Shown: positions 1 through 64,000 of the stretch, in pieces
Position numbering within the stretch: the stretch's first letter is position 1
How the letters are laid out: every line of letters starts with the position of its first letter
Assembly (NCBI RefSeq): GCF_056746865.1
Contig: NZ_CM163382.1
Direction: 5' to 3' (one strand)
Length of the DNA: 64,000 nucleotides
The notes under the pieces: generated by a model
What the model was told of the DNA's origin: nothing
Seen by the model: only the letters and a program-made list of their open reading frames with translations
The model's database searches: none
Translations under genes and position numbers: made by a program

Positions 1-176
1 ATAACCCGGTTCAGTGGACGAAGTCTGTTGAATACATGGCAGCGCAAGGCGTAGAACATCTCTATGAAGTCGGCCCGGGCAAAGTGCTTACTGGCCTGAC
101 GAAACGCATTGTCGACACCCTGACCGCCTCGGCGCTGAACGAACCTTCAGCGATGGCAGCGGCGCTCGAGCTTTAA
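1..176 (+). CDS. fabD: malonyl-CoA:ACP transacylase, 3' end (partial, runs off window start)
   Basis: Open frame from window edge ending ...NEPSAMAAALEL with stop at 174-176; sits upstream of fabG-acpP-fabF in the conserved fab cluster order. Confidence 0.8.
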   Translation, partial: NPVQWTKSVEYMAAQGVEHLYEVGPGKVLTGLTKRIVDTLTASALNEPSAMAAALEL

Positions 177-188
177 AAGAGGAAAATC

Positions 189-923
189 ATGAATTTTGAA
201 GGAAAAATCGCACTGGTAACCGGTGCAAGCCGCGGAATTGGCCGCGCAATTGCTGAAACGCTCGCAGCCCGTGGCGCGAAAGTTATCGGCACTGCGACCA
301 GTGAAAATGGCGCTCAGGCGATCAGTGATTATTTAGGTGCCAACGGCAAAGGTCTGATGTTGAATGTGACCGACCCGGCATCTATCGAATCTGTTCTGGA
401 AAAAATTCGCGCAGAATTTGGTGAAGTGGATATCCTGGTCAATAATGCCGGTATCACTCGTGATAACCTGTTAATGCGAATGAAAGATGAAGAGTGGAAC
501 GATATTATCGAAACCAACCTTTCATCTGTTTTCCGTCTGTCAAAAGCGGTAATGCGCGCTATGATGAAAAAGCGTCATGGTCGTATTATCACTATCGGTT
601 CTGTGGTTGGTACCATGGGAAATGGCGGTCAGGCCAACTACGCTGCGGCGAAAGCGGGCTTGATCGGCTTCAGTAAATCACTGGCGCGCGAAGTTGCGTC
701 ACGCGGTATTACTGTAAACGTTGTTGCTCCGGGCTTTATTGAAACGGACATGACACGTGCGCTGAGCGATGACCAGCGTGCGGGTATCCTGGCGCAGGTT
801 CCTGCGGGTCGCCTCGGCGGCGCACAGGAAATCGCCAACGCGGTTGCATTCCTGGCATCCGACGAAGCAGCTTACATCACGGGTGAAACTTTGCATGTGA
901 ACGGCGGGATGTACATGGTCTGA
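189..923 (+). CDS. fabG: 3-oxoacyl-ACP reductase
   Basis: 244-aa ORF with SDR Rossmann motif TGASRGIG and catalytic region NYAAAKAG; conserved position in fab cluster. Confidence 0.96.
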   Translation: MNFEGKIALVTGASRGIGRAIAETLAARGAKVIGTATSENGAQAISDYLGANGKGLMLNVTDPASIESVLEKIRAEFGEVDILVNNAGITRDNLLMRMKDEEWNDIIETNLSSVFRLSKAVMRAMMKKRHGRIITIGSVVGTMGNGGQANYAAAKAGLIGFSKSLAREVASRGITVNVVAPGFIETDMTRALSDDQRAGILAQVPAGRLGGAQEIANAVAFLASDEAAYITGETLHVNGGMYMV

Positions 924-1133
924 CCGCGATTTGCACAAAATGCTCATGTTGCGCGCAGTCTGCGTGGTTATGAGTAATAATTAGTGCAAAATGATTTGCG
1001 TTATTGGGGGGTAAGGCCTCAAAATAACGTAAAATCGTGGTAAGACCTGCCGGGATTTAGTTGCAAATTTTTCAACATTTTATACACTACGAAAACCATC
1101 GCGAAAGCGAGTTTTGATAGGAAATTTAAGAGT

Positions 1134-1370
1134 ATGAGCACTATCGAAGAACGCGTTAAGAAAATTATCGGCGAACAGCTGGGCGTTAAGCAGGAAGAAG
1201 TTACCAACAATGCTTCTTTCGTTGAAGACCTGGGCGCGGATTCTCTTGACACCGTTGAGCTGGTAATGGCTCTGGAAGAAGAGTTTGATACTGAGATTCC
1301 GGACGAAGAAGCTGAGAAAATCACCACCGTTCAGGCTGCCATTGATTACATCAACGGCCACCAGGCGTAA
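1134..1370 (+). CDS. acpP: acyl carrier protein
   Basis: 78-aa ORF with phosphopantetheine attachment motif [13 protein letters not shown]. Confidence 0.97.
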
Positions 1371-1427
1371 GTGAACATCTCCAGGCGGTCGTTCGACCGC
1401 CTGAGTTTTATCTTTTTGTCCCACTAG

Positions 1428-2699
<1,272 letters not shown>

Positions 2700-2724
2700 A
2701 TTGTCATTTTCCACCCTTATAAAA

Positions 2725-2747
2725 GGTCCGCTTGCGGGCCTTTTTTC
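2725..2747 (+). terminator. candidate rho-independent terminator after fabF
   Basis: Imperfect GC hairpin ggtccgc-ttgc-gggcc followed by a T6 run; approximate coordinates. Confidence 0.45.
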
Positions 2748-2750
2748 TTG

Positions 2751-3465
2751 TGCACAGAAAACCCCCAGCTAGGCTGGGGGTTCCGGAAAGCTTTCAGCTT
2801 TGAGCCAGTTATTAAAACCCCTTTTGATTTGTTAAAACACCTTGCGGTCTGGCAACTGCAAGTGTCAAACAAGAAATCAAAAGGGGGTCCCAATGGGGAA
2901 CGAAAAGAGCTTAGCGCACACCCGATGGAACTGTAAATATCACATAGTTTTTGCGCCAAAATACCGAAGACAGGTGTTCTACAGAGAGAAGCGTAGAGCA
3001 ATAGGCAGTATTTTGAGAAAGCTGTGTGAGTGGAAAAGCGTACGGATTCTGGAAGCTGAATGCTGTGCAGATCATATCCATATGCTTGTGGAGATCCCGC
3101 CTAAAATGAGCGTATCCGGGTTTATGGGATATCTGAAAGGGAAAAGCAGTCTGATGCTTTACGAGCAGTTTGGTGATTTGAAATTCAAATACAGGAACAG
3201 GGAGTTCTGGTGCAGAGGGTACTACGTCGATACAGTGGGTAAGAACACGGCGAAGATACAGGATTACATAAAGCACCAGCTTGAAGAGGATAAAATGGGA
3301 GAGCAGTTATCGATTCCCTATCCGGGCAGCCCGTTTACGGGCCGTAAGTAACGAAGTTGGATGCAAATGTCAGATCGTGTGCGCCTGTTAGGGCGCGGCT
3401 GGTAAGAGAGCCTTATAGGCGCATTTGAAAAACCTCCGGCTATGCCGGAGGATATTTATTTAGTT
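2751..3465 (+). mobile_element. IS200-type element (IS200/IS605 family); ends approximate
   Basis: About 710 bp extra DNA between fabF and pabC; perfect 8-bp/3-nt-loop hairpins near both ends (2762-2780 and 3433-3451); RBS-sequestering stem-loop (2818-2886) just before the tnpA start. Confidence 0.7.
2893..3351 (+). CDS. tnpA: IS200 transposase TnpA (Y1 HUH type, 152 aa)
   Basis: Product MGNEKSLAHTRWNCKYHIVFAPKYRR...HIHMLVEIPP... matches the recalled IS200 TnpA sequence; HUH motif (HIH) present. Confidence 0.9.
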   Translation: MGNEKSLAHTRWNCKYHIVFAPKYRRQVFYREKRRAIGSILRKLCEWKSVRILEAECCADHIHMLVEIPPKMSVSGFMGYLKGKSSLMLYEQFGDLKFKYRNREFWCRGYYVDTVGKNTAKIQDYIKHQLEEDKMGEQLSIPYPGSPFTGRK

Positions 3466-3530
3466 TTTATTCCGACTTGTTCCGTAGTGAACATGCTGCC
3501 ACACTAACAATTCTCTGATAAGGAGCCGGT

Positions 3531-4340
3531 ATGTTCTTAATTAACGGTCATAAGCAGGAATCGCTGGCAGTAAGCGATCGGGCAACGCAGTTTGGTGATG
3601 GTTGTTTTACCACCGCCAGAGTTATCGACGGTAAAGTCAGTTTGTTATCGGCGCATATCCAGCGACTACAGGATGCTTGTCAGCGGTTGATGATTTCCTG
3701 TGACTTCTGGCCTCAGCTTGAACAAGAGATGAAAACGCTGGCAGCAGAACAGCAAAATGGTGTACTGAAAGTCGTGATCAGTCGCGGTAGTGGCGGGCGA
3801 GGGTACAGCACATTGAACAGTGGACCGGCAACGCGGATTCTCTCCGTTACGGCTTATCCTGCACATTACGACCGTTTGCGTAACGAAGGGATGACGTTGG
3901 CGCTAAGCCCGGTGCGGCTGGGGCGCAATCCTCATCTTGCAGGTATTAAACATCTTAATCGGCTTGAGCAAGTATTGATCCGCTCTCATCTTGAGCAGAC
4001 AAACGCTGATGAGGCGCTGGTCCTTGACAGCGAAGGGTGGGTTACGGAATGCTGTGCGGCTAATTTGTTCTGGCGGAAGGGCAACGTAGTTTATACGCCG
4101 CGACTGGATCAGGCAGGTGTTAACGGCATTATGCGACAATTCTGTATCCGTTTGCTGGCACAATCCTCTTATCAGCTTGTCGAAGTGCAAGCCTCTCTGG
4201 AAGAGGCGTTGCAGGCAGATGAGATGGTTATTTGTAATGCGTTAATGCCAGTGATGCCCGTACGTGCCTGTGGCGATGTCTCCTTTTCGTCAGCAACGTT
4301 ATATGAATATTTAGCCCCACTTTGTGAGCGCCCGAATTAG
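3531..4340 (+). CDS. pabC: aminodeoxychorismate lyase
   Basis: 269-aa ORF in the conserved fabF-pabC-mltG position; class IV aminotransferase-like product. Confidence 0.9.
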
Positions 4341-4342
4341 TC

Positions 4343-5365
4343 ATGAAAAAAGTGTTATTGATAATCTTGTTATTGCTGGTGGTACTGGGTATCGCCGCTG
4401 GTGTGGGCGTCTGGAAGGTTCGCCATCTTGCCGACAGCAAATTGCTTATCAAAGAAGAGACGATATTTACTCTGAAGCCAGGGACCGGACGTCTGGCGCT
4501 CGGTGAACAGCTTTATGCCGATAAGATCATCAATCGCCCACGGGTTTTTCAATGGTTGCTGCGTATCGAACCGGATCTTTCTCACTTTAAAGCCGGGACT
4601 TACCGCTTTACACCGCAGATGACCGTGCGCGAGATGCTGAAATTGTTGGAAAGCGGTAAAGAAGCACAGTTCCCGCTGCGACTGGTAGAAGGGATGCGTC
4701 TGAGCGACTACCTCAAGCAATTGCGTGAGGCTCCGTATATCAAGCACACGCTGAGCGACGATAAGTACGCCACCGTAGCGCAGGCACTTGAACTGGAAAA
4801 CCCGGAGTGGATTGAAGGTTGGTTCTGGCCAGACACCTGGATGTATACCGCCAATACCACCGATGTCGCGTTACTCAAGCGAGCGCACAAGAAAATGGTG
4901 AAAGCGGTCGATAGCGCCTGGGAAGGGCGTGCGGACGGTCTGCCTTATAAAGATAAAAACCAGTTGGTGACGATGGCATCAATTATCGAAAAAGAAACCG
5001 CCGTTGCCAGTGAACGCGATCAGGTTGCCTCAGTATTTATCAACCGTTTACGCATTGGTATGCGCCTGCAGACCGACCCGACCGTGATTTACGGGATGGG
5101 AGAGCGTTATAATGGCAAACTTTCTCGTGCAGACCTGGAAACGCCGACAGCGTATAACACCTATACCATTACCGGTCTGCCGCCAGGTGCGATAGCGACG
5201 CCGGGGGCGGATTCGCTGAAGGCTGCTGCGCATCCGGCAAAAACGCCGTATCTCTATTTTGTGGCCGATGGTAAAGGTGGTCACACGTTTAATACCAATC
5301 TTGCCAGTCATAACAAGTCTGTGCAGGATTATCTGAAAGTGCTTAAGGAAAAAAATGCGCAGTAA
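4343..5365 (+). CDS. mltG: endolytic murein transglycosylase (YceG)
   Basis: 340-aa ORF with N-terminal membrane anchor and YceG-like domain; conserved synteny. Confidence 0.92.
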
Positions 5366-5996
5366 GTATATCGTCATTGAGGGGCTGGAAGGCGCAGGCA
5401 AAACTACCGCGCGTAACGTGGTGGTTGAGACGCTCGAGCAACTGGGTATCCGCGACATGGTTTTCACTCGGGAACCTGGCGGTACGCAACTTGCCGAAAA
5501 GTTAAGAAGCCTGGTGCTGGATATCAAATCGGTAGGCGATGAAGTCATTACCGATAAAGCCGAAGTTCTGATGTTTTATGCCGCGCGCGTTCAACTGGTA
5601 GAAACGGTCATCAAACCTGCGCTGGCTAACGGCACCTGGGTGATTGGCGATCGCCACGATCTCTCCACTCAAGCCTATCAGGGTGGAGGACGTGGTATTG
5701 ACCAACATATGCTGGCAACACTGCGTGATGCTGTTCTCGGGGATTTTCGCCCCGACTTAACGCTCTATCTCGATGTTACCCCGGAGGTTGGCTTAAAACG
5801 CGCGCGTGCGCGCGGCGAGCTGGATCGTATTGAGCAAGAGTCTTTCGATTTCTTTAATCGCACCCGCGCCCGCTATCTGGAACTGGCAGCACAAGATAAA
5901 AGCATTCATACCATTGATGCCACCCAGCCGCTGGAGGCCGTGATGGATGCAATCCGCACTACCGTGACCAACTGGGTGAAGGAGTTGGACGCATGA
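5355..5996 (+). CDS. tmk: thymidylate kinase
   Basis: 213-aa ORF with P-loop [10 protein letters not shown]; start overlaps mltG end. Confidence 0.95.
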
Positions 5997-6997
5997 GATG
6001 GTATCCATGGTTACGACCTGATTTCGAAAAACTGGTAGCCAGCTATCAGGCCGGAAGAGGTCACCATGCGCTACTCATTCAGGCGTTACCGGGCATGGGC
6101 GATGATGCTTTAATCTACGCCCTGAGCCGTTATTTACTCTGCCAACAACCGCAGGGCCACAAAAGTTGCGGTCACTGTCGTGGATGTCAGTTGATGCAGG
6201 CTGGCACGCATCCCGATTATTACACCCTGGCTCCCGAAAAAGGGAAAAATGCGCTGGGCATTGATGCGGTACGTGAAGTCACCGAAAAGTTAAATGAGCA
6301 CGCACGCTTAGGTGGTGCGAAAGTTGTCTGGGTAACCGATGCTGCCTTACTGACCGACGCCGCGGCTAACGCATTGCTGAAAACGCTTGAAGAGCCACCA
6401 GCAGAAACCTGGTTTTTCCTGGCTACCCGCGAGCCTGAACGTTTACTGGCAACATTACGTAGTCGTTGTCGGTTACATTACCTTGCGCCGCCGCCGGAAC
6501 AGTACGCCGTGACCTGGCTTTCACGCGAAGTGACAATGTCACAGGATGCACTACTTGCCGCATTGCGCTTAAGCGCCGGTTCGCCTGGGGCGGCACTGGC
6601 GTTGTTTCAGGGAGATAACTGGCAGGCTCGTGAAACATTGTGTCAGGCGCTGGCATATAGCGTGCAATCGGGCGACTGGTATTCGCTGCTAGCGGCCCTT
6701 AATCATGAACAAGCTCCGGCGCGTTTACACTGGCTGGCAACGTTGCTGATGGATGCGCTAAAACGCCATCATGGCGCTGCGCAGGTGACCAATGTTGATG
6801 TGCCGGGCCTGGTCGTCGAACTGGCAAACCATCTTTCTCCCTCGCGCCTGCAGGCTATACTGGGGGATGTTTGCCACATTCGTGAACAGTTAATGTCTGT
6901 CACAGGTATTAACCGCGAGCTTCTCATCACCGATCTTTTACTGCGTATTGAGCATTACCTGCAACCGGGCGTTGTGCTACCGGTTCCTCATCTTTAA
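5993..6997 (+). CDS. holB: DNA polymerase III delta-prime subunit
   Basis: 334-aa ORF with zinc module CGHCRGCQ; overlaps tmk stop. Confidence 0.93.
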
Positions 6998-7007
6998 GAG
7001 AGACATC

Positions 7008-7805
7008 ATGTTTTTAGTCGACTCACACTGCCATCTCGATGGTCTGGATTATGAATCTTTGCATAAGGATGTGGATGACGTTCTGGCGAAAGCCGCCGCA
7101 CGCGATGTGAAATTTTGTCTGGCAGTCGCCACAACATTACCGGGTTATTTACACATGCGGGATCTGGTAGGCGAACGTGACAACGTCGTATTTTCTTGTG
7201 GCGTGCATCCACTCAACCAGAATGATCCCTACGATGTAGAAGATTTACGCCGTCTGGCGGCAGAAGAGGGCGTTGTTGCGCTGGGTGAAACCGGGCTGGA
7301 TTATTATTACACGCCGGAAACTAAAGTACGGCAGCAAGAGTCCTTCATCCATCATATCCAGATTGGTCGTGAACTGAACAAGCCGGTTATCGTCCATACC
7401 CGTGACGCCCGCGCCGATACGCTGGCAATTCTGCGCGAAGAAAAAGTGACGGATTGCGGTGGCGTACTACACTGTTTTACAGAGGACAGAGAAACGGCGG
7501 GTAAATTACTGGATCTCGGATTTTACATCTCCTTTTCCGGCATTGTGACCTTCCGTAATGCGGAGCAACTGCGCGATGCTGCGCGTTATGTCCCCCTGGA
7601 TCGGTTACTGGTAGAAACTGACTCACCTTACCTTGCACCGGTTCCGCATCGAGGAAAAGAGAATCAACCTGCGATGGTTCGTGACGTTGCAGAATACATG
7701 GCCGTGTTGAAAGGTGTTGCCGTTGAAGAACTGGCGCAGGTAACCACCGATAACTTCGCCCGTCTGTTTCACATCGACGCTTCCCGCCTTCAATCCATCC
7801 GTTGA
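7008..7805 (+). CDS. ycfH: TatD-family metal-dependent hydrolase
   Basis: Product begins [11 protein letters not shown] (TatD signature); track ORF 6948-7805 trimmed to this internal ATG. Confidence 0.88.
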
Positions 7806-8099
7806 ATGAGTTTTTTTAAAGCTCGTAATTAATGGCTAAAACGAGTAAAGTTCACCGCCGAAAATTGGGCGGTGAATAACCACGTTTGAAATATTGTGAC
7901 ATATGTTTTGTCAAAATGTGCAACTTCTCCAATGATCTGAAGTTGAAACGTGATAGCCGTCAAACAAATTGGCACTGAATTATTTTACTCTGTGTAATAA
8001 ATAAAGGGCGCTTAGATGCCCTGTACACGGCGAGGCTCTCCCCCCTTGCCACGCGTGAGAACGTAAAAAAAGCACCCATACTCAGGAGCACTCTCAATT

Positions 8100-9533
8100 A
8101 TGTTTAAGAATGCATTTGCTAACCTGCAAAAGGTCGGTAAATCGCTGATGCTGCCGGTATCCGTACTGCCTATCGCAGGTATTCTGCTGGGCGTCGGTTC
8201 CGCGAATTTCAGCTGGCTGCCCGCCGTTGTATCGCATGTTATGGCAGAAGCAGGCGGTTCCGTCTTTGCAAACATGCCACTGATTTTTGCGATCGGTGTC
8301 GCCCTCGGCTTTACCAATAACGATGGCGTATCCGCGCTGGCCGCAGTTGTTGCCTATGGCATCATGGTTAAAACCATGGCCGTGGTTGCGCCACTGGTAC
8401 TGCATTTACCTGCTGAAGAAATCGCCTCTAAACACCTGGCGGATACTGGCGTACTCGGAGGGATTATCTCCGGTGCGATTGCAGCGTATATGTTTAAGCG
8501 TTTCTACCGTATTAAGCTGCCTGAGTATCTTGGCTTCTTTGCCGGTAAACGCTTTGTGCCGATCATTTCTGGCCTGGCTGCCATCTTTACTGGCGTTGTG
8601 CTGTCCTTCATTTGGCCGCCGATTGGTTCTGCAATCCAGACCTTCTCTCAATGGGCTGCTTACCAGAACCCGGTAGTTGCGTTTGGCATTTACGGTTTCA
8701 TCGAACGTTGCCTGGTACCGTTTGGTCTGCACCACATCTGGAACGTACCTTTCCAGATGCAAATTGGTGAATACACCAACGCAGCAGGTCAGGTTTTCCA
8801 CGGCGACATTCCGCGTTATATGGCGGGTGACCCGACTGCGGGTAAACTGTCTGGTGGCTTCCTGTTCAAAATGTACGGTCTGCCAGCTGCCGCAATTGCT
8901 ATCTGGCACTCTGCTAAACCAGAAAACCGCGCGAAAGTGGGCGGTATTATGATCTCCGCGGCGCTGACCTCGTTCCTGACCGGTATCACCGAGCCGATCG
9001 AGTTCTCCTTCATGTTCGTTGCGCCGATCCTGTACATCATCCACGCGATTCTGGCAGGCCTGGCATTCCCAATCTGTATTCTTTTGGGGATGCGTGACGG
9101 TACGTCGTTCTCGCACGGTCTGATCGACTTCATCGTTCTGTCTGGTAACAGCAGCAAACTGTGGCTGTTCCCGATCGTCGGTATCGGTTATGCGATTGTT
9201 TACTACACCATCTTCCGCGTGCTGATTAAAGCACTGGATCTGAAAACGCCGGGTCGTGAAGATGCGACTGAAGATGCAAAAGCGACAGGTACCAGCGAAA
9301 TGGCACCGGCTCTGGTTGCTGCATTTGGTGGTAAAGAAAACATTACTAACCTCGACGCATGTATTACCCGTCTGCGCGTCAGCGTTGCTGATGTGTCTAA
9401 AGTGGATCAGGCTGGCCTGAAGAAACTGGGCGCAGCGGGCGTAGTGGTTGCTGGTTCTGGTGTTCAGGCGATTTTCGGTACTAAATCCGATAACCTGAAA
9501 ACCGAGATGGATGAGTACATCCGTAACCACTAA
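8100..9533 (+). CDS. ptsG: PTS glucose-specific EIICB component
   Basis: 477-aa polytopic membrane protein with C-terminal EIIB domain motif [10 protein letters not shown]. Confidence 0.96.
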
Positions 9534-9556
9534 TCCGTAAGACGTTGGGGAGACTA

Positions 9557-9582
9557 AGGCAGCCGGATGGCTGCCTTTTTTA
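9557..9582. terminator. bidirectional intrinsic terminator between ptsG and fhuE
   Basis: Hairpin aggcagcc-ggat-ggctgcct followed by T-run, between convergent genes. Confidence 0.6.
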
Positions 9583-9592
9583 CAGGTGTTAT

Positions 9593-11782
9593 TCAGAATT
9601 GATACGTGCCGGTAATGCTGAAATTACGCGGTGCGCCGTAGACGATAGAACCTTCCACGTTGGTATCGTAGGTTTTGTCGAACAGGTTATTGACGTTCCC
9701 CTGTAACGAGAAGTTTTTCGTCACCTGGTAGCGGGTGAAGAGATCCACCAGCGCGTAGCTACCTTGCTCGGCGCGGAAGGTGCCATACGGTGTCACGGTG
9801 TCGGTATACACGCGATTTTGCCAGTTAACACCACCGCCGACCGTCAACTCTGGCATGACAGGCAACCGGTAGCTGGTGAACATTTTAACCGTGGTGCGTG
9901 GCAGATTAGGATTAACGGCGTTTCCTTCGTTATCCTCTGCAATATAGCGCGTTGCGCCAAACGTCAGCTGCCAGTTGTCGGTAATTGCGCCGTTGAGTTC
10001 AAATTCCACACCTTTACTGACTGTCCCATCCACCGCTTTATAGGCGGTTTCGCCGTTGCTGCCGGGGATAGGTGTACCGGTGGACTGAGCGACATTATCC
10101 TGCTCAATACGGAAGATGGCTAACGTGGTGGTCAGACGGCTATTCATCCAGTCCGATTTCAGACCCAGCTCGTAGTTGTTACCGGTGATTGGAGCCAGAT
10201 ATTTGCCTGAACTGTCACGATCATTTTGCGGCTGGAAAATAGAGGTATAGCTGGCGTAGGTCGACCAGTTGTCATTGATGTCAAACACCAGACCAGCGTA
10301 AGGCGTGGTGTGGTTTTTCTCCATGCTGTAAGTCAGCGTATCAACCCGCCAGTTGGTATAACGTGCGCCGAGGATCAGATGCAGCGGATCGGCAAGGGTG
10401 ACACGAGTGGCAGCATATAACGATTTCATATGTGTGGTATCGTCCTGCGCCAGGCTCTGTGGTGACCAGTCGGTTTGTGGGAAATTGCCATTAAAGTTGT
10501 AGAAACTGCCAATTTCATCCGGGAAGATGTTGGCCCATGAACTGAAGTAACGATTGTTTTGTTTGCTGTAACTGCCACCAAACATTAGATTGTGCTGACG
10601 ACCAAACAATTCATAACTACCGTCAGCAAACAAATCCAGCGCATCAACTTTACGTTTGCCGCTGTTCCAACCGGTACCGCCGACATAATCAAAGCCAGGT
10701 CCATAATTACTGTATGGCCCAACCAGCATACCATCCGCTTTGTTTACATAGGCATCGACATACATCATTTTGCTGTCAAATTCGACTTCGGAGTGGGTGG
10801 CATTCAGTGTCGCTTGCCAGGTATCAGCAAACCGCTGCTTCAGGGTCATAAAGACCTTGTTGATCTCTTTATCGTTGTACGCCCAGTCAGGTGCGGTACT
10901 GCGTGCGCGATCGTAACTGTTGCTGCTGCCATCAGTATTCCAGCGCGGTAAACCGCCCCACGTTGGGCTATTAACATCAATGCGCTGATATTCGTAACCG
11001 GCTGAAAGCGTCGTAAGATCGCCTAAATCAGCATCAACAATGCCGGAGAAGAAGGTCTTTTCACTGTTGTAGCGGTCCAGCCATGAGTCGTTATTCTGGT
11101 AGCCGCCGACAATTCGCGCGCGGATTTTACCATCTTCGGTGAGTGGACTTTGTAAATCCGCCACATACCGTTCTTTGTTCCAGCTACCGTATTCCGCCGA
11201 GACATCGCCTTTAAATTCACGACTGGTCGCGTGTTTTCGAACCATATTAATTGCCGCAGATGGATTACCCGTCCCGGTCATGAGTCCTGTCGCGCCACGC
11301 ACTACTTCTACGCGTTCAAACAGTGCCATATCAGAAAGTGCGTCGCCCAGATTCCAGCGCGATTCAAAATAGGTGGGGATACCATCAACCATATAGTTAT
11401 CAATCTGGAATCCGCGGGAATAATAAAGAGCACGATCGGAATCCGCCTGACTTTTGCTGATCCCCAGCGTGTTTTCCATCACTTCGCCCAGCGTTTGTAA
11501 CTGCTGATCTTCCATCCGCTGCTGGCTAACAATAGTGACCGACTGAGGAATATCACGTTGAGTCATCTGCATTTTGGTACCCGCAGAGGTAGACGTTACG
11601 CTGTAATCATTTTCGCCATCATCTGGAGCTGTGGCTGAACCCTCAACAATAACCGTTTCTTCAGTGGCTGGTGCAGCAAAAGCGGCGGAAGGTAAGAGTG
11701 CCAGTGCTATGCAGGCGGCAAGCAGTGACGGTTTGGAGGTGGTTTGATGTTGATTATCCCTGTTAAATTGTGTTGAAAGCAT
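9593..11782 (-). CDS. fhuE: TonB-dependent outer-membrane ferric-siderophore receptor
   Basis: 729-aa ORF with signal peptide, TonB box region and C-terminal beta-barrel ending ...ITGTYQF. Confidence 0.93.
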   Translation of the reverse strand: MLSTQFNRDNQHQTTSKPSLLAACIALALLPSAAFAAPATEETVIVEGSATAPDDGENDYSVTSTSAGTKMQMTQRDIPQSVTIVSQQRMEDQQLQTLGEVMENTLGISKSQADSDRALYYSRGFQIDNYMVDGIPTYFESRWNLGDALSDMALFERVEVVRGATGLMTGTGNPSAAINMVRKHATSREFKGDVSAEYGSWNKERYVADLQSPLTEDGKIRARIVGGYQNNDSWLDRYNSEKTFFSGIVDADLGDLTTLSAGYEYQRIDVNSPTWGGLPRWNTDGSSNSYDRARSTAPDWAYNDKEINKVFMTLKQRFADTWQATLNATHSEVEFDSKMMYVDAYVNKADGMLVGPYSNYGPGFDYVGGTGWNSGKRKVDALDLFADGSYELFGRQHNLMFGGSYSKQNNRYFSSWANIFPDEIGSFYNFNGNFPQTDWSPQSLAQDDTTHMKSLYAATRVTLADPLHLILGARYTNWRVDTLTYSMEKNHTTPYAGLVFDINDNWSTYASYTSIFQPQNDRDSSGKYLAPITGNNYELGLKSDWMNSRLTTTLAIFRIEQDNVAQSTGTPIPGSNGETAYKAVDGTVSKGVEFELNGAITDNWQLTFGATRYIAEDNEGNAVNPNLPRTTVKMFTSYRLPVMPELTVGGGVNWQNRVYTDTVTPYGTFRAEQGSYALVDLFTRYQVTKNFSLQGNVNNLFDKTYDTNVEGSIVYGAPRNFSITGTYQF

Positions 11783-12115
11783 CTGAAATCTCTTGGTTTA
11801 TGTTGTCGTCAGGCTCATGCCGGAGCAGGGTGATGAGCGGTTATATTTAGTGTGCGAATAATTTTGCATGTAAATGCAAATGAGAAATATAAGTATTCAT
11901 ATTTGACGTGTAAACCAAACAGAGAATGTCTTTTCAGCGCATTCGCAGGCAGAAATGGGAATAATGGCGATATATACGGCAGCAAAACGATTTTTTGCTT
12001 AAGAAATCGTGAGTTAAGGTTGAAAGAGCAGGTTTAACTCGACCATACTCTATACTCGCAGTGTGGCGCGGCGTAGCATGGCGCAACGCATGGCTATTTG
12101 AAAAAGGAAAATGTC

Positions 12116-12475
12116 GTGGCAGAAGAAACTATATTCAGCAAAATTATTCGTCGTGAGATCCCCTCCGATATCGTTTACCAGGATGATCTGGTAACGGCGT
12201 TTCGCGATATTTCGCCGCAAGCGCCAACGCATATTCTGATCATTCCAAATATCCTCATTCCAACTGTGAACGACGTGTCTGCTGAGCATGAGCAGGCGCT
12301 GGGACGCATGATCACCGTAGCGGCAAAAATTGCTGAGCAAGAAGGTATTGCCGAAGATGGCTATCGTCTGATCATGAACACCAACCGCCACGGCGGACAA
12401 GAGGTTTACCACATCCATATGCACTTGTTGGGTGGCCGTCCGCTGGGACCAATGCTGGCGCATAAAGGTCTGTAA
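12116..12475 (+). CDS. hinT: purine nucleoside phosphoramidase (HIT family)
   Basis: Product [16 protein letters not shown]... with histidine-triad motif [10 protein letters not shown] start inferred inside track ORF 12098-12475. Confidence 0.88.
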
Positions 12476-12477
12476 CG

Positions 12478-12855
12478 ATGAGAAAAGGATGCTATGGGCT
12501 GGTGTCTCTGGCGTTGTTACTGCTGGTGGGCTGTCGTTCACATCCGGAAATTCCGGTGAATGATGAGCAATCGCTGGTGATGGAGTCATCTTTATTGGCT
12601 GCGGGCATCAGTGCAGAAAAGCCCGTCCTTTCGACGTCTGATATTCAACCTTCAGCATCCTCAACGCTTTATAACGAAAGGCAAGAACCCGTTACCGTTC
12701 ATTATCGTTTTTACTGGTATGACGCCAGAGGGCTGGAGATGCATCCTCTGGAAAGGCCACGCAGCGTTACCATTCCCGCACATTCGGCGGTAACGCTGTA
12801 CGGCAGCGCCAATTTTCTGGGGGCGCACAAAGTCAGACTTTATCTATATTTGTAA
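12478..12855 (+). CDS. ycfL: lipoprotein YcfL
   Basis: 125-aa ORF with lipobox LLLVGC; conserved synteny. Confidence 0.88.
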   Translation: MRKGCYGLVSLALLLLVGCRSHPEIPVNDEQSLVMESSLLAAGISAEKPVLSTSDIQPSASSTLYNERQEPVTVHYRFYWYDARGLEMHPLERPRSVTIPAHSAVTLYGSANFLGAHKVRLYLYL

Positions 12856-12865
12856 GGGGTGAATC

Positions 12866-13490
12866 TTGATGACAAAAATGAGTCGCTACGCCTTGATTAC
12901 CGCGCTGGCGATGTTTCTCGCCGGGTGTGTGGGGCAACGTGAACCTGCACCGGTAGAAGAAGTGAAACCAGCGCCGGAACAACCAGCCGAGCCGCAACAG
13001 CCTGTCCCCACAGTGCCCTCGGTGCCGACAATCCCGCAGCAGCCAGGCCCAATTGAGCACGAAGATCAAACTGCACCGCCTGCGCCGCATATTCGCCATT
13101 ATGACTGGAATGGCGCAATGCAGCCGATGGTCAGTAAGATGCTTGGGGCTGACGGGGTGACTGCGGGTAGCGTCCTTCTGGTTGATAGCGTTAACAACCG
13201 TACTAACGGTTCGCTGAATGCCGCAGAAGCGACCGAAACGCTGCGAAATGCGCTGGCTAATAACGGTAAATTTACCCTGGTTTCCGCCCAGCAGCTGTCG
13301 ATGGCAAAGCAACAGTTAGGTTTGTCGCCGCAGGACAGTTTAGGCACCCGTAGTAAAGCCATAGGTATTGCCCGCAATGTCGGCGCTCATTACGTGCTGT
13401 ACTCCAGCGCCTCTGGCAACGTTAACGCTCCGACCCTACAAATGCAGCTGATGCTGGTGCAGACGGGTGAAATTATCTGGTCAGGTAAAG

Positions 13491-13510
<20 letters not shown>
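12866..13510 (+). CDS. lpoB: penicillin-binding protein activator LpoB (lipoprotein)
   Basis: 214-aa ORF with lipobox FLAGC and proline-rich linker; conserved synteny. Confidence 0.9.
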
Positions 13511-15351
<1,841 letters not shown>

Positions 15352-15373
15352 CCCTGGCTTATGTGAGGAAGCG

Positions 15374-15916
15374 ATGATTATCTATTTACACGGTTTTGAC
15401 TCTAACAGTCCGGGTAACCACGAGAAAGTCTTACAATTGCAGTTTATTGACCCGGATGTACGCTTGATAAGCTACAGTACGCGGCATCCGAAACATGATA
15501 TGCAGCATCTGCTCAAAGAAGTGGACAAAATGTTGCAACTGAACGTTGACGAGCGTCCGCTAATTTGCGGCGTTGGTCTGGGCGGATACTGGGCGGAACG
15601 GATTGGTTTTCTTTGCGATATCCGCCAGGTGATCTTCAACCCTAATTTGTTCCCTTATGAGAACATGGAAGGCAAGATTGATCGCCCGGAAGAGTATGCC
15701 GATATTGCCACTAAGTGTGTGACCAACTTCCGCGAAAAGAATCGCGATCGTTGCCTGGTGATTTTGTCGCGTAATGATGAAGCGCTTAACAGCCAACGGA
15801 CATCTGAAGAGTTGCATCATTATTACGAGATTGTCTGGGACGAAGAGCAGACGCACAAATTCAAGAATATCTCCCCGCATTTGCAGCGCATTAAAGCGTT
15901 CAAAACCCTCGGGTAA
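15374..15916 (+). CDS. ycfP: UPF0227 esterase-like protein
   Basis: Product [18 protein letters not shown]...; internal ATG of track ORF 15317-15916. Confidence 0.88.
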
Positions 15917-15919
15917 ATG

Positions 15920-16060
<141 letters not shown>

Positions 16061-16315
16061 ACACCTCACTCTATATCACTCTCACAAATTCGCTCAAATA
16101 ATAAACAACAAACTCTGTTTTTTGATCTCACCCGGTAAAGTCGCCTATCTTTTCAGCAACAAAACTTGATTAACATCAATTTTGGTATGACCAATGCACC
16201 ATTCATGTTATTCTCAATAGCGAAGAACATTTTCATTGCTGTAACCTGTTGTTAATTAAGAGCTATATTAATAACTATTAATTAACAATTGGTTAATAAA
16301 TTTAAGGGGGTCACG

Positions 16316-17620
16316 TTGACTACGCCATTGAAAAAAATTGTGATTGTCGGCGGCGGTGCTGGTGGGCTGGAAATGGCAACACAGCTGGGGCATAAGCTGG
16401 GACGCAAGAAAAAAGCCAAAATTACGCTGGTCGATCGTAACCACAGCCACCTGTGGAAACCGCTGCTGCACGAAGTGGCGACTGGCTCGCTTGATGAAGG
16501 CGTCGATGCGTTGAGCTATCTGGCCCATGCGCGCAATCATGGTTTCCAGTTCCAGCTGGGTTCCGTCATTGATATTGATCGTGAAGCGAAAACAATCACT
16601 ATTGCAGAACTGCGCGATGAGAAAGGTGAACTGCTGGTTCCGGAACGTAAAATCGCCTATGACACCCTGGTAATGGCGCTGGGTAGCACCTCTAACGATT
16701 TCAATACGCCAGGTGTCAAAGAGAACTGCATTTTCCTCGATAACCCGCACCAGGCGCGTCGCTTCCACCAGGAGATGCTGAATCTGTTCCTGAAATACTC
16801 CGCCAACCTGGGCGCGAATGGCAAAGTGAACATTGCGATTGTCGGTGGCGGCGCGACGGGTGTAGAACTCTCCGCTGAATTGCACAACGCGGTCAAGCAA
16901 CTGCACAGCTACGGCTATAAAGGTCTGACCAACGAAGCCCTGAACGTAACGCTGGTAGAAGCGGGCGAACGTATTTTGCCTGCATTACCGCCACGTATCT
17001 CTGCTGCGGCCCATAATGAGTTAACGAAACTTGGCGTTCGCGTGCTGACGCAAACCATGGTCACCAGTGCTGATGAAGGCGGCCTGCATACTAAAGATGG
17101 CGAATATATTGAGGCTGATCTGATGGTGTGGGCAGCCGGGATCAAAGCGCCAGACTTCCTGAAAGATATCGGTGGTCTTGAAACCAACCGTATCAACCAG
17201 CTGGTGGTGGAACCGACGCTGCAAACCACTCGCGATCCAGACATTTACGCTATTGGCGATTGCGCGTCATGCCCGCGTCCGGAAGGGGGCTTTGTTCCGC
17301 CGCGCGCTCAGGCTGCACACCAGATGGCAACTTGCGCAATGAACAACATTCTGGCGCAGATGAATGGTAAGCCGCTGAAAAATTATCAGTATAAAGATCA
17401 CGGTTCTCTGGTATCGCTGTCGAACTTCTCCACCGTCGGTAGCCTGATGGGTAACCTGACGCGCGGCTCAATGATGATTGAAGGACGAATTGCGCGCTTT
17501 GTATACATCTCGCTATACCGAATGCATCAGATTGCGCTGCATGGTTACTTTAAAACCGGATTAATGATGCTGGTGGGGAGTATTAACCGCGTTATCCGTC
17601 CACGTTTGAAGTTGCATTAA
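16316..17620 (+). CDS. ndh: NADH dehydrogenase II
   Basis: Product [19 protein letters not shown]... (FAD-binding GGGAGG); TTG start inside track ORF 16289-17620. Confidence 0.94.
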
Positions 17621-17624
17621 TCGG

Positions 17625-17730
<106 letters not shown>

Positions 17731-17846
17731 CTCCTCCGAATCCTTAAGTATTTCCAGCCATTCCCGCGCTTTTCATCTTCTGTCTGATAGCTGCTTTTCT
17801 CCTTCGATTGCATGATTGGCATAACTGCAAAGAAGGAGGTGTTCCC

Positions 17847-18386
17847 GTGAATAAATCAATGTTGGCGGGTATCGGGATTGGTGTCGCAGCTGCGCTGGGC
17901 GTAGCGGCAGTGGCCAGTCTGAACGTGTTTGAACGGGGCCCGCAATACGCTCAGGTTGTTTCTGCAACCCCAATCAAGGAAACGGTTAAAACACCGCGTC
18001 AGGAGTGTCGCAACGTCACAGTGACCCATCGTCGACCGGTGCAGGATGAAAATCGCATTACCGGGTCGGTGCTCGGCGCTGTTGCTGGCGGCGTGATAGG
18101 GCATCAGTTTGGCGGTGGTCGCGGTAAAGATGTCGCCACTGTTGTGGGGGCGCTGGGAGGTGGCTATGCCGGTAACCAGATCCAGGGCTCTCTCCAGGAA
18201 AGCGATACTTACACGACTACGCAACAGCGTTGTAAAACGGTGTATGACAAGTCAGAAAAAATGCTCGGTTATGATGTGACCTATAAGATTGGCGATCAGC
18301 AGGGCAAAATCCGCATGGACCGCGATCCGGGTACGCAGATCCCGCTAGATAGCAACGGGCAACTGATTTTGAATAACAAAGTATAA
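17847..18386 (+). CDS. ycfJ: glycine-zipper membrane protein YcfJ
   Basis: Product MNKSMLAGIGIGVAAALGVAAV...; GTG start 8 nt after AGGAGG; track ORF 17808-18386. Confidence 0.85.
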   Translation: MNKSMLAGIGIGVAAALGVAAVASLNVFERGPQYAQVVSATPIKETVKTPRQECRNVTVTHRRPVQDENRITGSVLGAVAGGVIGHQFGGGRGKDVATVVGALGGGYAGNQIQGSLQESDTYTTTQQRCKTVYDKSEKMLGYDVTYKIGDQQGKIRMDRDPGTQIPLDSNGQLILNNKV

Positions 18387-18408
18387 CAAGGCTGTACTCT
18401 GCAATTTA

Positions 18409-18440
18409 GCCCCTCATTCGCTCAGGCTGAGGGGCTTTTT
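18409..18440. terminator. bidirectional terminator between ycfJ and comR
   Basis: Hairpin agcccctcattcgctcaggctgaggggct followed by T7; approximate. Confidence 0.55.
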
Positions 18441-18447
18441 TTGCGCC

Positions 18448-19080
18448 TTATTTCACCAGTTCGGGCCATAAACGCAAAGTCGTTCGGACAATCTGCATCA
18501 GTTTTTCCAGCGATGCACCTTCGCGTGCGCTGATCGACATCCCCTGAATAATACAATTAAGGAATTCAGCCAGATGCGTCACGTCACAGTGGGTCGGGAT
18601 TTCACCGCGCGCTTGTCGTTGACATAAAAACTGCTGCAAAGTGCGCTCTTGCATCGCATGGCGTGATTTCAGCGTATTGCCGATATCTCCGGAATCTGGG
18701 GAGAGGGTGGTGCAGTTGTTGATCATGAAGCAGCCTGCCGGGGTGTCTTTGCTGGTAAAGCAGTTGGCGATGGCAGCAAAATAGTCAGCCAGCGCAGACT
18801 CCACGCTTTTCTCTTCACAAAACAGCTGTGCTTCATGCTTAGCGGCAAAACGATCGATATAGCGGTCGAGAACGGCGCGAAATAACCCCTCTTTGTTGGT
18901 AAATTCCGCGTATAGCGTGGGCGCTTTGGCTCCGGTCGCTTCGACGAGGTCCGCAAGAGAAGTCGCTTCATAACCGTGTTGCCAGAACAATTTCATGGCC
19001 TTATCAAGCGCTGCATCCCTGTCGAACACTTTTGGGCGGCCACGGCTTTTTTTTACACATTGTGTTGAGTCAGTTGCCAT
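18448..19080 (-). CDS. comR: TetR-family repressor ComR (YcfQ)
   Basis: Product MATDSTQCVKKSRGRPKVFDRDAALD... with TetR HTH; internal start of track ORF 18448-19158. Confidence 0.85.
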   Translation of the reverse strand: MATDSTQCVKKSRGRPKVFDRDAALDKAMKLFWQHGYEATSLADLVEATGAKAPTLYAEFTNKEGLFRAVLDRYIDRFAAKHEAQLFCEEKSVESALADYFAAIANCFTSKDTPAGCFMINNCTTLSPDSGDIGNTLKSRHAMQERTLQQFLCQRQARGEIPTHCDVTHLAEFLNCIIQGMSISAREGASLEKLMQIVRTTLRLWPELVK

Positions 19081-19320
19081 GATGCCGTTGTACCTGGTGA
19101 CTGTGAATGAAAGGTTATTATAAAAATAATCACCTCCGTTCACCAGTCCAGATCCCATAAAAATAATTGCTTTCTATTTAACTGAAATTTAAAGATTTTT
19201 AAATTAATTAATGATTGTTATAAAAAATATCTTGTATGTGATCCAGATCACATCTATCATTTAGTTATCGATCGTTAAGTAATTGCTTGCGACGTCATTC
19301 ATCTGCATAAGGCCACTATT

Positions 19321-19578
19321 ATGAAAAACGTAAAAACCCTCATCGCTGCGGCGATTTTAAGCTCCATGTCATTTGCCAGCTTTGCTGCTGTCGAAGTTCA
19401 GTCAACGCCAGAAGGCCAACAAAAAGTCGGTACTATCAGTGCTAACGCGGGGACAAATCTGGGATCGCTGGAAGAGCAGCTGGCGCAAAAAGCGGATGAG
19501 ATGGGCGCAAAATCATTCCGTATTACTTCTGTAACCGGTCCAAATACCCTCCATGGAACAGCAGTAATTTATAAATAA
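19321..19578 (+). CDS. bhsA: multiple stress resistance protein BhsA (YcfR)
   Basis: 85-aa secreted protein with signal peptide, YdgH/BhsA family. Confidence 0.9.
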   Translation: MKNVKTLIAAAILSSMSFASFAAVEVQSTPEGQQKVGTISANAGTNLGSLEEQLAQKADEMGAKSFRITSVTGPNTLHGTAVIYK

Positions 19579-19617
19579 GCATTAACCCTCATTAATGCCT
19601 GCTACTGCTGATTTTTT

Positions 19618-19651
19618 CCCCGCGACATGCCGTGTCGCGGGGATTTTTTTT
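19618..19651. terminator. bidirectional terminator between bhsA and ldtC
   Basis: Hairpin ccccgcgaca-tgccg-tgtcgcgggg flanked by T6 upstream and T8 downstream. Confidence 0.6.
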
Positions 19652-19660
19652 ATCCAGGAT

Positions 19661-20623
19661 TTACAGAGTTTGTGGGCTCACTTGATGACGGCGGACATCC
19701 ACCGGCATCCCGGAACGGACATCCATCACATGTTGCATCACTTCAGCGTCAGTTTGTGCTGCATCTTTAAATGATTGCATTGCGCTATTCAGCGTAATTG
19801 GCAGCAGCTGCGGATCGTCATCAATCTTCTCTGACAGCGGCTGATGTACTTCAACCAGACGCGCACCGTTTGGTTCGGCAGAGACTTTTATCGGAGTGTT
19901 GATGATATTCACTTTGGTGCCTGGGGTGACCTGGCTAAAGAGTGTTTTGATATCGTCATCACGCAGACGAATACAGCCAGAACTTACCCGCATGCCAATG
20001 CCGAAATCGGCGTTCGTACCATGAAGCAAATAAACGCCGCCATAGGCCGCCAGACGAATCGCATGATGGCCCATTGGATTATCCGGTCCAGCCGGCACTA
20101 CCGCAGGCAACTCAATTCCCTGTGCTTTATAACGGGCGCGGATGTTTGCCGTTGGCGTCCAGGTTGGGTTTGCTCGTTTGTCTGAAACGGTGGTCACCAT
20201 TGTCGGTGTCAGCGTGTCACCACCCAACTGACCAATACCTATTGGATACACGGTTACCGAATTTTTACCCGGCGGGTAGTAATAGAGACGCAGCTCCGCA
20301 ATATTGATCACAATGCCTTCGCGCGGCGCATCTGGAAGTAGGGTTTGCAACGGGATCGTTAACACGCTGCCCGCGCGCGGTACGTAAGGATCAACGCCGG
20401 GGTTAGCCTGTAACAGAGCGAGAAAGCCGACGTTATATTTTTTGGCGATGGCTTCCAGAGAACCACCGTCATTTTCCACCACATGAAATTTGTTTTCGCC
20501 AACCAGACGACTGCCCGCTGGCGGCAGCGGCCAGGTGTTGGCTTTTGCCGGTAGCGCCAGCGCCACGGCAGCGGCGAACGTAAAAAACGTTAGCCAGCGA
20601 GAAAAACGCGTTTTGATCATCAC
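19661..20623 (-). CDS. ldtC: L,D-transpeptidase (YcfS)
   Basis: Signal peptide, LysM-like N-terminus and YkuD catalytic domain with HGT...SSGCIRL. Confidence 0.9.
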   Translation of the reverse strand: MMIKTRFSRWLTFFTFAAAVALALPAKANTWPLPPAGSRLVGENKFHVVENDGGSLEAIAKKYNVGFLALLQANPGVDPYVPRAGSVLTIPLQTLLPDAPREGIVINIAELRLYYYPPGKNSVTVYPIGIGQLGGDTLTPTMVTTVSDKRANPTWTPTANIRARYKAQGIELPAVVPAGPDNPMGHHAIRLAAYGGVYLLHGTNADFGIGMRVSSGCIRLRDDDIKTLFSQVTPGTKVNIINTPIKVSAEPNGARLVEVHQPLSEKIDDDPQLLPITLNSAMQSFKDAAQTDAEVMQHVMDVRSGMPVDVRRHQVSPQTL

Positions 20624-20767
20624 CAAAAATCCATAATAAATATAAGGTTATTGTAATAAACAGATAAGCCTGAATTATGGATGGTGACAGTGTCGGATAG
20701 TGCAGGGAAGTGCAAAGAATTTGTAAATGTTGCAGATGGGGGCGCAGAAACGCCCCCAATCTAACCA

Positions 20768-23700
20768 TCAAGCGATGGCGTTCTCTTCCAGTTCACGCAT
20801 AAACTGGCGTACCCATTCGATACGCGTTTTCCGCTCACTCAAATCCTGAATAAACTTCAGGCGCGTCGGACCATCAAGGCGGTAATGCTGCGGCTGTTTT
20901 TGCAGCAAACCAATCAGCCATGCCGGATTAACGTGATTCTTCTCGGCAAATTCGATCACGCCGCCTTTCTCATTACCTTCCAGCTTCCTGATCCCCAGTT
21001 TCTGCGCTTGCTGGCGCAGACGGGCAATATCCAGCAGGGTACGCGCCGGATCCGGCAGCAGGCCGAAGCGATCGATAAGCTCAACTTTGATCTCTTCCAG
21101 TTCGTTTTCCGTTTTGGCGCTGGCAATACGTTTATAGAACGACAAACGCGTATTCACGTCAGGAATGAAATCATCCGGCAACAGCGACGGCATCCGCAGC
21201 TCGACTTCAGTTTGCTGACTGGTGAGATCTTCCAGCGACGGCTCGCGTCCGGCTTTCAGCGCATCGACGGCGTTTTCCAGCAACTCCATATACAGCGAGA
21301 AACCGATAGTTTCCATTGAGCCACTTTGTTCTTCGCCAAGCAGTTCACCCGCGCCGCGAATCTCCAGATCGTGCGTTGCCAGCGCAAAACCTGCCCCGAG
21401 ATCTTCCAGCGAGGCAATCGCTTCAAGACGTTTTTGCGCATCGGTAGTCATCGCTTTTGGATGCGGCGTCAGCAGCCATGCATATGCCTGATGATGCGAA
21501 CGTCCGACGCGACCGCGCAACTGGTGCAGCTGCGCCAGACCGAAGTGATCCGCGCGTTCAATGATAATGGTGTTGGCTGTCGGGATGTCGATCCCGGTTT
21601 CGATAATGGTGGTACAAACCAGCACGTTGAAACGTTGATGATGGAAATCATTCATCACCCGTTCCAGTTCGCGCTCACGCATCTGCCCGTGACCGATGGC
21701 AATCCGCGCTTCTGGCACCAGTTCCGCCAGCCGTTCGGCGGCTTTCTGGATGTTTTCCACATCATTGTAAAGATAATAAGCCTGCCCCCCGCGCAAAATT
21801 TCACGCAGGATCGCCTCCCTGACCACCAGACTGTCATACTCGCGGACAAACGTTTTGACCGCCAGACGACGGGCGGGCGGCGTGGCAATAATCGACAGAT
21901 CGCGCATTCCGCTCATCGCCATATTCAGCGTACGTGGGATCGGCGTAGCGGTAAGCGTCAGAATATCCACGTTCGCGCGCATCGCTTTAATGCGCTCTTT
22001 ATGACGCACCCCGAAGCGGTGTTCTTCATCGACAATCAGCAGGCCTAAATCTTTAAACTTGACGTCACTTTGCAGCAGTTTGTGCGTACCGATCAGAATA
22101 TCGATTTTCCCTTCCGCCACTTCCGCAAGGATTTGCGTCTGCTCTTTGGCGCTGCGGAAACGGGAGATCATTTCGATACGTACCGGCCAGTTGGCGAAAC
22201 GGTCGCGGAAGTTGTCGTAATGCTGCTGCGCGAGAAGGGTGGTAGGCACCAGCACCGCCACCTGCTTGTGGTTATCTACTGCCAGGAAAGCGGCGCGCAT
22301 CGCCACTTCTGTTTTACCAAAGCCAACATCGCCGCACACCAGACGATCCATTGCCAGCGGCTGACACATGTCGCTAAGTACCGCATTAATGGCCTGTGCC
22401 TGATCCGGCGTGGTTTCAAACGGGAAGCTGTCGCAGAACAACTGATACTGCTCACGATCGTGTTTAAACGCGTAGCCCTCTTTGGCGGCGCGTTGCGCGT
22501 AGATATCCAGCAATTCTGCCGCCACATCACGCACTTTTTCCGCCGCTTTCTGCCGCGCGCGTGACCACGCATCGCCGCCAAGTTTATGCAGCGGGGCGTT
22601 TTCTTCCGCGCCACCGGCGTAACGGCTAATCAGATGCAGTGACGACACCGGAACATACAGTTTGGCGTCGTTGGCATAGGTGAGCATCAAATACTCGCCA
22701 GTAATGCCGCCCGCTTCCAGCGTGGTCATTCCGGCATAGCGACCGACGCCGTGCTCCAGATGGACCACCGGCTGGCCAATATGCAGCTCCGCGAGGTTGC
22801 GGATCAGTGTATCGGGGTTGATGGTGCGGCGAGAATCCTGACGACGGCGGGCAACACGTTCACCGAGCAGATCGCTTTCGCAAATCAGCGCCAGGTTACG
22901 CACCTTATCGACAAAACCATGTTCGGCAGCGCCAATCATCAGATAACGCCCACGGTCGCTGGCTTCATCAAGACGCATAATGCGTTGCGGAGCAATTTTA
23001 ATTCGTGCGAGCAGTTCACCCAGCGCTTCACGGCGACCTTCACTTTCTACCGAGAACACCACCGGACCGTCGAAAGTCTCGAGGAACTTACGTAGCGCAT
23101 CCAGCGGCGCTTTTTGTTGTGCCTGAACGGCCAGGTCTGGCAGTTTCTGGAAACCTAAATTGGCATTCGCGGCTTTTGTCGGTAAATGTTCAGTTTTTAG
23201 CTGCACACGCGGCCAGTTTTTCAGCTCTGAAAAGAGCTCGTCTACCCGCAGCCAGAGCGATTGTGGTGGCAACAGTGGACGCATCGGATCGACGCCGCGA
23301 TTCTCAAAACGCGCCAGCGTGTCAGCCTGGAAACGTTCGGCACTGTTTTCCAGATCGCCAGTATTCACCAGCAAGGTATTGGCAGGGAAATAACTGAACA
23401 GCGGCGGCAGTGGTTCGCTGAAGAACAATGGCTGCCAGTACTCGATCCCGGCAGGTAATGTGCCTTTACTCACTTGCTGATAAATATGTTCCGGGTCGCG
23501 CTTCACTTCGAAGGTATCACGCCACTGGCTGCGGAACAGTTCAATTGCCGCTTTATCGGTCGGAAATTCGTGCGCGGGCAGCAGATTGATCTCTTCTACT
23601 TCCTCCAGCGTGCGCTGGCTATCGACGTCAAACACCCGCAGGCTGTCGATTTCATCATCAAAGAAATCAAGACGATAAGGCAGCTCACTCCCCATCGGGA

Positions 23701-24214
23701 AGAGATCCAGCAACGCGCCGCGCGTGGCGTATTCGCCGTGCTCCATCACCTGGTCAACATGGCGATAACCGGCGCTGTCCAGTTGGGTTCGTAATGCATC
23801 TCGTGACAGGCGCTGACCTTTTTTCATCACCAGCGCATGACCGTGGAGAAAACTGTGCGGGCAAACGCGCTGCATAAGCGTATTCACCGGAACAATCAGT
23901 ACGCCACGCTGCATCGTCGGTAGCTGGTAAAGGGTGGAAAGGCGCGAGGAGATAATGTCCTGATGAGGCGAAAAACTGTCGTAGGGAAGAGTTTCCCAGT
24001 CCGCCAGATTCATCACCATTTGATCGGTAAACTGGCTGATTTCATCATGCAAACGCAGAGCATTTTGCATATCTGGTGCAATGAGTACCACCGGACCGGC
24101 GTGACGTTCGGCAATTTCCGCTACCAGCGTCGCGCAGGCAGCGCCGGTTAACTCGCCCAGCAGACGCTGCTCACCCGCTTTGACGGGCAGCGTATAACGA
24201 TATTGTTCAGGCAT
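20768..24214 (-). CDS. mfd: transcription-repair coupling factor
   Basis: Product begins MPEQYRYTLPVKAGEQ...; superfamily-2 helicase motifs (GDVGFGKTEVA, DEEH); internal start of track ORF ending 24277. Confidence 0.94.
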   Translation of the reverse strand: MPEQYRYTLPVKAGEQRLLGELTGAACATLVAEIAERHAGPVVLIAPDMQNALRLHDEISQFTDQMVMNLADWETLPYDSFSPHQDIISSRLSTLYQLPTMQRGVLIVPVNTLMQRVCPHSFLHGHALVMKKGQRLSRDALRTQLDSAGYRHVDQVMEHGEYATRGALLDLFPMGSELPYRLDFFDDEIDSLRVFDVDSQRTLEEVEEINLLPAHEFPTDKAAIELFRSQWRDTFEVKRDPEHIYQQVSKGTLPAGIEYWQPLFFSEPLPPLFSYFPANTLLVNTGDLENSAERFQADTLARFENRGVDPMRPLLPPQSLWLRVDELFSELKNWPRVQLKTEHLPTKAANANLGFQKLPDLAVQAQQKAPLDALRKFLETFDGPVVFSVESEGRREALGELLARIKIAPQRIMRLDEASDRGRYLMIGAAEHGFVDKVRNLALICESDLLGERVARRRQDSRRTINPDTLIRNLAELHIGQPVVHLEHGVGRYAGMTTLEAGGITGEYLMLTYANDAKLYVPVSSLHLISRYAGGAEENAPLHKLGGDAWSRARQKAAEKVRDVAAELLDIYAQRAAKEGYAFKHDREQYQLFCDSFPFETTPDQAQAINAVLSDMCQPLAMDRLVCGDVGFGKTEVAMRAAFLAVDNHKQVAVLVPTTLLAQQHYDNFRDRFANWPVRIEMISRFRSAKEQTQILAEVAEGKIDILIGTHKLLQSDVKFKDLGLLIVDEEHRFGVRHKERIKAMRANVDILTLTATPIPRTLNMAMSGMRDLSIIATPPARRLAVKTFVREYDSLVVREAILREILRGGQAYYLYNDVENIQKAAERLAELVPEARIAIGHGQMRERELERVMNDFHHQRFNVLVCTTIIETGIDIPTANTIIIERADHFGLAQLHQLRGRVGRSHHQAYAWLLTPHPKAMTTDAQKRLEAIASLEDLGAGFALATHDLEIRGAGELLGEEQSGSMETIGFSLYMELLENAVDALKAGREPSLEDLTSQQTEVELRMPSLLPDDFIPDVNTRLSFYKRIASAKTENELEEIKVELIDRFGLLPDPARTLLDIARLRQQAQKLGIRKLEGNEKGGVIEFAEKNHVNPAWLIGLLQKQPQHYRLDGPTRLKFIQDLSERKTRIEWVRQFMRELEENAIA

Positions 24215-24341
24215 AACGGTTGTCAGATTCTCGTTAGGATATGCCTCAACATATGGGGGCATATCTCTGATAAGCAATGCTGTTCATTATCCGTAATCGA
24301 CATGGTTTAGCAAATTGAATCGCCCCGGCTGGGGCGATGGC

Positions 24342-25415
24342 TTAGCGGGAGTAACTGACGGCAGCGGGCAGTGAAGGCGGGGAGAACAACAGATCGCTGA
24401 ATGCACGCTGTGAAAGTTTTCTTACCAGCAAGCCCGCAACAGTACAGATGAACAAACTGACAAAGGGGTAAACCATCAGGAGTGTCAGTTCGACTTGCGG
24501 CGACCAGCGTGCCGCGTTCATTGGCGCAAGCAGAGTTAAGCTGAATATCTCTACCAGAATGCGATGGGTGGTGTAGATAGCAATGGTGTTGGTGCCAATC
24601 ACATTCAGCAGGCTGGTGGAGCGCATACCGAAACGTTGCTCGTATTGATAAAACAGCTTCATGATCACCACAATCGATACCAGCGACAACAGCAGCGAGA
24701 TAGTAAACAACCAGGCACCGACCGCCAGAACGGTCAGCAAAGAAGCCATCAGCAGATGGCGGCGCAACGGCACCTCTTTAACGTAGGTCATTAATGTTGC
24801 GCCAAACCATGCGCCAAGGCTGTAATAAGGCAAATTGCGGATCACACTGTTCATGCCCCACCACGGCGTGGGAACGAAATTAACCGCCACACTCAGCAGT
24901 ACAAACAAGGCGAATAGTGGCAGCGCCAGACGGCTAAAAATTTTACATACCACGAAATAGACAATTAACGCATACAGATACCACAAGCTGGTGCTGGCGG
25001 TGATCATCCCGCGCAGGAACTCACCGGTGGAATCGGCATACGCGGCATTGGAGGCATTGCTTAAATCGCGCTCAGGTGCCAGCCACTGGTTCAGCGCACT
25101 TAACGCCAGCCACTGCACCACGCCCCAAAGCGCCAGCACCCAGAAGATGTTCCAGATGCGTTTATCGAGACAATTTCCCCACGGTACGCTGTCGATATAG
25201 CGGCGAATCAAATAGCCGGATATAAAGAAAAAAACCGGCATACGAAAGGGTGCAAGGTAAAGATTGAAATAGATCCAGCATTTGCTCAGGACTTCCGATA
25301 ACGGATGCTGAAAAGTGCTCAGATGCGGATAAAAGGTAATCACCGAGTGATAAATCACTACCAGACAAATACATAACCCTTTGATCTGGTTAATCCATAG
25401 CTCTTTTTGTTTCAT
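24342..25415 (-). CDS. ycfT: inner-membrane acyltransferase-family protein YcfT
   Basis: 357-aa polytopic membrane protein; conserved synteny between mfd and lolC. Confidence 0.85.
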   Translation of the reverse strand: MKQKELWINQIKGLCICLVVIYHSVITFYPHLSTFQHPLSEVLSKCWIYFNLYLAPFRMPVFFFISGYLIRRYIDSVPWGNCLDKRIWNIFWVLALWGVVQWLALSALNQWLAPERDLSNASNAAYADSTGEFLRGMITASTSLWYLYALIVYFVVCKIFSRLALPLFALFVLLSVAVNFVPTPWWGMNSVIRNLPYYSLGAWFGATLMTYVKEVPLRRHLLMASLLTVLAVGAWLFTISLLLSLVSIVVIMKLFYQYEQRFGMRSTSLLNVIGTNTIAIYTTHRILVEIFSLTLLAPMNAARWSPQVELTLLMVYPFVSLFICTVAGLLVRKLSQRAFSDLLFSPPSLPAAVSYSR

Positions 25416-25564
25416 CAGGACAACACGCTCTTTTTATTTAACATGCTGTTGATCCTGAGGGGCCAGTCGCGTGGTGTAATGCGTATCTGTCTGTATTTGG
25501 TTATTTTTCAGATAAAGATCAGGCCACAAGGCCAATGAGAAAATGAGGCCCTTTAGTCGATTGA

Positions 25565-28813
<3,249 letters not shown>

Positions 28814-28841
28814 AGGCAGTACATTAAAACAAGGAGCGGCA

Positions 28842-29753
28842 ATGTATTACGGGTTTGATATTGGTGGAACAAAAATTGCGCTTGGCGTGTTTGATAGCGG
28901 TCGGCAGTTGCAGTGGGAAAAGCGGGTGCCGACACCGCGTGACAGCTATGACGCATTTTTAGATGCAGTGTGTGAGCTGGTAGCTGAAGCTGACCAACGT
29001 TTTGGCTGTAAAGGCTCTGTCGGCATCGGTATTCCGGGAATGCCGGAAACAGAAGATGGTACGCTGTATGCCGCCAATGTCCCCGCTGCCAGCGGTAAAC
29101 CGCTGCGTGCCGACCTGAGCGCACGTCTTGATCGCGATGTACGCCTTGATAACGATGCCAACTGTTTTGCCCTTTCAGAAGCCTGGGATGATGAATTTAC
29201 TCAATATCCACTGGTGATGGGGTTGATTCTCGGCACCGGCGTTGGCGGCGGGCTGATTTTCAACGGTAAACCAATTACCGGTAAAAGCTATATTACCGGC
29301 GAGTTTGGCCATATGCGTCTGCCGGTTGATGCGTTAACCATGATGGGGCTGGATTTCCCGTTACGCCGCTGCGGCTGTGGTCAGCATGGCTGCATTGAAA
29401 ATTATCTGTCTGGTCGCGGTTTTGCGTGGCTGTATCAACACTATTATCATCAACCGTTGCAGGCTCCCGAAATTATTGCGCTTTATGATCAAGGCGATGA
29501 GCAGGCAAGGGCGCACGTTGAGCGTTATCTGGATTTATTAGCGGTTTGTCTGGGAAATATCCTGACCATTGTTGACCCTGACCTGGTCGTCATTGGTGGT
29601 GGCTTATCGAATTTCCCGGCAATCACAACGCAACTGGCGGACAGGCTGCCTCGTCATCTCTTACCTGTAGCTCGTGTTCCGCGCATTGAACGCGCGCGCC
29701 ACGGTGATGCGGGAGGAATGCGTGGTGCGGCCTTCCTACATCTAACCGATTAA
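28842..29753 (+). CDS. nagK: N-acetyl-D-glucosamine kinase
   Basis: Product [18 protein letters not shown]... (ROK family); internal start of track ORF 28782-29753. Confidence 0.92.
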
Positions 29754-29768
29754 ACAACAGAGGTTGCT

Positions 29769-30590
29769 ATGCTGTCGCGTCGGGGTCATCGGTTAAGTCG
29801 TTTTCGTAAAAATAAACGCCGTCTGCGCGAGCGTTTGCGTCAGCGTGTTTTTTTCAGAGATAAAGTGGTGCCGGAAGCAATGGAAAAACCAAGAGTACTC
29901 GTACTGACAGGGGCAGGTATTTCTGCGGAATCAGGTATTCGTACCTTTCGCGCCGCAGATGGCCTGTGGGAAGAACATCGGGTTGAAGATGTGGCAACGC
30001 CGGAAGGTTTCGATCGCGATCCTGAACTGGTGCAAGCGTTTTATAACGCCCGTCGTCGACAGCTACAGCAGCCAGAAATTCAGCCTAACGCCGCGCATCT
30101 TGCGCTGGCTAAACTGCAAGACGCCCTCGGCGATCGCTTTTTGCTGGTGACGCAGAATATCGACAACCTGCATGAACGCGCAGGTAATACCAATGTCATT
30201 CATATGCATGGGGAACTGCTGAAAGTTCGCTGTTCGCAAAGTGGTCAGGTTCTCGACTGGACCGGAGACGTTACGCCAGAAGATAAATGCCATTGTTGCC
30301 AGTTCCCGGCACCCTTGCGCCCGCACGTCGTTTGGTTTGGCGAAATGCCACTCGGCATGGATGAAATTTATATGGCGTTGTCGATGGCCGATATTTTCAT
30401 TGCCATTGGTACTTCCGGGCATGTTTATCCGGCAGCTGGGTTTGTTCACGAAGCGAAACTGCATGGCGCGCACACCGTGGAGCTGAATCTTGAACCAAGC
30501 CAGGTCGGTAATGAATTTGCCGAGAAATATTACGGCCCGGCAAGCCAGGTGGTGCCAGAGTTTGTTGAAAAGTTGCTGAAGGGCTTATAA
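29769..30590 (+). CDS. cobB: NAD-dependent protein deacylase (sirtuin), long isoform
   Basis: 273-aa ORF with sirtuin motifs [10 protein letters not shown] and zinc ribbon Cys pairs. Confidence 0.92.
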
Positions 30591-30599
30591 AGCAGGAAG

Positions 30600-30700
30600 C
30601 ATTGCCTGATGTGCTACGCTTATCAGGCCTACAAGGGGACGCAATTAATTGAATTTGCGGGTTTTGTGGGCCAGATAAGGCGTTCGCGCCGCATCCGGCA
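30600..30700. repeat. REP elements downstream of cobB
   Basis: tgcctgatgtgctacgcttatcaggcc and ccagataaggcgttcgcgccgcatccgg palindromes. Confidence 0.5.
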
Positions 30701-30727
30701 TAATAAACGCACACTTTACTGCCTCTT

Positions 30728-31513
30728 TTACCGTTTACTCGTCAATAACAACGCGGCAATAAACGTACAGACACCAATCAGCCCTGCCCAGAGCGGCGAT
30801 ATTCTGGTAATCGCAAAGCTATTATCGATGTACAAACATAAAGCCTGATAACCCATATTGGCAACAGTCATCGCCACTGCAAACTTTAATGCATAATTAA
30901 GGCGCGTTGTGTAGTTAAAAAATGTAGTCAAGACGATGAATGCAACTGCCCAGGCAAAAAGACCTAATATCGTGGTACTGCCGGGAGGATCATTCTCCTG
31001 CTGTTGTCCGGGATGCGGATAATATGTCAGTGGCGGCGTCGGTTGTTTTAATATCTGTGCTTGTAAAACAGCCAATGCATTATTGATTCCCTGATACCAG
31101 AGGTCCGCATGTAAATAAGCATGAGTGTGATTTTCTACCAGAAGGCCGAGATGTTTATCGTCCAGACCGCTTTCAACCTGGTCGTTGGTTATCATAATTA
31201 ACCGTGGCTCGCGGGTGGTAAAAAGTAACAGGACGCTGCCTTTTACATCACTCAATGAAGATGACGCATGCGCCAGCATCGCTTTGCCATTTTGCCTGAA
31301 GCTTGCTTCATTAACGTCAGGTACAACCACGATAAACGGCGCAATCCCGGTTTGTTGACGAAAAAGCTCCGCTTTCCGCGCAATCTCCTCAGCATCCGGT
31401 ACAGTACCTGTAACATCCGTAAAAAGTGTCTTCATTATTGGGATTAAGGGCTTACTGGTTGCTGTCAGAGGCAGCAGTATCAGTAAACTGAGCAGTATTA
31501 TGATTTTTTTCAT
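30728..31513 (-). CDS. ycfZ: inner membrane protein YcfZ
   Basis: 261-aa ORF with signal/TM segments; conserved synteny. Confidence 0.85.
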
Positions 31514-31971
31514 GGACGGGACTTCCGTTTCCTGCGTGACTTTTTAGAGGAGGGCATACTGATTAATAAACCGACGGCGATAAAAATAACGCCCATAATG
31601 CCGATAAACCCCCATTTAAAAAAATTAACCCACGGGTTATTTATCTCAGCCTTTTCAGGATGCCCTGGAGAATAATAAACATTAACTTTATCGCCTTCGC
31701 TGTCTTCATAAAAATCGCTGCCGATACTCGAATTGAAAATTAGCGTGTAATCAGGCGTCGGTCGAAAGGCAACGACGGGATACCACGAACCATTTTTACC
31801 CGTGCGATGAGAATGACTGGAGTGCCAGACGGTATCAACAATGACGCCTTCAGTATGAATCGCGTCTTTGCTATAGGTGAACTGGTTATAAAAGATAACA
31901 ACAGAAATGAGGATCAGTACCAGACCGATACCGAGGAATATACGAAAGAAAACTTTACTGTCCTGACTCAT
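31510..31971 (-). CDS. ymfA: inner membrane protein YmfA
   Basis: Track ORF 31510-32013; start trimmed to MSQDSKVFF... to match the expected ~153-aa length; start uncertain. Confidence 0.75.
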
Positions 31972-32028
31972 TAGCCACATCCTTGCTAAATAAAAAACGG
32001 GCGGTAATACCACCGCCCGCTTGCTGAA

Positions 32029-33075
32029 TTAACGTCCTGCTTTCAGCTTCTGATAATACTCTTCATAAATGCTGCTGGCTGCGCCAACGTCATTCTGCCA
32101 TTCACCATTTTTAATGGTTTCAGCATCCGGGTAGAGCGTTTTATCGTTCGCCACTTCCGGACTTAACAGCTTACGCGCCGCAAGGTTTGGCGTTGGATAA
32201 CCGATAGTTTCAGCAACCTGTTTTGCCACATCCGGGCGCAGCAGGAAGTTGATCAATTTCAGCGCGCCTTCTTTGTTTTTGGCATTTGCTGGGATCGCCA
32301 GGCTGTCCATCCAGAAAATGCCGCCTTCTTTCGGCCACACCACATCAATTGGCGTACCCGCCTGGCGTGCAACGAAAGCAGAACCGTTCCAGATCATGCC
32401 GAGGTTAACTTCGCCTTCCATATACGGGTTCGCCGGGTTATCGGAGTTAAACGCCGCGACGTTTGGCATCAGTTTTTTCAGCTCGTTGTATGCAGCTTCA
32501 ATCTCTTTCGGATCGGTGGTGTTACCGGAGTAGCCCAGCTTACGCAGCGCCATCTGGAACACTTCACGGGCATCGTCGGTCAGCAGCAGGCTGCCTTTGT
32601 ACTCAGGCTTCCACAGATCGGCCCAGCTGGTAACGGATTTGGGATCCACCGCATCACCATTAACACCAATCGCCGTCGCACCCCAGATATACGGAATGGA
32701 GTAGTCGTTATTCGGGTCAAACGGCTTATTGAGCATGTCTGGATCGAGGTTGCTGAAATTGCTTAACTTCGACTTGTCGATCTTCTGGATCATCCCTTGT
32801 TTACGCATTTTATCGACGTAATAGGTTGAAGGAACCACCAGGTCATAGGCACCGTCTTTGTACGTTTTCAGCTTGGCATACATGGTTTCGTTCGACTCGT
32901 AAGTCGAATAGATAACCTTAATACCGGTTTCTTTGGTGAACTGTTCAAGCAGTCCTGGTGGCACGTACTCGGTCCAGTTGTAAAAATACAGCGTGTTGTT
33001 GTCATCGGCGTGAGCGGCGCTCATGCCCAGTGCCAGAGCACCCGCCGCGAGCAGGTGGCGTGACCATTTTTTCAT
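32029..33075 (-). CDS. potD: spermidine/putrescine ABC transporter periplasmic binding protein
   Basis: 348-aa ORF with signal peptide; conserved potABCD family member. Confidence 0.95.
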   Translation of the reverse strand: MKKWSRHLLAAGALALGMSAAHADDNNTLYFYNWTEYVPPGLLEQFTKETGIKVIYSTYESNETMYAKLKTYKDGAYDLVVPSTYYVDKMRKQGMIQKIDKSKLSNFSNLDPDMLNKPFDPNNDYSIPYIWGATAIGVNGDAVDPKSVTSWADLWKPEYKGSLLLTDDAREVFQMALRKLGYSGNTTDPKEIEAAYNELKKLMPNVAAFNSDNPANPYMEGEVNLGMIWNGSAFVARQAGTPIDVVWPKEGGIFWMDSLAIPANAKNKEGALKLINFLLRPDVAKQVAETIGYPTPNLAARKLLSPEVANDKTLYPDAETIKNGEWQNDVGAASSIYEEYYQKLKAGR

Positions 33076-33866
33076 TTAACGTCCCCTGTGTTACCTTTCG
33101 TTTTATCACGAGCAATAAGCTGGCTGGCAATTACCATCACCAGCGACAGCACCAGTAATATGGTTGCCAGCGCGTTAACTTCCGGCGATACGCCGACTTT
33201 GACCATCGAATAAATTTTTAACGGCAGAATTTCATAGCTTGGTCCGGTGACGAACGAAGAAACTACTACATCGTCCATCGACAGGGTAAAGCTTAACACC
33301 CAGCCCGCCGCTACCGCTGGCATTGCCAGTGGCAGAATGATTTTTCGCAGAATGGTAAATTCGCTGGCACCGAGATCTTTCGCCGCTTCCAGCATTCGCA
33401 CGTCAAAACCTTTCAGGCGCGAATACACTGTCACCACCACAAATGGCAGGCAGAAGGTGATATGCGAGAACAGCAGCGACCAGAAGCCAAGCTGAATACC
33501 CAGCAGCATAAACAGCACCAGCAGAGAAATCGCCATCACAATATCTGGCGACATCATCACCACAAACAGCATTCCGCTAACGAATGGCTTACCGCGAAAG
33601 CGATAACGGTACAGCGCAACTGCAGTCAGTGAACCGATAAGCGTAGCAAACGTCGCTGAAAACACCGCCATCGTCAATGAATGCTGAGCTGCCTGCAACA
33701 GACTGTCGTTGTTCATCAGCAGGCTATACCATTTAGTGGTAAAACCCTGCCAGTTGATGCCAAAGCGCGAGCTGTTAAAGGAGTTCACAATCAAAATAAT
33801 GATTGGGATATACAGGTACGCGTAGATAGCGGTCATAAAACCGCCGCGAAGCAGTCGACCGATCAT
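33072..33866 (-). CDS. potC: spermidine/putrescine ABC transporter permease
   Basis: 264-aa ORF MIGRLLRGGFMTAIYAYLYIPIIIL...; appears full length; overlaps potD start. Confidence 0.95.
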   Translation of the reverse strand: MIGRLLRGGFMTAIYAYLYIPIIILIVNSFNSSRFGINWQGFTTKWYSLLMNNDSLLQAAQHSLTMAVFSATFATLIGSLTAVALYRYRFRGKPFVSGMLFVVMMSPDIVMAISLLVLFMLLGIQLGFWSLLFSHITFCLPFVVVTVYSRLKGFDVRMLEAAKDLGASEFTILRKIILPLAMPAVAAGWVLSFTLSMDDVVVSSFVTGPSYEILPLKIYSMVKVGVSPEVNALATILLVLSLVMVIASQLIARDKTKGNTGDVK

Positions 33867-33901
33867 TCGAGTTCCACCTTCTTATTCATAAGGCGGGACA
33901 C
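33863..33901 (-). pseudogene. potB: potB 3'-terminal remnant (about the last 12 codons ...SRLMNKKVELE) abutting prophage DNA
   Basis: Reading frame ending in stop overlapping the potC ATG (ATGA) encodes a PotB-like tail; upstream frame becomes non-permease-like (..AWPSFGETFWRDFGEREKL..) and no potB body or potA follows. Confidence 0.55.
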
Positions 33902-34032
33902 TTTCAGGATTTTGAATTTATTCAATTTTTCCCTTTCTCCAAAATCTCTCCAAAACGTTTCCCCAAAACTAGGCCACGCATTTTACAACACTTTTTTCCT
34001 GAGATGGTGACGGATATTCCATATGGTGTTTG

Positions 34033-35151
34033 TCAAATAACCAACTTAACCCATTCCTGACCTCGAGTATCGTTATAGCGATCGGTGGTTGCCTGGACTT
34101 TATGTCCTAGTAATGTTTTTGTATCGATACCCTGTGCACGGTACAGCCGTTCTGATAGAGAGCGTTGTTCATGAAATGTTGGCGGAGTTTTTCCTGCTGG
34201 TGGAATTATCCCAGCCAGATCCCGTGCTTTGGCAAAGTAGTCGCTCAGGTTGTCTTTACTCATCGGCTTCGGTTGTTTCTGGTGCCGACTATGGATTAGA
34301 TATGGACTTAATATTCTGTCTCGGCACCCATCAATAACTTCTTTTAACGTTATCCCAATGGCATCACAGCGTAGTGTAAGCGGTAACGCCAGACGCATTC
34401 CGGTTTTTCCCTGGGTGATATGCAAGTGTTCGTTCCACACATCTGAAAAACGCATGTGGCAAATGTCATCACGGCGCTGACCAGTAACAATCGCAAGAAG
34501 CATTGCGTTACGGATAAAGTGTTTTTCAGGCGTTGCATTGTAAATTTTTTGCCAGTCTTCCATGGTGAGCCTGGCTCTGGTTACTTTAGGGATCGGTTTA
34601 CGGGTAGCCTCCGGAGGATTCCATCCAGGAGGAACTTCCCCTGCATGCTGTGCTTCTTTATAAATATCAACCCATAATCCACGATTTACTCTCGCTGTGC
34701 TGACCATGTCTTTATCCAGCCACTCATCCAGTATTAATGCAAAGTCTCTTACTTCCAGTTCTTTCAATGGGTGGTTTCCCAGACGGGAAACCAGGTATGC
34801 AGCCATTCGAGTTTTTTCTTTGTGAGTTGTAGCTGCAATATCTCCATTTTTCAGTCGCGTGTTCTGTATTTTCAGATATCGATCAACCCATGCCTTTAAT
34901 CTGATACCCCGACGTTTTGTTGCTGACGGACTTTCATCAATTTTGCGCATGAAATATTCAGCTTCTGCTGCAGCTATTCGCTGATTGGCTGTGGAAGCGA
35001 TTTTTTCTGCCTTACCTTTGTCTGTTCCGAGTCCGTGAAATTTTCCAGTCACAGGATTTTTATACTGGTAGTAAACTCTGCCAGTTCTGCGATCAAACTT
35101 TTCGTAAAGACCGGCTACGTCAGTGCTGTTTTTTCGTGGCCTCGGTGACAT
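34033..35151 (-). CDS. int: tyrosine-type site-specific integrase (lambda Int family)
   Basis: 372-aa ORF; C-terminal catalytic region ...HEQRSLSERLYRAQGIDTKTLLGHKVQATTDRY... resembles lambda Int R-H-R-Y signature. Confidence 0.9.
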   Translation of the reverse strand: MSPRPRKNSTDVAGLYEKFDRRTGRVYYQYKNPVTGKFHGLGTDKGKAEKIASTANQRIAAAEAEYFMRKIDESPSATKRRGIRLKAWVDRYLKIQNTRLKNGDIAATTHKEKTRMAAYLVSRLGNHPLKELEVRDFALILDEWLDKDMVSTARVNRGLWVDIYKEAQHAGEVPPGWNPPEATRKPIPKVTRARLTMEDWQKIYNATPEKHFIRNAMLLAIVTGQRRDDICHMRFSDVWNEHLHITQGKTGMRLALPLTLRCDAIGITLKEVIDGCRDRILSPYLIHSRHQKQPKPMSKDNLSDYFAKARDLAGIIPPAGKTPPTFHEQRSLSERLYRAQGIDTKTLLGHKVQATTDRYNDTRGQEWVKLVI

Positions 35152-35389
35152 GAGTTAAAATCTCCTTCAGTGCATCATCATCGCCAGTATGAATTTCCGG
35201 CGCAATTCCCGTTTCACCAGGCCCAACAAATACTGCTCGGCGATCTATCAGCCAACGCCCACGAATTTTTTGTGGTCTTGGAACGATGTATCCTAGTTTT
35301 CCGTATTTCACCAGGGTAGTGTTTGTTATTGGGAGACTGAACCGTTTTGGTTTCCACTCGTCGAGCGTTATCAGGTACTGTTCGCTCAT
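35120..35389 (-). CDS. xis: putative excisionase
   Basis: Small basic ORF immediately upstream of and overlapping int; start at MSEQYLITLDEW... chosen from track ORF 35120-35398. Confidence 0.55.
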   Translation of the reverse strand: MSEQYLITLDEWKPKRFSLPITNTTLVKYGKLGYIVPRPQKIRGRWLIDRRAVFVGPGETGIAPEIHTGDDDALKEILTHVTEATKKQH

Positions 35390-35450
35390 GGCTATCACTC
35401 CGGAACGCGCCAGTTGCAGAATATCAACGACAACTGGCGACGGTTGAACA

Positions 35451-37889
35451 TTAAAAATCAGCCTGACTCGGGATCAGTTTTTGCCAGATAACTGAAACGT
35501 ATTTTGCCTGGTAACGGGCGTCATCAAGTGCATTATGGCGCTCACCTTCGAATGGAATAGCCGTTCTGGCATCGAAGTCTATGGCTTTCCCCAGCTCAAC
35601 GATTGTGCGTACATCTCGATCGTTGTAGTAACGCCACGGGCAGGGGATCCCCTGCCGTTCGTATGAACGGCGCAAAATCGTGTTGTCGAAGTTGGCTCCA
35701 TTTCCCCAGACCTGAACAAAAAATTCACCGGAGTTTTCGTCGATAAATTCCCGCAATTGTAACAGTGCATCATCTAACGGGATTTCATCGGTCATAATGG
35801 CAGATTGCGCTTCGCGTGATTGCTTAAGCCACCATTTAATGGTGTCCCGATCAATGACCCCGCCAGCAGTTTCCAGATCGATAGTCTTACTAAATTCCGG
35901 TCCCATATCTCCGGTTTGCGGATCGAAAAATATTGCACCTATTGAGATGATCGGGGCATCAGGATTTTTTCCCATGGTTTCAAGGTCGATCATTAGATGG
36001 TCACACGTCCTGCTGGTGGATGTGATAACGTGATGACCGTTCACCGTAATTAAGGGATCTGCCGTCTCGCCAGTTTCACTATCGCTGGCGTGATCCTGAG
36101 CGCTGCCAGCATTCTCCTTGTGTGGATGTTCAGCGCCTTCCATTTCCTTCGGATCATTTTCCTGAACTTCAACCTGATTCTCTTCATCGAATGTTTCCTG
36201 GTATGTTGCGTCGCCCATCACCGCGCCACAATCAGGGCAGTTGCCGCCGCCGGTCTGACCGCAGGCGGTGCAGATCTTTTCCGGTTCCTGTTGCACTACT
36301 GGTTCAGGTTGTTTCGTTTCTGGCTCGTTTTGTAACGCATTTGGGCTGTTTTGTTCCGCTTTCTGGTCGTTCTGTTCCGATTCTTGCTGGTTCTGGTTTA
36401 CAGAATCGCGGGTTTCAATCCCCTTTACCCATTTCGGATCATTCGGGTCGCTAATCCCTGCAACAAATTCTCCGCGAGAGGCAGCAAGCAACTTATCGGC
36501 GTCAGGCTGGCTGATATTGGCTGCCTGCATAATTTTGTTTACTTCGTCAGCGGTAACTTTTACCTGTGACTTGTCATCCAGCGGCTGCGGGTCCTGATGA
36601 TGTTCAACTGTATCCGCTGCCATTGTTTCAGCCGTTGCCTGTTCATCTGCCATTGCGCCAGATGGTTGCGGGTTATCTTCATCATTTTTTTCTTCTTCTG
36701 TTTTGCACTCAGCAGCCAGTCCGCCGTTAATTTCTTCCAGGATATCTTTTTCCGGTGTATGCCGGGCAGCCATGAGCGTTTCAGCTGTGGGATTCTCGTG
36801 ATCAGTTTCTGTCAGGTTGGCATTGATATACCCCTGAAGGCGCCCCGGGTAGTGATAAAACTCAGGGTGGGCGCTTCGGATAAGTGCAAAAATAGCTGCG
36901 CGGGAATAGTCCAGGATACCAGGGGTTGCGCGAAGTGCTGCGGACCATTCCCTGAACGGACTTTCTTTTTTCAGGACGATTTCTTTTGCGCGACGATAAA
37001 CGCTGCCCGGAATTTCATAAATATTAAAATCCATCGGAAGTGTGGCTGCTGCAATCTCCACATCCAGCGCATCGAAGGTGTGTACTAAATTCGGATTGCG
37101 ATCGGTTTTGTTCCCGCCACCGGCATTTGCACCGGAAGCCGTACGGGTGATACGCGAAACACGATTTCCTTTCATCCACTCTTTTGTCAGCAGACCCCGA
37201 TCAGTGTAATCAGCGTCCAGGTATGCCTCGAAAAAAGCAGTTATCAGTCCCAGGTCTGAATTACCGGGATTAGGGAAAACTTTGTCAGTGTCGCGTACCA
37301 GTTTGTGAAGGTCGCGAATCTCCAGCGGGTCGAGCAGCTTTGTTTTGTGAGAAATGGCCAGGGCAGTAACAGCCGGCAGTTCTTCCGCCCGTGCTATATG
37401 TAATGCCTGAAGTTCTTCCCGTGCAACGTGCGTTACTGGTTTTTCGCTGCTGTGTTGCGCAAGCCAGCGAATGGGCAGCTCCTGACCAGAAACCGGCAGG
37501 AGCATATTCTCCTCAATCTCCGTCATGTCTTCGCCGTTGACGTTGGTATTGTCAGTACTGGCTGGTTTCTCCTGCACGGAGGGAGAGGGCGCGATAAATA
37601 CCATTGTAATGCCATCTTCCCCGCCTTTTTCGTATCGGTTGCAGAATTCGGTATCAAACACGCCTTCAGGTGGAAGGTCATTCACAACGGGTAAATGGAC
37701 GCGAACGGGTTTTTTAAAGTCGTCTTCATCATAATCGTTGTCATCCATTGCGGTAATGCAGCGGGAGATGGCAACAGATAATTTTTTTGCTGTAGTCCAG
37801 TAAAAACCACCTTTAATTCCCAGACGTTTTCTGACTTTGTCATTTTTTGCTTCGCAATATAGCGCAAATTCTTCTTTATCAGTGCTCAT
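35451..37889 (-). CDS. large phage protein with C-terminal DnaQ-like (DEDDh) 3'-5' exonuclease domain
   Basis: 812 aa; C-terminal Exo I (MIDLETMG), Exo II (WGNGANFD) and Exo III (HNALDDARY) motifs; central acidic linker with Cys4 cluster [16 protein letters not shown]. Confidence 0.8.
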
Positions 37890-37981
37890 TGATAAACCTC
37901 ATTACAGATTTAAGGGTGAACAAATCCCTGCCATTGCTGGCATTTTTAATCCGTTGGTATGGTGTTAATATGGCTGGAGGG

Positions 37982-38170
37982 TTATCCAGCCGGTGTTTCG
38001 TTATTCAGGTACAGCGATACTTTTTTTACCGGGAGGCATTCACCAGAAATTTTTTGCTCGTCTCTTGCCTGGAGGCAGGATTCTTTACTGGCATAAATTC
38101 CGGTAATCACATTCTGTGATTCACCCGTTATAAGAAAAACCGTCATCATCAGTGCAAATGCTGAAGTCAT
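37982..38170 (-). CDS. hypothetical small protein with hydrophobic N-terminus
   Basis: 62-aa ORF whose start overlaps the stop of the upstream 62-aa ORF (ATGA). Confidence 0.35.
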   Translation of the reverse strand: MTSAFALMMTVFLITGESQNVITGIYASKESCLQARDEQKISGECLPVKKVSLYLNNETPAG

Positions 38171-38355
38171 TGACGCTCTCCGAAAATACCAAGTTCAAGA
38201 AGAGCAATTCGGGAAAGTATGGAATTATCATTGAGCAGATAAGGCTCATATTTCCTCATATTAATGGCATCTTCAGTAAACTCCCGGTTACTGAGCAGAA
38301 CACCAATATCAAAACAACCTTCAGACGTATTAACGTTTGGTAATAACGTTTCCAT
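38167..38355 (-). CDS. hypothetical small protein
   Basis: 62-aa ORF with GAGGA 7 nt upstream of ATG; first gene of a coupled pair. Confidence 0.35.
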   Translation of the reverse strand: METLLPNVNTSEGCFDIGVLLSNREFTEDAINMRKYEPYLLNDNSILSRIALLELGIFGERQ

Positions 38356-38895
38356 TATCGCGTCCTCAACAATGAATTTTGTGATGCAGTGCCTGGTGCC
38401 TCCAGGTGACGTTAACCAGTTAACAATTAACGCCGGGTTAGTTGATGCTCGTTACGCCAGTAAAAGACCGCCTTACTGCTTTAACTGTTCCGCGTGCGCA
38501 TAGCCGCATTCACCGCATCACAAAATTCACTTTAAAAAGGGCGGCAGAGCAGTCACGGAGTAAAACTGATACCGCCAAACGTCACCAGAAAATTGATAAC
38601 AGAGGGCGTTGCAGCGGGGTTGTCACTTAAGCGTATGGTCAACCTGACAACCCGGTGTCCTCAACGGGGAAGGAATAACCCCGTCATACTTACCGCCGCG
38701 CCATTTCGCGGAGTGTCACAACCGGAAGCGCACGGTCGACGAAAATTTAACGACAGGCTATCTATGAACCAGCTACCTCGCCGTGCGCTTTCGCGTTATG
38801 GTCTGACTTTTCATGGAAATATCCTTTCAGTAAACTGTCAGTGCCGGATTCTTATCCGTGTCCGGCGCACGCACTCTACCTCACCTGTGAATAAA

Positions 38896-39270
38896 TTAAT
38901 GATTAATTGATATTTTGTTGTTTGATTCAACTTTCCCATCGGATGTGTGATGCTTTAAATCACAGGAATTAATACTGCTTGCTGTAAAATGATTTTCAAG
39001 GGGAGCTATTCGAATCCCTTTCTTTTTCATTAACAAGCCAAATCCTTTATTAATGATGTCCATTAATTCCAGAAAGTATTTTTCATGTAAATCCTGGTTA
39101 TCAGAGAGCTGCTTCTCTTCGTACAGCCCGATAAAGGCTCGGCGTACGTTACCGGATATATTGTCGATGGTTTCTTTTTCTACGGTACTCAGGTCAAGAG
39201 TCGCCAGTTGAGAGCGAACCACATTCGCTGCCATTTCCTGGAATGGCATTGGTAAATCTTTAAATTCCAT
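38896..39270 (-). CDS. hypothetical early-left protein (AT-rich gene)
   Basis: 124-aa ORF in a leftward gene string downstream of the OL region. Confidence 0.45.
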   Translation of the reverse strand: MEFKDLPMPFQEMAANVVRSQLATLDLSTVEKETIDNISGNVRRAFIGLYEEKQLSDNQDLHEKYFLELMDIINKGFGLLMKKKGIRIAPLENHFTASSINSCDLKHHTSDGKVESNNKISINH

Positions 39271-39292
39271 TATTAGCCTCGTTGGTTAGCTA

Positions 39293-39511
39293 TTAACGCG
39301 GGTATGTAATCATTCTGGCAATGCTTAATGCCGCTGCTTTTTCCAGCCTGGTGATATCCTGCTCCAGAGCGGACAGATTTTCAGCCTGCTTAGCCCTGGC
39401 TTCATTGGCCCATTTCAGGTCCTGCGCAGCCTTAATTTTCTGGTGTATCCACTCATAAAGTTCATCATCGGTATAGTCTGGCGCGATGATGACGGGTTCT
39501 CGTTTCTGCAT
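39293..39511 (-). CDS. hypothetical coiled-coil small protein
   Basis: 72-aa ORF, leftward early region. Confidence 0.45.
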   Translation of the reverse strand: MQKREPVIIAPDYTDDELYEWIHQKIKAAQDLKWANEARAKQAENLSALEQDITRLEKAAALSIARMITYPR

Positions 39512-39540
39512 ACTGATTCCTCGCGGTGCTGTTTCGCTTA

Positions 39541-39669
39541 TCAGCCGTTAGATTTTGCCGAACTGGAAAGCGCCTGTTTAAACTCACTGAAGCTGAGGGC
39601 TTCTTCGCCTTCGGCAAGGCCTTCGAAGTATTCTTCGTAAGCCTTTTCCATGATTGTGTTGAAATCCAT
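39541..39669 (-). CDS. hypothetical 42-aa acidic protein
   Basis: ORF MDFNTIMEKAYEEYFEGLAEGEEALSFSEFKQALSSSAKSNG found by manual translation; below the track's 60-aa cutoff. Confidence 0.3.
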   Translation of the reverse strand: MDFNTIMEKAYEEYFEGLAEGEEALSFSEFKQALSSSAKSNG

Positions 39670-39670
39670 A

Positions 39671-39907
39671 TCACTCACCTGAGTTTCTTTCCAGCCAGCG
39701 ACGGGCACCATTTTCGGTTTTAAACGTTTTGCTTTTGGTATACGTCATCGCGGTGAACGTACCGTCCTGGTTGGGGAACACGCCACATACCAGAGATTCG
39801 CTGTTGCCAAGATCGATAGTATCCATGCTGACCTCATTTCCCCTTAACGCCGGGGTAGCGGAACAAAAACCTGCTGCATAGTTATTAAAGTTGAACCCTG
39901 CCGTCAT
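39671..39907 (-). CDS. hypothetical early-left protein
   Basis: 78-aa ORF; true start may be the internal Met (MDTIDLG...). Confidence 0.4.
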   Translation of the reverse strand: MTAGFNFNNYAAGFCSATPALRGNEVSMDTIDLGNSESLVCGVFPNQDGTFTAMTYTKSKTFKTENGARRWLERNSGE

Positions 39908-40010
39908 GTTCTTACGCCTCGGGCTGGCTACTTAACCCCTGACCACTGCCGGGTAACTCGAAGTATTTCCCTGCGTTCTGTGGGGCGGGGTGGGTTGGTA
40001 TGTTGTTAAT

Positions 40011-40024
40011 GTAACAAGAGTTAC
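40011..40024. promoter_or_regulatory. candidate left operator (OL) site
   Basis: GTAACAAGAGTTAC matches the GTAAC-N4-GTTAC dyad also found twice in the cI-cro intergenic region. Confidence 0.5.
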
Positions 40025-40062
40025 CTTTCGAGTCAATACAATGTTGCAAAAGGTACATTTGA

Positions 40063-40093
40063 GGGCATAAAAAACCCGCAATGAATGCGGGTT
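40063..40093 (-). terminator. intrinsic terminator immediately downstream of cI
   Basis: Hairpin aacccgca-atgaa-tgcgggtt with U-run on the minus-strand transcript, 5 nt after the cI stop. Confidence 0.6.
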
Positions 40094-40098
40094 CTGAC

Positions 40099-40773
40099 TC
40101 AGTCTAAGTATTGATGTATTTGTGAAACTTTACCTTTAATGGTGTAACCACCATTCAGTTCGATGGGTTTGTAAAGCGGATTCAGTGACAACAAATAGAT
40201 GTTTGGTCCGTCAATCGCAACTTTTTTTAGTGTTACGTTTGGCGTTCCTTCCAATTGGATTAAGATTATTTTTCCCACCAGTTCTCTAATGTTACTTGAG
40301 CATGGTGTGATCAGCACGGTAGATCCGTCGGGGATGGTTGGGAGGCCGTTAGAGTTTGTCATCGCATCTCCCTCAACATGCAATAAAAAAGAGTTTTCAG
40401 CGGTTTTTGTCATGACATCAACCCAGTTATTAATACCAGGAATCTTGGTTACTGGACAACTCATATCCCAATAACCAGCCTGTTCCCACGTTAAAACGGG
40501 CAACCGGGCGATGTTGTCACTAATGTAAGGGTACTGATTCAGACGCAGATCATCGGTTTTATCGTGACAGTCCTTTCCATAAAGAATCCATTCAGGAGAT
40601 TTGGAAAGCAATTTTGACAGTAGATACAAATTCTCACCGTCAGGTTTTGAAGAGCCATTTTCCCATTTTGTTACGGATACACGAGATATGCCGATTGCTT
40701 TCGCAACCTGCTGTTGGGTTAATCCAACGTCTTTTCGACGATTCCGAATACGTTCGCTGATAGTGTTTTTCAT
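40099..40773 (-). CDS. cI: CI-type prophage repressor (N-terminal HTH plus C-terminal S24 LexA-like peptidase)
   Basis: HTH LTQQQVAKAIGISRVSVTKWENG; S24 domain with catalytic GDAM serine context and a downstream Lys; start trimmed to MKNTISER... leaving a 91-bp operator region before cro. Confidence 0.85.
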   Translation of the reverse strand: MKNTISERIRNRRKDVGLTQQQVAKAIGISRVSVTKWENGSSKPDGENLYLLSKLLSKSPEWILYGKDCHDKTDDLRLNQYPYISDNIARLPVLTWEQAGYWDMSCPVTKIPGINNWVDVMTKTAENSFLLHVEGDAMTNSNGLPTIPDGSTVLITPCSSNIRELVGKIILIQLEGTPNVTLKKVAIDGPNIYLLSLNPLYKPIELNGGYTIKGKVSQIHQYLD

Positions 40774-40835
40774 GTAACCAATGTTACTACCAAGTGATGT
40801 TGCTATGGTTGACATTGTTATGTAACTATTGTTAC
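40774..40835. promoter_or_regulatory. right operator region (OR) with two dyad sites between cI and cro
   Basis: GTAACCAATGTTAC (40774-40787) and GTAACTATTGTTAC (40822-40835); consensus -35 TTGACA at 40809-40814. Confidence 0.55.
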
Positions 40836-40864
40836 CCTTCTGCTCGAAATAACAGGAGAGTTTT

Positions 40865-41080
40865 ATGTTCAAAGATGATGTTCTGCGCTATTTCAAAAAA
40901 AAGCGACTAGTAGCTGAGGCTCTTGGAATTTCACATGTGGCTGTTGTGCGGTGGAAAGCAGTTATTCCCAAACTTCGCGCAATGGAACTGGATGAAATTA
41001 CTAACGGTGAATTGAAATACAACCCAGAACTTTACAAGAAGCAGGATAGCACCTCGAACGAAGGAAAGAATGATTCATGA
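40865..41080 (+). CDS. cro: Cro-like HTH regulator
   Basis: 71-aa ORF divergent from cI across the operator region; HTH AEALGISHVAVVRW. Confidence 0.7.
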   Translation: MFKDDVLRYFKKKRLVAEALGISHVAVVRWKAVIPKLRAMELDEITNGELKYNPELYKKQDSTSNEGKNDS

Positions 41081-41502
41081 AAATCAAGCATGAACACATC
41101 CGCATGGCGATGAATGTCTGGGCGCATCCGGACGGCGAAAAAGTACCGGCTGCGAAAATTACCAAAGCGTATTTCGAGCTGGGAATGACGTTCCCGGAAC
41201 TGTATGACGACAGCCATCCGGAAGCCCTGGCCCGTAATACCCAGAAAATTTTCCGTTGGCTGGATAAAGACACCCCTGATGCTGTTGAAAAAATGCAGGC
41301 TCTGTTACCGGCGATCGAAAAGGCGATGCCGCCTTTGCTGGTGGCCCGTATGCGCAGCCACAGTTCTGAATATTACCGTGAGATCGTCGAACGGAGGGAT
41401 CGGCTGGTGAAGGATGTCGATGATTTTGTTGCGTCAGCGGTTGTTTTGTATGACCAGATGAATCGCGGCGGCCCGGCAGGGAATGCTGTGGTGATGCACT
41501 AA
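41077..41502 (+). CDS. CII/YdaT-like early regulatory protein
   Basis: 141-aa ORF directly after cro (ATGA overlap), in the position of Rac ydaT / lambda cII; sequence similarity not verified. Confidence 0.45.
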   Translation: MKIKHEHIRMAMNVWAHPDGEKVPAAKITKAYFELGMTFPELYDDSHPEALARNTQKIFRWLDKDTPDAVEKMQALLPAIEKAMPPLLVARMRSHSSEYYREIVERRDRLVKDVDDFVASAVVLYDQMNRGGPAGNAVVMH

Positions 41503-41524
41503 AAGCACGGTGTTCGGGGGTTTT

Positions 41525-42487
41525 ATGAGCAGCAAGCTTCATGGTCTTGTCTGGGAAGGGTGCGCCTTCACCGGCATGATCTTATCCAGGGTGGCGGTTA
41601 TGGCCCGTCTTGCAGACTACAGCAATGACGAGGGCGTGTCATGGCCTGCCATTGAAACTATCCGGCGTCAGATCGGTGCAAGAAGTGAATCCACAGTGAA
41701 ATCGGCTATTGCAGAACTGGCGAAAGAGGGCTGGCTGACGAAGGAAGAGCGTAAGGTCGGTGGGCGTAATGTAAGCAATATCTATCGGCTTAATGTGGAA
41801 AAACTCGAAGCAGCTGCGGCGGCGGCGCGTGAGTCATATAAACCGAAAAGAAAAATTAGCCCGGCAAAAAATGACCCGTTAACAGTTGACCCGTCAAATA
41901 TTGACCCCTCAACGGTTGACCCGTCAAATTTTGATGGATCAACTGTTGATAAAAAACTGCCGATTAGGGGGGCGATGATTGACCCCGATCCGTCAGTATT
42001 AAAACCTGATCCGTCAGATAAAAGATCTTCTTGTCCGGACGCTTCGCAACCGGACCCGCAGACGGCTGAACAGGATTTTTTAACCCGACACCCTGACGCG
42101 GTTGTGTTCAGTGCGAAAAAACGCCAGTGGGGAAGTCAGGAAGATTTGGTGTGCGCACAGTGGATCTGGGGACGAATCGTGAGTCTTTACGAGCAGGCGG
42201 CCAGCGATGATGGCGAGATCACTAGACCGAAAGAACCCAACTGGACAGCATGGGCCAATGACGTTCGCACAATGCGGATGCTGGATGGCAGAACTCACAG
42301 ACAAATTTGTGAAATGTTTGGGCGTCTCCAGCGGGATTCGTTCTGGGTAAAAAACATCATGAGTCCGGCAAAACTCCGGGAAAAATGGGATGAACTGGTT
42401 ATCCGCCTGGGGCGTTCGCCTGCGCAGCGTTGCGTGAATCACATTTCTGAACCGGACACTGAAATACCGCCGGGATTCAGGGGGTGA
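41525..42487 (+). CDS. replication initiation protein (O-like / YdaU-like)
   Basis: N-terminal winged-helix region; internal tandem DP(S/L)xV repeats encoded by iterons; followed by a DnaC-like loader; ATG at 41525 preferred over GTG at 41510. Confidence 0.7.
   Translation: MSSKLHGLVWEGCAFTGMILSRVAVMARLADYSNDEGVSWPAIETIRRQIGARSESTVKSAIAELAKEGWLTKEERKVGGRNVSNIYRLNVEKLEAAAAAARESYKPKRKISPAKNDPLTVDPSNIDPSTVDPSNFDGSTVDKKLPIRGAMIDPDPSVLKPDPSDKRSSCPDASQPDPQTAEQDFLTRHPDAVVFSAKKRQWGSQEDLVCAQWIWGRIVSLYEQAASDDGEITRPKEPNWTAWANDVRTMRMLDGRTHRQICEMFGRLQRDSFWVKNIMSPAKLREKWDELVIRLGRSPAQRCVNHISEPDTEIPPGFRG
41870..41944. repeat. origin-type iterons: five tandem 15-bp repeats, each an internal TTGAC..GTCAA dyad
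   Basis: atgacccgttaacag / ttgacccgtcaaata / ttgacccctcaacgg / ttgacccgtcaaatt / ttgatggatcaactg at 15-bp phase inside the initiator gene. Confidence 0.65.
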
Positions 42488-42493
42488 CGTGTC

Positions 42494-43240
42494 ATGAAAA
42501 ACATTGCGGCAGTTGGGGTTCTTGAACGTATTCGCAGACTTGCACCACAGGGGTCGGTTCCACCGTACCGGACGGTGGAGGAGTGGCGGGAATGGCAACT
42601 TGCTGAAGGACGAAAACGCAGCGAGGAGATTAACCGCCAGAATCGCCAGTTGCGGGTGGAAAAAATCCTGAATCGTTCGGGCATCCAGCCTCTGCACAGC
42701 AAATGCTCGTTTGCAAATTATCAGGTGCAGAACGACGGGCAAAAATACGCGCTGAGCCAGGCCAAATCCATAGCTGACGAACTGATGACCGGGTGCACGA
42801 ATTTTGTGTTCAGCGGTAAAACCGGCACCGGGAAAAATCACCTTGCAGCGGCGATGGGCAACCGGCTGATGGTGAAGGGGCGCAGCGTGATTATCGTCAC
42901 CGTGTCTGACGTCATGAGCGTGTTGCATGACAGCTACGACAACGGCAAATCCGGGGAAAAATTTTTACAGGAGCTTTGCGGGGTTGATTTGCTGGTCCTG
43001 GATGAAATAGGCGTTCAGCGGGAGACGAAAAACGAGCAGGTGGTATTGCACCAGATAATTGATCGCCGGACAGCATCACTGTGCAGTGTCGGGATGTTAA
43101 CAAACCTGAATCATGCCGCAATGAGTACGCTTCTTGGTGAGAGGATTATGGACCGCATGACCATGAACGGTGGTCGATGGGTGACGTTTAACTGGGATAG
43201 CTGGCGTCCAAATGTCAGCAATATGAGGGTTGTGAAGTAA
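42494..43240 (+). CDS. DnaC-like helicase loader (IstB-type AAA+ ATPase)
   Basis: Walker A GKTGTGKNHLAAA and Walker B LLVLDEIG. Confidence 0.85.
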   Translation: MKNIAAVGVLERIRRLAPQGSVPPYRTVEEWREWQLAEGRKRSEEINRQNRQLRVEKILNRSGIQPLHSKCSFANYQVQNDGQKYALSQAKSIADELMTGCTNFVFSGKTGTGKNHLAAAMGNRLMVKGRSVIIVTVSDVMSVLHDSYDNGKSGEKFLQELCGVDLLVLDEIGVQRETKNEQVVLHQIIDRRTASLCSVGMLTNLNHAAMSTLLGERIMDRMTMNGGRWVTFNWDSWRPNVSNMRVVK

Positions 43241-43261
43241 TTTTGTCCGGAGGAAATTTTA

Positions 43262-44032
43262 ATGGAAACCGTATCTGACGCACTGAAAGCACTGAAAAAA
43301 GCCTCTTCACATGTGGTGGCAGCTCGCCTTGGAATCAGTCGTGAAGAGGCTGTCAACGAGCTGTGGGAACTCAAAAGAAATGGCGTCGTTGATAAAACTG
43401 GTCACACCTGGTTTCTGGCTGGCGAAGGTGAATCCCGGGTAACCGAAGAGCGGCCAGTAAAATCTGAAGCACAGGATATGCTGACCGGGGAGGTCGAACA
43501 AAAAGTTACCGCAGACATGATGATTGAGTTTATCGGTCAGGATGGGGCTAAAACGTGTGAGGAACTGGCGGGTAAGTTCGGTGTCAGTACTCGCAAGGTT
43601 GCTTCCACGCTGGCGGTGGTAACCGCAACGGGGCGGCTGGCACGCGTTAATCAGAACGGTAAATTTCGTTACTGCATGCCGGGCGATAATTTACCAGCAG
43701 AGCCGAAAGCCGCGCTGGTAACGGAAAGTGATGGTAAGGCCTTTCCTCAGCCAGCAGGTGCTGCGTTACCAGGCCGGGAAGCCGCAACACAGGAAGAAAT
43801 TAAAACAGAAACTGTGGCGGACATTGTGCAGTCGTTGCCATCGTTTACCGAAACGCAAGCAGATGAGCTGATTTTTCCGTCCCTGCGCAGGGCAAACCTG
43901 GCGCTGCGCAGGGCGAAAAGTGATGTTCAGAAGTGGGAGCGAGTCTGCGCCGCGCTGCGGGAGCTGAACAAGCACCGGGATATTGTTCGACAGATTACTG
44001 ATTCTTCCCGCCGTGTTGTATCGGAAAAGTGA
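43262..44032 (+). CDS. hypothetical phage protein
   Basis: 256-aa ORF with AGGAGG-like RBS; N-terminal region may be winged-helix. Confidence 0.55.
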   Translation: METVSDALKALKKASSHVVAARLGISREEAVNELWELKRNGVVDKTGHTWFLAGEGESRVTEERPVKSEAQDMLTGEVEQKVTADMMIEFIGQDGAKTCEELAGKFGVSTRKVASTLAVVTATGRLARVNQNGKFRYCMPGDNLPAEPKAALVTESDGKAFPQPAGAALPGREAATQEEIKTETVADIVQSLPSFTETQADELIFPSLRRANLALRRAKSDVQKWERVCAALRELNKHRDIVRQITDSSRRVVSEK

Positions 44033-44047
44033 TTGCCGGAGGCGCTT

Positions 44048-44470
44048 ATGGCAAAAGTATTTACACAAGAAGAGCGGGAAAAAATTAAAGGGCAGGTTGT
44101 TGAACTTGTACGTCTGAGCGGTCGCGAGACGTTGCGGCAACTGGAAGCCAAGACAGGTGCGACAAGATATCTGATGAGTGTTCTCGCCAGAGAGCTGGTT
44201 GCCAGTGGCGATGTATACAACTCTGGTTACGGGTTATTCCCGTCTGAACAGGCGCGTAAGGACTGGCAAAACGCCCGCAAAAAACTCTCAAGGGCAAATC
44301 TGAAGAAACCATCTGTGGTTGATCCTGACCTTATCTGGCCATTACCAGACGGCGAAATACGCCGCTACGACAGGCGTCAAAACATAATCTGTAGCGAGTG
44401 CCGGAAGAGCGAAGCTATGCAGCGTGTACTGGCTTTCTATCAGGGTAATTTTCAGAAGGTGCTGTTGTGA
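44048..44470 (+). CDS. hypothetical phage protein
   Basis: ATG 7 nt after GGAGG; track ORF 44033-44470 begins at an upstream TTG. Confidence 0.5.
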   Translation: MAKVFTQEEREKIKGQVVELVRLSGRETLRQLEAKTGATRYLMSVLARELVASGDVYNSGYGLFPSEQARKDWQNARKKLSRANLKKPSVVDPDLIWPLPDGEIRRYDRRQNIICSECRKSEAMQRVLAFYQGNFQKVLL

Positions 44471-44575
44471 GCCAAATTAACAATCGGAACTTCGTGAAGA
44501 GAAAGCATAATCCAAATCTGAATAATTAAGTTCAGCACTGTAAATAAAATTTAATCCTTAACTGGAGGTATATCT

Positions 44576-44689
44576 ATGTCAAATACACAGAAAATTATTA
44601 ACACTGAAAAATATAACGAGTGGGTGAAAAATTCTCTGAGCAGATTTTTAAAATTACTGGCGACGAGAATGTGGCAAAAAATGAATTAG
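44576..44689 (+). CDS. hypothetical 37-aa ORF
   Basis: ATG 8 nt after GGAGG at the end of repeat motif copy A; an overlapping alternative frame exists. Confidence 0.25.
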   Translation: MSNTQKIINTEKYNEWVKNSLSRFLKLLATRMWQKMN

Positions 44690-44819
44690 AACCGTGGACA
44701 CCTGAAGGAAACGCACCAAATTATTGCTGGTGGGAGGTTGATCCGGTTGATGCTGCAAATGAAGCCATGAGTTACCACAACGATTAATGTCGGGAGGCCG
44801 CCCGAAAGGGCGGTAAGAA

Positions 44820-45038
44820 ATGACTACATTATTCAGAAAAGAATATCCGCAAAAAAGTAGGGCGACAGAATTTTTGTTTCTCATTCTGTTTATCGTATTG
44901 ATGATACCGATATCCCCTCTAATTTTTGTCTGGGCAATCGGGAAAATAATTGAGCCAGTTTCTGAATTGTATAACGACGTGGTGTGGGCGTCATTCAACA
45001 CACTGCACAATAAAATTAATCCGTATAAGGAAAACTGA
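44820..45038 (+). CDS. small hydrophobic protein
   Basis: 72-aa ORF preceded by SD-hairpin element copy 1; one predicted TM segment. Confidence 0.5.
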   Translation: MTTLFRKEYPQKSRATEFLFLILFIVLMIPISPLIFVWAIGKIIEPVSELYNDVVWASFNTLHNKINPYKEN

Positions 45039-45039
45039 T

Positions 45040-45243
45040 ATGGCAACTTTGACAAAAAAAGAACGGGCATGGTTGAACGAATTACAGGAAGTTCTTGATC
45101 GCTGTCCATCACCGAAAAAATTGGCTTTTACACCATTGGCGATAAAAGCATTTACCTGTATGACCTACGCCGCATGGATGAAATCATGGAGGCTCTTGAT
45201 AATCGTTCGTCGATGGATTGGTGTGTTGCTGTTCATGATATGA
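45040..45243 (+). CDS. hypothetical protein, possibly frameshifted
   Basis: MATLTKKERAWLNELQEVLDRCPSPKK...; a protein-like continuation exists in another frame to 45302. Confidence 0.3.
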   Translation: MATLTKKERAWLNELQEVLDRCPSPKKLAFTPLAIKAFTCMTYAAWMKSWRLLIIVRRWIGVLLFMI

Positions 45244-45433
45244 ATGCAGGGTTTGATGAAAAGATTTTGTTCCCCTCATCAGTTGAAAGCACTGCGGGTT
45301 AAGGAGTAACACATGACCACTATTACCAAAGAACGTATTGAATTGTTCATTAAATTTTCAGGAGGCGGTACTGTGAGTGAAATTAGCTATCAGGCTTCAA
45401 TTACCGCTGGCATTCGCATCAAAGGAGAGGAGC

Positions 45434-45790
45434 ATGGAAATAAAACCAGAGGATGAGTTAAGCAATATCGTTTTATTTCCGGTAAAAGAGGATGACCCTC
45501 GTAATCAGGTTAATTTTCTTTATGAGCCATCGGAAAGACCATATTGTCATCACGCCTCTGTCCGGGTTGACGAAAAAGAGCGTCAGGTCCGCTGTAAAAT
45601 CTGCGGTGCAGTTGTGGAACCATTTGACTGGATGCTCTCTGTGGCGAAAAGAGAAACCAGACTGGCAGATGATGTAAGGCTCTTGCGTCAGGAGGAGCGG
45701 GAAAGGCGAAAAAATATAGAAAAGCTAATTCAGATTGAGCGTAACGCGAAAGCGCGGATACGCAGGGCGACAAAATCCAGAACTGAATAA
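45434..45790 (+). CDS. hypothetical Cys/His-containing protein
   Basis: ATG after AAGGAGAGGAG; product has CHH...C..C cluster (putative zinc site). Confidence 0.5.
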   Translation: MEIKPEDELSNIVLFPVKEDDPRNQVNFLYEPSERPYCHHASVRVDEKERQVRCKICGAVVEPFDWMLSVAKRETRLADDVRLLRQEERERRKNIEKLIQIERNAKARIRRATKSRTE

Positions 45791-45883
45791 TTAAATTTAG
45801 CTCTGTTAAAAATTTAATCCTTAACCGGAGGGATTTCTGCACCCTCAGAACATCAGGAGGCCGCCCGAAAGGGCGGTAGTTAA

Positions 45884-46066
45884 ATGCGAAAGTTTAAAAT
45901 AATTATTGAAACGGGAATAGCCGGTGGAGATTTCGAGGATGAATTCGAAGTGGATGATGATGCGACGCCTGATGAAATACATGACGAAGCAAAAGATATT
46001 TTCTTTAACTACTGCAATTACTCATATCACGAAATAAAAGACGAAGAGGAAGAACAAAATGGCTGA
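45884..46066 (+). CDS. small acidic protein
   Basis: 60-aa ORF preceded by SD-hairpin element copy 2. Confidence 0.5.
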   Translation: MRKFKIIIETGIAGGDFEDEFEVDDDATPDEIHDEAKDIFFNYCNYSYHEIKDEEEEQNG

Positions 46067-46235
46067 TTTTGGTTCAACTAAATACAACGTCGGTTTTGAA
46101 GAATGGCATGAACTGTTAATGGACTATGCAGAGTTACGTGGTGGCAGTGCTGCTGATGCTGAAGCATGGCGTGATGATTATGAAGCAGGAAAAACTCCGG
46201 TCGAAGCATATTGTGATGAGTGGGGCGATGAATGA
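46059..46235 (+). CDS. hypothetical 58-aa protein
   Basis: Manual translation MADFGSTKYNVGFEEWHELLMDYAELRGGSAADAEAWRDDYEAGKTPVEAYCDEWGDE; start overlaps the preceding stop. Confidence 0.3.
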   Translation: MADFGSTKYNVGFEEWHELLMDYAELRGGSAADAEAWRDDYEAGKTPVEAYCDEWGDE

Positions 46236-46717
46236 GCGAGGTTAATTATCAGGAAGGGCATGAAACGGCGGGGCAAGCAAAAACAGTGGCATGGCGATAT
46301 CGCTACGTGAAAAAAAGGCGTTACGGACTTTCAGGGGAAGTAGTGGTCTGGTGACTGGAAATATGTACCGAAAAAAGAGGATTGTAACGACAGGCCGAAC
46401 TATGAAATTCAGGCCTTATTCACTGCCCCGCCAGTCCCGGTTACATCAGAAGAACTGGTTAAAGCTGTGCACTTTTATGAACAACTAAAATGCGAAAATC
46501 CACCAGCATCCGGAAACCTGATTACAGATTCCCAGATAAGGCAATGAGCTACCTGGCGCAGAACGGGCTGATAAGTATGGGGAATGTTTTACGATGAATA
46601 TTTAGACTAAAGAGTTTGTAACGCTATGTAAGTGATTTTTTCTGGTTTAGATATTTATATGTCCGGCTAAATTGAGGTGTGTTTAAATGTTATTGCACAT
46701 TGATTGTAGGGGGAATA

Positions 46718-46897
46718 ATGAAAAACGCATTGCAGTTTTTGTTTGTTGCGTTCTGGTTGTTCGCATCATGTATGCCCATCATCTTCACAGCAAGGTATAT
46801 GGAAAAAGTTGATGTTTTGATATTAATGTTTGGACATATAAATGCCCTTTTTTTAGGGGTGTTCATGGCGGTCATGTGCATTGAATACTGGCGGTAA
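46718..46897 (+). CDS. small membrane protein (AT-rich gene)
   Basis: ATG after AGGGGGAATA; product MKNALQFLFVAFWLFASCMPIIF... with two hydrophobic segments. Confidence 0.4.
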   Translation: MKNALQFLFVAFWLFASCMPIIFTARYMEKVDVLILMFGHINALFLGVFMAVMCIEYWR

Positions 46898-47155
46898 ATA
46901 CAGCGAACGCCATTGGTTTAGTTGGATATTTACTGTGCCGGACAAAAACGGTTTGCGGGGAAATCTTAGTTAAGTAGAATGACTGCGGGTGCTTGAGGCT
47001 ATCTGTCTCAGGCATGAACACCAAAAGGCAGATAGAGAAAAGCCCCAGTTAACATTACGCGTCCTGCAAGACGCTTAACATTAATCTGAGGCCATATCTA
47101 TGCGACACATAGAGATTAGCCTCTTACGGACCGAAAGGTCAAGGAGAAGCAGGCT

Positions 47156-47311
47156 ATGAAGCAGCAAAAGGCGATGTTAATCGCCCTGATCGTCATCTGT
47201 TTAACCGTCATAGTGACGGCACTGGTAACGAGGAAAGACCTCTGCGAGGTACGAATCCGAACCGGCCAGACGGAGGTCGCTGTCTTCACAGCTTACGAAC
47301 CTGAGGAGTAA
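47156..47311 (+). CDS. hok: Hok/Gef-family type I toxin (51 aa)
   Basis: MKQQKAMLIALIVICLTVIVTALVTRKDLCEVRIRTGQTEVAVFTAYEPEE matches the recalled HokD/RelF sequence; short overlapping upstream ORF 47100-47159 (mok-like); 3' stem-loop 47319-47340. Confidence 0.8.
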   Translation: MKQQKAMLIALIVICLTVIVTALVTRKDLCEVRIRTGQTEVAVFTAYEPEE

Positions 47312-47478
47312 GAGACCAGGCGAGGGGGAAATCCCTCGCCACCTCTGATGAGTCAGGCATCCTCAACGCACCCGCACTTAACCCGCTTCGGCGGGTTTTG
47401 TTTTTTCCTGGCATTCTGGTTTACAATTCGCACGTCAGCCTGAACACCTGACACCTGCTGCGCCAGTAGAGAAAACAG

Positions 47479-47751
47479 ATGGCGCACAAAACCAAATTTC
47501 ACAATTCTGATACCGACCTTGCCATCCGGCATGGGCGGCGTTCACACGCATTTAAAACCGACTGGTACCAACACCCACCATGTACTGAAGAACAGGCCGA
47601 ATGGCTAATTCATAACTACCGCAGACGCGGATACGAGATTAAGAAAGCCCTCAGCCTCGATTATCGTCACTGGATAATCTATGTCAGGCTCCCTTATTCC
47701 GAACGCTCACCGCGCCCATCCCGCACATTCCAGCAACGCATCTGGAGGTAA
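47479..47751 (+). CDS. hypothetical protein (Rem-position)
   Basis: 90-aa ORF between hok and the DUF968 gene, the position of rem in the Qin hokD-rem-ydfU arrangement. Confidence 0.45.
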   Translation: MAHKTKFHNSDTDLAIRHGRRSHAFKTDWYQHPPCTEEQAEWLIHNYRRRGYEIKKALSLDYRHWIIYVRLPYSERSPRPSRTFQQRIWR

Positions 47752-47752
47752 C

Positions 47753-48802
47753 GTGCGGATATTACTTCGACCTGTTCTGGTACCGGAACTCGGGCTGGTG
47801 GTCCTTAGGCCGGGCCGTGAATCCATGCCGGTATTCCACAATACCCGGGTACTGGTGGAGCCTGAACCGAAAAGCATGCACGGTCTGCCGTCCGGAGTCG
47901 TCCCTGCCGTTCGCCAGCCGCTGGCGGAGGATAAATCATTTCTGCCATTTTTCAGCGATGAGCGGGTGATTCGTGCTGCTGGCGGCGCTGGGGCACTGTC
48001 TGACTGGCTGTTGCGTCATGTCAAATCCTGCCAGTGGCCTCATGGTGACTATCATCACAGTGAAATCGTCATACATCGTTACGGTACCGGCGCGATGGTG
48101 TTGTGCTGGCACTGCGACAACCAGTTGCGCGACCAGACCTCCGAATCACTCGGGCAACTTGCTCATCAAAACCTGTCAGCATGGATGATTGACGTCATAC
48201 GCCATGCAATGAATGGCACGCAGGAGCGGGAATTGTCGCTGGCTGAATTATCCTGGTGGGCGGTCCGCAATCAGGTGGCGGACGCGCTACCGGAAGTGGT
48301 ATTACGTCGTTCGCTGGGGTTGCGTGCGGAAAAAATCCGCTCAATGTACCGTGAAAGCGACATCGTACCGGGAGAGCAGACCGCCACCAGCATACTGAAA
48401 CAGCGCACAAAAAATATTGCGCCGCTGCCTCACGCCCACCAGCAACAGAACCCACCACAGGAAAAGACGGTGGTCAGCATTGCCGTTGATCCTGAGTCTC
48501 CGGAATCTTTCATGAAACGACCTAAACGTCGCCGCTGGGTTAACGAGAAATACAAACGCTGGGTGAAGACACAGCCGTGTGCGTGTTGTGGTAAGCCAGC
48601 CGACGATCCCCATCACCTGATTGGTCATGGTCAGGGCGGAATGGGGACAAAATCTCACGATATTTTCACGCTACCGCTGTGTCGGGAGCATCACAACGAG
48701 CTTCATGCGGATCCTCTGGCGTTCGAACAAAAGCATGGTTCTCAGGTTGATTTAATTTTTCGTTTTCTTGATCACGCCTTTGCAACTGGCGTGCTTGGGT
48801 AA
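47753..48802 (+). CDS. DUF968-family (YdfU-like) protein with C-terminal Cys/His motif
   Basis: GTG start 3 nt after GGAGGTA; C-terminal ...CACCGKPADDPHHLIGHGQGGMGTKSHDIFTLPLCREHHNELH; track ORF 47681-48802 is an upstream extension. Confidence 0.7.
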   Translation: MRILLRPVLVPELGLVVLRPGRESMPVFHNTRVLVEPEPKSMHGLPSGVVPAVRQPLAEDKSFLPFFSDERVIRAAGGAGALSDWLLRHVKSCQWPHGDYHHSEIVIHRYGTGAMVLCWHCDNQLRDQTSESLGQLAHQNLSAWMIDVIRHAMNGTQERELSLAELSWWAVRNQVADALPEVVLRRSLGLRAEKIRSMYRESDIVPGEQTATSILKQRTKNIAPLPHAHQQQNPPQEKTVVSIAVDPESPESFMKRPKRRRWVNEKYKRWVKTQPCACCGKPADDPHHLIGHGQGGMGTKSHDIFTLPLCREHHNELHADPLAFEQKHGSQVDLIFRFLDHAFATGVLG

Positions 48803-48814
48803 AAGAGGTGACTG

Positions 48815-49174
48815 ATGCTCATAGATTTGGTTTTACCTTACCCGCCGACGGTGAACACTTACTGGCGACGCCGTGGCAGCACATATTTTATTTCGGAGGA
48901 GGGAAAGCGTTATCGCCGGGCTGTGGCGCTTATTGTTCGCCAGCAGCGGCTGAAATTAAGCCTGTCCGGAAGGCTGGCGATAAAGGTGATTGCAGAGCCA
49001 CCGGATAAGCGTCGTCGCGACCTGGACAATATCCTGAAAGCACCGCTGGATGCGCTGACGCATGCGGGAGTGTTAATGGACGATGAGCAGTTTGATGAAA
49101 TCAATATTGTACGTGGTCAGCCAGTATCTGGTGGACGGCTGGGTGTGAAGATTTACAAAATTGAGAGTGAGTGA
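48815..49174 (+). CDS. rusA: RusA Holliday-junction resolvase
   Basis: 119-aa ORF with RusA signature ...DKRRRDLDNILKAPLDALTHAGVLMDDEQ... Confidence 0.85.
   Translation: MLIDLVLPYPPTVNTYWRRRGSTYFISEEGKRYRRAVALIVRQQRLKLSLSGRLAIKVIAEPPDKRRRDLDNILKAPLDALTHAGVLMDDEQFDEINIVRGQPVSGGRLGVKIYKIESE

Positions 49175-64000: not shown

What the first reader, a model, noticed from the sequence alone, without database searches (positions are those of the whole stretch)
2751..3465. IS200-type element between fabF and pabC with RBS sequestered in a stem-loop
About 710 bp separate fabF and pabC where I recall only ~120 bp in K-12. The insert encodes a 152-aa Y1 HUH transposase and has matching 8-bp-stem/3-nt-loop hairpins near both ends (2762-2780, 3433-3451), the subterminal structures IS200/IS605 transposases recognise. 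A second stem-loop (2818-2886) pairs the SD AGGGGG with upstream sequence, the classic IS200 translational block. Insertion here could alter read-through from fabF into pabC.
Basis: partly seen in the sequence, partly recalled or inferred. Interest (0 to 1): 0.35.

Follow-up and report, generated by a model that had tools for sequence, protein, structure and literature searches.

The report
Ordinary IS200C insertion after fabF terminator
The extra DNA between fabF and pabC is an intact copy of the well-known small insertion sequence IS200C, already annotated at this same site in other E. coli genomes, so the finding is correct but ordinary.

Summary
Confirmed, and already known. Compared with an empty-site E. 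coli genome, the window carries a precise 712-bp insert. Its placement is 2749-3460, ambiguous by one base either way, and there is no target duplication. The insert is 100% identical to the copy RefSeq annotates as "IS200/IS605-like element IS200C" at the same site in strain 118UI. The site is filled in 219 of 5,426 complete E. coli genomes.

- A 152-aa Y1 HUH transposase (Pfam 3.8e-38; H61-I-H63, Y125).
- Equivalent 8-bp/3-nt hairpins near both ends.
- A stem-loop at 2818-2886 that pairs the Shine-Dalgarno GGGG with upstream CCCC. Rfam RF01405 scores 146 bits, and 9 of 34 pairs show compensatory changes in diverged relatives.

Corrections:
- fabF and pabC are 831 bp apart, not about 710. The insert itself is 712 bp.
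- The left hairpin is documented in the literature as a transcription terminator.
- The effect on pabC is untested.

Side observation: this copy and about 100 other IS200-group copies sit immediately 3' of a host terminator hairpin plus T run. Here that is the fabF terminator, which stays intact.

The parts
1458..2699 (+). fabF (beta-ketoacyl-ACP synthase II), the upstream host gene
   Evidence: ORF. Pfam ketoacyl-synt domains. RefSeq annotation of the identical locus.
2721..2749 (+). fabF intrinsic terminator: hairpin 2721-2744 plus T run TTTTTTCTT to 2749. It is a host feature, lies immediately 5' of the insert, and is the likely target structure.
   Evidence: (I5). It is present unchanged in empty-site genomes.
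2749..3460 (+). IS200C element, 712 bp. Placement is ambiguous by one base either way (2748-3459 or 2750-3461). The choice 2749-3460 fits the published IS200 numbering and the variable base that follows ...TATTTATT in other copies.
   Evidence: exact empty-site reconstruction; 100% identical, annotated IS200C; ends of about 50 other copies.
2760..2782 (+). Left-end hairpin: perfect 10-bp stem with loop TAG, at IS nt 12-34. It is the published bidirectional terminator and the presumed TnpA-binding hairpin.
   Evidence: I6; Rfam structure. PMC4513863 gives nt 12-34.
2787..2801 (+). Small hairpin at about the published tnpA transcription start (IS nt ~40).
   Evidence: Rfam consensus structure. 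Alignment fold with GC->AU compensatory change in 3 sequences. The start at about nt 40 is from PMC4513863.
2818..2886 (+). [quoted passage not shown]
   Evidence: I1; 9 of 34 pairs with compensatory changes. PMC4513863 gives nt 69-138.
2883..2887 (+). Shine-Dalgarno GGGGG within AAGGGGGU. G2883-G2886 pair with C2818-C2821.
   Evidence: PMC4513863 quotes the tnpA SD as AAGGGGGU.
2893..3351 (+). tnpA, the 152-aa Y1 HUH transposase (H61-I62-H63, catalytic Y125). The stop codon is included.
   Evidence: WP_000526135.1. The Y125F catalytic-dead mutant is in PMC4513863.
2812..2902 (-). Predicted art200 (STnc490) antisense sRNA, about 90 nt. Its 5' end is at IS nt 153/154 (window 2901/2902), and it ends after the complementary stem-loop plus UUUU.
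   Evidence: Coordinates transferred from PMC4513863. The fold has z -5.1. Expression was not tested here.
2909..2937 (-). art200 promoter-like hexamers: -35 TTTACA (2937..2932), a 17-nt spacer, and -10 CTAAGC (2914..2909), 7 nt upstream of the mapped start.
   Evidence: Read directly. It fits the description in PMC4513863 of a good -35 and an almost unrecognisable -10. The simple scan does not report it.
3433..3460 (+). Right end: 8-bp hairpin with loop TAT (3433-3451), then the 9-nt tail ATATTTATT that ends the element.
   Evidence: (I4). Compensatory T-A to A-T change in Vibrio, Mailhella and Saccharibacteria copies.
3531..4340 (+). pabC (aminodeoxychorismate lyase), the downstream host gene. 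69-70 bp of native leader are kept between the insert and the ATG.

Best explanation
Window 2749-3460 is an intact copy of insertion sequence IS200C, which belongs to the tnpA-only IS200 group of the IS200/IS605 family. It is inserted immediately 3' of the fabF intrinsic terminator, in the same orientation as fabF and pabC.

It encodes a Y1 HUH transposase. By analogy with IS608 and ISDra2, the transposase would bind the two subterminal hairpins on the top strand, excise that strand as a circle, and paste it into single-stranded DNA at the lagging-strand template ('peel and paste'). This leaves no inverted repeats and no target duplication.

Transposase output is kept very low by known layers, all present in the sequence:
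- a left-end hairpin that stops incoming transcription;
- a 5'UTR stem-loop that hides the Shine-Dalgarno sequence;
- the antisense sRNA art200, transcribed across the start codon.

Shown here: identity, borders, protein family, catalytic residues, and the structures with their conservation. Inferred from the literature and by analogy: the transposition mechanism, terminator activity, art200 expression, and neutrality for pabC.
For: - Precise 712-bp insertion relative to the empty site, with no duplication.
- 100% identity to the copy annotated IS200C at the same site in strain 118UI.
- Filled site in 219 of 5,426 complete E. coli genomes. Full-length copies of the element occur in 2,063 genomes, up to 35 matching places per genome.
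- Pfam Y1_Tnp 3.8e-38 and NCBIfam transpos_IS200 equivalog 147.7 bits against a cutoff of 55.
- Homology to solved IS200-family transposases (2ec2, 2f4f, IS608 2a6m/2vjv, ISDra2 2xm3), with HUH and the C-terminal Tyr aligned.
- Rfam RF01405 covers 2760-2883 at 146 bits, E 1e-31.
- The SD-sequestering fold has z -3.8, and 9 of 34 pairs change in a compensatory way in 15 diverged copies.
- LE and RE hairpins are confirmed, and the RE hairpin covaries.
- Feature positions match the published IS200 map nucleotide for nucleotide when nt 1 = 2749 (PMC4513863: terminator 12-34, stem-loop 69-138, art200 start 153/154).
- 87.5% identity over the full length to about 40 Y. pestis IS1541 copies with the same ends.
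- The + strand is G-rich. The element's top strand therefore lies on the lagging-strand template, as the family rule predicts (PMC5027513).
Against: - Nothing contradicts the identification.
- No ISfinder reference sequence was available, so the name IS200C rests on the RefSeq/PGAP label.
- The simple terminator scan does not flag the left hairpin, which has no T run on the + strand. Its terminator role rests on cited experiments in Salmonella IS200.
- TnpA binding to these hairpins has not been shown for IS200 itself.
- Activity of this copy is unknown. IS200 is notoriously dormant.
Confidence: 0.97

Rival explanations
1. The segment is native fabF-pabC intergenic sequence, not a mobile element.
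For: None. It merely lies in an intergenic region.
Against: About 96% of complete E. coli genomes have a 119-bp spacer. The 712 bp can be removed to recreate that spacer exactly. The same 712 bp occurs at many other loci.
Confidence: 0.003
2. It is a different Y1-transposase element: an IS605/IS608-type element with tnpB, or a REP-associated tyrosine transposase (RAYT) locus.
For: There is a weak NCBIfam hit to REP_Tyr_transpos at 32 bits. The fold is the same as IS608 TnpA.
Against: The RAYT score is far below its cutoff of 80, whereas the IS200 equivalog scores 147.7. There is no tnpB ORF and no room for one in 712 bp. There are no flanking REP arrays. The 5'UTR matches the IS200-specific Rfam family.
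Confidence: 0.01
3. It is a decayed, non-functional relic of IS200 rather than an intact element.
For: IS200 transposes extremely rarely (PMC4513863). Many truncated copies exist on E. coli plasmids.
Against: - The copy is full length with both ends.
- The 152-aa ORF is uninterrupted, with HUH and Y125.
- The protein is identical to the commonest RefSeq IS200C protein. The collection index lists it in 21,686 blocks (57 carrying contigs were read), and it sits in 9 distinct contexts.
- Copies elsewhere are 99-100% identical, which implies recent mobility.
Confidence: 0.03
4. The insertion measurably changes expression of pabC and the downstream mltG-tmk-holB genes.
For: It adds 712 bp and two further hairpins between the fabF terminator and pabC. 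It also leaves only 69-70 bp of native sequence upstream of the pabC ATG.
Against: - The fabF terminator hairpin and its proximal T run are untouched.
- No promoter-like site is found in the region with or without the insert.
- The right end looks terminator-like on both strands, so outward transcription is unlikely.
- The allele persists in 219 complete genomes although tmk and holB downstream are essential (essentiality is from general knowledge).
Confidence: 0.2

Closest known systems
IS200 of Salmonella enterica (ISfinder IS200 group; studied in PMC4513863, PMC5435999 and Beuzon et al. 1999)
   Same: It has the same layout, and features map position for position: terminator hairpin at nt 12-34, SD-sequestering stem-loop at nt 69-138, a 152-aa TnpA with Y125, and the art200 start at nt 153/154. 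The Rfam STnc490 model, which was defined on Salmonella IS200, matches at 146 bits.
   Different: This is the E. coli isoform IS200C, 712 bp against 707 bp. The nucleotide identity to the Salmonella reference was not measured here because no reference was available.
IS1541 / IS1541A of Yersinia pestis
   Same: It is 87.4-87.6% identical over the whole length, with the same ends (GTGC.C...TATTTATT), the same hairpins, and the same position right after terminator-like hairpins.
   Different: It is a distinct isoform, with about 40 copies per genome and some head-to-tail tandems. E. coli genomes have a median of 2 matching places.
IS608 (Helicobacter pylori) and ISDra2 (Deinococcus radiodurans), the mechanistic models of the family
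   Same: They have a homologous Y1 HUH TnpA (E 1e-16 to 1e-19 against the solved structures) and subterminal hairpins at both ends. They lack inverted repeats and target duplication, the left end abuts the target, and the top strand lies on the lagging-strand template.
   Different: They carry tnpB and use a short sequence target (TTAC, TTGAT). The IS200 group has no tnpB, and its copies sit after a hairpin plus T run. Cleavage chemistry and guide-target pairing have not been shown for IS200.
Group IIC (bacterial class C) introns
   Same: They also insert just downstream of rho-independent terminator stem-loops (PMC7923331, background section). This is the closest known analogue for the target preference noticed here.
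   Different: They are unrelated retroelements with an RNA-based mechanism.

Membership tests
IS200/IS605 family, IS200 group | Encodes a Y1 HUH (Y1_Tnp) transposase | tested here: met
   Pfam PF01797 at 130.7 bits against cutoff 23. NCBIfam NF033573 equivalog at 147.7 bits against cutoff 55.
IS200/IS605 family, IS200 group | HUH motif and catalytic tyrosine present | tested here: met
   H61-I62-H63 and Y125 align with the solved homologues. Y125F is the published catalytic-dead mutant (PMC4513863).
IS200/IS605 family, IS200 group | No terminal inverted repeats and no target-site duplication | tested here: met
   Removing 712 bp restores the empty site exactly; only a 2-nt TT ambiguity remains. 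The ends GTGCAC... and ...TATTTATT are not inverted repeats.
IS200/IS605 family, IS200 group | Subterminal hairpins at both the left and the right end | tested here: met
   2760-2782 and 3433-3451. The RE hairpin keeps pairing through a compensatory change in distant copies. LE conservation cannot be judged because LE was the search pattern.
IS200/IS605 family, IS200 group | tnpA only, about 0.7 kb, no tnpB | tested here: met
   The element is 712 bp with a single credible ORF.
IS200/IS605 family, IS200 group | Left end abuts a specific target, and orientation places the top strand on the lagging-strand template | tested here: met
   The left flank ends in a T run ...TT in 115-117 of 117 unique flanks. 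The + strand is G-rich, so the tnpA-sense strand is the lagging-strand template. This orientation is inferred from GC skew, not from a mapped origin.
IS200/IS605 family, IS200 group | Single-strand 'peel and paste' transposition by TnpA acting on the hairpins | not testable with these tools
   This needs in vitro cleavage and strand-transfer assays or in vivo mating-out assays.
IS200 proper (IS200C isoform) | IS200-type 5'UTR: terminator hairpin plus SD-sequestering stem-loop | tested here: met
   Rfam RF01405 at 146.4 bits against a gathering score of 56. Fold and covariation.
IS200 proper (IS200C isoform) | Near-identity to the ISfinder IS200C reference (same-IS rule, about 95% nt or more) | not testable with these tools
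   ISfinder was not available. As a proxy, the DNA is 100% identical to the copy whose protein WP_000526135.1 RefSeq names 'IS200C family transposase'.
IS200 proper (IS200C isoform) | Antisense sRNA art200 expressed opposite the tnpA start | not testable with these tools
   -35 TTTACA, a 17-nt spacer and -10 CTAAGC lie 7 nt upstream of the position equivalent to the mapped start (PMC4513863). The antisense fold has z -5.1. Expression was not measured.
REP-associated tyrosine transposase (RAYT) | Protein reaches the NCBIfam RAYT cutoff and is flanked by REP sequences | tested here: not met
   32.2 bits against cutoff 80. There are no REP arrays next to it.

The most novel reading that the evidence does not exclude
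IS200-group elements do not just survive next to terminators; they actively choose them. On this reading, the transposase complex picks a single-stranded G+C-rich hairpin followed by a T run ending in TT as its target. Two features could explain this:
- Such a site mimics the element's own right end, which is an 8-bp hairpin followed by ATATTTATT.
- The conserved GAAAA 5' of both end hairpins could pair with the T run.

This would explain how a 'dormant' element reaches dozens of harmless copies, and why the fabF terminator was hit here.

[quoted passage not shown] I did not find the structural-mimicry mechanism in the searchable literature.
Probability: 0.5. Interest if true: 0.4.

Novelty: already known. 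Interest (0 to 1): 0.1.

Why it matters
For this window it matters little. It is a correctly recognised, already annotated insertion sequence whose regulation is textbook material for the family. Its practical value is as a strain or lineage marker, since the site is filled in about 4% of complete E. coli genomes. It is also a reminder that 712 bp now separate the fab cluster terminator from the pabC-mltG-tmk-holB genes.

The one point of wider interest is the side observation. IS200-group copies from several phyla sit with nucleotide precision after intrinsic terminators. If this is target choice rather than survivorship, it would define the so far uncharacterised target rule of the IS200 group.

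Tried and rejected
- **MAFFT junction alignment.** The alignment of filled against empty sites misplaced the gap. I read the junction by eye and then verified it by exact string reconstruction. A first script attempt failed because the locus file was not yet available.
- **Other copies in the window.** There are none.
- **Promoter scan of 2600-3600.** It found no sigma-70-like sites on either strand, so it gives no handle on the tnpA, art200 or pabC promoters. The art200 hexamers were placed by transferring published coordinates.
- **Weak Rfam hits.** ctRNA_p42d, sroD and asX2 (E 0.3-0.7) are only generic terminator-like hairpins (the fabF terminator and the RE hairpin) and were dismissed.
- **Older IS200/IS1541 papers.** Odaert 1998 (PMC106867) and Beuzon & Casadesus 1997 (PMC146608) are not held in the library. 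I could not check whether terminator targeting was described there.
- **Literature searches on targeting.** Searches for explicit statements on IS200 or IS1541 terminator targeting gave only the 2025-26 preprint and an incidental pheL-pheA example.
- **Not attempted.** I did not build a phylogeny of the 219 filled-site genomes, and I did not compare with an ISfinder reference because none was available.
- **Spurious ORFs.** The TTG-start 169-aa ORF (2842-3351), the 62-aa ORF (2748-2936) and the antisense 121-aa ORF (2911-3276) are treated as spurious. The annotated 152-aa ATG start has a proper SD 5 nt upstream.

Full report
**Context.** The first 7 kb of the window is the E. coli fab cluster and its neighbours: fabG, acpP, fabF (1458-2699), then pabC (3531-4340), yceG/mltG, tmk and holB. 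This follows from the ORFs, Pfam and the RefSeq annotation of an identical locus.

**Observation check.**
- A megablast of 2400-3900 against 5,426 complete E. coli genomes matched 5,425 of them. Only 219 genomes cover the whole query. The rest align in two pieces that skip the middle, covering 53% of the query.
- The best hit is strain 118UI, at 100% identity. It annotates the middle as tnpA, 'IS200/IS605-like element IS200C family transposase', WP_000526135.1.
- MAFFT misplaced the gap, so I tested the junction directly. Deleting 712 bp and joining 60 nt of each flank gives a string found exactly in the empty site of strain WP8-S18-ESBL-07. This holds for the three placements 2748-3459, 2749-3460 and 2750-3461, and for no others.
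- The insert is therefore 712 bp and precise, with no target duplication and only a TT ambiguity.
- In about 50 other copies the base after ...TATTTATT varies. With nt 1 = 2749, all features also fall on the published IS200 numbering. I therefore take 2749-3460 as the element.
- fabF and pabC are 831 bp apart here and 119 bp apart in empty sites, including K-12 derivatives J53 and MC4100.

**Protein.**
- 2893-3351 encodes 152 aa. It matches Pfam Y1_Tnp (E 3.8e-38) and the NCBIfam IS200 equivalog (147.7 bits against a cutoff of 55).
- It is homologous to solved IS200-family transposases, including IS608 and ISDra2 TnpA.
- The HUH motif is H61-I62-H63 and the C-terminal Tyr is Y125. Y125 is the residue mutated in the published catalytic-dead control (PMC4513863).
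- The RAYT model scores only 32 bits against a cutoff of 80.

**End structures.**
- The left hairpin is a perfect 10-bp stem at 2760-2782 with loop TAG. The right hairpin is an 8-bp stem at 3433-3451 with loop TAT.
- As ssDNA they fold with z -3.3 and -4.4.
- Their 8-bp cores differ at two pairs, both compensated (C-G to T-A, and A-T to G-C).
- In distant copies (Vibrio, Mailhella, Saccharibacteria) the right hairpin reads CCACCGG...CCGGTGG, another compensated change.
- The literature calls the left hairpin (IS nt 12-34) a bidirectional rho-independent terminator that shields tnpA from outside transcription (PMC4513863, PMC2515195, both citing Beuzon 1999).
- Its role as the TnpA binding site is an inference from IS608 and ISDra2, where TnpA binds subterminal hairpins on the top strand (PMC5027513).

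**Translational block.**
- 2818-2833 and 2871-2886 are 94% complementary.
- The RNA fold pairs 2818-2830 with 2874-2886, which puts G2883-G2886 of the SD (AAGGGGGU) in the stem. The energy is -40.4 kcal/mol, z is -3.8, and none of 200 shuffles folds as well.
- Rfam RF01405 (STnc490) covers 2760-2883 at 146 bits, E 1e-31, with this structure.
- In an alignment of 15 diverged copies (65-92% identical), 9 of 34 predicted pairs keep pairing through changes on both sides. One of them is the SD:anti-SD pair, CG to UA in four sequences.
- This is the stem-loop at nt 69-138, shown experimentally to block 30S binding (PMC4513863).

- IS200 also encodes art200 (formerly STnc490). [quoted passage not shown]
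- Transferred to this window, it runs from 2902/2901 down to about 2812 on the minus strand.
- On that strand TTTACA (2937..2932), a 17-nt spacer and CTAAGC (2914..2909) lie 7 nt upstream of the start. This fits the paper's description of a good -35 and a barely recognisable -10.
- The antisense RNA folds with z -5.1 and ends in a stem plus UUUU. Its expression is inferred, not shown.
- The Rfam model matches the tnpA-sense strand, whereas the papers describe STnc490 as antisense (PMC2515195, PMC4513863). The hit therefore certifies the IS200 left end and 5'UTR, not the strand of the sRNA.
- In Salmonella the processed tnpA 5'UTR itself acts as a regulatory RNA (PMC5435999). Nothing can be said about that here.

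**Where it sits.**
- The insert begins right after the fabF intrinsic terminator, a hairpin at 2721-2744 followed by the T run TTTTTTCTT. That terminator is present unchanged in empty sites, so it is a host feature.
- GC skew is positive on the + strand: +0.106 in the first 4 kb and a cumulative +1.06 over the window. The + strand is therefore the lagging-strand template, and the element's top strand (LE to RE, tnpA sense) lies on it. This is the family rule (PMC5027513). The step is an inference from skew.

**Effect on pabC.**
- This cannot be decided in silico.
- The fabF terminator and its proximal U tract are intact. The element adds its left hairpin 10 nt further on.
- The right end reads as terminator-like on both strands. 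No promoter-like site is found anywhere in 2600-3600.
- The allele is carried by 219 complete genomes, so it is tolerated.
- An empty site with 100% identical flanks exists (H2). That is compatible with a recent insertion or with the precise excision typical of the family.

**Side observation.**
They include about 40 Y. pestis IS1541 copies (87.5% identical, full length, same ends). They also include copies in Vibrio, Edwardsiella, Dickeya and Brenneria, and in MAGs of Mailhella, Bacillota, Peptococcaceae, Oxalobacter, Saccharibacteria and Elusimicrobiaceae.
- Together with nine distinct E. coli contexts of the identical TnpA, this gives 117 unique left flanks.
- 97 of the 117 have a hairpin whose foot lies 0-12 nt before the junction, against 12-16% of random positions.
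- With perfect Watson-Crick stems of at least 8 bp, the figures are 62 of 117 against 0.6% (binomial p about 1e-103).
- The last bases of the flank are T at -6, -5 and -4 (83-96%), at -2 (98%) and at -1 (89%). The exceptions at -1 are Mailhella-type elements whose head is one base longer.
- In 9 of 10 E. coli contexts the upstream gene is co-oriented and ends about 50 bp before the element.
- Y. pestis also has head-to-tail tandems in which one copy starts exactly at the ...TATTTATT end of another.
- The nucleotide precision of the junction, the fixed orientation and the tandems argue instead for target choice. The reasoning is that a hairpin plus T run resembles the element's own right end. 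This is my inference and is untested.
- The flanks are unique sequences but not phylogenetically independent, so the p-value is only indicative.

**Verdict.** The object is an ordinary, already annotated IS200C copy with its known control elements.

Noticed in passing
window 2721-2749; loci L004-L133 (left flanks of IS200-group copies): IS200-group copies sit with nucleotide precision right after a host terminator-like hairpin plus a T run ending in TT. With perfect stems of at least 8 bp this holds for 62 of 117 unique flanks, against 0.6% of random positions. The upstream gene is co-oriented in 9 of 10 E. coli contexts. The element's own right end (hairpin plus ATATTTATT) looks like such a target.
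   Followed up: partly
L079, L080 (2694/2693 boundary), L082 (12638/12637 boundary): Yersinia pestis has head-to-tail tandem IS1541 copies. The second copy begins exactly after the ...TATTTATT end of the first, as if the right end of one copy served as the target for another.
   Followed up: no
L004-L075 (MAG contigs of Mailhella, Bacillota, Peptococcaceae, Oxalobacter, Saccharibacteria, Elusimicrobiaceae, Desulfovibrio): The exact 21-nt left-end hairpin CCCCCAGCTAGGCTGGGGGTT is shared across several phyla, while the rest of the elements is only 65-82% identical to IS200C. Most matches lie within about 100 nt of contig ends, as expected for multi-copy repeats that break assemblies. The cause could be an extreme constraint on the hairpin or recent horizontal spread; this was not resolved.
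   Followed up: no
window 2760-2883 (+), Rfam RF01405: The Rfam STnc490 model matches the tnpA-sense strand and includes the left terminator hairpin. The literature defines STnc490/art200 as the RNA antisense to the tnpA start (about 2902 to 2812, minus strand). The family model seems to be built on the opposite strand from the sRNA it is named after.
   Followed up: partly
E. coli plasmids: e.g. NZ_CP026940.2 15256-15599; pO157-like plasmids e.g. NZ_CP038404.1 15562-15702: Many E. coli plasmids carry truncated IS200C pieces: the first ~337 nt at 98-99% identity in many large plasmids, and a 141-nt right-end fragment at 92% identity in O157-type plasmids. These are mostly unannotated.
   Followed up: no
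L015 4412-4490, L107 2485-2608, L120 6201-6324, L077 697-723, L062 5653-5679: These are solo left-end fragments: the hairpin, or the first 79-124 nt of the element, followed by unrelated sequence. They may be remnants of truncated copies.
   Followed up: no
window 2888-2899: A small hairpin UCCC-AAUG-GGGA places the tnpA AUG in its loop, directly after the SD-sequestering stem. It was not examined further.
   Followed up: no

Follow-up and report, generated by a model that had tools for sequence, protein, structure and literature searches.

We conclude with high confidence that a lambdoid prophage related to phi-CFT073-potB occupies the 3' end of potB in the 64-kb stretch of DNA analysed here (the window), that it entered by the action of its integrase, that potB is rebuilt at the far junction, and that the operon is thereby split into potAB and potCD, with potCD probably served by read-through. 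An earlier account made from the letters alone, here called the sequence-only reading, had placed a prophage at this position. Its observation is confirmed and its interpretation supported, with two refinements: the host-derived remnant of potB is 8 codons long, and a reconstituted potB exists at the other end. Prophages at this site are well documented and very frequent, being found in ~29-30% of complete E. coli genomes.

The host side of the junction, including the attachment core, holds the following features.

32029..33075, minus strand: potD, spermidine/putrescine-binding protein, intact (348 aa; RefSeq WP_000759325.1)
33072..33866, minus strand: potC, permease, intact (264 aa; RefSeq WP_000580316.1)
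33863..33888, minus strand: host-derived potB 3' remnant, LNKKVELE plus stop, including the 14-bp core (from the junction versus attB alignment and the BLAST boundary)
33875..33888, minus strand: att core, attL copy, TGAATAAGAAGGTG in the pot sense, 14 bp (from the attL/attR/attB comparison)

Both potD and potC had been read as intact, and both are intact open reading frames with DNA identical to that of an unoccupied locus: positions 32029-33888 differ at 0 of 1860 nucleotides from E. coli B1.H1.1, which has an uninterrupted potABCD, and neither the PotD nor the PotC protein differs from its counterpart in that genome. The same PotC, WP_000580316.1, occurs in occupied and unoccupied genomes from several lineages, and in every lysogen examined. 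The potB stop codon (TGA, 33863-33865) overlaps the potC ATG (ATGA), and the frame upstream of potC ends in ...KVSRLMNKKVELE before the stop in the window and in ...ASRLLNKKVELE before the stop in native PotB, a protein of 285 aa ending ...YWRASRLLNKKVELE. About 12 PotB-like codons are indeed visible beside potC, as the sequence-only reading had noted, but the host-derived part amounts to 8 codons plus stop: the last 26 nt are common to attB, while the codons for SRL belong to the phage arm. The longer count arose because the phage arm mimics the host codons beyond the core, with TCC-CGC-CTT (S-R-L) against TCT-CGT-TTG in the host; on the other side of the core, the phage has GAATTAGATGAT and the host GAACTCGAATGAT.

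The insertion point was located by homology. A megablast search with positions 33400-34500 as query against 5,426 complete E. coli genomes gave matches in 5,424, and in 1,600 of these 5,424 at least 80% of the query is matched, with an integrase and potC annotated among the matches listed. In the other genomes among the matches listed, homology stops at query position 489 (window 33888) and potB follows; unoccupied genomes with this boundary number in the thousands. Host homology in the window ends at this same 33888, beyond which a 144-bp phage arm extends up to the int stop at 34033. When the potB-side junction served as query, empty sites matched exactly to the last base of the core (query 1-392). 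This second junction was read in CFSAN061770 (NZ_CP023142.1), where the remainder of potB and potA, correctly expected to lie outside the window, are found ~20.4 kb past the window end.

Comparison of attL (the window), attR (CFSAN061770) and attB (the unoccupied B1.H1.1 locus, L002) revealed exactly 14 bp in common, TGAATAAGAAGGTG, with flanks that diverge on the expected sides. attB reads ...TCGTTTGC-TGAATAAGAAGGTG-GAACTCGAATGATCGG, attL reads ...CCGCCTTA-TGAATAAGAAGGTG-GAACTCGAATGATCGG, and attR reads ...TCGTTTGC-TGAATAAGAAGGTG-AGCGAATTAGATGATTAA. The core lies 12 nt before the potB stop and is duplicated at both prophage ends, its attR copy being at 15778-15791 of the CFSAN061770 locus (L001), and it is single in the empty site (3476-3489 of the B1.H1.1 locus). 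With the other junction located and set against an unoccupied potABCD, attL, attR and the core are defined; the comparison places the insertion in the 3' end of potB, as had been proposed, and the core falls within the interval 33866-34032 in which it had been predicted. Uropathogenic CFT073 has identical attL, attR, 14-bp core and PotB tail. At the level of sequence, these junctions show integration at this site, a potB rebuilt at attR and a potC start kept at attL. The potC Shine-Dalgarno sequence is likely formed by AAGGTG, at the 3' end of the core, and the G that follows it; attL would keep this sequence together with the ATG. In strain C012, positions 8 and 14 of the core are A and G at attL, but G and T at attR; assuming the usual attB sequence, these polymorphisms indicate that strand exchange likely takes place inside AAGGT (window 33876-33880).

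A search of a phage collection with int and the P' arm, and with a synthetic P'-core-P attP, returned no free-phage record with a contiguous attP. The sole phage records with this int, vB_EcoS-640R1 and vB_EcoS-813R8, were rejected as sources of attP, their host potC/potD flanks identifying them as prophage contigs. ON470612.1 (vB_EcoS-640R1), filed as a phage, has ~12.8 kb of host chromosome (ycfZ, ymfA, potD, potC) at its int end, which means either that the contig is a prophage with its flank or that host DNA adjoining attL was packaged. Phage cdtI was likewise set aside as an attP source, having just a P-arm relic without the full core. In its record (AB285204.1; L005 2490-2540) the relic, AGAAGGTG-AGCGTATTAGATGATTAATCC..., stands beside cdtA together with a downstream GC hairpin, a hint that a potB-site phage was the source of the cdt cargo region or its partner in an exchange.

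On the phage side, the window presents an integration module followed by the prophage body.

33889..34032, minus strand: phage P' arm, from the int stop to the core; its core-proximal GTGTCCCGCCTTA mimics potB codons V/A-S-R-L
33958-33968, 33945-33955 and 33934-33944, minus strand: three tandem direct repeats, TTTTGGRGARA, candidate arm-type Int sites (P'1-P'3 analogues)
34033..35151, minus strand: int, lambda-type tyrosine integrase with an N-terminal arm-binding domain (372 aa; Pfam and lambda Int structures)
35120..35398, minus strand: xis, excisionase, overlapping the int start (PF07825 at gathering threshold, 23 bits; RefSeq WP_000003742.1)
35451..37889, minus strand: exonuclease with an Exonuc_VIII N-terminal part and a 3'-5' exonuclease domain, the first early-left gene (812 aa; Pfam)
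33889..64000, no strand assigned: visible lambdoid prophage, 30.1 kb, running off the window end (annotation of the collinear CFSAN061770)

The integrase combines an Arm-DNA-bind_1 domain (PF09003, residues 1-64, 3.7e-21) with a Phage_integrase domain (PF00589, residues 194-363, 1.9e-18), matches the lambda Int structures 1Z1B/1Z1G (4e-54) and the lambda Int catalytic domain 1AE9 (2.3e-38), and is ~44% identical to lambda Int. The P' arm is conserved among lysogens of different lineages, and its three repeats are invariant in six of six such lysogens. TTTTGGRGARA has these 3 matches in the 64 kb and no others, where 0.22 are expected; a fourth copy lies in the distal (P) arm, 130 nt from core position 1, at the same offset in C012. 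A perfect IHF consensus, AATCAANNNNTTR, with 2 matches in the 64-kb window, is found at offset 109 in both P arms. The P arms of CFSAN061770 and C012 are ~50% identical, yet the offsets of the repeat and of the IHF consensus are the same. We infer from this arrangement of arm repeats and IHF consensus a layout like that of the lambda intasome, with putative binding of Int and IHF.

Several observations made along this module deserve mention in their own right. C012 (NZ_CP119577.1, L012) has the same int/xis/exonuclease module and att site with an HK97-like morphogenesis module and another P arm, which illustrates modular exchange behind a fixed integration module. In O103:H2 FWSEC0007 (L011 1076-1724), an extra ~870 bp, coding for a DUF2335 protein and a small hypothetical protein, separates the int stop from the arm repeats; this segment, found in some lysogens, lengthens the int-potC spacer. 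CFSAN061770 also has an icd-site prophage ~12 kb from potA, and an arm-site-like motif, TTTTGGGGAAA, occurs 25 bp downstream of the different integrase at that icd site (L001 2958-2968), which suggests a related arm-site specificity among these integrases. Finally, the P arm of CFSAN061770 contains a perfect 13-bp GC-rich hairpin (L001 15976-16005; -24.9 kcal/mol, z = -4.1) ~170 nt downstream of the potB' stop. It has no T tract, and CFT073-type, EH2115 and cdtI sequences all retain it. Termination of potAB' or tail-fibre transcripts is one possible role; another, in the phage before integration, is an action on int mRNA like that of lambda sib.

The visible prophage holds an immunity region, replication genes, a Q-like region, lysis genes, a terminase and a portal gene. 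By the CFSAN061770 record, ~20.4 kb more, with head and tail genes and attR, lie past the window end. That genome and the window are collinear, each aligned stretch being at least 99.97% identical, and its single prophage runs from potC to potB over 51,978 bp, including an IS4; we estimate ~50.5 kb for the prophage of the window's genome. The only difference is this 1,426-bp IS4, which has a 12-bp target duplication at window 37928-37939, just downstream of the exonuclease gene; since the window is without it, the window represents a sister strain or an earlier state relative to CFSAN061770. Gene order in the collinear RefSeq record is lambda-like (int-xis-early left, CI-Cro, replication, Q-type antiterminator, lysis, terminase-head-tail), with a LexA-family repressor, Cro/CI, RusA, DUF1133, holin, lysozyme, terminase, portal, capsid, tail genes through J and a tail fibre. 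No stx is annotated in that record between the Q antiterminator and the lysis cassette. The Q-lysis interval is occupied by an IS3, an iraM-like gene, STnc100 and a SASA esterase. Of these, the IS3-family element and the iraM-like gene, at ~50300-52400, are flanked by the Q-like region and the SASA esterase/holin, a position that in Stx phages belongs to tRNAs and stxAB. No tRNA genes were found in the whole 64-kb window.

Taken together with the junctions, this organization suggests a mechanism. An arm-binding tyrosine integrase would recombine the phage attP with the 14-bp core 12 nt upstream of the potB stop. attP carries a diverged copy of the potB/potC junction, which allows attR to rebuild an open potB of 287 aa, and attL leaves the ribosome-binding site and start codon of potC untouched. 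In the resulting split operon, potAB' remains on the potA promoter and potCD lie immediately behind, and co-oriented with, xis-int and the early-left operon. There they would be fed by basal int-region transcripts in the lysogen and by anti-terminated pL transcripts on induction, in the manner of the escape synthesis of gal in lambda. On excision the native operon would be exactly re-formed, with attB again ...AAGGTGGAACTCGAATGA.

The sequence-only reading held that potCD are cut off from their operon promoter. Physically they are, with ~50-52 kb of prophage between potAB and potCD. The cut-off stands as a physical fact rather than a demonstrated loss of expression, because potCD share the orientation of int and the spacer between has no predicted terminator. 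int and potC lie on one strand, 166 nt apart, and potCD follow directly downstream of int; no intrinsic terminator was predicted on the coding strand between the int stop and potC, and the 186-nt spacer folds no better than shuffled sequences (z = -0.6). No sigma-70-like promoter was predicted in 33700-35600, and a permissive promoter scan gave just one weak 8/12 match, in the P' arm repeats, and no convincing promoter. In CFT073, which shares this exact architecture (checked by sequence), potD mRNA is measurable and about 2.5-fold regulated (PMC8716947). From this arrangement, potCD are probably still transcribed at a level set by phage-side read-through, which is the likeliest source of potCD mRNA and would give little of it in the lysogen but much on induction. 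In lambda, gal undergoes 'escape synthesis' from anti-terminated pL transcription on induction, and int transcription is low in lysogens; read-through into potCD could therefore be weak.

It is conceivable, if unlikely, that the insertion instead inactivates spermidine uptake, potCD being silent without the potA promoter and PotABCD null until excision. The ~50 kb that separate potCD from potAp and the lack of a convincing predicted promoter upstream of potC would fit such silence, as would published descriptions in which these phages 'disrupt' potAB-CD (PMC9453080), but the potD mRNA detected and regulated in CFT073 (PMC8716947) and the terminator-free spacer predicted between int and potC speak for expression. 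Moreover, the phage keeps the potC Shine-Dalgarno sequence and start and rebuilds potB, which would be pointless were the operon dead. The perfect conservation of potC and potD in lysogens of several lineages also argues against silent genes, although it could mean no more than that the prophage is often gained and lost, as is implied by the identity of potCD between an occupied and an empty strain (differences at 0 of 1860 nt) and likewise by PMC9997748.

Given that the core overlaps the ribosome-binding site of potC and that potCD form a 3' extension of the xis-int/pL unit, the prophage could conceivably be a reversible regulatory switch. We view as quite doubtful this idea, in which PotC and PotD levels, spermidine import and PotD autoregulation follow prophage transcription in ~30% of strains. 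If it were true, the stoichiometry of PotAB' and PotCD would be uncoupled in lysogens and induction would bring a burst of potCD. Our literature search on potCD expression in lysogens and on potB with attB returned nothing relevant; PMC2147009 was set aside as irrelevant, its lambda lysogens being at attB-lambda. The potAB/potCD split may change polyamine uptake in the ~30% of strains with such a prophage.

Whether attR reconstitutes a full-length potB had been put forward as a check, and it does. In CFSAN061770, potB is open at attR and encodes 287 aa (864 nt) with ELE replaced by SELDD and the remaining protein identical, so that the lysogen PotB ends ...YWRASRLLNKKVSELDD (...LLNKKVSELDD) against ...LLNKKVELE in the native protein. 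Other elements at the site give the tails NELDD (Stx1a_EH2115 junction) and SEIGD (strain C012, 287 aa), and a 287-aa PotB is confirmed for two of the three tails, SELDD and SEIGD. Since the phage brings a substitute gene end, potB is not truncated, and PotB with the SELDD tail presumably functions. The window by itself shows just a short potB remnant beside potC, from which it might be supposed that potB is truncated or inactivated and that the phage provides no working 3' end; this is very improbable, given that at attR CFSAN061770, CFT073 and C012 all have an unbroken potB of 864 nt, annotated as full-length PotB, with the 3 last residues replaced and 2 added. The attR of the window's own genome is presumably as in CFSAN061770, given the identity of at least 99.97% per aligned stretch, the IS4 being extra in the latter.

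That the split arose without the integrase, through an inter-prophage rearrangement or inversion that put phage DNA beside potC, is extremely improbable: O157 inversions break in the potC prophage (PMC10925052), and in the Stx1a_EH2115 record an integrase end from the torS side is fused to an attR end from potB, but here int and xis abut the junction, the 14-bp core is duplicated at both ends, and in a near-identical genome one collinear prophage fills the whole interval between potC and potB.

The Stx1a_EH2115 record itself (LC744180.1, L006/L007), although described as 'complete', starts in torS and ends with a potB attR junction (tail NELDD). We rejected it as proof of an Stx phage using this integrase; its other end has torS and a 38%-identical integrase, and the record is chimeric or rearranged. 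It is probably a chimera of a torS/T-site and a potB-site prophage produced by inter-prophage recombination. In K-12, torS and potB are about 120 kb apart.

potC had been named as a locus of prophage and Stx-phage integration, and this is documented (PMC8065619, PMC9453080, PMC9997748, PMC3486847, PMC4632033). It is given as an Stx-phage site in PMC8065619, citing Steyert 2012 (PMC3491183), the main text of which does not mention potC. phi-CFT073-potB is a prophage of UPEC CFT073 (PMC4632033, PMC2639426); PP_potB occurs in O157:H7 clade 8 and O145:H28 (PMC9997748, PMC7067040) and is often deleted or reacquired (PMC9997748); 'prophage 5 (potC)' is an inversion break point (PMC10925052); prophage J lies at potB/potC in O104:H4 (PMC3486847); and some potC integrants are Stx2a, Stx2d or Stx2g phages (PMC9453080). 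The site is further documented in PMC11052207. The prophage described here thus shares its integration site with phi-CFT073-potB and with the 'PP_potB'/'potC' prophages of STEC O157:H7, O145:H28, O113:H21 and O104:H4. The locus is a standard one in typing the prophage and Stx-phage content of pathogenic E. coli and a break point for large inversions. In the searchable literature we found no base-level anatomy of the site, that is, the 14-bp core and AAGGT, the PotB tails, the preservation of the potC Shine-Dalgarno sequence and start, or the candidate arm and IHF sites.

The closest relative considered, the CFT073 prophage, has the same core at both junctions, the same potD-potC-int(1119 nt)-xis-exonuclease order, an identical Xis (WP_000003742.1) and the SELDD tail, and large parts of it are 83-99% identical to the window prophage. 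It differs in its mosaic content, with immunity, replication and lysis segments that are different or missing. In the position that stx takes in Stx phages, the prophage of the window carries an IS3 and an iraM-like gene. Likeness to the lambda Int/Xis/attP system extends to a two-domain Int, an xis that overlaps int upstream, an int adjoining attL, an early-left operon pointing into the host, three tandem candidate arm sites proximal to int, and a further candidate site with an IHF consensus in the distal arm. In contrast to lambda, the core and target are others (the 3' end of potB, where lambda uses the intergenic gal-bio attB), and the candidate arm motif, TTTTGGRGARA, is not that of lambda.

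Phages 21 and e14 integrate within icd and supply a substitute gene end. The comparable case of Rac and ttcA is described in PMC4632033. Like these elements, the potB-site phage has in attP a diverged gene end that yields an open, slightly altered reading frame, but only 3 codons are replaced here. Moreover, potB is an internal operon gene with overlapping stop and start codons, unlike the monocistronic icd, and integration therefore displaces the downstream potCD, which is not so for icd.

Searches against Rfam gave four small RNAs at gathering level in the window. DicF (38539-38590, minus strand) lies beside dicB/ydfABC as Qin-like cargo of the immunity region, the sok antitoxin RNA (46987-47158, plus strand) accompanies hokD, STnc100 (51650-51854, plus strand) adjoins the iraM-like gene, and STnc490 (2760-2883, plus strand) is in host DNA.

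Follow-up and report, generated by a model that had tools for sequence, protein, structure and literature searches.

We read the 812-residue product of the prophage exonuclease gene as a RecE-family protein that carries, in place of the PD-(D/E)XK nuclease, a DEDDh nuclease of predicted opposite polarity. Its complete minus-strand ORF, with an ATG start, was read from the window, that is, the whole 64,000-nt stretch of DNA that was analysed (Table 1). RefSeq gives the identical protein, WP_000102132.1, the name "exonuclease" or "3′-5′ exonuclease". Based on domain content and on the genes around it, we propose that this protein most likely serves as an annealase-independent 3′-end DNA exonuclease and is expressed from the early-left operon.

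Table 1. Features of the exonuclease gene, its product and its surroundings (coordinates of the window; aa, residues of the product)
Feature	Coordinates	Strand	Remarks
Complete 812-aa ORF	35451..37889	-	Identical to RefSeq WP_000102132.1
GAGG ribosome-binding site (Shine-Dalgarno), 7 nt 5′ of the ATG	37897..37900	-	Direct sequence reading
Folded N-terminal module (predicted), aa 1-390	36720..37889	-	RecE N-terminal homologue
Exonuc_VIII (PF06630), aa 57-189	37323..37721	-	Pfam E=2.7e-33
Acidic, predicted-disordered linker, aa 391-625	36015..36719	-	Common to RecE
Conserved linker peptide island, aa 462-490	36420..36506	-	Near-identical in RecE; pLDDT 70-81
CxxC-x7-CxxC motif, aa 540-554	36228..36272	-	
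Predicted DexA/Rv2179c-family DEDDh 3′-5′ exonuclease domain, aa 626-812	35454..36014	-	
Excisionase gene	35120..35398	-	Directly 3′ of the exonuclease gene, no recT between
Lambda-type integrase gene	34033..35151	-	Adjoins potC (prophage end)
ydfD-like gene (DUF1482) and dicB	37982..38355	-	Upstream, same leftward operon
DicF sRNA	38539..38590	-	76.7 bits; same leftward operon
pL-like sigma-70 promoter match	40008..40036	-	Consensus match only; just downstream of the repressor gene
cI-like repressor gene, LexA/S24 family	40099..40872	-	Early-left region boundary

Domain architecture of the protein

The original prediction had placed the Exo I, II and III motifs of DEDDh exonucleases in the C-terminal ~200 residues, and both the Pfam search and the structure prediction agree that this part is DnaQ-like. 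Family PF16473 (Rv2179c-like) covers residues 631-802 with E=1.3e-67; the score of 227.4 bits lies above the Pfam gathering threshold (cutoff 27), and profile positions 2-177 of 177 are matched. The catalytic pentad aligns with that of T4 DexA, D635 and E637 of Exo I (in MIDLETMG) with D7 and E9, D735 of Exo II (in GANFDN) with D119, and H785 and D790 of Exo III, an H-x4-D motif of the "h" subtype, with H186 and D191. It is intact in 12 of the 13 divergent fusion representatives aligned; two catalytic residues were lost in the P0133 homologue.

When residues 626-812 were searched against the sequences of the PDB, T4 DexA was the closest relative (E=1.7e-6), and no Rv2179c chain was among the matches at E<=1. 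The same protein was the top fold match when the AF2 model of the domain was submitted to Foldseek (E=5e-8). DexA, RNase T, Orn and the DnaQ domain were all matched with a Foldseek probability of 1.00, the fold being of the RNase H-like alpha/beta type, and REXO2 and the CBASS-associated Cap18 were found as well. By motifs and predicted fold, residues 626-812 form a complete DEDDh (DnaQ-like) exonuclease domain of the Rv2179c/T4 DexA family. T4 DexA is a 3′-5′ DNA exonuclease, and from the 28% identity to it we infer a 3′-5′ polarity and a DNA substrate for the present domain. Inspection of the sequence ahead of M633 revealed no ribosome-binding site for a standalone nuclease product.

The N-terminal ~400 residues, formerly listed as unassigned, proved to be assignable. 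Besides the match to PF06630, residues 58-615 are 58% identical to residues 50-592 of Rac RecE, a stretch in which PF06630, the acidic linker, the linker peptide and the Cys4 motif all fall. The alignment ends exactly at the start of the RecE nuclease domain, and nothing is aligned past RecE residue 592. The PD-(D/E)XK 5′-3′ nuclease of RecE (PF12684; RecE residues ~564/606-866) has no Pfam match here, a DEDDh domain being present instead, and the contrast with the nucleases of lambda Exo and RecE, already drawn from the motifs, is upheld. The NCBIfam equivalog model for exoVIII, PRK09709, gave 907 bits, below its cutoff of 1269, and only its positions 1-603 of 877 were matched. Since the whole of the N-terminal 615 residues, with linker and Cys4 motif, has its homologue in the region of RecE ahead of the nuclease, we describe the protein as a domain-swapped RecE relative and not as an orphan.

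A confident fold is predicted by AF2 for residues 1-390 (pLDDT 92), with a small alpha/beta domain (residues 1-100), a disordered loop (104-112) and a helical domain (120-390). This predicted fold matches no solved structure and no viral structure. Homology of the module to lambda Gam or to Mu Gam was considered and rejected, as comparison of sequence and fold was negative for both. The linker is indeed highly acidic (net charge -36, pI 4.16 over residues 391-625), and its pLDDT is below 50 across most of its length. The peptide at residues 462-490 is predicted with higher confidence than the disorder surrounding it, and is a candidate docking motif. As for the "Cys4 ribbon" of the original prediction, the four cysteines are there, at residues 540-554, and are also found in RecE, but the case for a ribbon is weak: of about 85 long family representatives, only 7 have the motif, and the region has a pLDDT of 36-48 in the model. 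We regard the motif as optional within the family, with no confidently predicted fold. The whole protein has a pI of 4.6, so that its sequence offers no obvious DNA-binding surface, a point that counts against the reading favoured below.

Operon context, distribution and selection

Of the large genes in the leftward early operon, the exonuclease gene comes last, just ahead of xis and int. The predicted pL-like promoter probably drives the leftward early transcript. The stretch that separates the gene from the cI-like repressor contains only DUF1482, DicB, DicF, three small ORFs and DUF1391. That no Bet- or RecT-like annealase is encoded up to cI was therefore confirmed by reading the intervening genes. 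Searches gave the same answer: RecT, Bet, Gam and lambda Exo, used as tblastn queries, had no significant match within the 64-kb window, no neighbour gene had a Pfam match to RecT or Bet, and the PGAP annotation of a 100%-identical prophage lists no SSAP; for Erf, Sak and Sak4, absence was read from annotation only. With a DEDDh nuclease and no adjacent annealase found, the locus falls outside the definition of a SynExo or two-component recombinase such as Red or RecET. The place of the gene next to int and xis, initially thought to be of unclear significance, is the standard slot of lambda exo-bet-gam and of Rac recE-recT. The 812-residue protein is not one of the characterised recombination exonucleases whose partner is encoded at another site, and a literature search on RecE with DEDDh and prophage, or on DUF5051/PF16473, returned nothing relevant.

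The presence of recT 3′ of RecE-type genes was scored at 14 loci. It was the next gene in none of the nine DexA-type fusions (the window, Tritos, 640R1, P0128, P0133, P0177, P0235, P0137 and P0185), and in all five PD-(D/E)XK-type genes (Rac, P0134, P0148, P0144 and P0163). The hypergeometric p for this contrast, calculated by hand, is about 5e-4, and is to be read with the reserve that the loci are not phylogenetically independent.

Of 5426 complete E. coli genomes, 1229 carry the full-length gene and 4113 (76%) carry DNA of its nuclease domain. DNA of the Rac-type recE nuclease domain was present in 32% of complete E. coli genomes, and each match listed overlaps an annotated recT. From these two values, most carriers of the DexA-type domain are without the Rac RecT partner, and the best-studied form of the family may be the minority one.

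Family diversity was assessed by a representative search with residues 1-400, since the full-length protein recovered little but near-identical E. coli sequences. In ten family members whose C-terminus is unassigned, Pfam identified no C-terminal domain; two of the ten were placed by PHROGs in phrog_7838, "exonuclease". Further enterobacterial prophages, integrated at different attachment sites, have the architecture of the present protein at 40-60% identity, and the DexA-type exonuclease gene is carried by two sequenced phage genome records, Tritos and vB_EcoS-640R1. Compared to the 640R1 allele, the N-module has a dN/dS of 0.11 and the overall value is 0.18, within a range of 0.11-0.33, values that indicate purifying selection on the gene. 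The N-terminal body is thus under purifying selection even though the RecE nuclease and RecT are gone and a nuclease of predicted opposite polarity has taken their place, which argues that it has a function of its own.

Proposed function and alternatives

On balance, we favour a modular early-lytic RecE-family protein with an exchanged nuclease module, acting as a 3′-5′ exonuclease on DNA 3′ ends. Upon induction or infection, the gene would be transcribed from the pL-like promoter, and the nuclease would attack DNA 3′ ends in a Mg2+-dependent, 3′-5′ manner. The RecE-type N-terminal module would deliver or tether it to whatever this module targets in RecE, the most plausible targets being the ends of linear DNA or the host machinery for end processing. 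A DexA-like nuclease would destroy, rather than create, the 3′ tails needed by annealases, and would thus be unable to serve as a two-component single-strand-annealing recombinase of the RecET or Red type. The likely job would be trimming or removal of 3′ ends on linear DNA in lytic growth, the conserved function of the N-terminal module being separate.

For decades no function has been assigned to the first ~600 residues of RecE. Nuclease activity does not require the RecE N-terminus, and a Gam-like activity has been proposed for it (PMC13048471; PMC11611040). A broader proposal, which we put forward tentatively, is that the RecE/YdfE-type N-terminal body, with its folded module, acidic tether and conserved peptide, is an autonomous unit into which temperate enterobacterial phages fit interchangeable end-processing nucleases, each with its own partner or with none. 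The sets would comprise PD-(D/E)XK with RecT, the phrog_7838 exonuclease with a Mu Gam-like protein, and the DexA-like nuclease without partner. The body itself might be a Gam-like blocker, non-homologous to Gam, or a recruiter of host DNA-end machinery. Were this proposal true, the DexA type, which is the commonest version in E. coli, would be a deliberately non-recombinogenic, 3′-tail-destroying variant that alters the handling of linear DNA in the induced cell. The 812-residue protein amounts to a natural separation-of-function allele with which the RecE N-terminus can be probed. A further question is why so many lambdoid prophages encode a 3′-5′ exonuclease yet lack an annealase.

We consider it unlikely that the protein is a recombination exonuclease served by an annealase in trans (Rac RecT or Bet), or by host RecA/RecFOR, for instance in the trimming of non-homologous 3′ tails, a task that T4 DexA performs in intron homing. 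Such a role would fit the position of the gene in the recombination-module slot of the operon and the retention of the RecE N-terminal body, which boosts linear-linear recombination in full-length RecE (PMC11611040), and T4 DexA has a role in homing-associated recombination (PMC12153337). Nevertheless, loss of recT strictly tracks the nuclease swap (0/9 versus 5/5), and 3′-5′ exonuclease activity lowers RecET and Red recombination, linear recombination by both systems being antagonised more than 65 fold by the host 3′-5′ ExoI (PMC13048471). In addition, the recT-linked Rac-type recE domain is much the rarer of the two (32% versus 76% of genomes).

Just as unlikely, in our estimate, is an HREX-type inter-phage weapon, whereby the nuclease would selectively digest the modified (5hmC) DNA of superinfecting T-even phages and shield the lysogen or the induced cell. 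The precedent is EcD, an E. coli DexA homologue which, when carried on a plasmid, is reported to digest T4 DNA and to protect its E. coli host (PMC12153337). WP_000102132.1 is among the bacterial DexA homologues listed in that study, and the gene is prophage-borne and extremely common. We gave this reading less weight because the signature residues are not conserved. The proposed 5hmC-recognition residues W152 and D169 of DexA correspond to Y755 and A769 here, in columns that vary among the fusions and where the alignment is of low identity; conversely D90, a DexA tetramer residue absent from EcD, is kept as D707, in a column that is D or E in 14 of 15 aligned sequences. Other observations go in the same direction: the gene belongs to the early-left operon, which is repressed, and no promoter-like site was found directly in front of it, PADLOC gave no match to a defence family, EcD is a different protein, which begins MIDTET, and the RecE-type fusion goes unmentioned in PMC12153337.

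More improbable still is an exoribonuclease, the C-terminal domain acting on RNA 3′ ends or on short oligonucleotides, such as sRNAs or signalling nucleotides. Rv2179c, the founding member of PF16473, is a 3′-5′ exoribonuclease, the fold matches include RNase T, Orn/REXO2 and Cap18, and both the name of the Pfam family and some NCBI names, among them "3′-5′ exoribonuclease", point that way. Against this, the DNase DexA comes out on top by sequence and by fold, the PDB sequence matches contain no Rv2179c chain at the threshold given above, and the domain is fused to a body that comes from a DNA exonuclease.

Finally, a non-functional mosaic remnant of illegitimate recombination in decaying prophages is scarcely credible: relatives are often truncated (the K-12 ydfE pseudogene is cut by IS2, and many representatives are short fragments) and the P0133 homologue is catalytically incomplete, but the ORF here is intact with a good ribosome-binding site, its dN/dS values suggest purifying selection, its architecture is kept in other enterobacterial prophages, and the gene is present in the phage records Tritos and vB_EcoS-640R1.

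Comparison with known systems

A variant of the architecture is the Tritos exonuclease, which shares residues ~270-812 and is 68% identical overall and 99% in the nuclease domain. The Tritos type and ydfE of the K-12 Qin prophage have the same operon position, after dicB/ydfD and before xis/int. Their first ~250 residues correspond to Pfam YdfE_N and bear no similarity to the first ~270 residues of the present protein. The possibility that K-12 YdfE is a truncated copy of the 812-residue protein was rejected, as it matches the alternative, Tritos-type N-module.

RecE/RecT is a workhorse of recombineering. In Rac, recE-recT stand before xis/int at the end of the early-left operon; the present gene has the same slot, without recT 3′ of it. 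Genomic slot and timing are also those of lambda Exo-Bet-Gam (Red), in the pL operon proximal to xis/int, but the protein has no homology to Exo, Bet or Gam, the polarity of its nuclease is predicted to be opposite, and no annealase or Gam gene accompanies it.

Among solved structures, T4 DexA (PDB 8KEL/8KEN) is the closest relative; the two have the same DEDDh pentad but an overall identity of only 28%, and the inserted loops of DexA are missing from residues 626-812. DexA is a standalone protein of 227 residues from a lytic phage with modified DNA, whereas the protein described here is a fusion. EcD, a compact E. coli exonuclease of the DexA family from the same homologue list as WP_000102132.1 (PMC12153337), is likewise standalone and has another sequence, whereas here the nuclease is fused to a RecE-type body inside a repressed operon and departs from the HREX signature.

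RecE-like body joined to a DexA-type nuclease

The C-terminus of the 812-aa exonuclease had been predicted to be DnaQ-like, and this proved correct. Residues 631-802 matched Pfam Rv2179c-like (PF16473) end to end (E=1.3e-67), and the closest solved relative was T4 DexA, both by sequence (8KEL/8KEN, E=1.7e-6, 28% identity) and by fold (Foldseek with the full-length AF2 model, E=5e-8), all matches of this model being limited to DEDDh enzymes. The DEDDh pentad (D635, E637, D735, H785, D790) is intact; of 13 divergent fusion homologues, 12 also have it complete. The exception, the family representative P0133 (L009:6001-8259), is a DexA-type fusion in which two residues are lost (E to K in Exo I, D to A in Exo II). 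These substitutions have probably abolished catalysis in this copy, which retains the N-terminal body.

The one correction to the original prediction concerns the N-terminal part, which had been left unassigned and is RecE-like. Residues 57-189 matched Pfam Exonuc_VIII (PF06630), and BLASTP aligned residues 58-615 with residues 50-592 of Rac RecE at 58% identity. The NCBIfam exodeoxyribonuclease VIII model was also matched, by residues 1-615 over profile positions 1-603 of 877, with a score under the cutoff. The RecE alignment takes in the acidic linker, the Cys4 motif and a near-identical peptide, and homology ends at the start of the RecE nuclease domain. As it extends to residue 615 and is followed by a DexA-type C-terminus, the protein is a RecE-family body in which a DexA-type nuclease replaces PD-(D/E)XK.

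In the AF2 model of residues 1-400 (88-sequence alignment, mean pLDDT 91.8), a disordered loop separates a small alpha/beta domain (1-100) from a helical domain (120-390); Foldseek found no match to this model in BFVD at E≤1e-3. In the full-length model, residues 389-625 were mostly below pLDDT 50, with the exception of a conserved peptide at 462-490 (70-81). The predicted Cys4 ribbon stood in part: the motif is genuine, but it is optional, being limited to RecE and 7 of about 85 long representatives of the family, and its fold is unproven at pLDDT 36-48. The protein is very acidic (pI 4.63; net charge -64, of which -36 falls in the linker). An imperfect tandem repeat within the linker (36318-36392, 21-nt period, 3.5 copies, 71% matches) codes for a Q/E/N-rich stretch immediately N-terminal of the Cys4 motif.

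Prophage setting and search for a partner

The gene lies in a lambda-like prophage integrated beside potC, in the order potC, int, xis, exonuclease, ydfD-like DUF1482 gene, dicB, DicF, small ORFs, DUF1391, cI-like repressor, then cro, ydaT and replication genes. A Qin-type dicBF cassette is found directly upstream of the exonuclease, in a common leftward operon. The cI-like ORF, read mechanically from a TTG, has 257 aa, and the RefSeq product is shorter (238 aa).

Features of the exonuclease region (window coordinates) and of comparison loci (L-numbers, own coordinates)
Feature	Position	Strand	Remark
int	34033-35151
xis	35120-35398
exonuclease ORF, 812 aa	35451..37889	-
ribosome-binding site	7 nt 5' of exonuclease ATG		GAGG
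ydfD-like gene	37982-38170	-	DUF1482/YdfD-like lysis protein
dicB	38167-38355	-
DicF sRNA	38539-38590	-	Rfam 76.7 bits
pL-like promoter	40008-40036		consensus match only
cI-like S24 repressor	40099-40872	-
Rrf2-matching protein, ~112 aa	L007:5522-5860, L009:5521-5859, L016:3515-3859

As had been proposed, no annealase is encoded between the exonuclease and cI. This interval contains only small genes, in none of which an annealase or Gam domain was seen, and tblastn within the window with RecT, Bet, Gam and lambda Exo queries gave no match. PGAP annotation of an identical prophage contained RusA and no SSAP (single-strand annealing protein).

Compared over 24 kb (37890-62000), the prophage of E. 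coli CFSAN061770 is 100% identical except for an IS4 insertion, and its exonuclease is RefSeq WP_000102132.1, labelled 'exonuclease'. This IS4 (L001:11556-12902) separates the exonuclease from the ydfD-like gene, at a point corresponding to window positions ~37890-37981, and would cut the exonuclease off from the early-left transcript. In the same copy (L003, late region partly past the window), PGAP annotates hokD, iraM, a SASA-family (NanS-like) esterase, an Ail/Lom protein and an IS3 insertion close to the antiterminator region.

Mosaicism of the family

The family is narrow, as a whole-library search with residues 1-400 yielded no more than 213 clusters at 50% identity. In representatives 450 aa or longer, the C-terminus was DexA-like in 14, RecE-type PD-(D/E)XK in about 25, and neither in the rest; no C-terminal Pfam domain was found in 10 scanned representatives of neither class. 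Loss of recT accompanies the nuclease swap: recT was absent and xis/int immediately adjacent in 9/9 DexA-type loci (including the window, phages Tritos and vB_EcoS-640R1, and five divergent loci of enterobacterial or metagenomic origin), and a PF03837 RecT gene immediately followed in 5/5 PD-(D/E)XK-type loci. A third class, seen in two loci (L020:4001-6996, L021:4001-6717), joins a RecE-N/YdfE body to a phrog_7838 'exonuclease' C-terminus without Pfam match; the gene that follows there is not recT but one assigned to Sipho_Gp157 / phrog_253, 'Mu Gam-like end protection'. In DexA-type loci outside E. coli, a protein matching Pfam Rrf2 immediately upstream of the exonuclease takes the place held by the ydfD-like gene in E. 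coli.

The Tritos protein (L005:5001-7472) shares residues ~270-812 with the window protein and differs over its first ~250. This alternative N-terminal piece survives in ydfE, the K-12 Qin pseudogene truncated by IS2 (L022:4579-5499), which is equivalent in position to the window gene but dissimilar to its N-terminus. Given also the C-terminal swaps, the family is mosaic at both ends. Furthermore, a standalone DexA-like gene (~190 aa) sits beside excisionase and integrase in another prophage type, so that the xis/int-proximal slot recurs without the RecE body. In a plasmid-like record of E. coli CX04 (L015:3991-4564) it is frameshifted, its neighbours being a PrtN/excisionase-like gene and an integrase.

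Possible functions and known systems

On induction, the exonuclease would be made from the pL-like promoter and would degrade DNA 3' ends. Because such degradation destroys the tails required by annealases, we infer that it cannot serve as a RecET-type recombinase. The N-terminal body may have an independent, conserved function common to RecE. A Gam-like role is possible, and no homology of this body supports it; were it an autonomous anti-host or end-targeting module, interest would be greater.

A weapon like EcD ('HREX'), the E. coli DexA homologue reported by Kang et al. (PMC12153337) to degrade 5hmC DNA and to give protection from T4, is unlikely. By the criteria of these authors, who solved the T4 DexA structure, the HREX signature is absent: W152 and D169 of DexA align with Y755 and A769, whose neighbour in the signature, D90, is kept (D707). 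WP_000102132.1 figures in their supplementary homologue list, the RecE-type fusion being undiscussed. We found no description of this fusion in the literature; the combination is already catalogued in databases and functionally undescribed. Recombination with partners supplied in trans seems equally improbable; in hosts deleted for the 3'-5' exonuclease ExoI, assembly by Red and RecET rose more than 65-fold (PMC13048471). RNase T and Orn/REXO2 follow DexA among the fold matches, with a Cas-associated DnaQ domain and Cap18. An RNase is still more doubtful.

A decaying remnant is largely excluded. The gene is under purifying selection: compared with the 640R1 allele, the N-module has a dN/dS of 0.11, the linker 0.33 and the nuclease domain 0.28, the last from few informative sites in a domain 99% identical to 640R1. 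Of 5426 complete E. coli genomes, 1229 carried the full gene at ≥80% coverage, 4113 the nuclease-domain DNA (median two copies) and 1730 the Rac-type recE nuclease domain.

Rac is without a gam gene, and RecET linear assembly was unchanged by lambda Gam, which fits the Gam-like activity proposed for the large RecE protein (Sawitzke et al., PMC13048471). The N-terminal body is common to Rac RecE and the window protein, the two differing in their nuclease, PD-(D/E)XK in the former and DexA-type in the latter.

What the first reader, a model, noticed from the sequence alone, without database searches (positions are those of the whole stretch)
37982..38895. Coupled small-gene pair followed by ~540 bp of structured non-coding DNA with tandem GTTAAC palindromes
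Two 62-aa ORFs overlap by ATGA (38355-37982, minus strand). Upstream of them lies about 540 bp without a convincing ORF on either strand, containing GTTAAC-CA-GTTAAC (38410-38423) and several inverted repeats (for example GGGTTGTCA...TGACAACCC around 38617-38655 and GCCGGA...TCCGGC around 38841-38868). This could be an operator/promoter for the gene pair, a regulatory RNA, or a small toxin-antitoxin-like cassette.
Basis: seen in the sequence. Interest (0 to 1): 0.35.

Follow-up and report, generated by a model that had tools for sequence, protein, structure and literature searches.

The report
Prophage dicF-dicB-ydfD cell-division module
This stretch is the well-known prophage cassette that makes the small RNA DicF and the small proteins DicB and YdfD, which stop bacterial cell division and cause lysis; the "non-coding" DNA is the folded RNA precursor from which DicF is cut, so the finding is ordinary apart from one under-described RNA fold in the spacer.

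Summary
On the minus strand, 37982-38895 is the distal part of a dicBF operon like that of E. coli K-12 prophage Qin. It consists of a pre-DicF leader, the sRNA DicF (38539-38591; Rfam 76.7 bits, gathering score 48), a 183-nt spacer, dicB (38167-38355; Pfam 125 bits) and a ydfD-like DUF1482 gene (37982-38170) joined to dicB by ATGA. The 540-nt "non-coding" block is about 97% identical to the K-12 ydfC-dicB interval and is better conserved than the two genes. Its inverted repeats are RNA helices. Two long helices sit where the published RNase III ends of the 190-nt and 72-nt DicF species fall. The "tandem GTTAAC" is one hairpin: one copy lies in the loop and one in the 3' arm. The stem covaries in Rac-type and Klebsiella phages. 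The loop pairs with an upstream CAGUUAA to form a pseudoknot. This spacer fold is a sub-threshold relative of the prophage sRNA STnc100/PasD. It also precedes kilR and P1/P7 tciA, which I did not find described. Verdict: regulatory RNA supported, promoter/operator not supported, toxin-antitoxin only loosely. Interest is low.

The parts
37982..38170 (-). ydfD-like gene (DUF1482, 62 aa). Its start codon overlaps the dicB stop (ATGA).
   Evidence: Pfam PF07358, 56.3 bits against a cutoff of 25. 45% identical to K-12 YdfD. phrog_1092. RefSeq annotates it as a DUF1482 family protein.
38167..38355 (-). dicB, cell-division inhibitor (62 aa).
   Evidence: Pfam PF05358, 125.5 bits. NCBIfam NF049927, 114 bits against a cutoff of 100. 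63% identical to K-12 DicB. RefSeq annotates it as dicB.
38363..38367 (-). Shine-Dalgarno sequence GAGGA of dicB, 7 nt before the ATG and 3 nt after the 3' arm of the long spacer helix.
   Evidence: Read from the sequence.
38371..38533 (-). Structured dicF-dicB spacer, an STnc100-like fold. Closing helix 38511-38533 with 38371-38391 (about 21 bp). P2 hairpin 38492-38507. Pseudoknot 5' strand CAGUUAA 38481-38487. Variable hairpin 38458-38478. P3 hairpin 38408-38434, loop 38416-38426, holding both GTTAAC copies. P4 hairpin 38392-38406.
   Evidence: MFE fold. Rfam RF02076 at 30.5 bits, below its gathering score of 47; 33-44 bits in 10 homologous spacers. On alignment A4, 91.4% of cells are paired against 72% in shuffles, and 23 of 34 pairs change on both sides. 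Pseudoknot permutation test. Coordinates.
38539..38591 (-). DicF sRNA (53 nt): single-stranded 5' seed plus Rho-independent terminator (stem 38566-38576 with 38540-38552, then UUUUU).
   Evidence: Rfam RF00039, 76.7 bits against a gathering score of 48, E = 3e-16. Identical to K-12 dicF b1574.
38580..38601 (-). Hairpin UGUUAUCA / UGGUGACG that pairs the DicF 5' seed with the preceding leader. The A/U-rich loop holds the position of the mature DicF 5' end (RNase E site in K-12).
   Evidence: RNAalifold consensus on 28 variants; changes are one-sided and wobble-compatible. The RNase E role comes from PMC10448788.
38608..38722 (-). Closed three-hairpin pre-DicF domain. Closing helix GUUGUGAC (38715-38722) with GCUGCAAC (38608-38615).
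   Evidence: RNAalifold. Almost invariant in 100 contigs. The same domain occurs in the P1 ban leader and in Stx2c phages, followed by a different terminator.
38723..38793 (-). Long helix (38778-38793 with 38723-38739, about 15 bp plus bulges, variable apical part): candidate RNase III site that gives the 190-nt pre-DicF 5' end.
   Evidence: Inverted repeat I1. MFE and alifold. 38539 + 189 = 38728 lies in the 3' arm. The 190-nt RNase III product is reported in PMC10448788.
38803..38880 (-). Homology to K-12 begins just after the stop codon of the upstream gene.
   Evidence: MFE. Alignment to K-12. This part is less conserved and is replaced in some contigs.
38896..39826 (-). Upstream genes of the same operon: 124-aa ORF (38896-39270, absent in K-12), ydfC (39293-39511), ydfB (39541-39669) and a ydfA-like DUF1391 gene (39671-39826).
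   Evidence: RefSeq annotation of an identical genome. PHROG matches.
40008..40036 (-). PL-like promoter candidate (TTGACT, 17 nt, TACATT, with TG), inferred to be the equivalent of dicBp. It lies downstream of the CI-like repressor gene 40099-40872.
   Evidence: Consensus scan only. Position relative to repressor and operon. Function is inferred.

Best explanation
The region is the distal half of a dicBF operon in a Qin/Rac-type lambdoid prophage of E. coli. It is transcribed leftwards (minus strand) from a repressor-controlled PL-like promoter about 1.4 kb upstream. The 540-nt 'non-coding' block is transcribed as part of the polycistronic RNA and folds into two processing modules. In module 1 (38592-38880), a long helix is cut by RNase III to give the 190-nt pre-DicF. 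RNase E then cuts in the A/U-rich loop just before the seed, releasing the 53-nt DicF, which ends at its own intrinsic terminator. With Hfq, DicF base-pairs with ftsZ and other mRNAs and blocks their translation. Module 2 (38371-38533) matters when polymerase reads through the DicF terminator. It is a pseudoknotted fold closed by a roughly 21-bp helix. RNase III cuts this helix, giving the 72-nt DicF 3' end, and so separates DicF from the dicB-ydfD message a few nucleotides before the dicB ribosome-binding site. dicB and ydfD are then translated as a coupled pair (ATGA). DicB recruits MinC to block FtsZ rings and also blocks ManYZ-dependent phage entry. YdfD causes lysis by inhibiting IspG, and this lysis is suppressed while DicB holds division. 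Shown here: the identities of the parts, their conservation, and covariation of the folds. Taken from K-12 literature: the enzymes, RNA sizes and protein functions. Inferred: that the two helices are the RNase III sites, and that the promoter at 40008-40036 drives the operon.
For: DicF scores 76.7 bits (gathering score 48) at 38539-38590 and is identical to K-12 dicF. DicB matches Pfam at 125.5 bits and NCBIfam at 114 bits; the second ORF matches DUF1482 at 56.3 bits. RefSeq annotation of 100%-identical genomes gives the same gene order as Qin, running ydfA-like, ydfB, ydfC, [124 aa], dicB, DUF1482, exonuclease, xis, int. The non-coding block is near-identical to K-12. Among 100 distinct DicF-bearing viral contigs it is 0.92-1.00 conserved, against 0.41-0.62 for the 3' half of dicB. 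Published RNA ends map inside the two predicted long helices: 38728 for the 190-nt species and 38520 for the 72-nt species. The spacer fold is supported by covariation: 91.4% of cells paired against 72% in shuffles and about 38% in slid controls, and 23 of 34 pairs change on both sides. YdfD/DicB biology is from PMC8835842; DicF/DicB biology from PMC10448788 and PMC5069750.
Against: There are no expression data for this strain. DicB is only 63% and the YdfD-like protein only 45% identical to the K-12 proteins, so their activities are inferred. The RNase III sites are placed from published RNA lengths, not from mapped coordinates. The paper's 'positions 813/814' could not be converted to my coordinates. 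The leader is so invariant that its helices show almost no two-sided compensatory changes. The three-hairpin domain alone is no more stable than shuffles (z = -0.7). An extra 124-aa gene lies between ydfC and dicF compared with K-12.
Confidence: 0.95

Rival explanations
1. The palindromes (GTTAAC-CA-GTTAAC and the other inverted repeats) are DNA operators or an internal promoter region that controls the dicB-ydfD pair directly.
For: The GTTAAC pair is invariant in 100 DicF-bearing contigs. Ragunathan et al. cite one older study that suggested a promoter upstream of dicB.
Against: No sigma-70-like match lies on the minus strand in 38356-38895. In K-12, primer extension and Northern blots found only processing ends and no internal promoter. 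In Rac-type and Klebsiella phages the second GTTAAC is replaced (UUGCAG, CUGCCG, CUGGUA), and the opposite arm changes to keep pairing. That is the signature of an RNA stem, not of a protein-binding half-site.
Confidence: 0.04
2. The two overlapping 62-aa genes are a toxin-antitoxin pair, with the upstream DNA as their autoregulated operator.
For: The genes are small and translationally coupled. Both are toxic when overexpressed, and DicB prevents YdfD lysis in K-12. Balasubramanian et al. themselves draw the analogy with TA systems.
Against: Neither protein matches a TA or defence family in Pfam, NCBIfam or PADLOC. The pair has no promoter of its own. DicB's protective effect is also produced by SulA, so it acts through division arrest and not by binding YdfD. 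The upstream gene product, DicB, is itself a growth inhibitor.
Confidence: 0.03
3. The dicF-dicB spacer is an independent trans-acting sRNA gene of the STnc100/PasD type, with its own expression, and not a cis part of the dicB message.
For: The spacer shares its fold with STnc100, and STnc100/PasD are Hfq-associated prophage sRNAs. The window carries a canonical STnc100 copy at 51650-51854 (133.5 bits). RNase III cuts in the closing helix could release a piece of about 150 nt.
Against: Unlike canonical STnc100, which has a TTGACT promoter and a GC hairpin with a U-tract, the spacer has no promoter-like site and no terminator before dicB. It always abuts the ribosome-binding site of a downstream gene. 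It scores below the Rfam gathering score (30.5 against 47).
Confidence: 0.2
4. The block hides a small protein gene, for example the 105-aa plus-strand ORF 38593-38910 or short minus-strand ORFs. Some phage records annotate 'hypothetical protein' here.
For: ORFs of 62-105 aa exist on the plus strand. Several phage records annotate hypothetical proteins over this stretch.
Against: The 105-aa ORF has no Pfam match. It starts with TTG and lies antisense to the operon. Common variants carry a 1-nt insertion (CCCC to CCCCC) and a replaced hairpin inside it, either of which would shift the frame. RefSeq/PGAP annotates nothing there. Minus-strand ORFs are at most 33 aa and overlap DicF.
Confidence: 0.02

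Closest known systems
dicBF operon of cryptic prophage Qin, E. coli K-12 (ydfABC-dicF-dicB-ydfDE)
   Same: The gene order and strand logic are the same. DicF is identical, and the leader and spacer are about 97% identical. dicB and ydfD overlap by ATGA, and exonuclease, xis and int lie downstream.
   Different: DicB is 63% and YdfD 45% identical. An extra 124-aa gene lies between ydfC and dicF. A roughly 45-nt island in the spacer (38430-38480) is replaced. The repressor has a LexA-like S24 domain, whereas DicA lacks the RecA-cleavage site according to PMC10448788. The exonuclease, xis and int genes are intact, not IS-disrupted pseudogenes.
kilS-kilR region of Rac-type prophages
   Same: The architecture is the same: an sRNA ending in a DicF-like terminator, then the same spacer fold, then a small FtsZ-directed division inhibitor. 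The spacer is almost identical except for compensated changes in the P3 stem.
   Different: The sRNA seed differs; KilS scores only 39-41 bits on the DicF model. The downstream gene, kilR, is unrelated to dicB. The upstream three-hairpin domain is not conserved.
STnc100 (Rfam RF02076) / PasD prophage sRNAs
   Same: They share a four-helix fold: the closing stem ..GGUG/CACC.., a P2 hairpin with a bulged A, a P3 hairpin whose loop pairs with an upstream strand, and the P4 hairpin CCNGG-AGGCA-CCNGG.
   Different: The spacer scores 30.5 bits against a gathering score of 47. It has no promoter or terminator of its own. Its closing stem is extended to about 21 bp. It lies inside an mRNA directly before a ribosome-binding site. 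Canonical copies are stand-alone genes in the late region, such as 51650-51854 in this window.
P1/P7/D6 ban-operon leader ('dicF-like region') and the tciA upstream region
   Same: P1 carries the three-hairpin pre-DicF domain just after Pban, and the STnc100-like fold directly before tciA/terB.
   Different: In P1 the two modules are about 1.3 kb apart, separated by tRNA genes. The hairpin domain is followed by a different terminator and has no DicF seed.
RNase III site in the lambda N leader (from general knowledge, not tested here)
   Same: It works alike: a long helix in the early-left transcript lies just upstream of the ribosome-binding site of a small regulatory gene and is cut by RNase III.
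   Different: I saw no sequence relationship. An effect on dicB translation has not been tested.

Membership tests
DicF RNA (Rfam RF00039) | Covariance-model score at or above the gathering score (48 bits) over the full 52-nt model | tested here: met
   76.7 bits, model positions 1-52, E = 3e-16.
DicF RNA (Rfam RF00039) | Same 5' seed and terminator sequence as the characterised K-12 DicF | tested here: met
   53 of 53 nt identical to b1574.
DicF RNA (Rfam RF00039) | Located in a dicBF-type operon, between ydfC and dicB | tested here: met
   Gene order from RefSeq annotation of an identical genome and from K-12. One extra ORF is intercalated.
DicF RNA (Rfam RF00039) | [quoted passage not shown] | not testable with these tools
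   Known for K-12 only.
DicB (Pfam PF05358 / NCBIfam NF049927) | Profile score above the curated cutoffs over the whole 62-aa protein | tested here: met
   125.5 bits (cutoff 27) and 114.2 bits (cutoff 100).
DicB (Pfam PF05358 / NCBIfam NF049927) | MinC-dependent inhibition of FtsZ ring formation | not testable with these tools
   63% identity to K-12 DicB, with the C-terminal third divergent.
YdfD / DUF1482 (Pfam PF07358) | Profile score above the cutoff; about 62 aa; located directly after dicB and overlapping it | tested here: met
   56.3 bits (cutoff 25); ATGA overlap.
YdfD / DUF1482 (Pfam PF07358) | Lysis on expression; binding to IspG | not testable with these tools
   Only 45% identical to K-12 YdfD. 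Function is from PMC8835842.
STnc100 (Rfam RF02076), for the spacer 38371-38533 | Covariance-model score at or above the gathering score (47 bits) | tested here: not met
   30.5 bits in the window; 33-44 bits in 10 homologous spacers.
STnc100 (Rfam RF02076), for the spacer 38371-38533 | Shared secondary structure maintained by compensatory changes across spacers and canonical STnc100 | tested here: met
   91.4% of cells paired; 23 of 34 pairs change on both sides; 0 of 500 shuffles reach the observed values; slid controls about 38%.
STnc100 (Rfam RF02076), for the spacer 38371-38533 | Stand-alone gene with its own promoter and Rho-independent terminator | tested here: not met
   No promoter-like or terminator-like site lies between DicF and dicB on the minus strand. 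Canonical copies have both.
Type II toxin-antitoxin pair | Toxin and antitoxin domains of known TA families; own autoregulated promoter | tested here: not met
   No TA or defence family hit in Pfam, NCBIfam or PADLOC. No promoter-like site.
Type II toxin-antitoxin pair | Direct neutralising contact between the two proteins | not testable with these tools
   The literature attributes DicB's protection to division arrest, which SulA also provides.

The most novel reading that the evidence does not exclude
The 183-nt dicF-dicB spacer is not a passive linker. It is a pseudoknotted RNA of the STnc100/PasD superfamily that has been built into the early-left operon. It is closed by a roughly 21-bp RNase III helix and acts as a portable 5' control or processing module for unrelated cell-division inhibitor genes: dicB in Qin-type phages, kilR in Rac-type phages, and tciA/terB in P1, P7 and D6. 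The fold and its spread are well supported here. The function is inferred; candidates are gating of translation or stability of the toxic gene, or release of a stable RNA. I found no paper that links STnc100/PasD to dicB or kilR or that mentions the pseudoknot. My literature access is partial, and the 1990-1996 Bouche papers could not be read.
Probability: 0.3. Interest if true: 0.45.

Novelty: already known. Interest (0 to 1): 0.2.

Why it matters
As a finding it matters little. dicF, dicB and ydfD have been studied since the late 1980s, and this DNA is present in most sequenced E. coli (4728 of 5426 complete genomes have a match). Two points have some value. First, this copy sits in a prophage that looks intact and SOS-inducible: it has a LexA-like repressor and intact int, xis and exonuclease genes. 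It could therefore show what the cassette does for a live phage, as opposed to a cryptic one. Second, the spacer fold ties the function-unknown STnc100/PasD sRNAs to the leaders of three unrelated division-inhibitor genes. That gives a concrete, testable handle on what this widespread prophage RNA fold does.

Tried and rejected
1. Hidden coding potential. ORFs of at least 20 aa were listed on both strands. The 105-aa plus-strand ORF has no Pfam match, and common 1-nt indels in homologues break it. Rejected.
2. Internal promoter or terminator. The consensus scan found none on the minus strand inside the block other than the DicF terminator, which its stem/loop limits did not report.
3. Toxin-antitoxin or defence system. 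The PADLOC, Pfam and NCBIfam scans were negative.
4. GTTAAC as a conserved DNA dyad. Rejected, because the second copy is replaced with compensation in Rac-type and Klebsiella phages.
5. Palindromic loop as an RNA dimerisation (kissing) site. Unlikely, because other subfamilies have non-palindromic loops that each match their own upstream strand.
6. The three-hairpin pre-DicF domain as an RNA antiterminator like HK022 put. It lies directly before a terminator in Qin-type phages, in the P1 ban leader and in Stx2c phages, which suggested the idea. HK022 putL shares only the 9-mer GCGCGGCGG and has a different fold. The idea is unsupported and is left as speculation.
7. Reading Faubladier and Bouche 1994. 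The paper is not held.
8. Converting the published RNase III position '813/814' to window coordinates. The numbering system is not given in the text, so the sites were placed from RNA lengths only.
9. Single-sequence shuffle tests of the pseudoknot. They were uninformative when G-U pairs were allowed. A cross-lineage permutation with Watson-Crick pairs only was used in their place.

Full report
**Observation.**
Two 62-aa ORFs lie on the minus strand at 38167-38355 and 37982-38170 and overlap by ATGA. GTTAAC occurs twice, at 38411-38416 and 38419-38424, one base off the stated coordinates. GGGTTGTCA/TGACAACCC is a perfect 9-nt inverted repeat at 38617-38653. GCCGGA/TCCGGC lies at 38843-38866. 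No minus-strand ORF longer than 33 aa lies in 38356-38895. The 540 nt fold better than shuffled sequence on either strand (z about -3.5).

**Identity.**
A scan against Rfam places the sRNA DicF at 38539-38590 on the minus strand, with 76.7 bits against a gathering score of 48.
- The upstream ORF is DicB: Pfam PF05358 at 125.5 bits and NCBIfam at 114 bits.
- The downstream ORF is a DUF1482 protein, the family of K-12 YdfD, at 56.3 bits.
- The 1061-nt query has matches in 4728 of 5426 complete E. coli genomes. Identical copies are annotated 'DUF1482 family protein | dicB'.

The annotated neighbourhood of an identical genome runs, all on one strand: LexA-family repressor, DUF1391 (ydfA-like), ydfB, ydfC, a 124-aa hypothetical, [dicF], dicB, DUF1482, exonuclease, excisionase, integrase. 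This is the order of the dicBF operon of prophage Qin in K-12. Aligned to K-12, the 'non-coding' block is nearly identical from just after the upstream stop codon to the dicB start. The exception is a roughly 45-nt island in the spacer. The two proteins are only 63% and 45% identical.

Among 100 distinct DicF-bearing viral contigs the same pattern holds. The leader from about -130 through DicF to +100, and the segment from +160 to +220, are 0.92-1.00 conserved. The 3' half of dicB is 0.41-0.62 conserved. The non-coding DNA is therefore the most constrained part of the locus.

**What the non-coding block is.**
Published work on K-12 shows the following. The operon is transcribed from dicBp, upstream of ydfA. 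RNase III produces a 190-nt DicF precursor. RNase E produces the 53-nt DicF. The 3' end is made either by the DicF terminator or, on read-through transcripts, by RNase III, which gives a 72-nt form. Primer extension and Northern blots found no evidence for an internal promoter (PMC10448788; PMC5069750).

The minimum-energy fold and an RNAalifold consensus of 28 variants give, in transcript order:
2. A long helix, 38778-38793 with 38723-38739.
4. A hairpin, 38580-38601, that pairs the DicF seed with the preceding leader.
5. The DicF terminator.

Counting 190 nt back from the DicF 3' end gives 38728, inside the 3' arm of the long helix. This fits an RNase III site. It is an inference from length, not a mapped end, and I could not convert the paper's own numbering. 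The leader is so invariant that its pairs show mostly one-sided, wobble-compatible changes and very little true covariation.

**The spacer and the GTTAAC pair.**
After the DicF terminator the RNA forms a helix of about 21 bp, 38511-38533 with 38371-38391. This helix ends 3 nt before the dicB Shine-Dalgarno sequence. Nucleotide 72 of DicF (38520) falls in the middle of its 5' arm, where RNase III would be expected to cut.

Inside the helix lies a compact fold that Rfam matches to the prophage sRNA STnc100, but below threshold (30.5 bits against 47). The same sub-threshold match, at 33-44 bits, recurs in ten homologous regions: K-12 Qin, K-12 Rac, Rac-SA53, Shigella phage 75/02, phage 666R9, P1, P7, D6 and two Klebsiella phages.

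The 'tandem GTTAAC' is a single hairpin, GGCGUUAA-UUGUUAACUGG-UUAACGUC (38408-38434). One GTTAAC lies in the loop and the other forms most of the 3' arm.
- The stem covaries: GACUGUAA/UUGCAGUC in Rac, GGCGGUAG/CUGCCGUC and GAUACCAG/CUGGUAUC in Klebsiella phages. The loop stays fixed.
- The loop sequence UUAACUG is complementary to CAGUUAA at 38481-38487, about 45 nt upstream. This makes a pseudoknot.
- In other subfamilies the loop and the upstream strand change together: AUAACCA/UGGUUAU in P1, then UGCUGAU/AUCAGCA, CAACCUU/AAGGUUG, and UGGCUGGA/UCCAGCCA against UGACUGGG/UCCAGUCA.

In a permutation test, loops were swapped among 19 distinct lineages. This gave a mean Watson-Crick run of 4.21 +/- 0.20, against 5.63 observed; none of 1000 permutations reached the observed value.

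I then aligned 23 representatives spanning spacers and canonical STnc100. On the five-helix structure, 91.4% of cells are paired, against 72% in column shuffles and about 38% when partners are slid. Both sides change in 23 of 34 pairs. Every helix, including the pseudoknot, shows two-sided changes. The palindromes are therefore RNA structure, not DNA operators.

**Where else the spacer occurs.**
The same spacer sits directly in front of kilR in Rac-type phages. There the sRNA KilS (PMC8175672) occupies the DicF position and is a diverged DicF relative, at 39-41 bits on the DicF model. The spacer also sits in front of tciA/terB in P1, P7 and D6. Recombinants exist that join DicF and the spacer to kilR.

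Canonical STnc100 is a stand-alone gene with a TTGACT promoter and a GC-rich terminator. This very window carries one at 51650-51854, scoring 133.5 bits. Papers on STnc100/PasD treat them as Hfq-associated prophage sRNAs of unknown function. They mention neither dicB or kilR nor a pseudoknot. The three-hairpin pre-DicF domain is also mobile. In the P1 ban-operon leader and in Stx2c phages it is followed by a different terminator hairpin and has no DicF seed.

**Mechanism.**
The best-supported account is the K-12 one, transferred to this locus. After the CI-like repressor is lost, the early-left transcript is made. RNase III and RNase E release DicF, which represses ftsZ and other targets together with Hfq. 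Read-through transcripts are cut by RNase III in the spacer helix, and dicB-ydfD is translated as a coupled pair. DicB blocks division through MinC and blocks ManYZ-dependent phage entry. YdfD causes lysis by inhibiting IspG, and this lysis is suppressed while division is blocked.
- Shown here: identities, synteny, conservation and structural covariation.
- Taken from the literature: the enzymes, RNA sizes and protein activities.
- Inferred: the assignment of the two helices as the RNase III sites, the promoter at 40008-40036, and any regulatory role of the spacer fold.

**Rivals.**
- An internal promoter or operator is contradicted by the promoter scan, by the K-12 experiments and by the covariation.
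- A toxin-antitoxin pair is contradicted by the absence of any TA or defence domain and of a promoter of its own. The reported protection is indirect, because SulA has the same effect.
- A hidden protein gene is contradicted by frameshifting indels in homologues and by the lack of any family match.
- The spacer might be a separately acting sRNA. This remains open, at about 0.2.

**Verdict.**
The object is already known, so interest is low. The one thing I did not find in the literature is the status of the dicF-dicB spacer as a pseudoknotted STnc100-like module. It is shared by the leaders of three unrelated division-inhibitor genes.

Noticed in passing
window 51650-51854 (+): A canonical STnc100 sRNA gene (Rfam 133.5 bits) with its own TTGACT promoter and a GC-rich terminator. 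It lies right after an IS3-family insertion sequence (50251-51524) and before a 658-aa ORF (52461-54437). The same prophage therefore carries both the stand-alone form and the operon-embedded form of this fold.
   Followed up: partly
L133 (K-12 Rac) 2406-2503 (-); L127 1990-2044; L131 1951-2006: The sRNA KilS upstream of kilR matches the DicF model below threshold (39-41 bits). It aligns with DicF through the terminator hairpin and flanks but has a different 5' seed. It looks like a DicF paralogue in the same operon position.
   Followed up: partly
L003 (P1) 2501-2654 and 3842-3961; L125 (P7) 2001-2116; L132 (D6) 2001-2121: P1-family phages carry the three-hairpin pre-DicF domain immediately after the C1-controlled Pban promoter, followed by a different terminator. 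They carry the STnc100-like fold directly upstream of tciA/terB. In P1 the two modules are separated by tRNA genes.
   Followed up: partly
window 38896-39270 (-): A 124-aa ORF (phrog_6937, unknown function, no Pfam family) lies between ydfC and the pre-DicF leader and is absent from K-12 Qin. Homology to K-12 resumes exactly at its stop codon, which marks a mosaic joint.
   Followed up: partly
window 35451-37889 (-): An 812-aa 'exonuclease' combines an Exonuc_VIII N-terminal region (residues 57-189) with a C-terminal Rv2179c-like 3'-5' exoribonuclease domain (residues 631-802). It lacks the usual RecE nuclease domain.
   Followed up: no
window 40099-40872 (-), 40066-40100 and 40008-40036: The repressor has a DicA-like HTH (78.8 bits, below cutoff) fused to a LexA/S24-like C-terminal domain, which suggests SOS-cleavability. 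A terminator-like hairpin (weak Trp_leader match) and a PL-like promoter candidate follow it.
   Followed up: no
window 46987-47158 (+) and 2760-2883 (+): A sok antisense RNA (106.7 bits), implying a hok/sok module in the prophage, and STnc490 (146.4 bits) near the start of the window.
   Followed up: no
L172 434-1418; L164 2715-3078; L165 2776-4211; L196 4404-4907: Some viral contigs carry two or three STnc100-type elements within 0.3-1.4 kb of each other. Each has a different P3 loop and a different pseudoknot partner.
   Followed up: no
L025 7169-7700; L089, L100, L102: Recombinant arrangements in which DicF and the spacer are followed by kilR, or by a Rha-like gene, in place of dicB. The exchange point is at the 3' edge of the spacer helix.
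   Followed up: partly
H38, Aeromonas phage AP1 (MT713136.1) 249906-250142: A 254-kb Aeromonas phage record matches DicF plus the spacer at 88.7% identity. This is an unexpected host for this enterobacterial module and may reflect contamination or a recent transfer.
   Followed up: no

What the first reader, a model, noticed from the sequence alone, without database searches (positions are those of the whole stretch)
40011..40835. Three copies of a GTAAC-N4-GTTAC dyad flanking the repressor gene
GTAACAAGAGTTAC (40011-40024, left of the cI terminator), GTAACCAATGTTAC (40774-40787, abutting the cI start) and GTAACTATTGTTAC (40822-40835) share identical 5-bp arms with a 4-bp spacer. Their placement at OL and OR with a consensus TTGACA -35 at 40809-40814 fits a CI operator set, and the motif defines this phage's immunity specificity.
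Basis: partly seen in the sequence, partly recalled or inferred. Interest (0 to 1): 0.35.

Follow-up and report, generated by a model that had tools for sequence, protein, structure and literature searches.

The report
Operator sites of a prophage repressor
The three GTAAC-N4-GTTAC repeats are very probably the DNA sites where this E. coli prophage's repressor and Cro proteins bind to keep the virus silent; this is an ordinary P22-type genetic switch with a recognition sequence that I did not find described.

Summary
GTAACNNNNGTTAC occurs exactly three times in 64 kb (0.04 expected), at 40011, 40774 and 40822. The sites flank a 224-aa HTH+S24 repressor gene that faces a P22-type cro gene in a lambdoid E. 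coli prophage inserted next to potC.

Comparative evidence supports the operator reading:
- 54 distinct repressor-cro intergenic regions (repressor identity 42-100%) keep the dyad at two places exactly 48 bp apart.
- The cI-proximal copy abuts the conserved cI ATG.
- One to three further copies lie behind cI at a PL-like promoter.
- A matrix trained only on distant relatives ranks the three window sites as the top three.
- Heteroimmune relatives (P22/21, mEp390, IME1369_02, mEp460) share the layout but have different arms, which track the recognition-helix residues.

The motif is also not private to this phage: ZF40, AH07 and vB_EcoS-733R5 share it.

Verdict: a new member of a known kind. No binding experiment exists.

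Side note: the repressor's S24 nucleophile serine is alanine, which predicts a repressor that cannot cleave itself.

The parts
40011..40024 (.). OL1: exact dyad GTAACAAGAGTTAC. It overlaps the spacer and the first 3 bases of the -10 of the leftward PL-like promoter.
   Evidence: Ranked 3rd of 64 kb by a matrix trained on distant relatives. Positional homologue of the promoter-proximal OL site 75-81 bp after the cI stop in relatives.
40008..40036 (-). PL-like promoter: TTGACT (40036..40031), 17-bp spacer, TACATT (40013..40008), with a TG extended -10. It drives the ydfA(DUF1391)-ydfB-ydfC-dicF-dicB operon.
   Evidence: It is the only sigma-70 consensus match found in 39800-41100. Downstream genes were identified, and DicF RNA at 38539-38590 (-).
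40043..40056 (.). OL2 (degenerate): GTTGCAAAAGGTAC, 32 bp from OL1 and upstream of the PL -35.
   Evidence: Rank 13 of about 64,000 positions. Relatives nearly always carry a second OL site 31-35 bp from OL1, at 43-47 bp after the cI stop. One close variant has GTACCTTTTGTAAC here.
40066..40094 (-). Intrinsic terminator of the repressor gene (hairpin AACCCGCA/UGCGGGUU followed by a U-run).
   Evidence: Fold: dG -16.7 kcal/mol, z = -3.8 against shuffles.
40099..40773 (-). Repressor gene (cI/c2-like), 224 aa: N-terminal HTH_3 with recognition helix SRVSVTKW, and a C-terminal S24 peptidase-like domain in which the nucleophile Ser is Ala137 (codon 40365..40363).
   Evidence: Pfam. PDB sequence hits to lambda cI and the P22 c2 N-terminal domain. 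Start codon fixed by homologues. Ser-to-Ala substitution.
40774..40787 (.). OR3: exact dyad GTAACCAATGTTAC abutting the cI ATG. On the cI strand it contains TAACAT (40786..40781), the best candidate -10 of a PRM-like promoter that would give a leaderless cI mRNA.
   Evidence: Abuts the ATG in 53 of 54 distinct relatives and is offset by 1 nt in L007. The PRM assignment is inference.
40799..40812 (.). OR2 (degenerate): GTTGCTATGGTTGA, 23 bp from OR1 and 25 bp from OR3. It overlaps the PR -35.
   Evidence: The positional homologue in relatives keeps xxAAC-N4-xxxAC in 53-54 of 54 regions and is a near-perfect site in some, such as CAAACAACAGTTAC. The window copy scores weakly (rank 300 of 64,000). 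Close variants have GTAAC instead of GCAAC in the cI-proximal arm.
40809..40838 (+). PR-like promoter: TTGACA (40809-40814), 18-bp spacer, extended -10 TGtTACCCT (TG at 40830-40831, hexamer at 40833-40838). It drives cro, ydaT-like and the replication genes.
   Evidence: Sequence. In 54 distinct relatives the hexamer is TAC[C/A][T/C]T with T6 invariant, and the T of the TG is conserved in 53 of 54. The scan tool did not call it because the -10 matches only 3 of 6.
40822..40835 (.). OR1: exact dyad GTAACTATTGTTAC, covering the PR spacer, the TG motif and the first 3 bases of the -10.
   Evidence: Top-scoring site of the window. Invariant in 51 close loci.
40865..41080 (+). cro gene (P22_Cro family, 71 aa; recognition helix HVAVVR-W).
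   Evidence: Pfam E = 2.9e-16. The helix residues fit the published Cro code for an A+5/C+6 half-site (PMC6649833).

Best explanation
The dyads are the operators of a P22-c2-type lysis/lysogeny switch belonging to an uncharacterised immunity group. Dimers of the 224-aa repressor, and of the divergently encoded P22-type Cro, recognise the 14-bp site GTAAC-N4-GTTAC. OR1 (40822) and OL1 (40011) sit at the same position, centred about -16.5, over the TG motif and -10 of PR and PL. A bound repressor there would occlude RNA polymerase. That would shut off cro/ydaT/replication to the right and the ydfABC-dicF-dicB operon to the left. OR3 (40774) abuts the cI ATG and contains the likely PRM -10 (TAACAT), so occupancy by Cro, or by excess repressor, would turn cI off. 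The cI mRNA from PRM would be leaderless, as in lambda. Degenerate OR2 and OL2 are probably filled cooperatively. What is shown: the sites exist, are non-random, are conserved in position across the family, and co-vary with the recognition helices. What is inferred: the binding itself, the promoter start points, cooperativity and the leaderless PRM.
For: - Statistics: 3 exact sites against 0.04 expected.
- Context: an HTH+S24 repressor facing a P22_Cro gene, with a YdaT (cII-analogue) gene and replication genes to the right.
- PL: TTGACT-17-TACATT with its operator over the -10.
- Conservation: 54 distinct OR regions from repressors 42-100% identical keep both dyads exactly 48 bp apart with OR3 against the ATG. 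OL carries 1-3 copies in relatives.
- Independent matrix: trained on relatives under 80% identical, it ranks the window's three sites 1, 2 and 3.
- Polymorphism: 1 of 28 operator columns varies against 14 of 49 outside (p = 0.006).
- Known relatives: phage 21/P22, whose operators are annotated in the phage 21 record (described for both by Poteete et al. 1980, cited in PMC6649833), have the same 0/+22/+48 layout with OR3 against the c2 ATG but arms TTAAG.
- Heteroimmune relatives: mEp390/Lys8385Vzw (GTAGG), IME1369_02 (GTAAG) and mEp460 (CTAAG) keep the layout with other arms and other helices.
- Cro code: Cro helices follow the published rules Ala H3 with A+5, Ser H3 with G+5, Lys H6 with C+6 and Gln H6 with G+6. 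The window Cro has Ala H3 and Arg H6, read here as Lys-like, for half-site xGTAAC (PMC6649833).
Against: - No binding, footprint or transcript-start data exist for this repressor, and I found none in the literature.
- PR's -10 is weak (TACCCT), and the scan tool called neither PR nor PRM.
- OR2 in the window is a poor match, with 4 of 10 arm bases off (rank 300). Its left arm is confounded with the PR -35.
- If PRM starts at the ATG, OR2 is centred near -32.5, on top of the PRM -35 region and one helical turn closer than lambda's -42. The lambda-style activation step therefore cannot simply be transferred.
- The 54 regions are related by descent, so conservation counts are not independent events.
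Confidence: 0.87

Rival explanations
1. The conserved 14-mers are mainly promoter architecture rather than protein-binding operators. The GTTAC arm supplies the TG motif and the TAC of an extended -10 at PR and PL, and the symmetry is incidental.
For: The right arm of OR1/OL1 does coincide with TGnTAC of the predicted extended -10, and OR3 contains TAACAT.
Against: This does not explain the equally invariant distal arms. It also does not explain the perfect two-fold symmetry, the recurrence at OL2 and OR2 upstream of the -35 elements, or the switch of both arms together with the recognition helix in mEp390, P22 and IME1369_02.
Confidence: 0.04
2. The dyads are bound by a different protein of the module (the YdaT/cII analogue or a host factor), while the repressor recognises some other sequence.
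For: No direct binding data tie the repressor to the dyad. YdaT is also a DNA-binding protein of this module.
Against: The characterised YdaT of CP-933P recognises TTGATT-N6-AATCAA, and a 1-mismatch copy sits where expected at the end of cro, not at OR/OL. Dyad-bearing relatives L007, L010, L011 carry a Phage_CP76 gene and L005 an unassigned ORF where the window has ydaT; all keep a homologous repressor and a P22_Cro-family cro. Arm changes track the repressor and Cro helices.
Confidence: 0.04
3. The matches are chance or a coding artefact. On this view the 40774 copy is conserved because it encodes the N-terminus (SNIGYM) of a 238-aa repressor, as annotated by PGAP.
For: PGAP and other gene callers extend the ORF to 40815, so the dyad lies inside their CDS.
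Against: Distant homologues start at the ATG next to the dyad (219-221 aa). The extension is unconserved apart from the dyad-encoded residues. The same dyad occurs in clearly non-coding DNA at OR1 and OL. Chance expectation is 0.04.
Confidence: 0.02

Closest known systems
P22 c2 / phage 21 cI repressor with OR and OL operators (Poteete et al. 1980, as cited in PMC6649833; P22 c2 N-terminal domain-DNA structures 2R1J and 3JXB)
   Same: The repressor has an HTH N-terminal domain homologous to that of c2 (E = 1.3e-12) plus an S24 domain, and faces a divergent P22_Cro-family cro. Operators have 5-bp arms around a 4-bp centre. OR sites lie at 0/+22-23/+48 bp with the cI-proximal one against the repressor ATG, and OL sites lie behind the repressor's terminator.
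   Different: Repressor identity is only 36%. The arms are GTAAC rather than TTAAG. The recognition helix is RVSVTK instead of NVAISQ, so the two should be heteroimmune. OL has 2 sites here (one weak) against 3 annotated in phage 21. The S24 nucleophile Ser is Ala here. The PL operon is of the dicBF type and I found no N antiterminator gene or nut sites beside PL.
Lambda cI/Cro switch (OR1-3, OL1-3, PR, PL, PRM)
   Same: cI is flanked by PL/OL and PR/OR. Operators overlap the promoters. The cI ATG sits at the edge of OR3, which suggests a leaderless PRM transcript. The C-terminal domain is homologous to that of lambda cI (E = 2e-14).
   Different: Sites are 14-bp with the symmetry axis between base pairs, not 17-bp. 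The distance between the PR and PRM starts would be about 72 bp instead of 82 bp (own knowledge), which puts OR2 over the PRM -35. Cro has the all-helical P22 type of fold family. The cII role is taken by a YdaT-family protein.
CP-933P (E. coli O157:H7) PaaR2/YdaS/YdaT switch (PMC8630535, PMC9986795)
   Same: It is also an E. coli prophage immunity module with a cro-like gene followed by ydaT, has OR and OL operator sets, and has a leaderless repressor gene. A YdaT-type inverted repeat lies at the end of the cro-like gene (41070-41087 here).
   Different: The repressor is unrelated (PaaR2, with a toxin-antitoxin pair). The operators are different (18-bp palindromes with consensus GTTTAGTAA).
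Qin prophage DicA/DicC control of the dicBF operon (PMC10448788)
   Same: The leftward operon under OL/PL here is ydfA-ydfB-ydfC-dicF-dicB, the same cargo that DicA represses in Qin.
   Different: The repressor here is a full-length HTH+S24 protein with its own dyad. I did not compare it with DicA or with the DicA operator.

Membership tests
P22 c2-type immunity switch (repressor, Cro and operators) | Repressor with a c2-like HTH N-terminal domain and an S24 (LexA-like) C-terminal domain | tested here: met
   Pfam HTH_3 3.5e-17 and Peptidase_S24 1.8e-16. P22 c2 N-terminal domain chains 1ADR/2R1J E about 1e-12, and lambda cI E = 2e-14.
P22 c2-type immunity switch (repressor, Cro and operators) | Divergently transcribed cro of the P22_Cro family, about 90 bp from the repressor start | tested here: met
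   PF14549 E = 2.9e-16. The ATG-to-ATG gap is 91 bp here and 90-95 bp in most relatives.
P22 c2-type immunity switch (repressor, Cro and operators) | Two-fold symmetric operators with 5-bp arms and a 4-bp centre, repeated at OR and OL and overlapping PR and PL | tested here: met
P22 c2-type immunity switch (repressor, Cro and operators) | Three OR sites at about 0/+23/+48 bp | tested here: inconclusive
   OR1 and OR3 are exactly 48 bp apart. The +23 site is degenerate in the window (rank 300) but clear in relatives.
P22 c2-type immunity switch (repressor, Cro and operators) | Same immunity specificity as P22/21 (TTAAG arms, recognition helix NVAISQ) | tested here: not met
   The arms are GTAAC and the helix is RVSVTK. 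It is therefore a distinct specificity within the family.
P22 c2-type immunity switch (repressor, Cro and operators) | Repressor and Cro physically bind the operators and repress PR/PL | not testable with these tools
   This needs EMSA, footprinting or reporter assays. I found no published data.
SOS-inducible LexA/cI-type repressors (RecA-stimulated self-cleavage) | Ser nucleophile (G-D/E-S-M), general-base Lys and an Ala-Gly cleavage site | tested here: not met
   The Ala-Gly site (A99-G100) and the K183/K184 pair are present, but the nucleophile position is Ala137 (GDAMTN). It aligns with the Ser of lambda cI's VEGNSMT motif. Distant homologues keep Ser.
Cro evolutionary code (Hall, Lefevre and Cordes 2005, as summarised in PMC6649833) | Ala H3 pairs with A at +5, and Lys H6 pairs with C at +6 of the half-site | tested here: met
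   The window Cro helix H-V-A-V-V-R has H3 = Ala and H6 = Arg (Lys in L002 and L005). The half-site xGTAAC has A at +5 and C at +6. Relatives with Ser H3 have G at +5 (mEp390, Lys8385Vzw), and those with Gln H6 have G at +6 (P22/21, IME1369_02, mEp460). The numbering alignment is my own.

The most novel reading that the evidence does not exclude
This widespread E. coli immunity module (at least 80% of the 1.2-kb region is present in 701 of 5,426 complete genomes) may be an SOS-blind, locked version of a P22-type switch. The repressor keeps its operators, its Ala-Gly site and its Lys, but has lost the S24 nucleophile (Ser to Ala137). This holds in 50 of 51 close copies and, with a different Ala codon, in the Salmonella branch. 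The GTAAC operators would then hold a dicF/dicB cell-division-inhibitor operon and the lytic genes permanently off, unless an anti-repressor or Cro takes over. In addition, OR2 would lie over the PRM -35 rather than beside it, which implies an autoregulation logic different from lambda's.
Probability: 0.4. Interest if true: 0.5.

Novelty: new member of a known kind. Interest (0 to 1): 0.3.

Why it matters
The result gives the operator sequence, promoter layout and true start codon for an immunity type carried by about one in eight complete E. coli genomes. The start-codon finding corrects the common 238-aa annotation. The same operator also occurs in isolated phages of Pectobacterium, Pantoea and E. 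coli. That allows prediction of cross-immunity between prophages and incoming phages, and of what controls a dicBF-type toxic operon in these strains. It also adds a clean data point (Arg/Lys H6 with C+6; arms GTAAC versus TTAAG, GTAAG, CTAAG and GTAGG) to the recognition rules of P22-type repressors and Cros. It does not reveal a new mechanism.

Tried and rejected
- I looked for the immunity region in sequenced isolated phages. Only the first ~118 bases (the ydfA-side flank) match at nucleotide level, and the best repressor match is 42% identical.
- I searched the paper library for the six exact 14-mers, for GTAAC/GTTAC together with operator terms, and for ZF40 repressor operators. Nothing relevant turned up.
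- I considered that CP-933P's characterised PaaR2/YdaS operators might be the same system. They are not: the consensus is GTTTAGTAA.
- I considered OL2 at 40034-40047, 23 bp from OL1 by analogy with OR2. I rejected it (score -18, rank 1735) in favour of 40043-40056, which matches the 31-35 bp OL spacing of relatives.
- I tested the simple rule that CI and Cro carry the same residue before the conserved Trp. It holds for the GTAAC group (K and R/K), P22/21 (Q and Q) and mEp390 (G and G). It fails for Lys8385Vzw (G and E), so I dropped it as a rule.
- I looked for a PRM with a leader upstream of OR3. No convincing -10 or Shine-Dalgarno sequence was found, hence the leaderless model, which remains an inference.
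- Extra near-matches to the dyad elsewhere in the window (6001, 43659, 40439 and others) lie in unrelated or coding DNA. I treat them as chance, although sites with up to 2 mismatches are about twice as frequent as expected (35 against 18).

Full report
**Observation**

- 40011-40024: GTAACAAGAGTTAC
- 40774-40787: GTAACCAATGTTAC
- 40822-40835: GTAACTATTGTTAC

They are the only exact matches to GTAACNNNNGTTAC in 64 kb. Dinucleotide-preserving shuffles give 0.04 matches on average, and none of 100 shuffles reaches three. TTGACA is at 40809-40814.

**Context**

The window holds a lambdoid E. coli prophage inserted next to potC, with an integrase, an excisionase and a RecE-like exonuclease.

- The gene between the dyads (40099-40773, minus strand) encodes a 224-aa protein with an HTH_3 domain and a Peptidase_S24 domain. 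It is homologous to the P22 c2 N-terminal domain (E about 1e-12) and to lambda cI (E = 2e-14).
- Facing it are a P22_Cro-family cro (40865-41080), a YdaT-family gene, an HTH_36 replication protein and a DnaC-like ATPase.
- To the left, on the minus strand, lie DUF1391 (ydfA), ydfB, ydfC, DicF RNA (38539-38590) and dicB. This is a Qin-type dicBF operon.
- The 1.2-kb immunity region is 100% identical in E. coli CFSAN061770. At least 80% of it is present in 701 of 5,426 complete E. coli genomes.
- No isolated phage in the collection has a repressor more than 42% identical.

**True start of the repressor gene**

PGAP and other gene callers annotate 238 aa starting from the ATG at 40815, which would put the 40774 dyad inside the coding sequence.

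Homologues argue against this. Proteins of 219-221 aa begin at the Met aligned with 40773 (MK[TN]..ERIR). The upstream 'extension' is unconserved except for the residues NIGY, which are simply the translated dyad.

**Comparative test**

I fetched the genomic context of repressor homologues from several sources:
- 88% and 87% identical (E. coli)
- 70% (Salmonella)
- 66%
- 52% (including Hamiltonella defensa)
- 44% (Kosakonia and a metagenome)
- 80 IMG/VR viral contigs
- Isolated phages ZF40, vB_EcoS-733R5, AH07 and mEp390

In all 54 distinct cro-cI intergenic regions whose repressor carries the recognition helix SRV[ST][VI]TKWE, the dyad occurs twice, with 0-1 mismatches (variant arms GGTAC and ATTAC). 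The two copies are always exactly 48 bp apart start to start. The cI-proximal copy abuts the ATG in 53 of the 54 and is offset by 1 nt in L007.

A position matrix built only from loci under 80% identical to the window repressor ranks 40822, 40774 and 40011 as first, second and third of about 64,000 window positions.

Among 51 near-identical loci (19 haplotypes), 1 of 28 columns in OR1+OR3 varies, against 14 of 49 intergenic columns outside the operators (Fisher p = 0.006). The hot spots lie just outside the dyads.

- **OR2.** At +23 bp from OR1, relatives carry a third site whose arms keep xxAAC-N4-xxxAC in 53-54 of 54 regions. It is near-perfect in some, for example CAAACAACAGTTAC in vB_EcoS-733R5. 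The window copy at 40799-40812 (GTTGCTATGGTTGA) is weak, ranking 300th. Close variants improve one arm from GCAAC to GTAAC.
- **OL2.** Behind cI, relatives almost always have two sites 31-35 bp apart. The window's second site is GTTGCAAAAGGTAC at 40043-40056, which ranks 13th in the window.

The likely set is therefore OR1, OR2, OR3, OL1 and OL2.

**Promoters**

- **PL.** The scan tool finds one sigma-70 match in the region, on the minus strand: TTGACT (40036..40031), a 17-bp spacer, then TACATT (40013..40008), with an upstream TG. OL1 covers its spacer and the first three -10 bases.
- **PR.** By the same geometry PR is TTGACA (40809-40814), an 18-bp spacer, then TGtTACCCT (hexamer at 40833-40838). 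The scan misses it because the -10 matches only 3 of 6. Across the 54 distinct regions the hexamer is TAC[C/A][T/C]T with an invariant final T, and the T of the TG motif is kept in 53 of 54.
- **Operator position.** OR1 and OL1 are thus both centred about 16.5 bp upstream of the inferred start points. Occlusion of RNA polymerase is the natural mechanism. This step is inference.
- **Terminator.** A hairpin plus U-run at about 40066-40094 on the cI strand separates cI from OL/PL (dG -16.7 kcal/mol, z = -3.8).
- **PRM.** On the cI strand, OR3 contains TAACAT seven bases before the ATG, and there is no Shine-Dalgarno sequence. The second central base of OR3, which is the final T of that hexamer, is invariant in 54 of 54 regions. 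In IME1369_02 and mEp460 the equivalent site lies 23-28 bp upstream of a repressor gene; IME1369_02 has a Shine-Dalgarno-like GGGAGAAAG, mEp460 has no clear one. I infer a PRM whose start lies just after OR3, giving a leaderless cI mRNA here. Leaderless starts are documented for lambda cI and for paaR2 of CP-933P (PMC8630535). This is not shown.
- **An open point.** With that start, OR2 would be centred near -32.5, over the PRM -35 region. Lambda-style activation from -42 cannot be assumed.

**Specificity**

Phage 21, whose repressor scored identically to P22's, has annotated operators with the same layout. They start at 0, +22 and +48 bp, and the last one sits against the c2-type ATG, but the arms are TTAAG-N4-CTTAA.

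Other relatives with different recognition helices keep the layout with different arms:

| Phage | Arms | OR1-OR3 spacing |
|---|---|---|
| mEp390 | GTAGG-N4-CCTAC | 48 bp |
| Lys8385Vzw | GTAGG-N4-CCTAC | 47 bp |
| IME1369_02 | GTAAG-N4-CTTAC | 49 bp |
| mEp460 | CTAAG-N4-CTTAG | 49 bp |

The Cro recognition helices of all these groups obey the published Cro code: Ala H3 with A+5, Ser/Thr H3 with G+5, Lys H6 with C+6 and Gln H6 with G+6 (PMC6649833). The window Cro (H-V-A-V-V-R) has Ala H3 and Arg H6, which I read as Lys-like since L002 and L005 have Lys there; this fits half-site xGTAAC. The repressor itself has Lys at the same helix position, where P22 c2 has Gln.

This co-variation is the strongest indirect evidence that the dyads are what the repressor and Cro read.

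The dyad and the helix are shared by repressors only 42-45% identical, including those of ZF40, AH07 and vB_EcoS-733R5. The specificity belongs to a broad group.

**Comparison with known systems, and novelty**

This is a member of the P22 c2-type switch family with a distinct operator sequence. I found no paper containing these operator strings or describing the operators of ZF40's repressor.

The subscription literature is not searchable with these tools. In particular, I could not check the 2005 Cordes database of Cro proteins and OR half-sites.

CP-933P's PaaR2/YdaS operators are different.

My verdict is a new member of a known kind, with modest interest.

**Side observation**

The repressor's S24 nucleophile serine is alanine (GDAMTN; Ala137, codon GCG at 40365..40363). 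It aligns with the Ser of lambda cI's VEGNSMT motif, which is Ser149 by established knowledge.

- Fifty of 51 close copies share the Ala (GCG).
- The Salmonella branch also has Ala, with codon GCA.
- One 95% copy, the 87% and 66% homologues, and all repressors under 60% identical keep Ser.

This predicts a repressor that cannot cleave itself, and hence a prophage that RecA-stimulated repressor cleavage cannot induce. That needs experimental testing.

Noticed in passing
window 40363-40365 (minus strand; codon for Ala137 of the repressor): The S24 peptidase nucleophile Ser (G-D/E-S-M, equivalent to lambda cI Ser149) is Ala (GDAMTN), while the Ala-Gly cleavage site and the Lys pair are kept. Fifty of 51 close copies have Ala (GCG), and a Salmonella branch 70% identical has Ala with codon GCA. 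The other homologues keep Ser. This predicts a repressor that cannot cleave itself and is therefore not SOS-inducible.
   Followed up: partly
window 41070-41087: ATGATTCATGAAAATCAA is a 1-mismatch copy of the TTGATT-N6-AATCAA inverted repeat bound by YdaT of CP-933P. It sits at the same place, the end of the cro-like gene and start of ydaT, so it is probably the cII-analogue site of a PRE-like promoter. By count alone it is not significant (3 matches with up to 2 mismatches against 4.25 expected).
   Followed up: partly
window 40774-40815 and locus L001 12200-12916: RefSeq/PGAP and other gene callers annotate the repressor as 238-240 aa from an upstream ATG, so their CDS runs through OR3, OR2 and the PR -35. 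Homologues show the true start is the ATG at 40773, giving 224 aa.
   Followed up: yes
window 38539-38590 (minus strand): A DicF sRNA (Rfam 76.7 bits) lies in the leftward operon with ydfA/ydfB/ydfC and dicB. The OL/PL operators therefore gate a Qin-type cell-division-inhibitor operon. In strain CFSAN061770 an IS4 is inserted between the exonuclease gene and the DUF1482 gene next to dicB; the window has no such insertion.
   Followed up: partly
window 40013 (PL -10): The window and CFSAN061770 have TACATT as the PL -10, whereas all 50 other close loci have TACCTT. This is a single-base difference towards the consensus, right at the edge of OL1.
   Followed up: no
window 46987-47158, 2760-2883 and 51650-51854: Other RNA genes found by Rfam: a sok antitoxin RNA (next to hokD in the prophage late region), STnc490 and STnc100.
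   Followed up: no
loci L012 (mEp390) and L098 (Lys8385Vzw / Stx2c phages): These phages share the 14-bp, 0/+23/+47-48 layout with the arms GTAGG-N4-CCTAC, and the cI-proximal copy abuts the repressor ATG. This looks like another undescribed operator type, present in Stx-converting phages.
   Followed up: partly

What the first reader, a model, noticed from the sequence alone, without database searches (positions are those of the whole stretch)
41870..41944. Five phased 15-bp iterons inside the O-like initiator gene
Five tandem 15-bp units, each containing a TTGAC...GTCAA dyad, lie within the replication-initiator coding sequence and encode the repeated peptide DP(L/S)xV. This mirrors lambda's ori iterons inside gene O and marks the likely replication origin; downstream repeats GATCCGTCAG x2 (41984-42015) follow.
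Basis: partly seen in the sequence, partly recalled or inferred. Interest (0 to 1): 0.35.

Follow-up and report, generated by a model that had tools for sequence, protein, structure and literature searches.

The report
Replication-origin repeats inside prophage initiator gene
A run of five 15-base repeats inside the replication-initiator gene of an E. coli lambda-like prophage is very probably the set of initiator-binding sites of the phage's replication origin; this is the lambda layout in a different initiator family, so it is useful for annotation but not surprising.

Summary
Five 15-bp units (12-bp dyads starting at 41871, 41886, 41901, 41916 and 41931; consensus TTGAC-CC-GTCAA) form the strongest tandem repeat in the 64-kb window. 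They lie in a 320-aa O-like initiator gene (41525-42487), which is followed by a DnaC-like loader gene.

Comparative evidence supports reading them as origin iterons.
- Relatives with 51-100% identity in the N-terminal domain, including SfIV, phiP27 and Klebsiella phages, carry an array at the same place. The 15-bp period and the core T-GA-N4-TCA-A are kept, copy number runs from 3 to 7, and the encoded peptides differ.
- Two wobble positions are nearly invariant, while the amino acids around them change.
- Synonymous identity is 80% in the linker and 41% in the DNA-binding domain.
- The array encodes a predicted disordered linker between a winged-helix domain and a C-domain homologous to that of phi80 gp15.
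- Genes with other N-domains (mEp460, phi80) carry different repeats at the same place.

Two invariant GATCCGTCAG boxes, a modestly AT-rich stretch and a right arm shared with phi80 complete the origin, which spans about 41871-42055.

The N-domain is not in Pfam's lambda O family. No experiment exists. I class it as a new member of a known kind, of modest interest.

The parts
41525..42487 (+). O-like replication initiator gene (320 aa). Winged-helix N-domain aa 1-105, disordered linker aa 108-179, helical C-domain aa 181-297.
   Evidence: ORF; RefSeq annotates the same 963-nt CDS. HTH_36 E=2e-6 and phrog_391 'replication initiation O-like'. AlphaFold2 domain layout. C-domain 36% identical to phi80 gp15, E=5e-26.
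41871..41942 (.). Iteron array: five 12-bp dyads at a 15-bp period, starting at 41871, 41886, 41901, 41916 and 41931. Family-wide core is T-GA-N4-TCA-A; here it is TTGAC-CC-GTCAA. Encodes aa 116-140.
   Evidence: Conserved in relatives. Position weight matrix.
41946..41950 (.). Trailing half-site TTGAT in phase with the array.
   Evidence: and the phased listing.
41979..41996 (.). TTGACCCC half-site fused to box A, GATCCGTCAG (41987-41996). In 9 of the 14 genes listed, the first box lies 54 bp after the last regex-detected array unit.
   Evidence: Codons GAT-CCG-TCA are identical in 11/11 lineages.
42008..42017 (.). Box B, GATCCGTCAG, 21 bp after box A. The spacing is 12-24 bp in relatives.
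41987..42036 (.). Modestly AT-rich stretch that holds both boxes and an A-tract. It is 60% AT here and 50-66% in relatives (58-66% in ten of eleven). It is the candidate unwinding region. Three of the four clustered GATC sites lie inside it (41987, 42008, 42024); the fourth (41937) is in the fifth iteron.
   Evidence: The unwinding role is inferred.
42018..42055 (.). Conserved right arm ATAAAAGATCTTCTTGTCCGGACGCTTCGCAACCGGAC. It is shared by initiator genes with three different N-domain types, including phi80 gene 15.
   Evidence: DNA alignment. The same codon is used in 9-10 of 10 lineages for S169, C170, P171 and D177.
42494..43240 (+). DnaC/IstB-like helicase-loader gene, the presumed partner of the initiator.
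   Evidence: PF01695 E=7e-19; phrog_50 'DnaC-like helicase loader' E=8e-82.
40099..41502 (.). Upstream immunity and early genes: cI-like repressor (40099-40815, - strand), Cro (40865-41080, +), YdaT/cII-like (41077-41502, +). Rightward early transcription would run through the array.
   Evidence: Transcriptional activation of the origin is inferred from lambda.

Best explanation
The array is the initiator-binding (iteron) part of the prophage's replication origin, embedded in the initiator gene as in lambda and phi80.

Proposed mechanism:
- Dimers of the initiator's N-terminal winged-helix domain (aa 1-105) bind the five dyad sites TTGAC-N2-GTCAA and build a multi-protein complex on about 75 bp.
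- The adjacent conserved DNA is where the duplex opens. It comprises two GATCCGTCAG boxes, an A-rich stretch with clustered Dam sites, and the right arm up to about 42055.
- The C-terminal domain, homologous to that of phi80 gp15, together with the DnaC-like loader encoded immediately downstream, brings in the host DnaB helicase.
- The DNA signals can sit inside the gene because that part encodes a disordered linker that tolerates almost any peptide.

Shown here: the repeat and its statistics; its conservation as DNA rather than as protein; its linkage to the N-domain type; and the domain layout.

Inferred: binding by the N-domain, the place of unwinding, helicase recruitment, and activation by rightward transcription.
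For: 1. The repeat is real and the strongest in the window.

2. The genomic context is a lambdoid replication module with a DnaC-like loader.

3. Eleven diverged lineages (N-domain identity 65-100%) plus phiP27 (51%) and YeP1 keep a 15-bp-period array at the same place. The core is nnT-GA-y-nnn-TCA-A, copy number is 3-7, and the peptides differ: DPSNI, SDASK, FEGSK, SEPSK.

4. The position weight matrix shows DNA-level selection.
- Wobble position 3 is T in 37/38 distinct units, although that codon encodes 8 different amino acids.
- Wobble position 12 is A in 38/38.
- The other wobble positions carry only 0.3-0.4 bits.
- Serine in the core of the array units is TCA 43 times and TCG twice (a further 16 TCT serines fill the variable flanking codon), whereas TCA is 27 of 214 serine codons elsewhere in the same genes.
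- TGA/TCA dyad symmetry holds in 30/38 units.

5. Pairwise synonymous-codon identity is 0.80 in the linker columns, 0.41 in the N-domain and 0.45 after the linker. D-P-S in both boxes is GAT-CCG-TCA in 11/11 lineages, with CCA replacing CCG in 3 cases in box B.

6. AlphaFold2 gives pLDDT below 50 for aa 108-179, which corresponds to nt 41846-42061. That matches the constrained DNA zone. This segment lies between a winged-helix domain and a helical C-domain.

7. The repeats follow the N-domain type in modular swaps.
- The same N-domain and array are joined to a phi80-gp15-type C-domain (this window, SfIV) or to a Phg_2220_C C-domain (LLS, phiNP). Phg_2220_C is the lambda O type according to PMC5509034.
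- The same C-domain joined to a different N-domain (mEp460) carries 5 repeats of 23/24 bp of unrelated sequence at the same place.
- phi80 gene 15 carries four annotated gp15-binding sites at 21-bp spacing at the same place.

8. All of these genes share the right arm ATAAAA..CTTCTyGTCCGGA.

9. In lambda and Stx phages the origin (iterons plus an AT-rich tract) lies in the middle of O, and iteron number varies between 4 and 6, adding residues to O (PMC7466680).
Against: - There are no experimental data for this family. Nothing was found in six literature searches.
- The AT-rich element is weak, about 60% AT over 50 bp, compared with lambda's marked AT tract.
- A 15-bp period, about 1.4 helical turns, is short for iterons. 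phi80 has 21 bp and mEp460 has 23-24 bp. The half-sites tile at alternating 7 and 8 bp, so which pairs form one binding site is ambiguous.
- Natural variants carry substitutions that break the core (GAC to GCC, AAC or GGC), arrays of only 3 units, or a single GATC box. Individual units are therefore dispensable, or some carrier prophages are decaying.
- Concerted evolution among repeat units could inflate the apparent codon conservation.
- More distant N-domain relatives have no in-gene array: a Vibrio phage at 37% identity and a P22-like Salmonella phage at 40%.
- The N-domain does not match Pfam Phage_rep_O.
Confidence: 0.8

Rival explanations
1. The repeat is only a protein feature: a low-complexity Asp/Pro/Ser linker that expands and contracts by replication slippage, with no function as DNA.
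For: The units are in frame at 15 bp, or 5 aa. The segment is predicted disordered. Copy number varies from 3 to 7 in whole units. The D-x-S residues are conserved.
Against: - Wobble positions are the most conserved positions, while the amino acids at the same codons vary among 8 residues.
- TCA is used for serine almost exclusively in the core (43 TCA, 2 TCG), against 13% elsewhere in the same genes.
- Protein-level selection has no reason to produce the TGA/TCA dyad symmetry.
- The equivalent array in mEp460-type genes has a 23/24-bp period that does not keep the reading frame.
Confidence: 0.06
2. The sites are bound by the initiator or another factor, but for control rather than initiation. 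Examples are autoregulation, initiator titration, incompatibility, or exclusion of related phages. The true start site would lie elsewhere.
For: Iterons in plasmids and cloned lambda ori copies also act as titration or inhibition elements (PMC3349717 and PMC4488673, titles and abstracts listed). More distant relatives of the N-domain have no in-gene array.
Against: The array is flanked by origin-like features that are conserved as DNA: the GATC boxes, an A-rich tract, and a right arm shared with the phi80 origin region. No other copy of the dyad exists in the 64-kb window. No comparable repeat cluster lies near the replication genes.
Confidence: 0.08
3. The high DNA conservation of the linker reflects its role as a recombination junction between exchangeable N- and C-domain modules, or recent gene conversion. 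It would not reflect a binding function.
For: The N/C module boundary lies in or next to this segment. The right arm is shared by genes with three N-domain types.
Against: Conservation is specific to the motifs, not contiguous. The sequence between the boxes and between the cores varies freely. The array differs between N-domain classes, so it belongs to the N module rather than to a shared junction. This rival could explain 42018-42110 but not 41871-42017.
Confidence: 0.05

Closest known systems
Bacteriophage lambda ori inside gene O (four iterons plus an AT-rich tract; O and P proteins)
   Same: - An array of dyad-symmetric direct repeats lies in the middle of the initiator gene, followed by a more AT-rich stretch (PMC7466680).
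- The initiator has an N-terminal DNA-binding domain and a C-terminal domain.
- A helicase-loader gene follows.
- The module sits downstream of cro and cII.
- Relatives of this N-domain and array are joined to the Phg_2220_C C-domain, which lambda O also has (PMC5509034).
   Different: - The N-domain is HTH_36/DnaD_N-like, with no match to Pfam Phage_rep_O.
- Units repeat every 15 bp with a 10-12-bp core, whereas lambda has roughly 19-bp iterons at about two helical turns (my own knowledge).
- The AT-rich tract is weak.
- The loader is DnaC/IstB-like, not P.
Phage phi80 gene 15 origin (four gp15-binding sites inside gene 15)
   Same: - The C-domain is homologous (36% identity, E=5e-26).
- The binding sites lie just after the N-domain and just before the shared right arm TAAAAGATCTTC.GTCCG.
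- The repeats are in frame and encode a repeated linker peptide.
   Different: - The phi80 N-domain is Phage_rep_O.
- Its sites are about 16 bp long at 21-bp spacing, with unrelated sequence (CCGAAAACGGGAA type).
- Its partner gp14 is unrelated to the DnaC-like loader here.
Stx-phage origins (933W, P27) with six iterons
   Same: Iteron copy number differs between close relatives, and the initiator's length changes with it (PMC7466680). Here the number is 3-7 units and the protein length changes in steps of 5 aa.
   Different: Those are true lambda-type O proteins and iterons.
O-like genes of SfIV, SfII, phiNP, LLS, Klebsiella phage 1 LV-2017 and phiP27 (annotated replication protein O, primosomal protein or hypothetical)
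   Same: They have the same N-domain family (51-67% identity), the same 15-bp array with core TGAynnnTCAA, the same pair of GATC boxes, and the same layout.
   Different: - The unit flanks differ (TCTGAC..TCAAAA), and so does the peptide (SDxSK).
- Most lack an adjacent DnaC-like gene and instead have a Dam methylase gene nearby.
- None of these records annotates the repeats.
Plasmid iteron origins (pSC101, R6K, P1 oriR class)
   Same: A winged-helix initiator would bind multiple direct repeats next to an AT-rich region. A GATC cluster near the presumed opening site recalls P1 oriR and oriC (my own knowledge).
   Different: - The iterons lie inside the initiator gene rather than upstream of it.
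- The period is 15 bp rather than about 22 bp.
- There is no Rep_3 domain.
- The one DnaA-box-like sequence, at 41794, is not conserved.

Membership tests
Lambdoid intragenic origin (ori-lambda type) | Three or more direct repeats with internal dyad symmetry located inside the initiator gene | tested here: met
   Five units at a 15-bp period inside ORF 41525-42487. TGA/TCA symmetry holds in 30/38 distinct family units.
Lambdoid intragenic origin (ori-lambda type) | Repeats lie between the N-terminal DNA-binding domain and the C-terminal domain of the initiator | tested here: met
   AlphaFold2: winged-helix domain aa 1-105, disordered aa 108-179, helical domain aa 181-297. The array encodes aa 116-140. 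phi80's binding sites sit at the same place in gene 15.
Lambdoid intragenic origin (ori-lambda type) | AT-rich unwinding tract next to the repeats | tested here: inconclusive
   There is only about 60% AT over 50 bp from box A, and 50-66% in relatives (58-66% in ten of eleven), against a gene average near 47% AT. This is much weaker than the lambda tract.
Lambdoid intragenic origin (ori-lambda type) | Repeat sequence co-varies with the initiator's N-terminal domain while C-domains are exchangeable | tested here: met
   There are three N-domain classes with three repeat types (15, 23/24 and 21 bp) on homologous C-domains. The same N-domain and array also occur on two C-domain types.
Lambdoid intragenic origin (ori-lambda type) | A helicase-loader gene immediately follows the initiator gene, in the early rightward operon | tested here: met
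   A DnaC/IstB-like gene lies at 42494-43240, with cI, cro and a cII-like gene upstream. Several relatives lack the loader.
Lambdoid intragenic origin (ori-lambda type) | The initiator binds the repeats, and the segment supports replication in cis | not testable with these tools
   Needs EMSA or footprinting and a mini-replicon assay. A 16-kb circular record made of this prophage segment is only a hint.
Lambda O protein family (Pfam PF04492 Phage_rep_O) | N-terminal domain matches Phage_rep_O | tested here: not met
   No match at E<=1. The best matches are HTH_36 (3e-7) and DnaD_N (6.5e-4, below its cut-off). phi80 gp15 does match, at E=6e-25.
PHROG 391 'replication initiation O-like' | Profile match over both domains | tested here: met
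   N-domain E=1.8e-34 and C-domain E=2.3e-70.
Plasmid Rep/iteron origins (Rep_3 class) | Rep_3-type initiator, about 22-bp iterons upstream of rep, and a DnaA box | tested here: not met
   There is no Rep_3 match. The repeats have a 15-bp period and lie inside the gene. The only nearby DnaA-box-like site is not conserved.

The most novel reading that the evidence does not exclude
The origin may work by a different geometry and control from lambda's.

Its half-sites tile continuously: TTGAC and GTCAA alternate every 7 and 8 bp, which gives the 15-bp period of about 1.4 helical turns. Winged-helix dimers could therefore form a continuous helical filament along the DNA, rather than wrapping DNA around a protein core.

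Two strictly conserved GATC-containing boxes sit at the presumed opening site, and many relatives carry a Dam methylase gene right after the initiator gene. Together these could make firing depend on adenine methylation or SeqA.

The number of units, which varies from 3 to 7 in nature, could act as an evolvable dial for origin strength.
Probability: 0.12. Interest if true: 0.6.

Novelty: new member of a known kind. Interest (0 to 1): 0.3.

Why it matters
This module is present at 99% identity or more in over 1,300 of 5,426 complete E. coli genomes. Related forms occur across Enterobacterales, including serotype-converting Shigella phages and phage phiP27. Yet RefSeq labels the gene only 'helix-turn-helix domain-containing protein', and no record annotates an origin.

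Defining the origin at 41871-42055 has several uses:
- It gives a concrete annotation rule for the family: a 15-bp TGAynnnTCAA array followed by two GATCCGTCAG boxes.
- It predicts replication specificity and incompatibility groups among co-resident prophages.
- It provides a compact candidate replicon for mini-plasmid construction.
- It is a clean example of protein-coding DNA whose wobble positions are fixed by a second, DNA-level code.

Tried and rejected
- **DnaA box.** One TTTTCCACA lies at 41794-41802 on the minus strand. The window has 5 such matches against 6.25 expected, and this site is absent from all ten relatives, so I treat it as chance.
- **Promoters and terminators, 40700-42600.** The scan found no promoter-like site and nothing relevant. 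In particular there is no oop-like element, since the gap before the gene is only 22 bp.
- **Solved structures.** The sequence-profile search found nothing. Foldseek on the model returned only generic winged-helix regulators at E of about 0.007. This supports the fold class but gives no specific homologue.
- **Literature.** Six full-text searches found no description of iterons for this family. The review by Weigel and Seitz (2006), which might cover it, is not held.
- **Rac prophage YdaU.** I considered it as a possible equivalent. Its N-domain is a different family, DUF1376, so I did not use it.
- **Distant N-domain relatives.** A Vibrio phage and the P22-like Salmonella phage SI8 show no in-gene array. 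The rule therefore holds only for the enterobacterial subfamily with at least about 50% N-domain identity.
- **Plasmid collection.** The hits are mostly mis-assigned chromosomal pieces. One 16-kb circular record is suggestive but unverifiable.
- **'Primosomal protein I' (DnaT) label.** Some phage records use this label, but no Pfam match to the C-domain supports it.

Full report
**The observation.** Reading 41400-42500 shows five phased 15-bp units. Their 12-bp dyads are:
- ATGACCCGTTAA, 41871-41882
- TTGACCCGTCAA, 41886-41897
- TTGACCCCTCAA, 41901-41912
- TTGACCCGTCAA, 41916-41927
- TTGATGGATCAA, 41931-41942

A half-site TTGAT follows at 41946-41950. Tandem Repeats Finder (TRF) reports period 15 with 5.0 copies and a 30-bp super-period with score 101. 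That is the top-scoring tandem repeat in the whole 64-kb window. An autocorrelation scan gives 41-43 of 60 matches at lag 15 and 48 of 60 at lag 30, against a background of 16.0 ± 3.7. All windows that reach these values lie at this locus, and no other locus is better at any lag from 4 to 40. The exact dyad TTGACNNGTCAA occurs nowhere else in the window. The downstream pair GATCCGTCAG lies at 41987-41996 and 42008-42017. Four GATC sites fall within 41937-42027, where 0.35 would be expected. The only adjustments are that the outer two units are degenerate and that the peptide alternates: DPLTV, DPSNI, DPSTV, DPSNF, DGSTV.

**Context.** The window holds a lambdoid prophage of E. coli:
- integrase at 34033-35151
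- an exonuclease-like gene
- cI-like repressor at 40099-40815 (minus strand)
- Cro at 40865-41080
- a YdaT/cII-like gene at 41077-41502
- the gene in question at 41525-42487
- a DnaC/IstB-like gene at 42494-43240
- DUF1627 and DUF968 genes, and an IS transposase ORF
- large terminase and portal near the right end

The 1.2-kb stretch around the finding is at least 99% identical in 1,342 records of complete E. coli genomes. The protein's N-terminus matches HTH_36 (E=2e-6) and, below cut-off, DnaD_N. It does not match Pfam Phage_rep_O. Both halves match PHROG 391, 'replication initiation O-like'. Phage records annotate homologues as 'DNA replication protein O', 'primosomal protein' or 'hypothetical'.

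**Domain layout.** An AlphaFold2 model built on 49 homologues gives three parts:
- a winged-helix domain, aa 1-105, pLDDT 71-87
- a segment with pLDDT below 50, aa 108-179
- a helical domain, aa 181-297

Foldseek matches the N-domain only to generic winged-helix regulators. The low-confidence segment corresponds to nt 41846-42061. The array (aa 116-140), both GATC boxes (aa 155-164) and the stretch up to D177 are therefore all encoded in a predicted disordered linker.

**Relatives carry the same thing as DNA, not as protein.** I compared SfIV, Klebsiella phage 1 LV-2017, vB_EcoS-733R5, LLS, phiNP, Kp4866-6 and 80 IMG/VR loci. The region right after the N-domain always holds a 15-bp-period array. 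The peptide differs between lineages (DPSNI/DPSTV, SDPSK/SDASK, SKFEG/SEFEG), while the DNA core nnT-GA-y-nnn-TCA-A persists. phiP27 (N-domain 51% identical) and Yersinia phage YeP1 show the same, with TGAACCGTCAAAATC × 3.3 in phiP27 followed by a 24-bp-period repeat that contains GATCCGCAAG. Copy number ranges from 3 to 7 and changes in whole units, even among near-identical genes. Stx phages show the same behaviour relative to lambda, with 6 iterons against 4 and a correspondingly longer O protein (PMC7466680).

**Tests for DNA-level constraint.** I took 38 distinct units from 11 lineages. Interior units were taken unfiltered.
- The third-codon position before GA is T in 37/38 units, although that codon encodes N, T, I, E, V, Y, S or F.
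- The third position of the Ser/Leu/Pro codon is A in 38/38.
- The other three wobble positions carry only 0.3-0.4 bits.
- Serine in the core is TCA 43 times and TCG twice (16 further TCT serines fill the variable flanking codon), whereas TCA makes up 27 of 214 serine codons elsewhere in the same genes.
- TGA/TCA dyad symmetry holds in 30/38 units.

In a codon alignment of the 11 lineages, conserved residues of the N-domain use mixed codons. In contrast, S119, S124 and S129 are TCA in 9-10 of 9-10 lineages. D155-P156-S157 is GAT-CCG-TCA in 11/11. D162 and S164 are GAT and TCA in 11/11. S169, C170, P171 and D177 use one codon in 9-10 of 10. Pairwise identity of synonymous codons is 0.41 in the N-domain, 0.80 in the linker and 0.45 after it. 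The conservation is specific to the motifs, because the sequence between the boxes varies freely. A second, DNA-level function therefore spans roughly 41871-42055.

**Linkage to the N-domain.** The array travels with the HTH_36 N-domain whichever C-domain follows. In the window, SfIV and the Klebsiella phages the C-domain is homologous to that of phi80 gp15 (36% identity, E=5e-26). In LLS, phiNP and Kp4866-6 it is Phg_2220_C, which is the C-domain of lambda O according to PMC5509034. The converse also holds. mEp460-type genes have the window's C-domain but an unrelated N-domain, and at the same place they hold five repeats of CATCGGGTCAAAATGAC-like sequence at 23/24-bp spacing, which does not keep the reading frame. 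phi80 gene 15 (Phage_rep_O N-domain) holds four annotated gp15-binding sites at 21-bp spacing at the same relative position. All four gene types share the right-hand sequence ATAAAA..CTTCTyGTCCGGA. This is the classical lambdoid pattern: the specificity module consists of the N-domain plus its own iterons, and the C-domain is exchangeable.

**Mechanism proposed.**
- Initiator dimers bind the five dyads through the winged-helix domain.
- The complex destabilises the neighbouring stretch of about 60% AT, which contains the two GATCCGTCAG boxes and an A-tract.
- The C-domain and the DnaC-like loader deliver host DnaB.
- Rightward early transcription passes through the site.

Only the sequence anatomy, the constraint and the co-variation are shown here. 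Binding, unwinding and helicase loading are inferred from lambda and phi80.

Two features differ from lambda. First, the 15-bp period means the half-sites tile at alternating 7 and 8 bp, so neighbouring dimers would sit on nearly opposite faces of the helix, and it is unclear which half-sites pair. Second, GATC is strictly retained in both boxes, and many relatives have a Dam methylase gene directly after the initiator gene. This suggests, but does not show, control by methylation.

**Caveats.**
- I found no experiment on this family, and a likely relevant review is not held.
- The AT-rich element is weak.
- Some natural variants break a core (GAC to GCC, AAC or GGC), have only three units, or have lost the 21 bp between the boxes.
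- Concerted evolution among units could add to the codon uniformity.
- N-domain relatives at or below 40% identity lack an in-gene array.
- A DnaA-box-like site at 41794 is not conserved.
- A 16-kb circular 'plasmid' record consists solely of this prophage's segment from cI to the lysis genes and has no typed plasmid replicon. It fits autonomous replication from this module but may be an assembly artefact.

**Verdict.** This is a lambda-style origin embedded in the initiator gene, in an initiator family whose DNA-binding domain is not the lambda O domain. It is widespread but unannotated. I class it as a new member of a known kind, with modest interest (0.3). My confidence that the array is the initiator-binding part of the origin is about 0.8.

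Noticed in passing
L092 (NZ_CP148542.1, whole 15,977-bp record); corresponds to window ~40100-56000: A circular 'plasmid' record from a dog E. coli consists only of this prophage's segment from the cI-like gene through cro, the initiator, the DnaC-like gene and on to the lysis genes. It has no typed plasmid replicon. It could be a lambda-dv-like autonomous circle or an assembly artefact.
   Followed up: partly
L003 2451-3260, L004 2921-3574, L005 2352-3239, L006 2370-3251, L008 2481-3290, L094 2977-3282: Many relatives have a DNA adenine (Dam-type) methylase gene next to or shortly after the O-like gene and no DnaC-like gene. The two origin boxes keep GATC in all 11 lineages compared. This suggests methylation control of the origin.
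   Followed up: partly
L002 1699-1828 and L004 1782-1897: mEp460-type O-like genes have a different N-domain but the same C-domain as the window. At the equivalent place they carry 4-5 repeats of CATCGGGTCAAAATGAC-like sequence at 23/24-bp spacing, out of frame, followed by TACAGAGAATAMAA 2-3 times. This is presumably their own iteron set, and it is not annotated.
   Followed up: partly
window 42018-42055; L091 6765-6790; L001 1945-1985; L002 1860-1900: A right-arm motif, ATAAAA..CTTCTyGTCCGGA (with AAAAGATCTTC in both the window and phi80), is shared by initiator genes with three different N-domain types, including phi80 gene 15.
   Followed up: partly
window 36318-36392: A 21-bp tandem repeat of 3.5 copies (TRF score 73) lies inside an 812-aa exonuclease-like ORF (35451-37889, minus strand), in a Gln/Glu-rich part of the protein.
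   Followed up: no
window 50619-51524: An ORF with transposase (rve) integrase-core domains lies inside the prophage's late-regulatory region. It is probably an IS insertion that could affect prophage viability.
   Followed up: no
L058 (IMG/VR 2671180417_000012), linker region: This variant lacks the 21 bp between the two GATCCGTCAG boxes (peptide IDPDPSDKRSS), leaving a single box. The likely cause is a deletion between the direct repeats.
   Followed up: no
window 41794-41802 (minus strand): A DnaA-box-like TTTTCCACA lies 70 bp upstream of the array. It is absent from all ten compared relatives, and the motif is not enriched in the window.
   Followed up: yes
window 54822-54873 and 27786-27830: Two further short tandem repeats were found: period 20 with 2.7 copies, and period 21 with 2.1 copies. 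I did not examine them.
   Followed up: no

What the first reader, a model, noticed from the sequence alone, without database searches (positions are those of the whole stretch)
44518..45831. Two copies of a ~50-nt intergenic motif ending in GGAGG
CTGAATAATTAAnTTnAGCnCTGTnAAnAAAATTTAATCCTTAACnGGAGG occurs at 44518-44568 and 45783-45831 at about 80% identity, each beginning at or near a stop codon and ending in an SD. Repeated intergenic boxes in a nin region could be conserved translation-initiation regions, a promoter or terminator, or short homology blocks that mediate module exchange between lambdoid phages.
Basis: seen in the sequence. Interest (0 to 1): 0.35.

Follow-up and report, generated by a model that had tools for sequence, protein, structure and literature searches.

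The report
Shared junction sequence between prophage genes
The two repeats are copies of a roughly 95-base spacer that sits between small accessory genes in E. coli prophages, where it marks the point at which gene blocks get swapped and probably supplies the ribosome-binding site for whichever gene follows; it is a clear example of a known idea rather than a new kind of system.

Summary
The repeat is real: 44506-44575 matches 45771-45838 at about 82-90% identity, with none expected by chance.

A second repeat, GGAGG followed by the hairpin GCCGCCC-GAAA-GGGCGGT, lies at 44790-44815 and 45853-45878. The two repeats are the left and right halves of one ~95-nt intercistronic element.
- Copy 2 (45783-45877) is the common intact form.
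- Copy 1 is split by a 213-nt gene, X.

Evidence from other genomes:
- The element occurs in 2393 of 5426 complete E. coli genomes, always co-oriented with its flanking genes where annotation was available.
- In 120 sampled instances it joins 9 unrelated upstream flank families to 13 unrelated downstream ones, in 30 combinations.
- Similarity collapses at both of its edges.
- Left-half variants track the upstream gene, and sites just past the hairpin track the downstream gene.
- Linkage between adjacent 150-nt windows breaks only across it.

So mosaic breakpoints do map to it, as in the lambdoid "boundary sequence" idea. No promoter, terminator or Rfam family matches.

The right half looks like a portable split ribosome-binding site. 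A strong SD is followed by a -13 to -16 kcal/mol hairpin, then an ATG 6-11 nt later, in 7 downstream flank families. This resembles T4 genes 38 and 25, but it is inferred, not shown.

Verdict: a new member of a known kind, of moderate interest.

The parts
44518..44568 (+). Element copy 1, left half (A1). It comprises TGAATAATTAA (stop codons in all three frames), the weak hairpin CTGAAT/GTTCAG (44518-44535), an AT-rich stretch, and GGAGG (44564-44568), which acts as the SD of gene X. Homology with copy 2 extends left to 44506.
44576..44787 (+). Gene X, the optional cargo between the two halves of the element. It is 70 aa when intact (phrog_4659, function unknown). In this window it is frameshifted by loss of one A in the run at 44627-44631.
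44792..44814 (+). Element copy 1, right half (B1): SD-like GGGAGG (44792-44797) abutting the hairpin GCCGCCC-GAAA-GGGCGGT (44797-44814). The ATG of the DUF4014 gene is at 44820, 5 nt after the stem.
45783..45877 (+). Element copy 2, the intact 'empty' form. Its features are:
- TGAATAATTAA, containing the TAA stop of the 118-aa gene (45788-45790)
- hairpin H1 (45783-45800)
- an AT-rich stretch
- GGAGG (45827-45831), sequestered in hairpin H2 (45828-45846)
- SD AGGAGG (45855-45860)
- hairpin H3 (45860-45877)

Homology with copy 1 extends left to 45771.
45884..46066 (+). The DUF7167 gene served by copy 2. Its ATG is 6 nt after the hairpin and 23 nt after the SD.
45434..45790 (+). The 118-aa gene (phrog_1621; weak zinc-ribbon match). 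Its last codons, ...ACT GAA TAA, lie inside the left edge of copy 2. It is the commonest upstream partner of the element (flank family U0).
44820..45038 (+). The DUF4014 gene served by copy 1's right half (downstream flank family D1).

Best explanation
The two motifs are copies of one ~95-nt intercistronic junction element of E. coli temperate-phage accessory-gene regions. Its consensus is CTGAATAATTAA-ATTTAGCACTGTAAATAAAATTTAATCCTTAACCGGAGG-GATTTCTGCACCCTCAGAACATCA-GGAGGCCGCCCGAAAGGGCGGTA. It lies on the sense strand of the operon, starting at the stop codon of one small gene and ending 6-11 nt before the start codon of the next.

It appears to work in two ways.

1. **Shown by comparison.** Because the same ~95 nt lies between many unrelated gene pairs, it is the place where homologous recombination between co-resident or co-infecting phages reassorts the gene blocks on either side. 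It is a boundary, or linker, sequence. Gene X is an optional cassette carried between the two halves, so it can be gained or lost by crossovers in the left and right halves. The direct repeat in this window is also a substrate for deleting 44518-45782.

2. **Inferred.** The right half is a portable translation-initiation region. A strong SD (AGGAGG) is separated from the ATG by a very stable GNRA-loop hairpin that shortens a 23-27 nt spacing to an effective 6-10 nt. Most downstream genes have no SD of their own.

The role of the AT-rich left half in the empty form is not established.
For: **One element with two halves**
- Of 133 instances of the left-half core, the hairpin half follows at 24-25 nt in 101 and at 224-225 nt (gene X between) in 19. 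The rest are cut by contig ends or carry hairpin variants.

**Reassortment at the element**
- 120 instances give 9 upstream x 13 downstream flank families that are unrelated at DNA level, in 30 combinations.
- Downstream products D0, D1, D2, D6, D11 and D12, and upstream products U0, U2 and U7, are also unrelated as proteins.
- Column conservation is at least 90% from CTGAATAATTAA to GGGCGG and collapses on both sides.
- Variable sites left of the core track the upstream family (normalised MI 0.7-1.0). Sites after the hairpin track the downstream family (0.8-1.0). The central ~70 nt tracks neither.
- Conditional entropy between adjacent 150-nt windows is 1.83 and 1.20 bits across the element, against 0.00-0.88 for the eight other adjacent pairs within 750 nt.

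**Breakpoints in named phages**
- ArgO145 has g118-A-X-B-DUF7167 and g211-A-B-DUF4014. The window has LygF-A-X-B-DUF4014 and g118-A-B-DUF7167.
- Rac 442/2 has LygF-A-B-DUF7167, the arrangement expected from a deletion between the window's two copies.

**Abundance**
- 2393 of 5426 complete E. coli genomes carry it, at 3255 places and up to 5 per genome.

**Translation-initiation reading**
- The ATG lies 6-11 nt after GGGCGG in 7 downstream flank families; six of the seven were compared as proteins and are unrelated.
- Anti-SD duplex energy is -7.4 to -9.7 kcal/mol for the SD before the hairpin. It is +2.2 to -1.2 for the spacer after it in 6 of 7 families. Hairpin stability is -13 to -16 kcal/mol.
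- 96% of stem cells are paired. C-to-U changes that keep U-G pairs on the sense strand number 19 cells, against 1 for the mirror G-to-A change. The loop is GAAA or GGCA, both GNRA.
- Diversity within one flank class is 0.033 in the element, against 0.046-0.092 at third codon positions of the neighbouring genes.

**Precedents**
- Boundary sequences in lambdoid phages: Clark 2001 and Susskind & Botstein 1978, as cited in PMC3029335.
- Split SD-AUG regions of T4 genes 38 and 25: PMC3014915.
Against: - Covariation in the three hairpins is not distinguishable from shuffles: score 0.091 vs 0.090, with one compensatory cell. RNA structure is therefore conserved but not proven to be selected.
- One stem position (G to A, giving A-C) is a mismatch on the sense strand in 6 distinct sequences.
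- The sample was chosen by an exact 22-nt core, so conservation of that core is by construction and diverged relatives are under-sampled.
- The three-frame stop cluster is no more frequent than chance: 5 in the window against 7.9 expected. Only one of its frames is used by long upstream ORFs.
- No expression data were available, so neither translation from the split site nor crossover frequency has been measured.
- The element's diversity equals that of neighbouring coding DNA overall (0.033 vs 0.032-0.041). Constraint is therefore modest and could reflect gene conversion rather than function.
Confidence: 0.72

Rival explanations
1. Passive hitch-hiker. On this reading the element is merely the ordinary intergenic region of one ancestral gene pair, carried into new contexts by illegitimate recombination at gene boundaries. 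It is shared because of recent common descent, and it has no role of its own in promoting exchange or in translation.
For: - Its diversity equals that of flanking coding DNA.
- Covariation is not significant.
- Nested left boundaries (AATCCA... against CTGAATAA) and a copy truncated inside the left half (L042) show that non-homologous joints also occur.
- Hendrix-type models, as summarised in PMC3029335, explain most mosaic joints this way.
Against: - At least 20 independent illegitimate events landing on the same two edges would be needed to create 9 x 13 contexts.
- Linkage decays inside the element, not at its edges.
- Linkage breaks in both directions only there.
- Six of seven downstream gene families lack their own SD, so they depend on the element's SD.
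Confidence: 0.15
2. Regulatory or processing RNA signal. On this reading the AU-rich single-stranded stretch followed by a stable GNRA hairpin is an RNase E processing site, a 3'-exonuclease barrier, or the target of an RNA-binding protein (boxB-like). It would set the relative stability or expression of the cistrons on either side. Its use as a recombination site would be secondary.
For: - Three conserved hairpins give a fold z-score of -2.6.
- GNRA loops are retained, as GAAA or GGCA.
- Sense-strand wobble changes are favoured.
- The AT-rich left half is less diverse (0.026) than third codon positions (0.046-0.092).
Against: - No Rfam family matches, even at E <= 10.
- The opposite strand folds equally well, with z = -2.5.
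- There is no boxA, and the element is not near the early promoters; only two hairpin copies exist in the 64-kb window.
- No transcript-end data are available.
Confidence: 0.1
3. Promoter or intrinsic terminator inside the nin-type region.
For: - The left half is AT-rich and contains a TTTAAT hexamer.
- The right half has a GC-rich hairpin.
- Lambda's nin region is known to contain terminators (own knowledge).
Against: - The consensus scan finds no sigma-70-like site and no terminator-like site in either copy.
- The hairpin is followed by UAGUUAAAUG or UAAGAAAUG, not a U-tract.
- The best -35 candidates match at most 3 of 6 positions (read directly from the sequence).
Confidence: 0.03

Closest known systems
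Boundary (linker) sequences of lambdoid phages: Susskind & Botstein 1978 module hypothesis; Clark et al. 2001, coliphage HK620 (as cited in PMC3029335)
   Same: Both are short conserved sequences at gene boundaries, shared between otherwise unrelated neighbouring genes in different phages, and proposed to be the sites where homologous recombination creates mosaics. Here the flank reassortment, the edge collapse and the linkage switch were all measured.
   Different: The sequence itself is different: HK620 gave no match in the phage collection. This element is longer (~95 nt), has an internal anatomy of three hairpins and two SD-like sites, and can carry a gene between its two halves. I could not read Clark 2001 directly, so the comparison rests on how other papers describe it.
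Split Shine-Dalgarno/AUG initiation regions of phage T4 genes 38 and 25 (Nivinskas 1999; Malys & Nivinskas 2009; reviewed in PMC3014915)
   Same: In both, a strong SD lies too far from the AUG: 22 and 27 nt in T4, 23-27 nt here. A stable hairpin fills the spacer and brings the effective distance to 5-11 nt (6-10 nt here).
   Different: There is no sequence relationship. In T4 the arrangement belongs to one gene junction and was proven by mutation and probing. Here the same SD-hairpin unit serves at least seven different genes, and its function is only inferred.
Integron gene cassettes (attC-flanked) and phage morons
   Same: All are small accessory genes of unknown function that move as units between conserved flanking sequences. 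Gene X sits between the two halves of the element and is present in 19 of 120 full sites.
   Different: No integrase, attC fold, own promoter or own terminator is associated with the element. Exchange is presumably by general or phage-encoded homologous recombination. This is an analogy only.
boxB of lambdoid nut sites
   Same: Both have a GC stem closed by a GNRA-type loop (GAAA here; lambda's boxB has a GAAAA or GAAGA pentaloop, own knowledge) on an early-operon transcript.
   Different: This is a tetraloop on a 7-bp stem. There is no boxA, it is not located downstream of pL or pR, it is repeated at gene junctions, and it lies immediately between an SD and a start codon.

Membership tests
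Lambdoid boundary/linker sequence | A short conserved sequence located at gene boundaries, co-oriented with the operon | tested here: met
   It starts at or just after the upstream stop and ends 6-11 nt before the downstream ATG. It is on the same strand as the flanking genes in all annotated loci.
Lambdoid boundary/linker sequence | Shared by phages whose flanking genes are unrelated | tested here: met
   There are 9 upstream x 13 downstream flank families and 30 combinations. Flank products are unrelated by blastp.
Lambdoid boundary/linker sequence | Mosaic breakpoints map within it | tested here: met
   Supported by the edge collapse, the linkage switch inside the element, the entropy peak across it, and pairwise breakpoints against ArgO145 and Rac 442/2.
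Lambdoid boundary/linker sequence | Recombination frequency is actually elevated there in crosses | not testable with these tools
   This needs marked-phage crosses or induction experiments.
Split SD-AUG initiation region (T4 gene 38/25 type) | A strong SD more than 15 nt upstream of the start codon, with no usable SD nearer | tested here: met
   AGGAGG lies 23-27 nt upstream, with anti-SD duplex energy of -7.4 to -9.7 kcal/mol. The spacer after the hairpin gives +2.2 to -1.2 kcal/mol in 6 of 7 families; D6 has its own GGAG.
Split SD-AUG initiation region (T4 gene 38/25 type) | A stable hairpin fills the spacer and leaves an effective spacing of 5-11 nt | tested here: met
   A 7-bp stem with a GNRA loop has a stability of -13 to -16 kcal/mol. 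The distance from stem end to ATG is 6-11 nt in 7 families.
Split SD-AUG initiation region (T4 gene 38/25 type) | Hairpin-destabilising mutations lower translation and compensatory ones restore it | not testable with these tools
   The natural variation is suggestive only: 96% of cells are paired, there is one compensatory cell, and covariation equals shuffles.
Intrinsic (Rho-independent) terminator | A GC-rich hairpin followed by a U-tract | tested here: not met
   There is no terminator-like site in either copy. The tail is UAGUUAAAUG or UAAGAAAUG.
Sigma-70 promoter | -35 and -10 hexamers with 16-18 nt spacing | tested here: not met
   No site in the element reaches 9 of 12 matches.
Any described RNA family (Rfam 15) | A covariance-model match | tested here: not met
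   Nothing overlaps either copy, even at E <= 10. The only family match that passes its gathering score in 43000-48000 is sok, at 46987-47158.
Miniature transposable element (MITE-like) | Terminal inverted repeats at the two ends and target-site duplications | tested here: not met
   The only inverted repeats are the three internal hairpins. The left end (CTGAATAA) and right end (GGGCGGTA) are unrelated, and there are no flanking direct duplications in 25 aligned contexts.
nut site (boxA + boxB) | boxA followed by a boxB hairpin just downstream of an early promoter | tested here: not met
   No boxA-like sequence is adjacent. The two hairpin copies are the only ones in the window, and they lie about 1.7 and 2.8 kb downstream of the Cro gene, between accessory genes.

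The most novel reading that the evidence does not exclude
The element may be a selected cassette adaptor rather than a passive patch of homology. On this reading it is a portable unit made of a stop, RNA hairpins and a split ribosome-binding site. It guarantees translation of whatever gene recombines in behind it, and it offers ~95 nt of homology to phage recombinases. Together these would give E. coli temperate phages (lambdoid and P1-like) a recombinase-site-free counterpart of integron cassette exchange for small accessory genes. Gene X would be a cassette captured between its two halves.
Probability: 0.2. Interest if true: 0.55.

Novelty: new member of a known kind. Interest (0 to 1): 0.38.

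Why it matters
Whether phage mosaics arise at conserved linker sequences or by random illegitimate joins filtered by selection has been argued since 1978. Clear linkers have been hard to find at most boundaries.

This element is an unusually clean and abundant case:
- It is present in 44% of complete E. coli genomes.
- Both edges are sharp.
- Its partners are measurably reassorted.
- It carries an optional cargo gene.

It therefore offers a tractable substrate for measuring homology-driven module exchange and its dependence on Red/RecET-type recombinases. If the split ribosome-binding site is real, it would also explain how many orphan small genes of prophages get translated without an SD of their own. 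Annotation pipelines could use it to set start codons and to recognise cassette boundaries.

Tried and rejected
- **Rfam scan of 43000-48000 at E <= 10.** Nothing falls on the element.
- **Promoter and terminator consensus scan.** Nothing falls in either copy.
- **Covariation test of the three hairpins.** It is not distinguishable from shuffles, so I do not claim a proven RNA structure.
- **Three-frame stop cluster TGAATAATTAA as a universal translational stop adaptor.** Rejected as evidence. Such clusters are no more frequent than chance, and long upstream ORFs use only one of the three frames.
- **Covariance model of the element, searched over the window and 100 loci.** It found no diverged family members beyond those already known, apart from one truncated copy in L042.
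- **Scan of one genome per species (GTDB).** The first pattern was mis-spaced by one N and found nothing. The corrected pattern found only a 3-kb scaffold binned as Collinsella, probably a mis-binned E. coli phage fragment. Hence there is no evidence for the element outside Escherichia.
- **Literature search for the sequence itself.** No paper holds it.
- **Prophage Pas sRNAs** (bioRxiv 10.64898/2026.05.13.724894). These were checked because PasA and PasC lie near DUF1627 and RusA genes. The sections and term matches I checked do not link them to this element, and Pas sRNAs have terminator stems that this element lacks.
- **Whether the 24-nt spacer of the empty form is a deletion remnant of gene X.** The similarity at its ends is too weak to decide.

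Full report
**Observation**

The window around the finding is part of a Rac/Qin-type lambdoid prophage of E. coli. It is 100% identical to strain CFSAN061770.

The finding lies in the nin-type stretch between the replication genes (DnaC-like, DUF1627/YdaW, DUF977/LygF) and hokD, DUF968 and RusA. This stretch is filled with small genes of unknown function.

The reported repeat is real:
- 44506-44547 matches 45771-45812 at 81%.
- 44546-44575 matches 45809-45838 at 90%.
- A 2-nt indel separates the two blocks.
- These are the only two copies in 64 kb, with none expected by chance.

It is TCrGGAGGCCGCCCGAAAGGGCGGTA at 44790-44815 and 45853-45878, that is, GGAGG abutting the hairpin GCCGCCC-GAAA-GGGCGGT.

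The layout is:
LygF | A1 | gene X | B1 | DUF4014 - g87 - g47 - g118 | A2 - 24 nt - B2 | DUF7167 ...

**A and B are two halves of one element**

I collected 120 IMG/VR contigs carrying the core of A, plus annotated phage records.

Of 133 A cores:
- B follows at 24-25 nt in 101.
- B follows at 224-225 nt in 19, always with the same 213-nt gene X between.
- The remainder are cut by contig ends or have hairpin variants.

B was not found without A in these loci. In a few phage records (L128, L129) the left half upstream of the core is strongly diverged, so BLAST matches only from the core onward.

The window's copy 2 (45783-45877) is therefore the common intact form. Copy 1 is the same element with gene X inserted between A's GGAGG, which serves as X's SD, and B.

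**What flanks it**

- Clustering 200 nt on either side of 120 instances gives 9 upstream and 13 downstream families with no DNA similarity, in 30 combinations.
- The encoded proteins are also unrelated where they could be compared.
- In an alignment of one representative per combination, conservation is at least 90% from CTGAATAATTAA to GGGCGG. It collapses on both sides.
- Among 66 distinct sequences, variable sites in the left third of the element track the upstream family (normalised mutual information 0.7-1.0).
- Sites just after the hairpin track the downstream family (0.8-1.0).
- The central ~70 nt tracks neither, so crossovers fall inside the element.

As a control, I measured linkage between adjacent 150-nt windows out to 750 nt on each side.
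- Across the element, conditional entropy is 1.83 and 1.20 bits in the two directions.
- For the eight other adjacent pairs it is 0.00-0.88 bits.

Named examples agree:
- Phage ArgO145 has g118-A-X-B-DUF7167 and, further on, g211-A-B-DUF4014.
- The window has LygF-A-X-B-DUF4014 and g118-A-B-DUF7167. The blocks behind the two copies are swapped.
- Rac of strain 442/2 has LygF-A-B-DUF7167, the product expected from a deletion between the window's two direct copies.

**Distribution**

- The element is in 2393 of 5426 complete E. coli genomes, at 3255 places and up to five per genome.
- About 20 phage records carry it. They include Stx2a phages, a P1-like Punavirus and one record named for Actinobacillus.
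- An exact-pattern scan of one genome per bacterial species found only a 3-kb scaffold binned as Collinsella.
- It therefore looks confined to Escherichia temperate phages.

**Anatomy and likely mechanism**

The element begins with TGAATAATTAA, which has stops in all three frames.
- The long upstream ORFs of three unrelated families all end at the same GAA TAA.
- Such stop clusters are not rarer than chance.
- I therefore give the three-frame feature no weight.

The sense strand folds into three hairpins with a z-score of -2.6:
- a weak AU stem at the stop
- GAGGG/CCCUC, which buries the first GGAGG in the empty form
- the 7-bp GNRA hairpin

The start codon lies 6-11 nt after GGGCGG in seven downstream flank families; six of these were compared as proteins and are unrelated.

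The sequence before the hairpin pairs with the anti-SD at -7.4 to -9.7 kcal/mol. The spacer after it has no SD (+2.2 to -1.2 kcal/mol) in six of those seven families. The hairpin itself is worth -13 to -16 kcal/mol.

The linear SD-to-ATG distance of 23-27 nt is thus reduced to about 6-10 nt. The same arrangement is experimentally established for T4 genes 38 (22 to 5 nt) and 25 (27 to 11 nt) (PMC3014915).

Natural variants mostly keep the stem:
- 96% of cells are paired.
- 19 cells carry C-to-U changes giving U-G on the sense strand, against 1 for the mirror change.
- The loop is GAAA or GGCA.

However, covariation is not above shuffles, the other strand folds as well, and one A-C mismatch recurs. 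Within one flank class the element is about as diverse as coding DNA (0.033) and less diverse than third codon positions (0.046-0.092).

I therefore treat the recombination-junction role as shown by comparison. The split ribosome-binding site is the best-supported inference, and the function of the AT-rich left half is unknown.

**Rivals**

- Promoter and terminator readings fail the consensus scans, and there is no U-tract.
- No Rfam family matches.
- A MITE-like element is excluded by the absence of terminal inverted repeats and target duplications.
- A nut-like boxB is excluded by position, by the lack of boxA, and by the tetraloop.
- A purely passive hitch-hiker reading cannot be fully excluded. 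It fits poorly with linkage decaying inside the element, the two-way entropy peak, and the downstream genes' lack of their own SD.
- An RNA-processing or stability signal remains possible and needs transcript-end data.

**Comparison with what is known**

The concept is the boundary, or linker, sequence of lambdoid phages: Susskind & Botstein 1978 and Clark et al. 2001, as described in PMC3029335. Homology-driven mosaicism is supported experimentally by Martinsohn et al. 2008 (PMC2327257).

This particular sequence does not appear in the searchable literature or in Rfam. It is a new, well-delimited and very abundant member of that known kind, with two extra features: an SD-hairpin unit that serves many genes, and an optional cargo gene.

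**Verdict**

- The initiation-region idea is partly supported.
- The promoter or terminator idea is not supported.
- Interest is moderate.

Noticed in passing
window 44627-44631 and 45115-45120; also 46232-46597: Gene X and the 87-aa gene are each broken by loss of a single A in a homopolymer run (A5 vs A6, and A6 vs A7, relative to ATCC 25922), and are otherwise identical. RefSeq marks these two and a third neighbouring gene as frameshifted. This is either real decay of the prophage or homopolymer sequencing error shared by three assemblies.
   Followed up: partly
window 44447-44485 vs 45353-45391; mini-ORF 44467-44529: This is a second junction block, at 77% identity. The last codons of LygF resemble the middle of the 47-aa gene. 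Both contain CAGrAGG followed by a GTG that starts a tiny ORF family (MSEISYQ..., phrog_37408). After LygF the GTG overlaps the stop (GTGA) and opens a 20-codon ORF that runs into copy 1. It looks like another boundary sequence, or an internally deleted small gene.
   Followed up: partly
window 46987-47158, 47156-47311, 47320-47401: A sok antisense RNA (Rfam, 106.7 bits) lies beside hokD. Just downstream there is a weak isrK-like match (26 bits, below the gathering score) ending in a terminator-like hairpin at 47380-47397. This may be an unannotated prophage sRNA.
   Followed up: no
L005 (MH160767, Punavirus), PP818812 (Actinobacillus phage vB_Apl-pPE4), L130 (Collinsella MAG scaffold JAIHTM010000290.1): The same element, with its E. 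coli-type neighbour genes, occurs in a P1-like phage, in a phage record attributed to Actinobacillus, and in a 3-kb scaffold binned as Collinsella. This is either cassette spread across phage types or host mis-assignment and mis-binning.
   Followed up: no
L042 6269-6318: A copy of the left half, following the 118-aa gene, is truncated at AATCCTTAA and joined to unrelated DNA. This is an example of a non-homologous joint inside the element.
   Followed up: partly
loci aligned (e.g. L003, L043, L056, L021): Several downstream gene families that are otherwise unrelated share their first ~7 codons (M-T/A-E-L-T-K...). In those cases the shared block extends past the hairpin into the coding sequence, so the boundaries are nested.
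   Followed up: no
window ~50296-51524 (L001 12297-13525): An IS3-family transposase with a programmed frameshift is inserted in the prophage downstream of the DUF1133 gene. This is another sign that the prophage is defective.
   Followed up: no
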